From a cyanobacterium endosymbiont of Epithemia turgida isolate EtSB Lake Yunoko (GTDB lineage: Bacteria > Cyanobacteriota > Cyanobacteriia > Cyanobacteriales > Microcystaceae), in the NCBI RefSeq assembly GCF_000829235.1, contig NZ_AP012549.1, forward strand, positions 2,310,001 through 2,342,000: DNA of 32,000 nt, in the 5' to 3' direction. Of this stretch, positions 1 through 32,000 are shown piece by piece. Below the pieces are notes generated by a model. That model had not been told where the DNA came from. It made no database searches and saw only the letters and a program-made list of their open reading frames with translations. How positions within the stretch are numbered: position 1 is the first letter of the stretch; every line of letters starts with the position of its first letter. A program made the position numbers and the translations under genes.

Positions 1-131
1 TATTAGGAGACGCGTCAAAATTGGTGTTAGAAGGCCAGCAAGTTTTACCTAAAAAAACTCAATCTATAGGGTTTGAGTATCAATATCCAAATTTGAAAAA
101 AGCCTTAATGGATATCCTGCCTCGAGTTTAA
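1..131 (+). CDS. 3' end of an upstream gene; C-terminus resembles TIGR01777/YfcH-type (DUF1731) epimerase-family proteins
   Basis: Frame 3 reads LGDASKLVLEGQQVLPKKTQSIGFEYQYPNLKKALMDILPRV* with the stop at 129-131. The Q.VLP.K....GF.F.YP.L..AL ending matches my recollection of that family's C-terminus; not searched. Confidence 0.4.
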   Translation, partial: LGDASKLVLEGQQVLPKKTQSIGFEYQYPNLKKALMDILPRV

Positions 132-229
132 CTAAAGTCAATAAGTATGAAAAAATAAAAACCCTTTAAAAGTAAAAAAAAGTAGCAGCTTATCTTTTGA
201 TATTAAACATAAAGGTGATTAACTGTTTT

Positions 230-264
230 TTATGTAATAAAATTACATAATTTTATTACATAAT
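230..264. repeat. Three copies of ATTACATAA(T): one inverted (230-238) forming a 9-bp/3-nt-loop palindrome with 242-250, plus direct copies at 242-251 and 255-264
   Basis: Read directly: TTATGTAAT AAA ATTACATAAT TTT ATTACATAAT. It lies 78-112 nt upstream of the coaX ATG. Function unknown; possible operator. Confidence 0.3.
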
Positions 265-341
265 CCATTGTTGAGGTAAGGGTATAACCCGCTGAATGAT
301 GGAATACTGAAAGGTTTGATCATCTAGTATTTAGTGGTAAT

Positions 342-1136
342 ATGAATATTAACATTTCAAATTTATCCCCATATTTTGCTCTAATTGTAGGGAATTCACG
401 TCTCCATTGGGGGTATTTTAAAACAGATAAACTACAAATAACTTGGGATACTCCTCATTTATCTAAACCTATTACAACCAACAAATTACCTAAACATTTA
501 TTACTTCCCCAATTACCAGATGATTTACCCGTTTATTTTGCTTCTGTAGTTTTTTCCCAAACCCAATTATGGGAAACTTATCCAAAGATCAAAATTATTA
601 CCCAAGTACATATACCTCTACAAAAACTTTATCCGACTCTAGGAATTGATCGTGCTTTAGCGGTCTTGGGTGCTGGGAAAACTTATGGGTTTCCTTGCCT
701 GGTAATTGATGTAGGAACAGCCTTAACTTTTACAGGAGTTGATGGCGATCAGGCTTTAGTTGGAGGAGCAATTTTACCGGGATTAAGGTTACAGTTTAAG
801 TCCCTAGCTAATAATACAGCTGCTTTATCTGAAGAAGTATTGCCGATGAGTTTACCTATTCTTTGGGGAACAACGACTTCTGAGGCGATTCAAAGTGGCA
901 TTGTCCACGCTATTTTAGCAGGAATTAAAACATTTATTAAAGATTGGTTAGAAAAATTTTCCGACAGTCAAGTGATTATAACAGGGGGAGATTCGCAACA
1001 AGTCATAACTTATCTAAAAGATAATAATTATGATTTTTTAGATAAGTTAAAACAAGATAGCAATCTTGTTTTTTGGGGAACTAGAGAAGTATTTTCCTTA
1101 TGTATAATTAATAATGGTACAAAAATTAAAGCCTGA
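342..1136 (+). CDS. coaX: Type III pantothenate kinase
   Basis: 264-codon ORF. Motifs IVGNSRLHWGYF (N-terminus), VIDVGTALTF, GGAILPGLRLQ and ITGGDS fit the CoaX family as I recall it. Confidence 0.85.
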   Translation: MNINISNLSPYFALIVGNSRLHWGYFKTDKLQITWDTPHLSKPITTNKLPKHLLLPQLPDDLPVYFASVVFSQTQLWETYPKIKIITQVHIPLQKLYPTLGIDRALAVLGAGKTYGFPCLVIDVGTALTFTGVDGDQALVGGAILPGLRLQFKSLANNTAALSEEVLPMSLPILWGTTTSEAIQSGIVHAILAGIKTFIKDWLEKFSDSQVIITGGDSQQVITYLKDNNYDFLDKLKQDSNLVFWGTREVFSLCIINNGTKIKA

Positions 1137-2309
1137 TTCTACATTATTGTTTTTTATATAATTACTTGTTAATCCTATTTATTGTCGATTCATTTATCGT
1201 AAAATATTTATTTTTTAAAATAAGAAAATTCGAAAGTATTTCCAAATTTAATTTTTATTAAGTATTTAATTTAAAACCTACATTAATTTAAAATTATTTT
1301 TTATTTTGAGTAGTTAAACAAGTTAATCTTATGTATATAAATATCTTATTTGCAATATATTAAATACAATAATATTGAGCTATCTTACTTTCTATCTTTA
1401 CAAAAAAAAGATTTAATAAATATGAGGGCTAACAAACGTTATGCCAATACAGAGACACAGCAGCTATATGCAAAAAATAGAACTTATTGAGGTCTAGTGT
1501 TATGGATATAACATATCATATCGTCTTATTTTTACAGAATTATATTCTAGTACAGACCACAATTTTTGTTAATTGATAAAGAGTATTATCATCTTAGTTT
1601 TCGATTGATAGTATTTATTCTAAATAACTACCAAGTTTGCGTAAAATTAGCAATTTTTAAATTTAAATTACTCTTTATATATCATAAAATTAAATTCTTT
1701 AGAAATTTTATATATTGTAGAGGTTTCCCATTTTTAAAAATATTTCTTGTTGATTTTAATATAATTTTTTTATGACGTTTTTGCTATAAAAAATGATACT
1801 ATTGTGCTGGTTTTATTGACATGCAAAAGAGAAGTCATAGTAATTAGTTTCATTGTCTTTTTCCTAAAAATATTTAGTTAGGTTTTTAAACATAAAAATT
1901 TAGTTTCAAAGACTTAGTTTAATGAGACTAAAATTTTGTAAGATTGTATTCTAAATTTAAATAAAGCTCAATTCTGAACTAAGACAGTAAATTATTAACT
2001 GAAAATTTAAATTTATCGAAATTGAACAACATTTTTATTCGAACGATTGCTTATACCTATTTATATTTACTTGAAAAATTTCCTCGACTATCCTATATAA
2101 TTGCCAACCTTGTCTTATTTAAATTTATATGTTAACAATGACAATCGTGGTTTCCAGTCTTGTCAAACTTACATTTAATTAAAGACCATTTAAGGTAAGA
2201 TTCTAAAAGGTCTGCATAACTATGAAGTCTTTGTAAAGGTTAACAACTCGACCTTGAATCGACCATAGACAATAAAAGAAGTGCTATCCTCATTAGGAGA
2301 ATCTTATCA

Positions 2310-3995
2310 ATGTCAGATAATCTCAGAAGCCGTACCGTTACTCAAGGAAGTCAACGAACCCCAAACCGAGCTATGTTAAGGGCGGTAGGGTTTACAGATG
2401 ATGACTTTGCTAAACCTATCGTGGGGTTAGCCAATGGCTATAGTACTATCACCCCCTGCAATATTGGCATTAATGACTTAGCAAAACGAGCCGAAGCTGG
2501 GCTAAAAACAGCCGGGGCAATGCCCCAAATGTTTGGGACAATTACCGTCAGTGATGGTATTTCTATGGGAACTGAAGGGATGAAGTATTCTCTTGTTTCA
2601 CGGGAAGTAATTGCTGATTCCATCGAAACCGCTTGTAATGCTCAAAGTATGGATGGGATTCTTGCTATTGGGGGTTGTGATAAAAATATGCCTGGGGCAA
2701 TGATTGCTATCGCTCGGATGAATATTCCAGGTATTTTTGTTTATGGGGGAACAATCAAACCTGGTTACTATCAAGGGGAAGATTTAACCGTTGTTAGTGC
2801 TTTTGAAGCGGTAGGAGAATACAGTGCAGGTAAGATAGATGATAATAGATTATTAGCGATTGAGCGTAATGCCTGTCCTGGGGCAGGGTCGTGTGGAGGA
2901 ATGTTTACAGCCAACACAATGTCATCAGCGTTTGAAGCGATGGGAATGAGTTTACCCTATTCTTCGACGATGGCCGCTGAAGATACAGAAAAAGCAGACA
3001 ATACGGAAAAATCCGCTTTTTGTTTGGTACATGCTATCCGTAATCAAATTCTACCAAGTCAAATTTTAACCCGTAAAGCCTTTGAAAATGCCATTACTGT
3101 AACTATGGCAGTAGGTGGCTCTACTAATGCTGTATTACATCTATTAGCCATTGCTAATACGATTGGGGTTGAATTGACTTTGGATGACTTTGAAACCATT
3201 CGGAAAAAGGTTCCCGTATTGTGTGATTTAAAACCGTCGGGACGCTATGTCACCATAAATTTACATCAAGCTGGGGGTATTCCTCAAGTGATGCGAATGT
3301 TACTAATTCACGGATTCTTACATGGGGATGCTTTGACAATTTCAGGACAAACCATTGCTGAAGTGTTAAAAGATATTCCTGATGAACCACCAGCTAATCA
3401 AGATGTTATTCGTCCTTGGAGTAAGCCAATTTATACAGAAGGTCATTTAGCGATTCTCAAAGGGAACTTAGCCCTGGAAGGGGCTGTTGCTAAAATTAGT
3501 GGCGTTAAAAATCCCAAAATTACTGGGACGGCAAAAGTTTTTGAATCGGAAGAGGACTGTTTAAATACGATTTTAACAGGAAAAATTAAGGCAGGAGATA
3601 TCATTATCATTCGCTATGAAGGTCCTAAAGGAGGCCCTGGAATGCGGGAAATGTTAGCCCCAACTTCAGCAATTATCGGGGCAGGCTTAGGGGATTCAGT
3701 AGGCTTGATTACAGATGGTCGTTTCTCTGGGGGAACCTATGGATTAGTGGTTGGTCATGTAGCCCCAGAGGCTTTTGTTGGTGGAACTATTGCCTTAGTA
3801 AAAGAAGGAGATAGTATTACGATTGATGCAGAACAACGATTATTGCAGTTGAATGTTTCCGAGGAGGAATTGTCCCAACGTCGTCAGAGTTGGACCGCGC
3901 CACAACCCCGTTATCAACGAGGAGTTTTAGGCAAGTATGCTAGGTTAGTTTCTTCGAGTAGCTTGGGGGCAGTCACAGATTTAAATTGGTTTTGA
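2310..3995 (+). CDS. ilvD: Dihydroxy-acid dehydratase
   Basis: 561 aa. SRTVTQG...[10 protein letters not shown]-terminus, GGCDKNMPG Fe-S motif, ITDGRFSGG and a C-terminal GAVTD are typical of the IlvD/Edd family. AGGAG at 2295-2299 precedes the ATG. Confidence 0.97.
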
Positions 3996-4155
3996 ATTAT
4001 AGGGTAGGTAATGTCCCCTTACGGTTTTTTTCCTTATATTCAGACTGATTGGTCAACAAGAGACTGCTTGTAAACAAAGTATTAATTAGAATGCATTACT
4101 CTTGTTATGCGATAAAATCTGAAGTCTTAATTATGCTGTAACGCATAACATTATG

Positions 4156-4204
4156 AGCATCTAAGGATATGTCATCATAATTTAATGACATATCCTTAGA
4201 TGCT
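4156..4204. repeat. Perfect 20-bp inverted repeat with a 9-nt loop (AGCATCTAAGGATATGTCAT / ATGACATATCCTTAGATGCT)
   Basis: Checked base by base: 4156-4175 pairs with 4185-4204. About 160 nt downstream of the ilvD stop and followed by TTTGAG. Could be a terminator, but it is AT-rich and distant. Confidence 0.9.
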
Positions 4205-4622
4205 TTTGAGATTGACTTCATAAATAGTCTCTAAATGTTAGGATAAAAATAAGCAAATAATTGTCTATTTATACTCTGGAGATAAGTAAACTGTTTGAAC
4301 TTTTAAAAATCAAATAGAAAAGTTTAAAATAATTATATTTATTAACAGATAATACCCAGAATATACTTATTTTCTCTATAAAAAAGAACAATTACAAGAT
4401 ATAGTCATGGGTTGATTATTATTTCTGCAGTCAAGGATAAACTAGCCAAAGAGAAAACAATCTACTTATTAGACTGAATTGGAAAGGTGGATTATGTATT
4501 TGAGCTAAAAGGCATCTGGAATAGTATTAAAGTTAAATTTTGATTTTCAGAAATATAAAAAAATTACCGTTATTTTTAATAACAATTTTTATATAAATGG
4601 ACAGCAAAAATATTAGATTAAT

Positions 4623-4805
4623 TTAATTATATTTGAGGGAGAAAACAGAAGCGGGATAATAAATCCACTTTTTGGAATCAGATAATCGCTTAGATTGAAT
4701 TACTTTTACGGCTAAAAGAGATTTGAGACAAGATTGTACCCTTGAAATAGGACGATTTAAGCTATTACTCAATTTTTCTACCGTAATTCCTTGAGGATGG
4801 GTCAT
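4623..4805 (-). CDS. Small hypothetical protein, possibly a winged-helix fragment or gene remnant
   Basis: 60-aa ORF MTHPQGITVEKLSNSLNRPISRVQSCLKSLL... The same frame continues upstream as ...PGATTTQQI*KLI before the ATG, so it may be the tail of a longer disrupted gene. No family recognised. Confidence 0.3.
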   Translation of the reverse strand: MTHPQGITVEKLSNSLNRPISRVQSCLKSLLAVKVIQSKRLSDSKKWIYYPASVFSLKYN

Positions 4806-5214
4806 AATTAATTTTTAAATTTGCTGGGTGGTTGTTGCTCCTGGGGTAGGGCGAATAATGGTAAATGGCAAAGTTTAGTTTACTCAATCAATAAGTTTTC
4901 CATCAGACAAGACAAAATAAACTACTTTAATGGATATTCTCGAAATTATCACAAATTTTCTGTAGATAAACTTACTCAGTCTATATTGGTTTGATAGACT
5001 ACGAAGATGATATCAACAAATATCGAAAAATACTATGTTTGAGAAACGGTGAATTATTATCTCAGGAAGAAGCGAGTTAGTAATAAATGAGATAAAACTA
5101 ATAATCTCTCACGTCGACTACTAGTAATTGTTCTCCTTGGGATGTAACTAAGCAATATTTTTCTCTCAATCCCTCATAATAAAGATAAGTAATGTAAACT
5201 TTTTTAGAGAACCC

Positions 5215-6390
5215 ATGCGTGTAATCCTTATGACTGGTAAAGGAGGAGTTGGTAAAACCTCCGTTGCAGCCGCTACTGGACTGCGATGTGCGGAATTAGG
5301 CTATAAAACTCTAGTTTTAAGTACAGATCCCGCCCATTCCCTTGCCGATAGTTTTGATTTAGAATTGGGGCACGATCCCCGTAAAATCTGTCCTAACCTT
5401 TGGGGAGCTGAATTAGATGCACTCATGGAGTTAGAAGCCAACTGGGGTGCAGTTAAACGCTACATCACCCAAGTGTTACAAGCAAGAGGACTTGATGGTG
5501 TTCAAGCTGAAGAATTAGCAATTTTACCTGGAATGGACGAAATTTTCGGGTTAGTGCGTATGAAACGCCACTATGATGAAGGGGAGTATGAGGTTTTAAT
5601 CATTGATTCAGCTCCTACAGGAACGGCTTTAAGGTTGTTAAGTCTCCCTGAAGTAGGAGGATGGTATATGAGACGATTTTACAAGCCTTTGCAAGGAATG
5701 TCTGTTGTCTTAAGACCGTTGTTAGAACCTCTATTTAAACCCATTGCAGGGTTTTCTCTACCTGACAAAGAAGTAATGGACGCACCCTATGAATTTTATG
5801 AACAGATTGAGGCATTAGAAAAGGTTTTAACCGATAATAGTAAAACCACAGTCCGTTTAATCACTAACCCTGAAAAAATGGTGATTAAAGAATCATTACG
5901 TGCCCATGCTTATTTAAGTTTATATAATGTGTCTACAGATTTAGTGGTAGCTAATCGCATCATTCCTGATACAGTGACGGATAGTTTTTTTCAAAGATGG
6001 AAAGAAAACCAACAGATTTACAGAAAGGAAATTCACGATAATTTCCATCCTTTACCTGTCAAAGAAGTTCCCCTTTATTTTGAGGAAATGTGTGGGTTAG
6101 AAGCCTTGGAAAGATTAAAACTAACTTTATATAAAGATGAAAATCCCACTCAGGTTTACTACAAAGAAACTACACTTAAAGTAGTTCAAAATTCCGAAAA
6201 CTACAGTTTAGAGTTGTATTTACCAGGAATACCCAAAGAACAAATTCAACTAAATAAAACAGGAGATGAGTTAAATATTCGGATTGGGAATCATCGCCGA
6301 AATTTAGTTTTGCCCCAAGCTTTAGCTACTTTAAAACCTTCAGGAGCAAAAATAGAAAACGATTATTTGAAAATTTGCTTTTCTGTCTAA
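5215..6390 (+). CDS. Get3/ArsA-family transport-energising ATPase with a C-terminal alpha-crystallin (HSP20)-like domain (Get3d-like architecture)
   Basis: P-loop [19 protein letters not shown] signature and DSAPTG. The last ~90 aa ([38 protein letters not shown]...DYLKICF) look like an HSP20/CS-type beta-sandwich. Confidence 0.9.
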
Positions 6391-6442
6391 AATAAGCCAA
6401 ATTTTAGCTAATCTTACTAAATTGTTTAAAAAATAGAACAAT

Positions 6443-6479
6443 AACCAAAGATTTAGTATAATCTTTTTCTTTGGTTTTT
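6443..6479 (+). terminator. Putative intrinsic terminator downstream of the ATPase gene
   Basis: AACCAAAGA (6443-6451) pairs with TCTTTGGTT (6468-6476), followed by TTTA. 53 nt after the stop codon. AT-rich stem with a large loop. Confidence 0.4.
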
Positions 6480-7005
6480 ATCTGTCTGAAAATCTTCAGA
6501 GTATACTTAACTGATAATATAGAGCTAACTAGTGAAATACTAAATAAATAAACTTTGTAGTTTAAAATCAATTAAGCTTATTATAAATAGGCTTTTTGAC
6601 GCAGGTTAGGTAATTTAAATAGTTCTAAACCTGATTATTATTTTTATTAAAAAATTTCTAAATTTCTCTTGCAATAGTAATTTTTTGATAAAATTGGTTC
6701 AATTTATTTTTTTATCTTTTGTTTTAATATTTGTCATTTTTTTTTCGCTTGCTATTCCTTGTTATTGACTATTTACAAACAGCTGTGATGTGTTTTAGTT
6801 AAAATAAATATAAAGACTTTTTTCATATCCATAAAATCAGTAATTAAACGAAAACCTACATTAAGTTCTTTTTATTAAATTGCTTATTCAATAAGCCTAA
6901 CAGAAATTCTTGATATTCTTTTTTTAATATTTTCTGTTGAGTGCCATCCAATTTAATACAAGAGAAAACATTATCTCTTATTTTAACTTTGACTATTTTA
7001 AATGG

Positions 7006-7021
7006 ATGTAATTTATTACAT
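7006..7021. repeat. Palindrome ATGTAAT-TT-ATTACAT sharing its half-site with the repeats at 230-264
   Basis: Read directly; 7-bp arms with a 2-nt spacer. Confidence 0.5.
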
Positions 7022-7184
7022 TAAATTAATAGAATTGATAGATTAACTGACTGTAAAAATTTTTAAATTTTTATTCCTTCTTTTACTTCATGTTAGCTAA
7101 TTAAGATAGCCGGAATTAGAAAAATTTAGGCTTTTTTTATTTAAAAAATAATTTAACTTTTTTAAAAATTATTTTTATCTTATC

Positions 7185-7238
7185 TAATGTGCATAGATAG
7201 CTAAAAATATTAATATTTTTAGCTATCTATGCACATTA
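7185..7238. repeat. Perfect 54-bp palindrome (27 + 27 bp, no spacer)
   Basis: All 27 pairs from centre 7211|7212 outward are complementary: TAATGTGCATAGATAGCTAAAAATATT|AATATTTTTAGCTATCTATGCACATTA. The first mismatch is 7184/7239. Confidence 0.95.
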
Positions 7239-7570
7239 ATCACCATTCCATCTACTATTAGCCTTAATGTTAATCAATTAAGTAATATTTTTTGTGTTAA
7301 TGTCGTGGCTAATAGAATCACTATTAATTCGAATAAATAAGTGATAATTTTTCTTTTGTCTGACTACCGTTATTTATAAACTTTTTTATACCTTTAAACT
7401 TAGATGTAAACACATATATTTCTCTACGACTAATACTAATAAATTTTTAAAAAGAACTGCCTCAATTTATTGATTGAACTAAAATACCAATTGTAATCAC
7501 TAAAACAATAATTATATCAAACAACTTAATTGTTCTTCTTCTCTTTTAAAGAAAACTCTAAAATAATAAA

Positions 7571-7610
7571 CTAAAAAACTGGGTAATCAATTAATTTTCA
7601 TAACCCAGTT
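7571..7610 (-). terminator. Putative rho-independent terminator of the ctaCDE operon
   Basis: On the minus strand, about 30 nt after the ctaE stop: AACTGGGT, an 18-nt loop, ACCCAGTT, then TTTTAG. This gives an 8-bp stem (4 GC pairs) running into a 6-T tract. Confidence 0.5.
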
Positions 7611-7641
7611 AATTAAAATAAATCTAAGATTCTCCTAAACT

Positions 7642-8238
7642 CTACAAAAGATAAACCAAGGTAAAAAGGATAATCCAAACTATGTCCACAAAGTGCCAAT
7701 AAAGTTCTGCTGCCTCAACCCCAAAATGGGACTTACTAGAGTAATGTCCTTCTTCATTTGAACGCCACAATACTGCTAATATTAACAACAGACCAAAGGT
7801 AACATGAAGTCCGTGAAATCCAGTTAAAACGTAGAAACAACTGGCAAATAAATTAGTGGTTAATCCCATCTCTAGATGGAAGTACTCATACATCTGACCG
7901 ATAAGGAAAACAATACCCATAACGGACGTGATACTAAACCAGAACTTCAACCCAGAAACGTTATTATTCTTAATAGCAGCTTGACCCTTATGCATCACAA
8001 AACTACTAGCAACCAAAATTATTGTATTAATCCCAGGTAATAATAATTCTAATTCTGGTGTTCCCTCGGGAGGCCAAACAGGAATTATCGTGCGATAAAT
8101 AATAAAAGCAGCGAATAGTCCTAAAAAAATAGAACTTTCTGCTATTAGAAAAAGGGCAATCCCAAAAAAGCGATGGTCTGGATGGCCACTGTGAAGGTTA
8201 ACAGTTATTTGTGGCTGTTCAATTGTTGATCCTTGCAT
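7642..8238 (-). CDS. ctaE: Cytochrome c oxidase subunit III
   Basis: I start the ORF at the internal MQGSTIEQPQITVNLHSGHPDHRFFG; the 25 upstream codons of the tracked ORF look non-native. It has multiple TM helices and the conserved HGLHV and YWHFVD motifs. Confidence 0.9.
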   Translation of the reverse strand: MQGSTIEQPQITVNLHSGHPDHRFFGIALFLIAESSIFLGLFAAFIIYRTIIPVWPPEGTPELELLLPGINTIILVASSFVMHKGQAAIKNNNVSGLKFWFSITSVMGIVFLIGQMYEYFHLEMGLTTNLFASCFYVLTGFHGLHVTFGLLLILAVLWRSNEEGHYSSKSHFGVEAAELYWHFVDIVWIILFTLVYLL

Positions 8239-8341
8239 GACTATTGTTTTATGAAATAATAGTGACAGAGTAAATCTAAGACAAAAACAACGAAAAGAAT
8301 AGCGATCACGCATTATATAGATTAACCGTGATCGCTTTTGT

Positions 8342-10018
8342 TCATGAGCGGTATCTCAATTGAGAACCAACTTCTGCTAACATGTCGTCGACAGTCTCCT
8401 CTTCATTGACAACTTCCGAATCGGTACCGTAGTCGTAGGGACCTGTCCATAATACGGGTTCTTCTTCAAAGTTTTCAATGATGGGAGGAGAGGACGTTTG
8501 CCATTCTAGGGTATAGGCACGCCAGGGATTACGAGCAGCTTTTTCGCCTTGATTCAAACTCCAAAGGATATTGATAACAAAAGGAAGACTGGAAACAGCT
8601 AGAATGTAAGCCCCAATGGTGCAAATTAAATTGATGGGTTCAAACTGCACGTCATAAAGGGCAATACGACGATTCATCCCCATTAACCCCAATTTGTGCA
8701 TAGGTAAAAAGGTAATATTCAACCCAATGAACAGAAGAATAAAGTGCAATTTACCCAGAGGTTCATTAATCATCCGCCCCGTCATCTTAGGGAACCAATG
8801 ATAAAATCCGGCAAACAGTCCCATGGCTGCCCCACCGAAGAGGACATAATGAAAATGCCCAACTACAAAATAGGTATCATGGACGTGTATATTAAAGGGA
8901 ACAGAAGATAACATAACTCCCGTTAAGCCACCCATGACGAAGGTTGCAATGAACCCAACTCCAAACAACATGGCAGTATTGAGATTCAGTTTTCCACCCC
9001 AAAGGGTTGCACTCCAACTAAAGATCTTAATCCCTGTGGGAACAGCGATCAGCATAGTAGCCGCCATAAAGAAGATCCGTAACCATCCTGGTGTTCCACT
9101 GGTGAACATATGGTGCGCCCAAACAATTAACCCTAAAAAGCTAATAGCTAAACTAGAGTAGGCGATCGCTCGATAGCCAAAAATCGGTTTGCGAGAGTGG
9201 ACGGGTAATACTTCAGAAATAACGCCAAAAAAAGGCAGGATCATGATGTACACCGCCGGATGGGAGTAGAACCAGAACATATGCTGGTAAACAATCGGAT
9301 CTCCTCCTCCTGTAGGGTTAAAGAAAGCAGTTCCGGCAATAAGATCAAAAGAGAGAAGTACTAATGCCGCAGCTAAAACCGGGGTAGAAAGTAAAATTAG
9401 GGCTGAGGTCGCTAACATCGACCAGCAAAACAGAGGCATGCTGTGGAGATCCATGTCCGGAATCCGCATTTTGAAGATGGTAGTAACAAAATTAATTGCC
9501 CCCAAAATCGAGGAGGTTCCCACCAATAAAACGCTTAAGATCCAAATTTCTTCCCCCCAAACCCCGCTAACTAAACTCAGGGGAGGATAGGAAGTCCAAC
9601 CAGCCTGGGGAGCTCCATTAGGAACAAAAAAGCTGGCTAGCAAGAGAATACCCCCTGGAGGAGTCAACCAAAACGCCACCGCATTGAGGGTGGGAAAAGC
9701 CATATCTTCAGCCCCAATCATTAGGGGAATTAGATAATTAGCAAAAGCGGCCCCAGCCGGAACAATCCACAAGAAGATCATGATGGTTCCGTGGATGGTC
9801 ATAAATTGGTTATATAAGGCCGGGGTAACGAAATCGGGGTCTGCGGTGGCTAATTCCGTACGAATGACTTCCGCAAAAGCCCCACCGATGAAGTAGAAAG
9901 CGAAAGAAGTGACGAGGTATTGGATCCCAATTACCTTATGGTCGGTGCTAAAGGTAAAATAATCTGTCCACTTCCTTTCTTTATGTGCCGTATAGTTTGA
10001 TGCTACTACTGTTGTCAT
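8342..10018 (-). CDS. ctaD: Cytochrome c oxidase subunit I
   Basis: 558 aa with the canonical haem-copper oxidase core (WFYSHPAVY, GHFHYVL, HDTYFVVGHFHY). Contains a HIP1 site GCGATCGC at 9162-9169. Confidence 0.97.
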   Translation of the reverse strand: MTTVVASNYTAHKERKWTDYFTFSTDHKVIGIQYLVTSFAFYFIGGAFAEVIRTELATADPDFVTPALYNQFMTIHGTIMIFLWIVPAGAAFANYLIPLMIGAEDMAFPTLNAVAFWLTPPGGILLLASFFVPNGAPQAGWTSYPPLSLVSGVWGEEIWILSVLLVGTSSILGAINFVTTIFKMRIPDMDLHSMPLFCWSMLATSALILLSTPVLAAALVLLSFDLIAGTAFFNPTGGGDPIVYQHMFWFYSHPAVYIMILPFFGVISEVLPVHSRKPIFGYRAIAYSSLAISFLGLIVWAHHMFTSGTPGWLRIFFMAATMLIAVPTGIKIFSWSATLWGGKLNLNTAMLFGVGFIATFVMGGLTGVMLSSVPFNIHVHDTYFVVGHFHYVLFGGAAMGLFAGFYHWFPKMTGRMINEPLGKLHFILLFIGLNITFLPMHKLGLMGMNRRIALYDVQFEPINLICTIGAYILAVSSLPFVINILWSLNQGEKAARNPWRAYTLEWQTSSPPIIENFEEEPVLWTGPYDYGTDSEVVNEEETVDDMLAEVGSQLRYRS

Positions 10019-10170
10019 AGGACACTGAATGATACTTTAAAATGACTTAGAGATGGAATAGCCCAAATCAAGAATGATGATTTATAAGGTATATGGCAAT
10101 GTGCACTAAGTAAGGTGACGAACAAGAGTTGTTGTACTCAACATGTTCCTTGAGTCTTCTGCATGATCCT

Positions 10171-11106
10171 TTAGGGATGGGGTATTAGAGCTAAGGTTTC
10201 CTTGTCGATACCCATTTTGTGAGCGTAGGGGCGAAGGAACTCTCCCCCAGAGAGATTTTCGGGATTAACTGCTACTGTTTTATCCAAACTCGCTTTTTGA
10301 ATAGGTTTATTAGTTTCTTCCCATTGAGCATAAGTTTCTTCATCTTCAACGTGGAGAACAGATTTCATCCCACCATGGTAAGCTCCACATAGTTCAGCGC
10401 AGATAATGGGATAGTCTCCTTCGCGATTTGAGGTAAATGCTAAAGTCACATTTCGTCCAGGAATCGCATCTTGTTTAAGACGTAGTTGAGGAACCCAAAA
10501 GGCGTGTAGAACATCAGTTGCAGCAATAGTTAATTGAACGGGGCGATTTTTGGGAACATGAAGTTCTCCTGAAATGATTCCCGTCTCAGGATAAGTAAAA
10601 ACCCAAGCATATTGCATTCCTTGAACTTTTACCATGAGGGGAACAATTTCCCCGCTCTCATTAGCAGAGGTTCCAATTCCTAAGGCAACTTGCTTGTGAT
10701 TACCATCCATCGCAATTTGCTGAGGTGGGGTGTTATTAGAAATTAAGGGGTCAAGTCCCCCCATGTTGTCATAAACCTTGAAACTATAGAGAGCAAGGAC
10801 GAAAACGATAATGGTAGGAATAGCTGTCCAAAAAATTTCTAAAGGGACATTGCCTTCTATGGGCGGCCCGTCAGTTTGATCGTTGGGACGACGACGAAAT
10901 TTAATCAGACAAAATACAAGAGTCCCTTCCACTAGTAAAAAGAGGCCTATAGCAATGCTCATCATGAAATTGAAAATACTGTCTACTTGTGTGGCATCGT
11001 AAGATGCAGCTACTGGCATAAGTCCATGATTTTGACCGCACCAGAGACTAATTAGAGTGATTACGACACCAACAATAAGAGTGATGATATTACTGGGAAT
11101 CTTCAC
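10171..11106 (-). CDS. ctaC: Cytochrome c oxidase subunit II, CuA site present
   Basis: 311 aa with two N-terminal TM helices. DVLHAFWVP and CAELCGAYHGGM supply the CuA ligands, so this is a true cytochrome c oxidase rather than a quinol-oxidase-type subunit II. Confidence 0.95.
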   Translation of the reverse strand: MKIPSNIITLIVGVVITLISLWCGQNHGLMPVAASYDATQVDSIFNFMMSIAIGLFLLVEGTLVFCLIKFRRRPNDQTDGPPIEGNVPLEIFWTAIPTIIVFVLALYSFKVYDNMGGLDPLISNNTPPQQIAMDGNHKQVALGIGTSANESGEIVPLMVKVQGMQYAWVFTYPETGIISGELHVPKNRPVQLTIAATDVLHAFWVPQLRLKQDAIPGRNVTLAFTSNREGDYPIICAELCGAYHGGMKSVLHVEDEETYAQWEETNKPIQKASLDKTVAVNPENLSGGEFLRPYAHKMGIDKETLALIPHP

Positions 11107-11318
11107 GGTTGTTGATAAGAATATACAATTGACTACTTAATATCAACGGTAAAACATTCTTTTCAAAAAAGTGAGTATCTTTATGAGATCTTAAAGCAAT
11201 CTTTTTTTTTTCTTTAGAATTAGATCGGCTCAGAGTTGTAGTAAGCTATAAATTTGGGTTTAACACTTATCAAATAAGATCATCGAACTTCTTGTGTAAA
11301 TATTATAAATATAAAGAT

Positions 11319-11346
11319 AAAGGTTGATTAAAAAAAATCAACCTTT
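11319..11346. repeat. 11-bp inverted repeat AAAGGTTGATT / AATCAACCTTT with an A6 loop; symmetric terminator-like hairpin
   Basis: Read directly. Flanked by A/T runs on both sides and located between ftsI (stop 11838) and ctaC (start 11106). Confidence 0.6.
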
Positions 11347-11659
11347 AAAAATCTATAAATACTCTGTTCATGAGTTATTGGTGTATATTTTATTTTTTAT
11401 TTAAATTATGTTTAATCTGATATTTTTACTTATACTGTAAAATGCTTAACTCAGTTAAACAAATTAAATTCTTAAATGGATGTCCATAGTTATCTATTAT
11501 CAAGTTATAATGAAGATATAAATAGGTTTTTTTTCAAAAAAATAGACTCAACAGCAACTTTTTTTTATTAAGGCTAGAAAGCTGTGGGGTAATTAGTGTC
11601 GTCAAAACCTATCACCTATTTTGCCACAAAAAAATAGAAAGTATTAATAATAAATTGAC

Positions 11660-11722
11660 GTTAATCAAAAGAAGAAACTATAGATTTTTAAAAAAAATTT
11701 ATAGTTTCTTCTTTTGATTAAC
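11660..11722. repeat. 63-bp near-perfect palindrome (23-bp perfect outer arms, one G/T mismatch, 6 more pairs, 3-nt centre)
   Basis: Checked pairwise around centre 11691. 11660-11682 pairs with 11700-11722 and 11684-11689 with 11693-11698. About 115 nt downstream of the ftsI stop. Confidence 0.9.
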
Positions 11723-11837
11723 AGTGGTTTTGTTACCCTATATCATTAGCCGTTATGTAACAGAAACTACATAAAAAGTACTTCTCTTATTTAAGAATAA
11801 CCATTAACTTTTTCTTGATAAAAGATAAACATAATGC

Positions 11838-13670
11838 TCAATTATACTGAGAGGGAGGAATTCCTTTCAGAAAAATCAACGCTTCAATTACCTTTCTTGC
11901 AATAGGCGCGGCCACTGTTGAGCCATAAGTATCTGCTCCTTGGGGTTCATCTACCACTGTCATAACCACATAGCGAGGATTATCTATCGGTACAATCGCC
12001 ACAAAACTTGTTATTTTCGCACTAGGTAAATACCCTCCCCTAGGACCCGCTTTTTGGGATGTCCCTGTTTTGCCTCCAATCCGATAGCCTGAAATTTGAG
12101 ATGCTTTCCCTGACCCATCAGTAACTACAGTTTCCATCATCTCTGCTACTTGCCGACTTACATGGGGTGACATAATCTGGGTAACTTTATGCTTGGGTTT
12201 CCAATGCAGATAACCATCAACATCAACTAATCCACGAACTAGATGGGGAGTCACTAATTTTCCTCCATTGGCCAACGCCCCATGTAATTGAACTAACTTG
12301 ATAGGAGTTAAGGACAGACCTTGTCCAAAAGAGGCTGTAGCTACTTCAATTCCTTTTTTAGTGAAGACTTCTTCACTTTTGAGATAACCACTCACTTCCC
12401 CTGGCAAATCAATTCCTGTTTTTTTATTAATTTGTAATTGCTGTAACCGTTGATAGTAATCTTTACGACTTAATCGCCGCATCATATGAACCATAGCTAC
12501 ATTACTAGAAGTTTGTAAAATTTTAGCAATGTTAATCGCTCCATGTCCTATTCTAGTAGCATTGTAGATATTCCAACCATCCACCTGCACCGCTCCAGAA
12601 TCGTGGATTACCGTATTTGGCTGGATCACTCCTGCTGTGAGGGCTAAAGCAACATTAATTGGTTTAAAAGTCGAGCCTGGTTCATAGAGATCAGTAACTG
12701 TCCAATTCTTAAATAGTTCTATTCTAGACTTATAGTATTTATTAGGATCAAAAGTTGGTTCACATACTAAAGATATCAACGAGCCATCAGTGCTATCCAT
12801 AATAATTACTGCTCCCCGTTTAGCATGAAATTTTTTCAATTGCTGTCGAAGAGCAACCCGTGCTGCTCTCTGTATCCGCATATCTAAGGTTAACTGCACT
12901 CGCATATCATTAGATTTCAGCAAATCTTGAGGTAAAAAAGCAGGAACAATCTCTCCTAAGGCAGTACGACGCACGTATAAACTTAGTAAATCTCGTTCCA
13001 ATAGCTTTTCCTGACTGCGTTCAATTCCTGCTTGGCCATTACGATCACTATCAACATAGCCAATCACCTCAGATACCATCTTTTCTTGAGGATAAAATCG
13101 AGTATAAGACTCGTTCAACTCCACCCCATCCAGACGCAATTTTTCAATTCTAGCCGCCTGTCCTTCTGTTAAACCACGAGCAATGGGAATGCCCGTATCA
13201 CGCTGTTTAAAACGCTCAAATAGTTGTTGCGGGGTTTTATCATCGAGGATAGGACTAAGTTTAGCAGCTACTTCTTCTTTAGTTATTTTAAATTGAATAG
13301 GATGGACATAAAGAATATGTGCGAGGCGATCAGTCGCCAAAACATTACCCTGACTGTCAATGATAGATCGTCGCGGAATATAAGGTCTTAAATTAACCGT
13401 TTGTTGTAATCGGGCTTTTTTTTGTAATTCTGGTGCTTGAACAATCTGTAATTGATATAGTTTCACCCCTAAGCCAATCATTGCTCCTATCAAGACTCCC
13501 CAAACTAATAAAAGTCTCAACTGGGGTAGGGCAGTTCTTTTTTTAGAACTAGAGACTGCCAAAAAACTTCGAGGAATACAGCCATACAAGGCTGATTTTC
13601 GAGGTAAACGACTTTTTCTATCTGGATATTTAGATCTAGATGAAAACCGCTTGAAGTTAGATCTACTCAT
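11838..13670 (-). CDS. ftsI: Peptidoglycan D,D-transpeptidase (class B PBP, FtsI/PBP2-type)
   Basis: 610 aa with an N-terminal TM anchor and the transpeptidase motifs STFK (GSTFKPIN), SSN (QTSSNVA) and KTGT (GGKTGTSQK). Directly downstream of an ftsL-like gene. Confidence 0.9.
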   Translation of the reverse strand: MSRSNFKRFSSRSKYPDRKSRLPRKSALYGCIPRSFLAVSSSKKRTALPQLRLLLVWGVLIGAMIGLGVKLYQLQIVQAPELQKKARLQQTVNLRPYIPRRSIIDSQGNVLATDRLAHILYVHPIQFKITKEEVAAKLSPILDDKTPQQLFERFKQRDTGIPIARGLTEGQAARIEKLRLDGVELNESYTRFYPQEKMVSEVIGYVDSDRNGQAGIERSQEKLLERDLLSLYVRRTALGEIVPAFLPQDLLKSNDMRVQLTLDMRIQRAARVALRQQLKKFHAKRGAVIIMDSTDGSLISLVCEPTFDPNKYYKSRIELFKNWTVTDLYEPGSTFKPINVALALTAGVIQPNTVIHDSGAVQVDGWNIYNATRIGHGAINIAKILQTSSNVAMVHMMRRLSRKDYYQRLQQLQINKKTGIDLPGEVSGYLKSEEVFTKKGIEVATASFGQGLSLTPIKLVQLHGALANGGKLVTPHLVRGLVDVDGYLHWKPKHKVTQIMSPHVSRQVAEMMETVVTDGSGKASQISGYRIGGKTGTSQKAGPRGGYLPSAKITSFVAIVPIDNPRYVVMTVVDEPQGADTYGSTVAAPIARKVIEALIFLKGIPPSQYN

Positions 13671-13962
13671 TGAGTTGTGGGAAGTTTGGCATTAGGAAAT
13701 GAGCAACTTTGATGTTCTCCGTACTTTAAGCTATTACAATAGGAGTTTTCCAACCTCACGGATAGGGTTTTGGTGTTTCAATATATCATCGACTCCCTAA
13801 AAAACTAGTCAGTCTGGTTGGCTAGTTTAGCACAAACAATAATGTTTGACTATATTTACAGTAAATAGTGAGTATTGATGATACTCATGATAGTTCAGTA
13901 ATTATTTACAACGCTTAATTCAATCCATTGAAGTATCAAAATAGCTATTTATGTTAATTAAG

Positions 13963-14454
13963 TTAATAAGCTATAGGACCTTCAGCCATCCAAGGGTTTC
14001 CCTGATTAGAAATCGTGGCATCAGTAACAGATAAAGGGACAACCTTAATATCCGGGAGAAAAATCAAGTCTTTTGGATGAAGTTGCGTTAAACCAGCTTC
14101 TGGTTTTTGGGCTTGTTGAGCTAATTGATGTTTTAAGACTTCATTAGCCCCAACTAAATAGCGTTCCTCCTGTTGTAGCTTAGTTAATTTTCTAAATTCT
14201 TGACTCCAGAGGGTCGGCATCCGAACTGTCCATCCATAAACACCTAAAGTTAAGGTCACTAGACAAAAAGCAAAAGTAGCAGAAATTTTGTTGATGAGTA
14301 AAAGAAATTGTAAATCATAATGTACTTTATCTTTTTTGCTCGATATGTTAGCGATTTTTCGGGAATTAACCGATGAATAAGTCGGTAAAGCTCTCCGTGA
14401 TTTCTTTAAACGTGAGGATTTAGGAATAGGTTGATAATCACGTGCAGCAATCAT
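13963..14454 (-). CDS. FtsL/DivIC-like bitopic cell-division protein (hypothetical)
   Basis: 163 aa. One TM helix (ISATFAFCLVTLTLGVYGW) is followed by a coiled-coil-like stretch (LWSQEFRKLTKLQQEERYLVGANEVLKHQLAQQ). Its position upstream of ftsI on the same strand is as in dcw clusters. The assignment rests on architecture and position only. Confidence 0.5.
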   Translation of the reverse strand: MIAARDYQPIPKSSRLKKSRRALPTYSSVNSRKIANISSKKDKVHYDLQFLLLINKISATFAFCLVTLTLGVYGWTVRMPTLWSQEFRKLTKLQQEERYLVGANEVLKHQLAQQAQKPEAGLTQLHPKDLIFLPDIKVVPLSVTDATISNQGNPWMAEGPIAY

Positions 14455-14660
14455 AATCTAGTTGATATTTCAATTGGATTAGAAGTGACTTAAGAGAATT
14501 TCGATAAATCAATATCGGTAATTAATTCTTATGGAGTCTTGTCTGAAAGACGAGGATAACCTTCTTTATGTTGCATAATGACCAAACTGTTCTGAAATAG
14601 AAGACTTATCATATATAGAGTCTATACTAATCCGTTTAATGATTATCTCTGTGATTTTTT

Positions 14661-15140
14661 ATGGTCTATTTCTCAAAAAAAAGTCGGTTTAATTTTGTGC
14701 TGCTTACAACAATTTACCTTAACTTCAGATTTTACATCTTACCTGTTCAAGGACAGCTGCAATTATATAATCCCATCCCCTTAGCTTCCAATAATAAAGT
14801 TATGGACACTCTTTCTGCTCAAGACATTCCTACCGGAGAAGGGGGATTTGCACGTGATTATTTAGTGGAACTTGAACATGGAGATCAGGTAGCAATTGAC
14901 CTAATGTCTGAGGAATTTGATAGTGTTGTTTTACTATTAGCAGCTGACGGGTCTACCATTGCGGAAAATGATGACGGACCTGATGGTTCGACTAATTCTC
15001 TCTTATTTGCTCGAATTACTGAGAGTGGAAAGTATATCATCAGAATTCGTGCCTTTGGAGAGACAGGAGGTGGAAAATTTACCCTTAAATTAGATCGCCT
15101 ACGTCCAGTTAAGAACTTACGTAACAAACCAGCAAGTTAA
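14661..15140 (+). CDS. Secreted protein with a pre-peptidase C-terminal (PPC)-type domain
   Basis: 159 aa with a hydrophobic N-terminus. [41 protein letters not shown]...[22 protein letters not shown] matches the PPC-domain pattern common in cyanobacterial exported proteins. Confidence 0.6.
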
Positions 15141-15902
15141 AATACTTAAGATTAAGGCTTCACTCCATTCTACTACTGCACCGTAGGTATCCCCTGTATG
15201 TCCACCTAAACGCTGATAAAACTAGAAACCATAATAGCAATAGTACTTCCAAGCACAGCTACCTTAACTCCCAATCACCAACGATGAACGTCGAAGAGAA
15301 TTAATAATCCACTGAGGGTTAATAAACTTCCTAATCCTAAAAACAGATCTTGGGGTAATTTTATGCTCTGTTTGTGAAATACGCCTTTACCGGTAGGTTT
15401 TAGGTAATGATAAAAAGTGATAGCAGCTACCTGTCCCGATCTTCCCCATTCTGCGGCTATCATTAACACCAACCAACGGTAACTGGTTATCTCACTTAAA
15501 GCAATGGTTTTTAACCCTAATACAACTACCGCGTCCATTACACCAAAAGTTCCGGCTACACTATCTTGCATAATTTTCAACCGACGAGTAGAATCAGTTG
15601 CCCCTAATCCATCAGCTGTATCGATAGCACCGTCTAGGTGTAATCCTCCCGTTAAAACAAGTTAAACAGCAACAATTGAAACACTACGGATGACTATGGG
15701 AAATCCCACAAAGTTTAAGCCCATATCTGCTAGTCCTAACCCTCCTCCGAGTAATATTCCTAGTAATGGAGACCATCGAGCTAGTTGTTGAAACAACTGT
15801 GTCCATCGGGAAGGAAGGGTAATAAATAATTGTATAAAATGTAATCGTGCCTAAAAATGTTTTCAAATCATATTCAAGATGTTGAACAAGTTTTTTAATC
15901 AT
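15117..15902 (-). pseudogene. cobS: Adenosylcobinamide-GDP ribazoletransferase (cobalamin synthase) pseudogene
   Basis: The minus-strand reading needs three frames. Frame a: MIKKLVQHLEYDLKTFLGTITFY... Frame b, after a shift near 15800: QLFQQLARWSPLLGILLGGGLGLADMGLNFVGFPIVIRSVSIVAV*LVLTGGLHLDGAIDTADGLGATDSTRRLKIMQDSVAGTFGV...DVHRW*, with TAA at 15662-15664 and TGA at 15275-15277. Frame c, after a shift near 15215: [34 protein letters not shown], stop at 15117-15119. GGLHLDG..DT.DG and GG.TGD..GA are CobS hallmarks. Confidence 0.85.
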
Positions 15903-16692
15903 TTAGATACAGTTGCGCATTAACCGAAATAATTTCTTTAAATGTTAGTAAATTTACTGATTATAAGTGGTTGGGGAACCATAAGTATTTTACCAACTAA
16001 CCCCTAAAATTTAGGTCAATCTGTAAGTCGCTAAACTTTAAAAAATATAAAATGTTAAAGATAGTTAAAAAAAGAGAGTAATAAATGTCAGGCTGCTCAG
16101 AAGTTCAGCTGACATGATTAGGAGAGTTAAAATTATAAAAGTTGACTTGTGCCCAAAATTTTCTTGCAAATTAGAGCGAAAACAGGAATTTTATGTTTAA
16201 CTTAAAAAAAGTTAAATTAATTGGCAACTTAGTAAAAGTATCAAAAAATTTTAAAAAATAATTTTTAATTGGATTGTTTAAAAAGTACAACTATTATAAA
16301 ATTTCTCGATAAATAAAAGAAAATCAATCTGGAAAAAGATGTATTTAATAGATATACAATTTATCCGAAAAAAGATTAAAATAATAATTTTAAATGGCTT
16401 AAAGTTAATTAAATATTTAAACAAAAGGAAACTAATTTAAACTAGATAATCAAATAATTTGTATTTGTTTATCGCTGTAAATAAAAACAAAAAAAATTAT
16501 AAAGATTCATTAATCTCATAAACATAAAAAAGCCAAAAACTAAAAAGTTTTATAAAATAAAGTAAATGGAACTCAGAAATACTGTCAGAATAAAGAAATA
16601 GATAAAATAATTATTTTTGATGATCACTCAGTGCGTACAAGTGCTTTAGTTAAAGCCCAACTAAGACAATAGACAGAAAAAGGTTATATTGA

Positions 16693-16756
16693 TTATTTCT
16701 ACTATCTTCCTTATAGTCACCAATAAAAGTTACTATAAGAAAGATAGTAGAAATAA
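16693..16756. repeat. 25-bp inverted repeat with one mismatch and a 14-nt loop
   Basis: 16693-16717 pairs with 16732-16756, checked pairwise. The only mismatch is 16709/16740. Confidence 0.9.
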
Positions 16757-16824
16757 AAACTCATTAAATTGCCGGGAATATACATAAAAATGAATATTAT
16801 TTAGCTAAATAAATAATGTTCATT

Positions 16825-16923
16825 TCAAGAGGGTCACTCTAAACAATATTAACTAAATTGATATAAATCAAACTCTAATTACTGAAGTATAAAGATACGA
16901 AATAATTCCCTTTTTCAAAGTTT
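16825..16923 (+). repeat. Copy B of a paralogous AT-rich noncoding element (partner at 20260-20343)
   Basis: Hand alignment. Shared blocks are TCAA.AG.G..ACT.TA.A.AAT.TTA, AACTCTAAT, TATAAAGATAC, AATAATT, CTTTTT and AAA.TTT. I count about 78% identity over the ~58-nt core and about 68% in the 5' part. Copy B carries a ~13-14-nt insertion (TAAATTGATATAAA). Confidence 0.6.
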
Positions 16924-17134
16924 ATTTAAAGCTGCTTACTTAGCATAAGTATAAAGTAGATAACAATTTGAAAACAAGACTACCTTGAGTTATCTCTCGT
17001 CAAAACTTTAAGAAATAATCATGGGATCTTGGATTAGGATTGTATGGTAAGGAATTACTCTTACTCGTACATCACCGCCCATTAATTATTTACCGTTAGG
17101 TTAAATTAATGGTCGTATCTATAGGCAATTTCCC

Positions 17135-17593
17135 ATGAATCATAACCACACCTCACACCCATTACCTGCTCCTTGTATTATTGACGTTGGTGTTATTATC
17201 AACAACGAAGATATGCGACGGGTTCTCAATGATTTAGTCCGTGTTCATTATATTCATACCTTTGATAAAGAAGTACAGAGTGAGGGGGAAGGATGGGTTG
17301 TCGAAGTTTTTAGCGATCCTCAGCAAGGGACTATCATTGCTAATCACTCTCTCTATCTTAATGTCCAAAGCTTCGACTATTTACAATTACACCGTTCACC
17401 TACTCAGAAAACTTACTTTGATCTAATGCAAGATCATCGTTGTCTAAGATTAATTCCCATTACTCACTCTTCTCAAACCTCAGAATTAAATTTCAATCTG
17501 GATGTTGATACCCTCGAAGCCATGGTTATTAAAGTTTTGGCTGCTAAATGGGATGTTCAATTGGACAACAAAGATGATGATTATCCTTTTTGA
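17135..17593 (+). CDS. Hypothetical protein (looks like a real, conserved-type coding sequence; family not recognised)
   Basis: A 152-codon open frame with non-biased amino-acid composition in a genome where decayed DNA accumulates stops quickly. Convergent with nadB, 5 nt apart. Confidence 0.6.
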   Translation: MNHNHTSHPLPAPCIIDVGVIINNEDMRRVLNDLVRVHYIHTFDKEVQSEGEGWVVEVFSDPQQGTIIANHSLYLNVQSFDYLQLHRSPTQKTYFDLMQDHRCLRLIPITHSSQTSELNFNLDVDTLEAMVIKVLAAKWDVQLDNKDDDYPF

Positions 17594-17598
17594 AAAAA

Positions 17599-19287
17599 TT
17601 ACATCGATTCAACTTGATTGGTTCTAGATTGGTGACTGCAGATTAGAGTGTGTACCCGCCATTGAAGAGAGGATTTAGGATAATCAATTCGATAATGTCC
17701 TCCACGACTTTCTGTTCGAAACAAGGCACTTTTTAAGATCAAGTAGGCAATATCCAGTAAATTTAAGGTTTCTGCACAAGTTCGTAGATGAGTGTGTGCT
17801 GTAGGAGAGTCAAAAACTATCTGTTGGCCAGGTTCTAAGTTCAGCACATATTGACTACTGTCGATATGCGTTAATTGTTCTCGCCAGTCTTTAACTTGGT
17901 CTAAAGCCGTTTGTAATAAACTTTGTTCTCGACAAATTCCTGCACTTTTCCAGAGTAAATTTGGTAAATCTCGATTAATCTTCTTGAGCAATTCTATTTC
18001 TGTGGTCCATTCTCCCTTTTTCCTTACAACCGAAACCTTGTATGGACTGATTGTCTGTGGTGAATTCACTTCGATGTTGGATAACTGCGCGGCAAACACC
18101 AAGCACTCTAACAGAGAATTACTGGCTAAACGATTTGCTCCATGAACTCCTGTACTAGCAGTTTCTCCAATAGCATAGAGTCCCTTAATAGAAGTCTCAT
18201 TCTTAAGATTTACGCAAATGCCCCCCATCCAGTAATGGGCAGCTGGAGCCACAGGAATTGGCTCTTTAAACACATCTATCCCCCAATTTCGACATACCTG
18301 AATAATATTAGGAAAACGACGGCGAATTCGCTCAGATTCGATGGGACGTAAATCAAGGTAAACATAGTCGTGGGCAGGATTTACTGCCGTTTTTTGTAAG
18401 TGACTAAAAATAGCACGACTAACTACATCCCTGGGAGCTAACTCCCCATTTGGATGATAATCAAAAGTAAAGCGTCGCCCTTGGTGATCGATTAAGTGTG
18501 CTCCTTCTCCCCGCACTGCTTCACTAATAAGAAAATGAGGAGCATTATGTTTAATTAAAGCTGTTGGATGAAACTGAAAAAACTCTAGGTCCTTGAGGAC
18601 GGCTCCTCCTCGCCAAGCTAAAGCCACACCATCCCCTGTACTAACAGTAGGATTAGTCGTTTGAGCATAAACTCGACCGCCTCCACCGGTGGCTAAAATT
18701 ACCGCAGATGAGCGAACCCAATGAATTTGTCTTTGATATAGAACACTGACCCCTAGACATTGTTTTTGCAGAGAATCAAGCCACAATTTTAAAGCAACTG
18801 CTTGAGAAATAATTGTAATGTTGGAGCGTTCTAATACCTTCTCTGTGAGAGTACTAATGATTGCCCGTCCTGTAGTATCTGCTGCATGAAGCACACGAGG
18901 ATGAGAATGGGCAGCTTCTAGAGTCATAGCCAATTGGCTATTTTTTCGGTCAAATGCTACTCCCATTTTCACTAAAGAATCAATCGCGCTAGGGGCTTCA
19001 TTAACAAGGAATTCCACAGCACTATAATCACACAATTGAACACCCGCTTTGAGGGTATCTTCTAGATGAAATTGTGGAGAATCGTTAGCAGCGATCGCTG
19101 CTGCAATTCCTCCCTGCGCCCAATCACTAGCTCCTGTTTTTAAGGTATCTTTGGTGATTAATCCAACTCGATACTTTGGGGGCAAACACAAGGCACCATA
19201 CAGTCCAGCTGCCCCTGAACCCACTACTAAAATATCAAATTGGGTTGTCAGAAGGTCAGCAGAAACAAGATTAGCTGATGATATCAA
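17599..19287 (-). CDS. nadB: L-aspartate oxidase
   Basis: 562 aa. FAD-binding DILVVGSGAAGL, HYWMGG and the RGGHYR-type C-terminal region are typical of NadB in the succinate dehydrogenase/fumarate reductase flavoprotein family. HIP1 site at 19091-19098. Confidence 0.95.
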   Translation of the reverse strand: MISSANLVSADLLTTQFDILVVGSGAAGLYGALCLPPKYRVGLITKDTLKTGASDWAQGGIAAAIAANDSPQFHLEDTLKAGVQLCDYSAVEFLVNEAPSAIDSLVKMGVAFDRKNSQLAMTLEAAHSHPRVLHAADTTGRAIISTLTEKVLERSNITIISQAVALKLWLDSLQKQCLGVSVLYQRQIHWVRSSAVILATGGGGRVYAQTTNPTVSTGDGVALAWRGGAVLKDLEFFQFHPTALIKHNAPHFLISEAVRGEGAHLIDHQGRRFTFDYHPNGELAPRDVVSRAIFSHLQKTAVNPAHDYVYLDLRPIESERIRRRFPNIIQVCRNWGIDVFKEPIPVAPAAHYWMGGICVNLKNETSIKGLYAIGETASTGVHGANRLASNSLLECLVFAAQLSNIEVNSPQTISPYKVSVVRKKGEWTTEIELLKKINRDLPNLLWKSAGICREQSLLQTALDQVKDWREQLTHIDSSQYVLNLEPGQQIVFDSPTAHTHLRTCAETLNLLDIAYLILKSALFRTESRGGHYRIDYPKSSLQWRVHTLICSHQSRTNQVESM

Positions 19288-19408
19288 AGTAATAAAAAAT
19301 GGTTGTCTATAAATTTTTTTTATTTTAACTTTTTTATCCTAGCCGCAGTCTTTCATCATTTTGGTTTGTTAATTAAATAACTCAAAAAATCCTCAGTTAA
19401 GAGTATTT

Positions 19409-19879
19409 TTATGAAAAAACTATTATTTTAATTAAATATTGATTAACAGCTTGGTCTAAACGCTCATTTTCTTCTGTTGCTTCAAGGGCAAGAAGAGTTA
19501 CTAACATATTTGGATGTTTTTCCAGTTTTTACTGAGTCCAGATATTTCTAAAATCTATTTCACCTCTAGAATAAGGAGAGTTAACAATAATATTACTGGC
19601 TAGGTCAGGATGGAAATCACTTAATTCCAAAAACTAACGAATATTGCTGTTGTTTAAATTAAACTTTTTAGCATATTTTTTTGAGCATATAGAGTTAACT
19701 TTGTATCTATTAGGTTTAAAGTAGGTGTAGCTAATACCTGTTTCACAAATACCTAAACAACTAATTATTACAACTGAGATAGCGATAATACAAACTAAGG
19801 TTTTCATTGATTGAATTTCTCTCAATAAACTAAGATAATTTATCTTCTTAAACGATAAGCAAAAAATTCGGTTCGTCAA
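19409..19879 (-). pseudogene. Possible pseudogene of a small exported protein (two in-frame stops)
   Basis: One minus-strand frame reads ...MKTLVCIIAISVVIISCLG...NLNNSNIR*FLELSDFHPDLASNIIVNSPYSRGEIDFRNIWTQ*KLEKHPNMLVTLLALEATEENERLDQAVNQYLIKIIVFS*. Stops are at 19634-19636 and 19529-19531, with the terminal stop at 19409-19411. The downstream part looks protein-like but I recognise no family. Confidence 0.3.
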
Positions 19880-20259
19880 TAAAAACAGATTAAGATGAGT
19901 TCGGTTTGTATTATGTTAGAAACAAATCCAATAGCTTCGAATTCTTTTCAGATTAGGGGTGTAGGGGAAAAAGCGGCTAACTAATTAGAAATCTGTAATA
20001 ATTCAAGAAAAAGTTAAAAGAAGTCTTAAGCTGCTTTTTTCTCTATGATACTGTGGGTTTGTTTATTGTTGTTATCTCAGAGTAGCTTTTAAGACTGCTC
20101 AATGCTGCTTCGATTCCGCGATAACTCGATTTTAAATCAGTCTATTTTTTCTATTGTTCATATTTATGGTTATATCTATATTTACTTTCTACCAGTTTAT
20201 ATCTAGAACCAAACATGATCTACATATTATTTGACTAAGACAATTGAAAAAAGTATTGC

Positions 20260-20343
20260 TCAAAGGAGTTACTTTACAAAATTAATTCAACTCTAATAGC
20301 TCATAATATAAAGATACACAATAATTTGCTTTTTTAAATGTTT
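20260..20343 (+). repeat. Copy A of the paralogous noncoding element (partner at 16825-16923)
   Basis: See copy B. Lies in the ORF-free DNA downstream of ndhD. Confidence 0.6.
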
Positions 20344-20523
20344 CTTCAGGGTTACCCACTCATAGGTTTAAGAAAATAAAATGGTTCTCTGAACCGATTA
20401 TGGCAAAATTATGATAAACAAAAGCTAAAAATGAAGTTTTTGTTTATTAATCTGTTATACATAGTCTATGTAAACCAATAAAACTGCTTAATCATAAGTC
20501 AAATATTTCTATATTTCTTATTT

Positions 20524-22029
20524 CTATCTTTTTTCTGTCCGCCACTGCTGCATAACAACAGTAATGTCTGGCTTTCTTGTCAATAAAATACCTACTTGGG
20601 TTTCATTCCAACGTACCATCCAAGAAGGTTGAAATCCCAAAACTACAATACAAAAAGATAAGACAAAAGCAGGAATTCTTTCTGACCACAAAACACGGGG
20701 TAATTGAGCTAATTCAGGACTTAAGCGACCAAAAAAGACACGGTTAATCATCAATGAGAAATAAACTGCCGTTAAACCATTTCCAACTAAACATAATAAA
20801 GTTTGAATCGGAAAAATAGGAAAGCTCCCGCGAAATACTAAAAACTCTGCGATAAAACCAGCCATCCCTGGAATTCCAATGCTCGCCATTACTCCTAAAA
20901 TCATTAAACTTCCTGTAATCGGTAAACCCCGTTGAGGGTTGAGCAACCCCTGTAAAAAGTCCACATCACGGCTTCCGGTCTTTTTATAAACTATTCCCAC
21001 TAACAGAAATAATAGGGCAGAAATTAATCCGTGACTAACCATCTGAAAAGTAGCGGCAGTAACACTTAAGTGAGTGGCAGCCGCCGCAGCTAATAAGATA
21101 TAGCCCATATGAGCAATAGAAGAATAGGCGACCACTTTCTTCATATCTTTTTGAATAATTGCGCATGATGCCCCATACAGAACATTAATAGCAGCCAATG
21201 TAGCTAACCATGGAGCTATAAATACCCAAGCATCGACAAACAATCCTATCCCAAAACGTAATAACCCGTAAGTTCCTAATTTCAATAGTATTCCTGCCAA
21301 CAACACTGAAATAGGGGTAGAAGCTTCCACGTGGGCATCAGGTAACCAAGTGTGGAAAGGGAAAATGGGTATTTTAATCCCTAAACCAAGCATAAGGGGG
21401 GCTAGTAAAATTAACTGAGTTGATAAAGGTAAGGTATGGGTGCGTAATACTTCATAATCAAAGTTAGATAACTCTGAGAGCCATGCTAATCCTAAAAATG
21501 AAGTCAAAATTAGAATTCCTGAAACTGTTGTAGAGAGAAGAAATTTCATCGAGGCATAACCCCGCTTTGTTCCTCCCCAAATTCCAATGAGAAAATACAA
21601 GGGGATAATTTCTAACTCAAAAAAGAGAAAAAAGAGTAAAATATTTTGGGCAATAAATGCCCCCATTACCCCACTATTAAGAATTAAAATCAAGACATAA
21701 TAAAACCGTGATCGCTTAATAGTTTGACTACTAGTATAAATCGAGATTAAGGTCAGCAAACTGTTGAGAAAAATCAGAGGAAATGATAGTCCATCAATAC
21801 CCAAATAATAATTTAACCCAATCTTCGTAATCCAAGGTAAATACTCAGTAAATTGAATATTTGGATTATTAGGGTCAAAATTAAAGCTAAGAATAATATT
21901 GATAAGGAGAGGTATACTTGCGATTACTATAGCCAACAATCGACAATGGACTGAATTTAACTTTCCTGGCCAAACAGCGATTAGGATAGCTCCTACTAAT
22001 GGAATCCAAATCAAGGCGCTGAGTATCAT
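20524..22029 (-). CDS. ndhD: NAD(P)H-quinone oxidoreductase chain 4 (NdhD), D3/D4 (CO2-uptake) type judged by context
   Basis: 501 aa polytopic NuoM/NdhD-family protein (GIDGLSFPLIFLNSLLT, LFFLFFELEIIPLYFLIGIWGG, HTWLPDAHVEA). It follows an F3/F4-type ndhF after a 43-nt gap. Confidence 0.9.
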   Translation of the reverse strand: MILSALIWIPLVGAILIAVWPGKLNSVHCRLLAIVIASIPLLINIILSFNFDPNNPNIQFTEYLPWITKIGLNYYLGIDGLSFPLIFLNSLLTLISIYTSSQTIKRSRFYYVLILILNSGVMGAFIAQNILLFFLFFELEIIPLYFLIGIWGGTKRGYASMKFLLSTTVSGILILTSFLGLAWLSELSNFDYEVLRTHTLPLSTQLILLAPLMLGLGIKIPIFPFHTWLPDAHVEASTPISVLLAGILLKLGTYGLLRFGIGLFVDAWVFIAPWLATLAAINVLYGASCAIIQKDMKKVVAYSSIAHMGYILLAAAAATHLSVTAATFQMVSHGLISALLFLLVGIVYKKTGSRDVDFLQGLLNPQRGLPITGSLMILGVMASIGIPGMAGFIAEFLVFRGSFPIFPIQTLLCLVGNGLTAVYFSLMINRVFFGRLSPELAQLPRVLWSERIPAFVLSFCIVVLGFQPSWMVRWNETQVGILLTRKPDITVVMQQWRTEKR

Positions 22030-22072
22030 TAATACATCGACTCCTTCCTGCTACTAAAAATTTAAATTAACT

Positions 22073-23968
22073 TCAATAAATTAAAGATGACCAATAGTTA
22101 ATCATCATTCCCCACTCTTCACTAATAAAAAAACACACCAATAAACTTACTCCGATTAAAATGGTTAAGATGTAAAATTGTGATTGTCCAGATACATTAT
22201 ATTTTAAAATATTACCACTAAAAATAGTAGCTAAACCCACTAAATTAACTACTCCATCTACTACATGGCGATCAAACCAAACAGTCAAATAAGATATTTT
22301 TTCTACTGCTGCTACCACCGTTACTTCATAAACACGGTTGAGGTAAAAGTTATGAGCAAATAAATCTTGAAAAAACCGCAGATACAATTGAGTCGGCCGA
22401 GTCCAAGACCTTCGTAGGGGACTAACAATTCCAAGGAGACAACCAATGATTCCTGACCCAATTGAAAGGGGAATTGCCCATTGAACAATGATAATGTCTT
22501 TATCGGTAAAAGGTGGTACAGCTGATAACCAAAATGTCCAGCGAATTGGAACAATAGAAGAAATTAGAGTTGTTAAGGTTAACATTACCATCGGAAAAGC
22601 TATCGGCCAGGCAACTTCGGGAGTTCGACGGGTTTTAGGCTGAGGATTTCCTAGAAATACTAAACGGAATACACGGGTTAAATTCCAAGAACACAACAAA
22701 TTTACAAATAGGACAATTGCACATAACCATTTAGGAACATTCCAATCACCATTAAACCACCGTTGTAATGTCCAAAACATTCCTAAAGGTAACAATGCAA
22801 CTAATCCTGCAGCACCTGTCATAAAACTGATAGTAGTAGCGGGCATCCTTGCCCAAATTCCTCCCATTTCTGTTATATTTTGACTATAGGTCGTTAAAAT
22901 AACCGCTCCTGCACTCATAAATAATAAAGCTTTAGTGATCGCATGGATAAAAACTAATAATAAAGCAATATCGACTTGACCTAATCCAACAGCAATAAAG
23001 ACCAATCCCAAATAAGCACTGGTGGAATGGGATAGGGTTCGTTTGATATCAATTTGTGCTAAAGCCATCAACGAAGTTCCTACCGCCGTTACTGACCCTA
23101 ATATGATTAGTACCGCAGAAGATACGGGGGATAGGGTAAACACGGGTTGTAATTTAATTAACACATAAGCTCCAGCAGAAACTACTACCGAATTTCGCAT
23201 AATTCCGGCAGGGTTCGGTCCTTCCATCGCTTTATCAAGCCATAGATTAAGCGGAAATTGAGCACATTTACCTGTAGGCCCAGCGATCAACGATATTCCT
23301 AATAACGCTGCCGTTAAAGGGGCTAGATTTGAGTTAATTGCCCATTTTTCGAGTTCAGAAAAGGTCAACCCTTCTCCATAACTAGAAAGAGTAACTAATC
23401 CCATTAATAAAATAATATCCCCCACACGCTTGGTTAAAAACGCATCTCTGGCCGCAGTCGCTACTAACGGTTGAGCGTACCAGAAACCGACTAAAAGGTA
23501 TGTAGACAGAGTAAGAATTTCTAAAAGCCCATAACTCAGCAATAAAGAATCACTGAGAGCAATTCCGCCTAAAGCCGCTTCAAATATTCCTATTAATCCG
23601 AAAAATCTAGCTAAAGACCAATCTTTTTCCAGATAACCTAGAGCATAAAATTGAGCAAGTAGGCTAATTCCGTTAACTAATCCCAACGCTCCTAAACTAA
23701 TTGGAGACAGTTCTATGGTCAAGGACAAATCTAAATCAGCTACCTGAAGCCATTGAAATATTAGTTGTTCAGGTTGGTGTCCCCAAATAACATAAAAAGC
23801 TAATAAACTGTGAATAAAGGCAATACTTATCATTAATAGACTCAGGTAGGCCGCTGGTCTAGGTCCTGTGTGACGAATGATTCCTAAAGACCAGGGTAGG
23901 GTTAACACCGAACCAATTAGACTGTAAATCGGGATTAACCAACTACTGTGTACAATAAAACTGCTCAT
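22073..23968 (-). CDS. ndhF: NAD(P)H-quinone oxidoreductase chain 5 (NdhF), F3/F4 (CO2-uptake) type
   Basis: 631 aa NuoL/NdhF family. The N-terminus SSWLIPIYSLIGSVLTLPWSLGIIRHTGPRPAAY and LVGFWYAQPLVATAARDAFLTKRVGD resemble the short NdhF3/F4 class rather than the longer NdhF1, from recollection. Divergent from the ccm/rbc cluster. Confidence 0.88.
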   Translation of the reverse strand: MSSFIVHSSWLIPIYSLIGSVLTLPWSLGIIRHTGPRPAAYLSLLMISIAFIHSLLAFYVIWGHQPEQLIFQWLQVADLDLSLTIELSPISLGALGLVNGISLLAQFYALGYLEKDWSLARFFGLIGIFEAALGGIALSDSLLLSYGLLEILTLSTYLLVGFWYAQPLVATAARDAFLTKRVGDIILLMGLVTLSSYGEGLTFSELEKWAINSNLAPLTAALLGISLIAGPTGKCAQFPLNLWLDKAMEGPNPAGIMRNSVVVSAGAYVLIKLQPVFTLSPVSSAVLIILGSVTAVGTSLMALAQIDIKRTLSHSTSAYLGLVFIAVGLGQVDIALLLVFIHAITKALLFMSAGAVILTTYSQNITEMGGIWARMPATTISFMTGAAGLVALLPLGMFWTLQRWFNGDWNVPKWLCAIVLFVNLLCSWNLTRVFRLVFLGNPQPKTRRTPEVAWPIAFPMVMLTLTTLISSIVPIRWTFWLSAVPPFTDKDIIIVQWAIPLSIGSGIIGCLLGIVSPLRRSWTRPTQLYLRFFQDLFAHNFYLNRVYEVTVVAAVEKISYLTVWFDRHVVDGVVNLVGLATIFSGNILKYNVSGQSQFYILTILIGVSLLVCFFISEEWGMMINYWSSLIY

Positions 23969-24558
23969 CTAAAGTAGATTATTTAAGGGTCTTTACTTTT
24001 ATAGAGCATATCAGTTTTTATACTTAGTTTCTACTTCATATAAATAGGAAGTCCCAATTTTCCGGACAAGTAAAGCCGAATCGATTCCCGTCGACTATGA
24101 CATATCAATAGCCGGGTTTTTAGAAAGTCTTTTGAGCATTGTTATTGTTTTTAAATTTTCTCTGACTTTTAGTTATCAAATTCATTAAACTGATTGACAT
24201 GATTGACAAGTATAATAAGTTATCTATACTTTCTTTCAAAAGGTAAATTATAGAGGGTTAGTTAATAGCTTAAATACTGTTTAAATTCAAAAAATACATC
24301 CTCATCCAAACTAAATTAGATAGAGATTAAACTAATTATTATTAATTAAACTATTGAATAGTTATTCTGATACTCTATCATTAGATAGCATAAATAAAAT
24401 ATAAAATAGTTTAATTTTCTCCAAAAATAACAAAAGATTAGTATAAGCACATATTTATAAGTTTTGTATTAGTTATTAACTTTTACTAATTATAATTTTC
24501 AAAAATATAATAGTAATTTCTATTGTAAAAGGTACCACGTTTGCCTATTCTTTAATAT

Positions 24559-24790
24559 ATGTATAGGTTGATATATCAGCTACTCCAGTCGAGTTCCTTT
24601 TCTCTGCATCCTTAAGCTAAAAATATGACAGGTTCAGAAAGATAGATCGTAACCGATAGGAAACTGATAGGATAAGTCACTCTCCTATTCCTGTGTCAGG
24701 CATCAATGCAATGAGATTATTCCCCGACAGGAAAATAGTTCATAGCTAGATAATTGATTTACTTTGTACCGTTGTTTAGTTTCGCGATCA
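24559..24790 (+). pseudogene. Heavily eroded second ccmK-like remnant (ccmK2 position)
   Basis: Frame-hopping translation gives MYRLIYQLLQSSSFSLHP*AKNMTGSER*IVTDRKLIG*..., ...PVSGINAMRL... and ...FIAR*LIYFVP. Against the CcmK consensus ([88 protein letters not shown]), residues F, A..M....R, (K)IG, VS.GI.N..R, IAR and L.Y..P recur at roughly conserved spacing. By-eye evidence only. Confidence 0.35.
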
Positions 24791-24804
24791 CAAGGAAATC
24801 CAGT

Positions 24805-25105
24805 ATGCCAATTGCCGTTGGAATGATTGAAATAAAAGGGTTTCCTACCGTTGTAGAAGCGGCGGATGCTATAATGGACAAAGCTGCCCGTGTCACCGTT
24901 ATTGTTACGAGGCGATGTATCTGAAGTATAAGTTTCAGTATCCGCAGGAATTGAAAATGCCGGCCGCGTCAATTGTGGACAAGGTTTCTCAACCCATATT
25001 ATTGCCCGTCTACACGACAACCTAGAATACTTATTATTCATTCCTTATACCAAAGCCGTAGAACAATTGTGCGAAAGTATCAATCTTCCTTTAAGAGGAG
25101 TATGA
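24805..25105 (+). pseudogene. ccmK: Carboxysome shell protein CcmK pseudogene (CcmK1-like, with C-terminal extension)
   Basis: MPIAVGMIEIKGFPTVVEAADAIMDKAARVT|VIV. About 13 codons ([13 protein letters not shown]) are missing at ~24897. After a +1 shift near 24906-24910 it reads [64 protein letters not shown], with TAA at 24929-24931. The tracked minus-strand ORF 24703-25041 is antisense to this. Confidence 0.85.
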
Positions 25106-25128
25106 ACGACAACTAGTAGTTAATCATA

Positions 25129-25391
25129 ATGTAAATTGCTGAAGTTAAAGATACCGTCGTCAGAACTGTAGTTTAACAAGACTTAAGCTCCTATTAGTAC
25201 AGTTTATGGATGTTCAAGGTTAATATTAAATAGCAGGAGACATTGTGTATGCAAGGCTTAAGAAATGAGTCTTAGTATCAAGAGAAAGTGCTGCTTCTGC
25301 CGAAATATCTAAACCTTTACAGGAAACTAAATTAGAAATAAATAGGTTTTCTACTAATCATAATGACTTGATTTCTTTACCTTCAATATAA
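25129..25391 (+). pseudogene. ccmL: Carboxysome vertex protein CcmL pseudogene
   Basis: M*IAEVKDTVVRT (TAA at 25132-25134), compared with the MQIAKVRGTVVST-type N-terminus. After a frameshift it reads RLKLLLVQFMDVQG*Y*IAGDIVYARLKK*VLVSRESAASAEISKPLQ, compared with LRGVKLLLLQFVDEEG...EWVLVSRGSAARQ. Confidence 0.7.
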
Positions 25392-25397
25392 ACAAAA

Positions 25398-25625
25398 TTG
25401 GTGGTTAATCGCCCTATTGACAATGACTCTATTTCTAATAGCAATAATTTTTCTCATCATCTGCAAACGACTAAAGAGAAAGAAACTGATTTTTTAGTGG
25501 AAGACATAGAATATATTTTGTTAGAAAAGACAACCACAATTGAAGAGAATACCGAAATTATGAAACAAACTAACCCCAATCCAGCTTCACCAGTAGAGAA
25601 ACCCAATTCTCCTATTATCGGATAA
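25398..25625 (+). pseudogene. Possible 5' stub of ccmM fused to unrelated or eroded sequence
   Basis: It starts 6 nt after the ccmL remnant as (TTG)VVNRPIDNDSISNSNNFSHH. This loosely recalls a CcmM N-terminus (MVVR....NID....H.FSN). The remaining 50 aa are unrecognisable. Mostly a positional argument. Confidence 0.25.
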
Positions 25626-26297
25626 ATTTATATCAACAAGCTTTTATGTACTTTGTTCCCTGAAAGTCAAGCTTTTAATCGTTATCAATAATATAAATTG
25701 TTATGAGTATTAATGAGTAATTAGCCACAATATTGGTTTTTTTGCCGGAAGTAATGAGATTAAATAGTAGATAATTATATGATTTATTTTTTTTAGTATG
25801 ATTGATAATCATCTCTTTTATAAAAAATTTGGTTTTGTTAGTCACTCATTTTCTTTGAATAAACTTCTTATCTCTAAGTTCTTTAACCTGTCTTCTCTGA
25901 CTAAGTTAGTCTTATAGAGACTTTATTTTTTATTTTTTCACTGTTAAAGGAACAACTTGATGAGCAAGAATCTTTAAATATACTAAATAAATTCTAAATT
26001 TTTGAAAAAATGTAGAAAAAAAAATAAAAAGCTGTCACTTAAAATGCATTAATTACCTCAATTATTCTGTCTATACATCGTAATCAAAAAATTATGAATA
26101 AGCAATAAATAAAGCACAACTATCTATGATATGATTGGGGCTTGAAGAACGAATAAGCAAAATAACGGTGAGCTAAATACCACTTCTAGCGACTGAATAA
26201 CTTCTTAAAATATTTTCTCTATTGCGGGTAGGTTCAGACTTAACTTTTATACAGATCAATGAGAAATTAATCATACCATTCATGGAGGAATTATTAT

Positions 26298-27722
<1,425 letters not shown>

Positions 27723-27818
27723 TTTAGAGATAGTTTTTAATTTCTTCAAAATTAAAAGTATTTATGTAAAAATACTCACAACTGATAATCATATCCTGAT
27801 TTGGATAAGGAGTAATCT

Positions 27819-28208
27819 ATGAAATATAAATAGCCAAAGAAACGGTTTAATTTTGACAAAAATACCTAACTCACTAAACAGTTTGTCCTATTCATTATCA
27901 ATCAGTTATCCGAAACTAAACCAACTCAGGTTCTTTAGCTGACTCAATATAAGTCATCCCATAATATAAAAAAGGGAGAAGTATATTTAGAGGAGTTAAT
28001 AGCTCAAAATAAAGAATTAGTATTGCCGATTATGTCAATACTATGGCATCTGCTAAAAATGGCACTGGAATTTTTACCAAAGATGGTAATGGATGGAATT
28101 AGTCAGGCAAATATGAAACACCATCGTCAGTTATGAACACAACTGATTCAGTTCCAAGCAGTAATTGATAACCATAATCCAGAAATCTCTGAGTTTGAAG
28201 ATAGATGA
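27819..28208 (+). pseudogene. rbcX: RuBisCO assembly chaperone RbcX pseudogene
   Basis: MKYK then a shift to IAKETV*F*QKYLTH*, then FVLFIINQLSETKPTQVL*LTQYKSSHNIKKGEVYLEELIAQNKELVLPIMSILWHLLKMALEFLPKMVMDGISQANMKHHRQL*TQL. This parallels the RbcX pattern ...QAVRVI.DQLSETNP..A.WL..Y......GE.YLE.L...NKELVLRIM.VRE....V.EFLPEMV...I.Q.N..HRR. Located between rbcL and rbcS as expected. Confidence 0.8.
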
Positions 28209-28253
28209 CTCAAATAATCCTTAAAATAGTTAATTGAACAAAATAGATAAACC

Positions 28254-28599
28254 ATGAAAACTTTACCTAAAGAGCGTCGTTACGAAACCTTTTTTTACCT
28301 ACCTCCATTAACTGATCAACAAATTACCAAGCAAATTGAGAATATGTTAGATCAAGGGTTTATTGCTGGAGTTGAGTTTGAATAAAATCCTGATCCTAGA
28401 ACCTATTTATGGACAATGTGGAAGTTGTCTTTGTTTAGCTTTATTTAGTGCTTCTTACGCCGAGGAAGTGTGAGCAGAAGTCCGTAAATGTAGTTCTGAG
28501 TATCCCAATTCCTATATTCTTATGATTGCTTTTGACAATATCAAATAATGTTAAATCATAAGCCTTATTGTTCATAAGCCCAACACTCATGGATATTAA
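28254..28599 (+). pseudogene. rbcS: RuBisCO small subunit pseudogene
   Basis: [60 protein letters not shown], with TAA at 28383-28385. After a frameshift it reads SYAEEV*AEVRKCSSEYPNSYILMIAFDNIK*C*IISLIVHKPNTHGY*. Confidence 0.9.
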
Positions 28600-28837
28600 T
28601 TTTTTGAAACTAACTTGAAATACCTTTTCAGTTGATGTCTCAGAGCCTACCTACTTAAATAGTAAATTTGTTCTAAATTTTTATCTTTTGTGTAAGAAGA
28701 GTAGCCGTTAGAAACAATTGTATTTTAATCAAAACTAATAACTCAACAAGTCTAAAAAAAGAAAAAAATTGTGATCTTATTGTTTAAATAAATACTAACA
28801 CAATTGTTTGTTAATTAACTTTAAGTGAGACTAACTA

Positions 28838-29626
28838 ATGTACTGGATAATTAAAAAAACAATTACTTTTCTATCGGTTTACTATGCTTATATGATGGAG
28901 TATCGTGCTGAAATATTTTTTTGGATTTTGTCAGGATCATTGCCTATTATTTTGATGGGAGTTTGGATAGAAGCAGCTACGCAAAATGAGTTAAGACTAA
29001 GTCCAGTTGAATTTGCTCGTTATTTTTTTTGCATTTTTCAAATAAGACAATTTACTAATGTTTGGGTGGTTTGGGATTTTGAGAAGGAAGTTTTGGAGGG
29101 TAGACTATCTTTTAAATTGTTGCATCCCCTTGATCCAGGTTGGCATCATGTAGCAAGACATATTGCAGAAAAAATTGCCCGACTGCCTTCAGTTATCTTT
29201 TTCACCATTTTATTTTTTTTGTTATATCCTCAAGCTTTTTGGATACCTGATTTCTTTCATTTTCTGTTAAGCTTTGTAGTCATAATTGCTGCATTTTTCC
29301 TAAATTTTTTAATTCAATATACTTTCGCTATGTTCACTTTTTGGACAGAAAGAGCCAGTGCTATTCAACAGTTTTGGAATTTAGCTTATGTTTTTCTTTC
29401 AGGAATGACAGCTCCTTTAGATATATTCCCTGATGGAGTTCGTGAGATAGTTATGTGGACTCCTATTGCCTATACTGCTTATTTCCCAGCAGCCTTATTA
29501 ATGGCATTACCTGTGAATATTATTAATGGTTTATTGATTATGATGGGATGGTGTATTATCTTTTTTGTTGTTAATCGTTGGTTATGGCGACAGGGAACAA
29601 AACAATATTCCGGAATGGGAGGCTGA
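28838..29626 (+). CDS. ABC-2 family transporter permease (DUF990/ABC2_membrane_6-like)
   Basis: 262 aa with about 6 TM helices. The N-terminal YYAYMMEYRAEIFFWILSGSLPIILMGVW is typical of this permease family, from recollection. No adjacent ATPase or second permease. Confidence 0.8.
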   Translation: MYWIIKKTITFLSVYYAYMMEYRAEIFFWILSGSLPIILMGVWIEAATQNELRLSPVEFARYFFCIFQIRQFTNVWVVWDFEKEVLEGRLSFKLLHPLDPGWHHVARHIAEKIARLPSVIFFTILFFLLYPQAFWIPDFFHFLLSFVVIIAAFFLNFLIQYTFAMFTFWTERASAIQQFWNLAYVFLSGMTAPLDIFPDGVREIVMWTPIAYTAYFPAALLMALPVNIINGLLIMMGWCIIFFVVNRWLWRQGTKQYSGMGG

Positions 29627-29833
29627 TTGAAGATATTGCTAAATTATAGGTTCAATTACATACCATAAATTTAGCATAATCTACCTATTTTAGATTTTTT
29701 TACCTAAATTTACTCTAACAATTTAAGTTTGATCATCAGTAGATAAGATATTTTTCTATGTTTTAAGAGATTGAATATCTCCTGCAAATTTTAATATTCT
29801 CGAAGTAGAAAAAATATTGAGGATCTAAGACAA

Positions 29834-30406
29834 ATGTGGAACAAAAATGAAGTCATACGTTTTCCTCAAATTAAAAATTTATCTCCTTCATTAATTTTGT
29901 CTGATTTGTTTTGCTTCAAAAAGCAACAAACAAATATAACTCATCGTCAAAACACTCAAAAATTTAAGCATAATATAATAACTATTATTATTGAAAACAG
30001 TAGCTCAGAAAACCTCTTTTTCAAAGAAAGTAAATCTTGGAATGGACAGACAGGAACTTATCAAATACCACAGCATATAAATCCTGGAGAGTTAGTTACC
30101 TTTGATGTCAGAAAAGATTCCCTTGGAAAAAATAAAGGAGTTGTAATCTACCAAATAATGGATCACTATCGCCAAGATTATTTACTGATAATAGGCTGGT
30201 CATATCTTAATAGTGTTAAGCTGATAAATCACGCTTTTATTAAACTTATGTTAATAAAAGATTACCAACAAACAAATTTTAAAAAAATTCAAAATTGGAT
30301 TGATAATAGTAAAAGTCAATCTTGTTCAATTGTTAATAGATATTCAGCTTGCGCTAAAGCGATCACAAAAGGAAGTCTTCCCCTATGGGTTAATTGTCTT
30401 CATTGA
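29834..30406 (+). CDS. Orphan hypothetical protein; residues ~47-125 resemble an aegerolysin/Cry34-type beta-sandwich (tentative)
   Basis: A 190-codon open frame in very AT-rich DNA. NIITIIIENSSSENLFFKESKSWNGQ and PGELVTFDVRKDSLGKNKGVVIYQI...LLIIGW parallel aegerolysin strings such as WVIIIIHNVGSQDVKIKNLKASWGK and KLQINACGRSDAAEGTTGTFDL...YWDCPW, from recollection. No search was possible. Confidence 0.5.
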   Translation: MWNKNEVIRFPQIKNLSPSLILSDLFCFKKQQTNITHRQNTQKFKHNIITIIIENSSSENLFFKESKSWNGQTGTYQIPQHINPGELVTFDVRKDSLGKNKGVVIYQIMDHYRQDYLLIIGWSYLNSVKLINHAFIKLMLIKDYQQTNFKKIQNWIDNSKSQSCSIVNRYSACAKAITKGSLPLWVNCLH

Positions 30407-30954
30407 ATTCTATGTTAAGATATTTTTTAAAACGTTTTTTATTATTATAGCTAACTGAATCTAATTATCTTCTCAAACTATTTAAATATCTTCTCAAACT
30501 TCTCATAGTAACTGTTGAGTGTTTTTATGATTAGCTTTTTTTAAAATTTGTATCAAGTTGACAAATATCACTATTTTTTGATTAAAAGGAACGAAGTTTT
30601 TAGTTTAAACACTACAATTAATCCCTATTCAAAGCCAAGTAGCAAAATATTTAAACTTGTTAAACAAAAAATTATATTCTTTTCACTTAAATGAGTTTCT
30701 GCTTGACGGATAATCACATTAATATCAACACAAAACTCATAAGTATACTCTCTCGTACAAACCTGATTTTATTAGTAAATGTTAGCAATGATGCTCGTTC
30801 TATAGTCTCACTAAATTTGTAATACTGGATAACAGTATCATCACCATAATCAACACCGTCGTGATATTTATAACCTCCTAAAATATTTAACAATTCTCAA
30901 TATATACAAATTTGATCACTACGTGTCCTAATCAATATAGTTAGTAAGCATTAA

Positions 30955-31944
30955 TTATTCCTTCCCTAATCCTAATTCCAGTTTGAGTAACTGAATTGAT
31001 TTATCTCCAATGTAATTTTCAGAACAAATGACATGAGGGGGACGAATGATGTCATCTCTAATAGCTCGAATAGCTTGTTTAACAATAGGATAACTAGCGG
31101 GATCACTAATAATTGTTTGGGCTGAACGAACTAATCCCCTAAGTTTAACATGGTCGCTTGCCTGAGCTGAAATTAATAATAAATCATCTCCCCGCAAGCT
31201 ATGAATAAGGATTTCTGCTACAGTTAATATCCCTGGACTGAGACTAACAATCCCTAAACGGGTGTCTAAAGGCAAATCCTTAATAATAGTTAGTTCTTGA
31301 CTGTAATCATAAATATTTAGAGGGATAACCCGGATGGCAAACGGAGACGCAATAGATTCGGCATCAGCAAAAAAATAGCTACTTGTAACTACGGTTCCTG
31401 ATTTAGTTTCAATTAGAACCTGAGCTAATTCTTCGAGAGGAACTAATTGTACGGGAATCGCTAAAGCTTTTTCTAGTTCTTGTAATATCAACTCCCCTGC
31501 TCCTAAATCTTTAGTAGGAACTGTGACCAATACCTGCGCACTACAACGTAAACGCCAATCAAGAGCTGCTAGAAATAATTCCTTAACCTGAGAAATTGTT
31601 AATCCTTGCCACAACAACTCATCAAGGCTTTTTTGAACTAACTGACTAGCTTCAGGATATTGATCAAATACAGGAAAAGCAGGGAGTGTTCCCCCTTCAT
31701 TTCCTTGAACCTTAACGTAGATACCTGAGCCAGCAATAGATTCTACTAGACTAGCTTCCTCCAATTGTTGATAGACTTTACTAATTGTGTTGCGATGAAG
31801 TCCTGTGATAGTAGCTAATTGTCGCGTACTGGGTAAGCGATGGCCCGGAGGGTATTGACGAGAAGCAATAGAAAAGCGAATTTGGTCAAATAACTGCTTA
31901 GAAGAGGGTATATCACTATCAGACTGTATTTGAAATTGAAGCAT
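30955..31944 (-). CDS. GntR-family transcriptional regulator, cyanobacterial PlmA-like
   Basis: I start at the ATG MLQFQIQSDSDIPSSKQLFDQIRFSIASRQYPPGHRLPSTRQLATITGLHRNTISKVYQQLEEASLVESIAGSGIYV; the tracked ORF begins 3 codons earlier at TTG. This is a classic GntR winged-HTH. The ~250-aa C-terminal domain and ~329-aa length fit the PlmA subfamily as I recall it. Confidence 0.85.
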   Translation of the reverse strand: MLQFQIQSDSDIPSSKQLFDQIRFSIASRQYPPGHRLPSTRQLATITGLHRNTISKVYQQLEEASLVESIAGSGIYVKVQGNEGGTLPAFPVFDQYPEASQLVQKSLDELLWQGLTISQVKELFLAALDWRLRCSAQVLVTVPTKDLGAGELILQELEKALAIPVQLVPLEELAQVLIETKSGTVVTSSYFFADAESIASPFAIRVIPLNIYDYSQELTIIKDLPLDTRLGIVSLSPGILTVAEILIHSLRGDDLLLISAQASDHVKLRGLVRSAQTIISDPASYPIVKQAIRAIRDDIIRPPHVICSENYIGDKSIQLLKLELGLGKE

Positions 31945-32000
31945 GTCAACCAAGTCGAGGTAAAAGTCAACAAGACAGCAAGACTTTAGATGTTATTTTA

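Follow-up and report, generated by a model that had tools for sequence, protein, structure and literature searches.

Cyanobacterial NDH-1 complexes share the NDH-1M core (NdhA-C, E, G-O, and S), onto which different membrane modules dock. NDH-1MS' (NDH-1_4), a low-affinity CO2 uptake complex, is formed when NdhD4 (sll0027), NdhF4 (sll0026), and CupB/ChpX (slr1302) are placed on this core. NDH-1MS (NDH-1_3), which has the same architecture, contains NdhD3, NdhF3, CupA, and CupS. A third form, NDH-1L, carries NdhD1/NdhF1 on the common core. The terminal acceptor of the chain fed by NDH-1 is cytochrome c oxidase. In this study, we analyzed an ndhF-ndhD pair in a 32,000-nt stretch (hereafter the window) of the genome of the cyanobacterial endosymbiont of Epithemia turgida (EtSB), a non-photosynthetic, nitrogen-fixing symbiont of a diatom.

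The initial annotation had called ndhF and ndhD as open reading frames of 631 and 501 codons arranged divergently beside the dead ccm/rbc cluster. Coordinates and lengths were exactly confirmed, as was the position of the pair, which adjoins remnants of ccmK, ccmL, rbcL, and rbcS on the opposite strand (Table 1). The protein lengths agree with those of free-living orthologs (631 aa for NdhF and 494-507 aa for NdhD). The pair diverges from ccmK as it does in L082, L087, L088, and L090. With respect to NDH-1MS', the ndhF-ndhD order is unchanged, both proteins are orthologous and full-length, and Lys346 and the residues contacting CupB or lipid are conserved. As a difference, RuBisCO, carboxysome, bicarbonate transporter, and photosystem are all missing from this symbiont. 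Therefore, the complex cannot serve a CO2-concentrating mechanism, nor can it run on cyclic electron flow.

Table 1. Features of the window discussed in the text (window positions)
Feature	Position	Strand	Remarks
ctaC-ctaD-ctaE	7642..11106	-	Intact aa3-type cytochrome c oxidase; TIGR02866, TIGR02891, and CtaE models match
nadB (L-aspartate oxidase)	17599..19287	-	Intact; NF005636, 972 bits; next live gene; selection control
psbU pseudogene (photosystem II extrinsic protein)	19454..19807	-	Part of the 'empty' DNA 3' of ndhD4
Hypothetical-gene remnant	20085..20165	-	159 aa in free-living relative L090, between ndhD4 and psbU
Terminator-like hairpin and T run	20383..20395	-	~130 nt past the ndhD4 stop; consensus scan only
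ndhD4	20524..22029	-	501 aa, open throughout; 43 nt 3' of ndhF4, same strand
ndhF4	22073..23968	-	631 aa, open throughout; distal antiporter-like subunit of NDH-1MS' (NDH-1_4)
Conserved 70-nt block	23969..24038	-	Adjoins the ndhF4 start on its 5' side; putative promoter and 5' leader
ccmK pseudogene	24805..25103	+	Sole remnant of the ccmK2-ccmK1 pair
ccmL pseudogene remnant	25129..25295	+	dN/dS 1.13 vs L086
rbcL pseudogene	26298..27722	+	85% nucleotide identity to L090 rbcL
rbcS pseudogene	28254..28599	+	10-nt indel and 4 in-frame stops

Judged from their sequences, both genes belong to the constitutive, low-affinity NDH-1MS' type, as ndhF4 and ndhD4, and are not ndhF3/ndhD3. The earlier assignment to the NdhF3/F4-NdhD3/D4 group was thus correct and could be narrowed to F4/D4. 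NdhF matched NF005633 (946 bits) and TIGR01960 ('ndhF3_CO2'; 913 bits, cutoff 588.7), the latter having no power to tell F3 from F4. For NdhD, two models that discriminate were available: NF005060/PRK06473 (NdhD4) passes for cupB-adjacent NdhD only (reference proteins scored 831 and 860 bits, vs 738 for a cupA-adjacent one, which failed), and NF005611 passes for cupA-adjacent NdhD only. The window protein scored 875 bits on the former (cutoff 747) and 683 bits on the latter, below its cutoff of 764. In a neighbor-joining tree, it formed a clade with all cupB-linked sequences (79% bootstrap), and the cupA-linked clade was supported at 100%; the corresponding NdhF tree is unrooted and shows only that the cupB-linked and cupA-linked groups separate. 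Identities pointed the same way, being 61-69% to cupB-linked vs 54-57% to cupA-linked proteins for NdhD, and 60-72% vs 48-49% for NdhF. In addition, NdhF has the F4-specific central Lys346 (Met in NdhF3) and F350. Lys346, R37, Y41, E114, D116, and W454 keep their numbering in the window and in the other endosymbionts, and the last five of these are reported to contact CupB or the CupB-NdhF4 bridging lipid in NDH-1MS' of T. vestitus (bioRxiv 10.64898/2026.08.03.742399). The orthologs given for the pair in a published table are likewise sll0026/sll0027 (PMC12903740 Table S2).

An alternative takes the two genes for the inducible, high-affinity ndhF3/ndhD3, with cupA and cupS deleted just downstream. 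It draws on the 'ndhF3 family' name of TIGR01960 and on NDH-1MS being the closest solved structure (520 bits to NdhF3, 6TJV_F, and 527 bits to 6TJV_D), neither of which separates F3 from F4. NDH-1MS is a paralog of the pair and not its ortholog. This identity is refuted by the NdhD tree, the identities of both proteins, the NF005611/NF005060 scores, and Lys346 in place of the Met of F3, and no Cup-like sequence was found in the window. Moreover, PMC12903740 lists ndhD3, ndhF3, and cupA apart from the pair, as cluster Cyan8802-4309 to -4312, which none of the diatom endosymbionts has kept. We regard this alternative as practically negligible. Respiratory NdhF1/NdhD1, a placement that would have contradicted the initial annotation, was also rejected: scores were 274 bits on NF005626 (cutoff 963) and 415 bits on NF009212 (cutoff 645), and the matches to NDH-1L (6HUM; 239 bits to NdhF1 and 304 bits to NdhD1) were weaker than those to 6TJV.

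The genes on the other side of the pair are decayed. Comparison of the ccmK remnant with L090 ccmK1 and ccmK2 (blastn/MAFFT) reveals a frameshift, the loss of 36-38 nt, and an in-frame stop, and no remnant of ccmM/ccmN, which come next after ccmL in relatives, could be detected in the window by blastn. The rbcL pseudogene, fragments of which match Pfam RuBisCO_large, has four frameshifting indels and three in-frame stops. Disabling lesions amount to ~8.3/kb in the dead genes, a density that predicts ~28 in the 3402 nt of ndhF and ndhD; none was seen (Poisson P ~6e-13), which bears out the contrast drawn in the initial annotation between an open pair and decayed neighbors. Among diatom endosymbionts, dN/dS was 0.12-0.17 for ndhF4 and 0.13-0.16 for ndhD4. 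These values are far from 1, at which the initial annotation would have considered the genes unconstrained. The adjacent dead genes gave 0.56-1.13 (rbcL 0.56 and rbcS 0.80 vs L084; ccmK 0.70 vs L086; ccmL in Table 1). Controls gave 0.10-0.13 for nadB and 0.10-0.18 for nadB and ftsI together, and endosymbiont core genes average 0.173 according to published work. The pair is under purifying selection as strong as that on its housekeeping neighbors. Invariant columns are largely kept, namely 152/158 in NdhF and 141/143 in NdhD (for NdhD, columns invariant in free-living NdhD4).

It had been suggested that these could be the next genes to decay, and a related reading is that they are unconstrained relics so far spared a disabling mutation. 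All that favors this is the dead cluster adjoining them and a textbook role that serves CO2 fixation. In contrast, their dN/dS relative to that of their neighbors, the lesion count, and the presence of intact orthologs in all sampled endosymbionts (at least seven independent endosymbiont genomes, plus UCYN-A in a published table) refute it. So does the block directly upstream of ndhF4, presumably its promoter and 5' leader, which is 90-94% identical among three endosymbionts vs 52-74% for the next 250 nt upstream. We thus consider the relic reading very improbable and see no sign of the anticipated decay.

Two Logan assemblies, uoEpiScrs1, and the endosymbionts of R. gibberula (RgSB), R. yunnanensis, and R. 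musculus all contain intact orthologs; the window NdhD is 88-92% identical to its counterparts in uoEpiScrs1 and in these three endosymbionts. According to PMC12903740 (Table S2), the pair is present in 6/6 endosymbionts (EtSB, RgSB, EpSB, EcSB, RaSB, and EaSB) and in UCYN-A, while ndhD2, ndhD3, ndhF3, cupA, cupS, cmpABCD, bicA, sbtA, ccaA, ccm, and rbc are lost. The same study lists the ndhA-N genes as all retained in the six endosymbionts and shows that ppc is kept in all diatom endosymbionts; UCYN-A has no ppc, yet it has ndhF4/ndhD4. The gene pair itself is ordinary and its retention moderately interesting; the searchable literature text contained no discussion of this retention, which appears in a supplementary table. 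Because the pair is intact, under purifying selection, and retained across endosymbionts whose RuBisCO and carboxysome genes are dead, it must, as far as the genomes tell, do a job that needs neither RuBisCO nor carboxysome nor bicarbonate transporter.

As for the missing partner, the initial annotation had expected a cup gene 3' of ndhD and had noted that positions 19880-20523 held neither an ORF nor a Cup-like translation. Indeed, ORFs in this stretch do not exceed 34 aa, and tblastn with 18 CupA/CupB proteins gave no match below E = 0.4 anywhere in the window. The expectation itself did not hold. In Rippkaea orientalis PCC 8801, a glycosyltransferase gene comes next after ndhD4 and cupB does not lie within 10 kb; in GCA_002110465.1, a closer free-living-type genome, three hypothetical genes, psbU, and nadB come after ndhD4, and cupB is located on the same contig at a distance of 130 kb. 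With cupB unlinked from ndhD4 in both of these closest free-living relatives, there is no reason to expect a cup gene at this place. Instead, the DNA between ndhD4 and nadB contains a psbU pseudogene (tblastn vs L090 PsbU, E = 7e-15, 41% identity, residues 1-119), fragments of which are visible in small ORFs at 19634-19879 and 19529-19630. It also contains the remnant of a hypothetical gene, with tblastn E-values of 0.003 in the window and of 1e-10 and 5e-6 at the syntenic position in the endosymbiont loci L085 and L084.

We lean towards the view that cupB is retained elsewhere in this genome, against the initial annotation, which had called the Cup partner dead or absent. CupB may be encoded at another locus because cupB is unlinked in relatives, the NdhF4 residues at the CupB/lipid interface are unchanged, ppc is retained, and cupB is missing from a published list of the core proteins that every one of these endosymbionts has lost, on which cupA and cupS do appear. 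Low-power searches found no cupB in the window or in endosymbiont loci L084-L086, nothing among 221 retrieved CupB proteins that came nearer than 86% to the closest free-living CupB, and no match above 79% in a metagenome scan. Such low power makes the missing matches weak evidence.

The reading that we favor, with about even confidence, is that the pair forms a working NDH-1MS'-type module that would serve respiration and, if CupB is present, supply bicarbonate. NdhF4 and NdhD4 would be the distal membrane module that converts the common NDH-1M core to constitutive NDH-1MS'. Once this module is docked, the complex would move electrons from reduced ferredoxin to plastoquinone, and NdhD4 would export protons. 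From plastoquinone, electrons would pass to cytochrome b6f and the intact cytochrome c oxidase, providing ATP and scavenging oxygen for nitrogenase. Less securely, NdhF4 may still be capped by CupB encoded elsewhere, in which case the complex would also hydrate respiratory CO2 to bicarbonate. Bicarbonate would still be needed by PEP carboxylase, carbamoyl-phosphate synthase, and acetyl-CoA carboxylase, CcaA, SbtA, BicA, and CmpABCD being lost. However, UCYN-A keeps the pair without ppc, so that supplying PEP carboxylase can account for the retention at most in part.

Alternatively, cupB may have been lost along with the other CO2-concentrating parts, and NdhD4/NdhF4 may by themselves complete a respiratory NDH-1 variant. 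Because the lumenal proton exit of NdhF4 is reportedly blocked, whereas that of NdhF1 is open (bioRxiv 10.64898/2026.08.03.742399), this variant would move fewer protons per electron than NDH-1L and could turn over against a high proton-motive force, a property that would be favorable where oxygen must be consumed rapidly around nitrogenase. The NDH-1MS' structure paper (same preprint) proposes that NdhD4 can take up protons from the cytoplasm and sidestep NdhF4 and CupB, while plastoquinone turnover and pumping go on. The loss of every other CO2-concentrating part, the failure of the low-power searches to find cupB in the endosymbiont DNA and proteins reached, and the retention of the pair in UCYN-A, which has no ppc, also fit this variant, as does the finding that ndhD deletions lower the trans-thylakoid proton gradient in Synechocystis (PMC5853218). 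On the other hand, CO2-uptake forms add little to proton pumping in Synechocystis, and the NDH-1L genes ndhD1/ndhF1 are kept in all these endosymbiont genomes (PMC12903740), so a second, weaker pump would need a special reason to survive. NDH-1L, the form used in respiration and cyclic electron flow, is distant from the pair in sequence and would supply the same chain of plastoquinone, b6f, and cytochrome oxidase. The unchanged CupB-contact residues and the absence of cupB from the list of lost core genes argue against the variant as well. We treat it, and with it the co-option as a respiratory proton-pumping arm that the initial annotation had raised, as a serious but doubtful alternative.

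As another difference from canonical NDH-1MS', the three crown (most derived) endosymbionts, and only these, carry the charge reversal E246K in the otherwise invariant acidic NdhF motif LWLDEAMEGP, and one of them additionally carries D245G. E246K could mark an altered proton path, which speaks against the favored reading, and its occurrence in the crown endosymbionts fits the variant lacking CupB. Taken further, and rather unlikely in our estimation, NdhD4/NdhF4 without any Cup may constitute an unrecognized respiratory 'low-gear' NDH-1 of N2-fixing, non-CO2-fixing endosymbionts (those of diatoms and UCYN-A), whose retention would be tied to protecting or powering nitrogenase and whose re-purposing would include E246K.

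Two minor observations concern the window itself. Terminator-like sites in the region, such as that following ndhD4, were by consensus scan not more numerous than in shuffled sequence. The Logan assembly of SRR29904087 contains a contig identical to the window.

The 32-kb window has a G+C content of 35%, and its intact genes are interspersed with gene wreckage. A contig identical to it is present in the Logan assembly of SRR29904087. In a protein similarity search, its NdhD was 97% identical to a JGI metagenome protein, 92% to the endosymbionts of Rhopalodia gibberula and R. yunnanensis, 90% to that of R. musculus, 88% to Cyanobacterium sp. uoEpiScrs1, and 79% to the free-living Rippkaea orientalis PCC 8801 and Crocosphaera subtropica ATCC 51142. 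Judging from these similarities, the source is a non-photosynthetic, nitrogen-fixing endosymbiont (spheroid body or diazoplast) of a rhopalodiacean diatom.

The initial annotation had described ndhF and ndhD as fully open beside a dead ccm/rbc cluster, and both the ORFs and the lesion counts agree with it. The two proteins have the lengths of their free-living orthologues (see table). The dead ccmK, ccmL, rbcL and rbcS carry ~8.3 disabling lesions per kb; this density predicts ~28 lesions for ndhF and ndhD together, and none was observed (P ~6e-13).

Features of the window, with dN/dS values among three endosymbionts (ccmN, of which blastn found no remnant in the window, is listed for its dN/dS)
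Feature	Position	Strand	State	dN/dS
ndhF	22073-23968	-	Intact, 631 aa, open from start to stop	0.12-0.17
NdhF codon 246	23231-23233		Lys for Glu
ndhD	20524-22029	-	Intact, 501 aa, open from start to stop	0.13-0.16
nadB			Intact	0.10-0.13
ftsI			Intact	0.12-0.18
ccmK remnant	24805-25103	opposite to ndhF	Dead; begins ~840 nt upstream of ndhF	0.70
ccmL remnant	25129-25295	opposite to ndhF	Dead	1.13
ccmN			Dead	0.95
rbcL pseudogene	26298-27722	opposite to ndhF	Dead; 4 frameshifts, 3 stops	0.56
rbcS pseudogene	28254-28599	opposite to ndhF	Dead	0.80
psbU remnant	19454-19807		tblastn with the GCA_002110465.1 gene, E = 7e-15
hyp159 remnant	20085-20165		tblastn with the GCA_002110465.1 gene
Stretch downstream of ndhD	19880-20523		No ORF above 34 aa
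ndhD-nadB gap	19288-20523		1.24 kb
ccmL-rbcL interval	25296-26297		~1 kb
cobS fragment	15275-15580	-	101 aa
Low-G+C stretches	1001-2000, 6001-8000, 16001-17000		G+C 0.21-0.27, no ORF of at least 80 aa

The ndhF4-ndhD4 operon is under selection in a cell without CO2 fixation, and is presumably expressed. The dN/dS values were obtained by pairwise Nei-Gojobori comparison of the window with the endosymbiont loci L086 and L084, at a dS of 0.24-0.31, and are therefore not saturated. The reported mean for endosymbiont core genes is 0.173 (preprint 10.64898/2026.03.19.712447). Among the columns invariant in free-living proteins, the window keeps 152 of 158 in NdhF4 and 141 of 143 in NdhD4. Immediately before the ndhF start, 70 nt show 90-94% identity among the endosymbionts (52-74% further upstream), and orthologues of both genes are intact in every endosymbiont locus fetched. 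The dN/dS values, kept columns, intact orthologues and conserved upstream block refute the earlier suggestion that these might be the next genes to decay.

At least seven genomes of diatom endosymbionts retain the F4/D4 module. In the accessible part of a published supplementary table (PMC12903740 Table S2), ndhD4 and ndhF4 are marked present in all six endosymbionts compared and in UCYN-A; ndhD2, ndhD3, ndhF3, cupA, cupS, cmpABCD, bicA, sbtA, ccaA, ccm and rbcLS are marked as lost or broken, and retention is recorded for ndhD1/ndhF1, the NDH-1 core, b6f, two cytochrome oxidases and ppc. The UCYN-A genes are given there as ucynA-01490 and ucynA-01510, numbers that allow one gene between them.

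Both proteins belong to the CO2-uptake class rather than to the respiratory D1/F1 class. NdhF scored 913 bits with TIGR01960 (cutoff 588.7) and 274 bits with the NdhF1-type model (cutoff 963), and structure matches to NDH-1MS (6TJV) reached 520 bits for NdhF and 527 bits for NdhD, against 239 and 304 bits to NDH-1L. The assignment to NdhF3/F4-NdhD3/D4 in the initial annotation is thus upheld. Type 3 was separated from type 4 by labelling related loci according to the cup gene downstream of ndhD: Thermosynechococcus elongatus CupA matched a 440-aa neighbor over its full length (716 bits; CupA type) and a 379-aa neighbor in two pieces (347 bits; CupB type). In a neighbor-joining tree, the window NdhD fell within the cupB-linked clade (bootstrap 79%), separate from the cupA-linked clade (100%). 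It shared 61-69% identity with the cupB-linked sequences and 54-57% with the cupA-linked ones; the corresponding values for NdhF were 60-72% and 48-49%. The NCBIfam model NF005060 was above cutoff for cupB-linked NdhD and the window NdhD (875 bits), and NF005611 for cupA-linked NdhD only. Position 346 of the window NdhF is occupied by the central Lys described for NdhF4 (Lys346); the cupA-linked F3-type NdhF in the alignment has Met there. The orthology table (PMC12903740, Table S2) likewise assigns Rippkaea Cyan8802-1619/1620 to ndhD4/ndhF4, with sll0027/sll0026 as orthologues. By these sequence comparisons, the pair groups with the cupB-linked set and is an ordinary ndhF4/ndhD4.

The initial annotation had also noted 640 nt downstream of ndhD with neither an ORF nor a Cup-like translation, where a cup gene would be expected. 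The first part holds: tblastn of 18 CupA/CupB proteins found no match anywhere in the window, including this stretch. The expectation does not, since the closest relatives have no cup gene after ndhD4. In L087, L088 and many other cyanobacteria, ndhF4-ndhD4-cupB runs on the strand opposite to ccmK. In Rippkaea PCC 8801, the genes after ndhD4 are a glycosyltransferase (GT61) gene and folD, and the CupB-type protein P0287 is encoded elsewhere, more than 10 kb from ndhD4. The free-living-type genome GCA_002110465.1, whose NdhD is 86% identical to that of the window, has an intact rbc/ccm cluster, ordered rbcS-rbcX-rbcL-ccmN-M-L-K-K; the opposite strand carries ndhF4-ndhD4-hyp192-hyp285-hyp159-psbU-nadB, and cupB lies 130 kb off on the same contig. 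Remnants of psbU and hyp159 lie at the syntenic place in the window and also in L084, L086 and L085, an endosymbiont-type locus. By these remnants and the relatives' gene order, it is a photosystem II gene and hypothetical genes that lie buried in the empty DNA, and not a cup gene. A cup or GT61 remnant as the content of the ndhD-nadB stretch was ruled out by tblastn of Cup proteins and the Rippkaea GT61 glycosyltransferase, which gave no match there in four endosymbiont-type loci.

On the pattern known for NDH-1MS', the NdhD4/NdhF4 module would dock on NDH-1M, and the complex would oxidize ferredoxin, reduce plastoquinone and export protons via NdhD4. NdhF4 itself reportedly has no lumenal exit, and is proposed to pass the CupB-site proton to NdhD4 or to be bypassed at high bicarbonate (bioRxiv 10.64898/2026.08.03.742399); retention of CupB on the membrane requires both NdhD4 and NdhF4 (PMC5853218). 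There is about an even chance, in our estimate, that CupB is encoded elsewhere and that the complex still hydrates CO2, in which case it would provide the bicarbonate used by PEP carboxylase and other carboxylases, every bicarbonate transporter and CcaA being gone from this cell. We favor this reading because cupB is unlinked from ndhD4 in the nearest relatives, because the NdhF4 residues contacting CupB are intact in the window, and because cupB, unlike cupA and cupS, does not figure among the core genes published as lost from all these endosymbionts.

Alternatively, and more doubtfully, CupB may be gone and NdhD4/NdhF4 may form a Cup-less respiratory NDH-1. No endosymbiont cupB was found, in searches of little power: in each of two CupB protein searches the best 120 matches listed all shared at least 74-76% identity with the query, short of the endosymbiont range, scanning metagenomes with the nearest free-living CupB brought up nothing above 79% identity, and a viral contig scan for cupB gave no match. 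NdhF codon 246 may point the same way. In 22 free-living NdhF4, three NdhF3, L085 and L090 (the GCA_002110465.1 locus) this position is always Glu; the three crown endosymbionts (the window, L084 and L086) have Lys instead (LWLDEAMEGP to LWLDKAMEGP), with an additional D245G in L086; E246K is a charge reversal in a motif common to all antiporter-like subunits. UCYN-A, moreover, is listed in Table S2 of PMC12903740 as keeping the pair, without RuBisCO, carboxysome or ppc. Against a Cup-less complex, keeping a second form of NDH-1 beside NDH-1L is best explained by a unique function, which again favors a complex that still hydrates CO2.

NDH-1_3 and NDH-1_4 are regarded as serving the CO2-concentrating mechanism and nothing else. 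Survival of the F4/D4 module alone in diatom endosymbionts, after loss or breakage of RuBisCO, carboxysomes, bicarbonate transporters, ndhD3/ndhF3/cupA and the photosystems, is a natural experiment, and shows that the module functions outside CO2 fixation; housekeeping bicarbonate supply and a distinct respiratory mode around nitrogenase are candidate roles. Why nitrogen-fixing endosymbionts that do not fix CO2 keep only the NDH-1_4 module of this machinery is a real and moderately surprising question, which bears on the powering of nitrogen-fixing organelles and on the debate over how NdhF4/NdhD4/CupB couple proton transfer to CO2 hydration. Retention of the pair in sister endosymbionts is already on record in a 2026 supplementary table; the ndh or cup genes of diatom endosymbionts and UCYN-A are not discussed in the main texts and other supplements searched.

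Across the window, Rfam and tRNA scans gave no match, and predicted promoter and terminator sites were no commoner than in shuffled sequence. The low-G+C stretches are probably further gene graves. Relatives have ~2.8 kb of ccmM and ccmN in the ccmL-rbcL interval; blastn of the window found no remnant of either gene, and both are still recognizable in L084 and L086. The ndhD-nadB gap measures 2.8, 2.4 and 2.1 kb in three relatives (L084, L085 and L086), and deletional shrinkage of dead DNA seems further advanced in the window lineage. The cobalamin-5-phosphate synthase gene cobS, reduced to a fragment here, still encodes an intact protein of 261-267 aa at the corresponding place in L084, L085 and L086, and its decay looks like a loss specific to the window lineage.

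L085 lies on contig ctg3475l (3,097,436 bp) of ENA ERZ25042306 (coordinates 680-7247 and 13100-13560), has a G+C content of 37.8% and the endosymbiont gene order (ndhD4, decayed gap, nadB, cobS, ftsI, ctaC); its branch lies between those of the free-living-type L090 and the three endosymbionts. Stops and frameshifts have disrupted its psbU; rbcL, rbcS, ccmK1/K2, ccmL, ccmM and ccmN are intact, with dN/dS against L090 of 0.02-0.03 for rbcL, rbcS and ccmK. It may represent a lineage early in the loss of photosynthesis.
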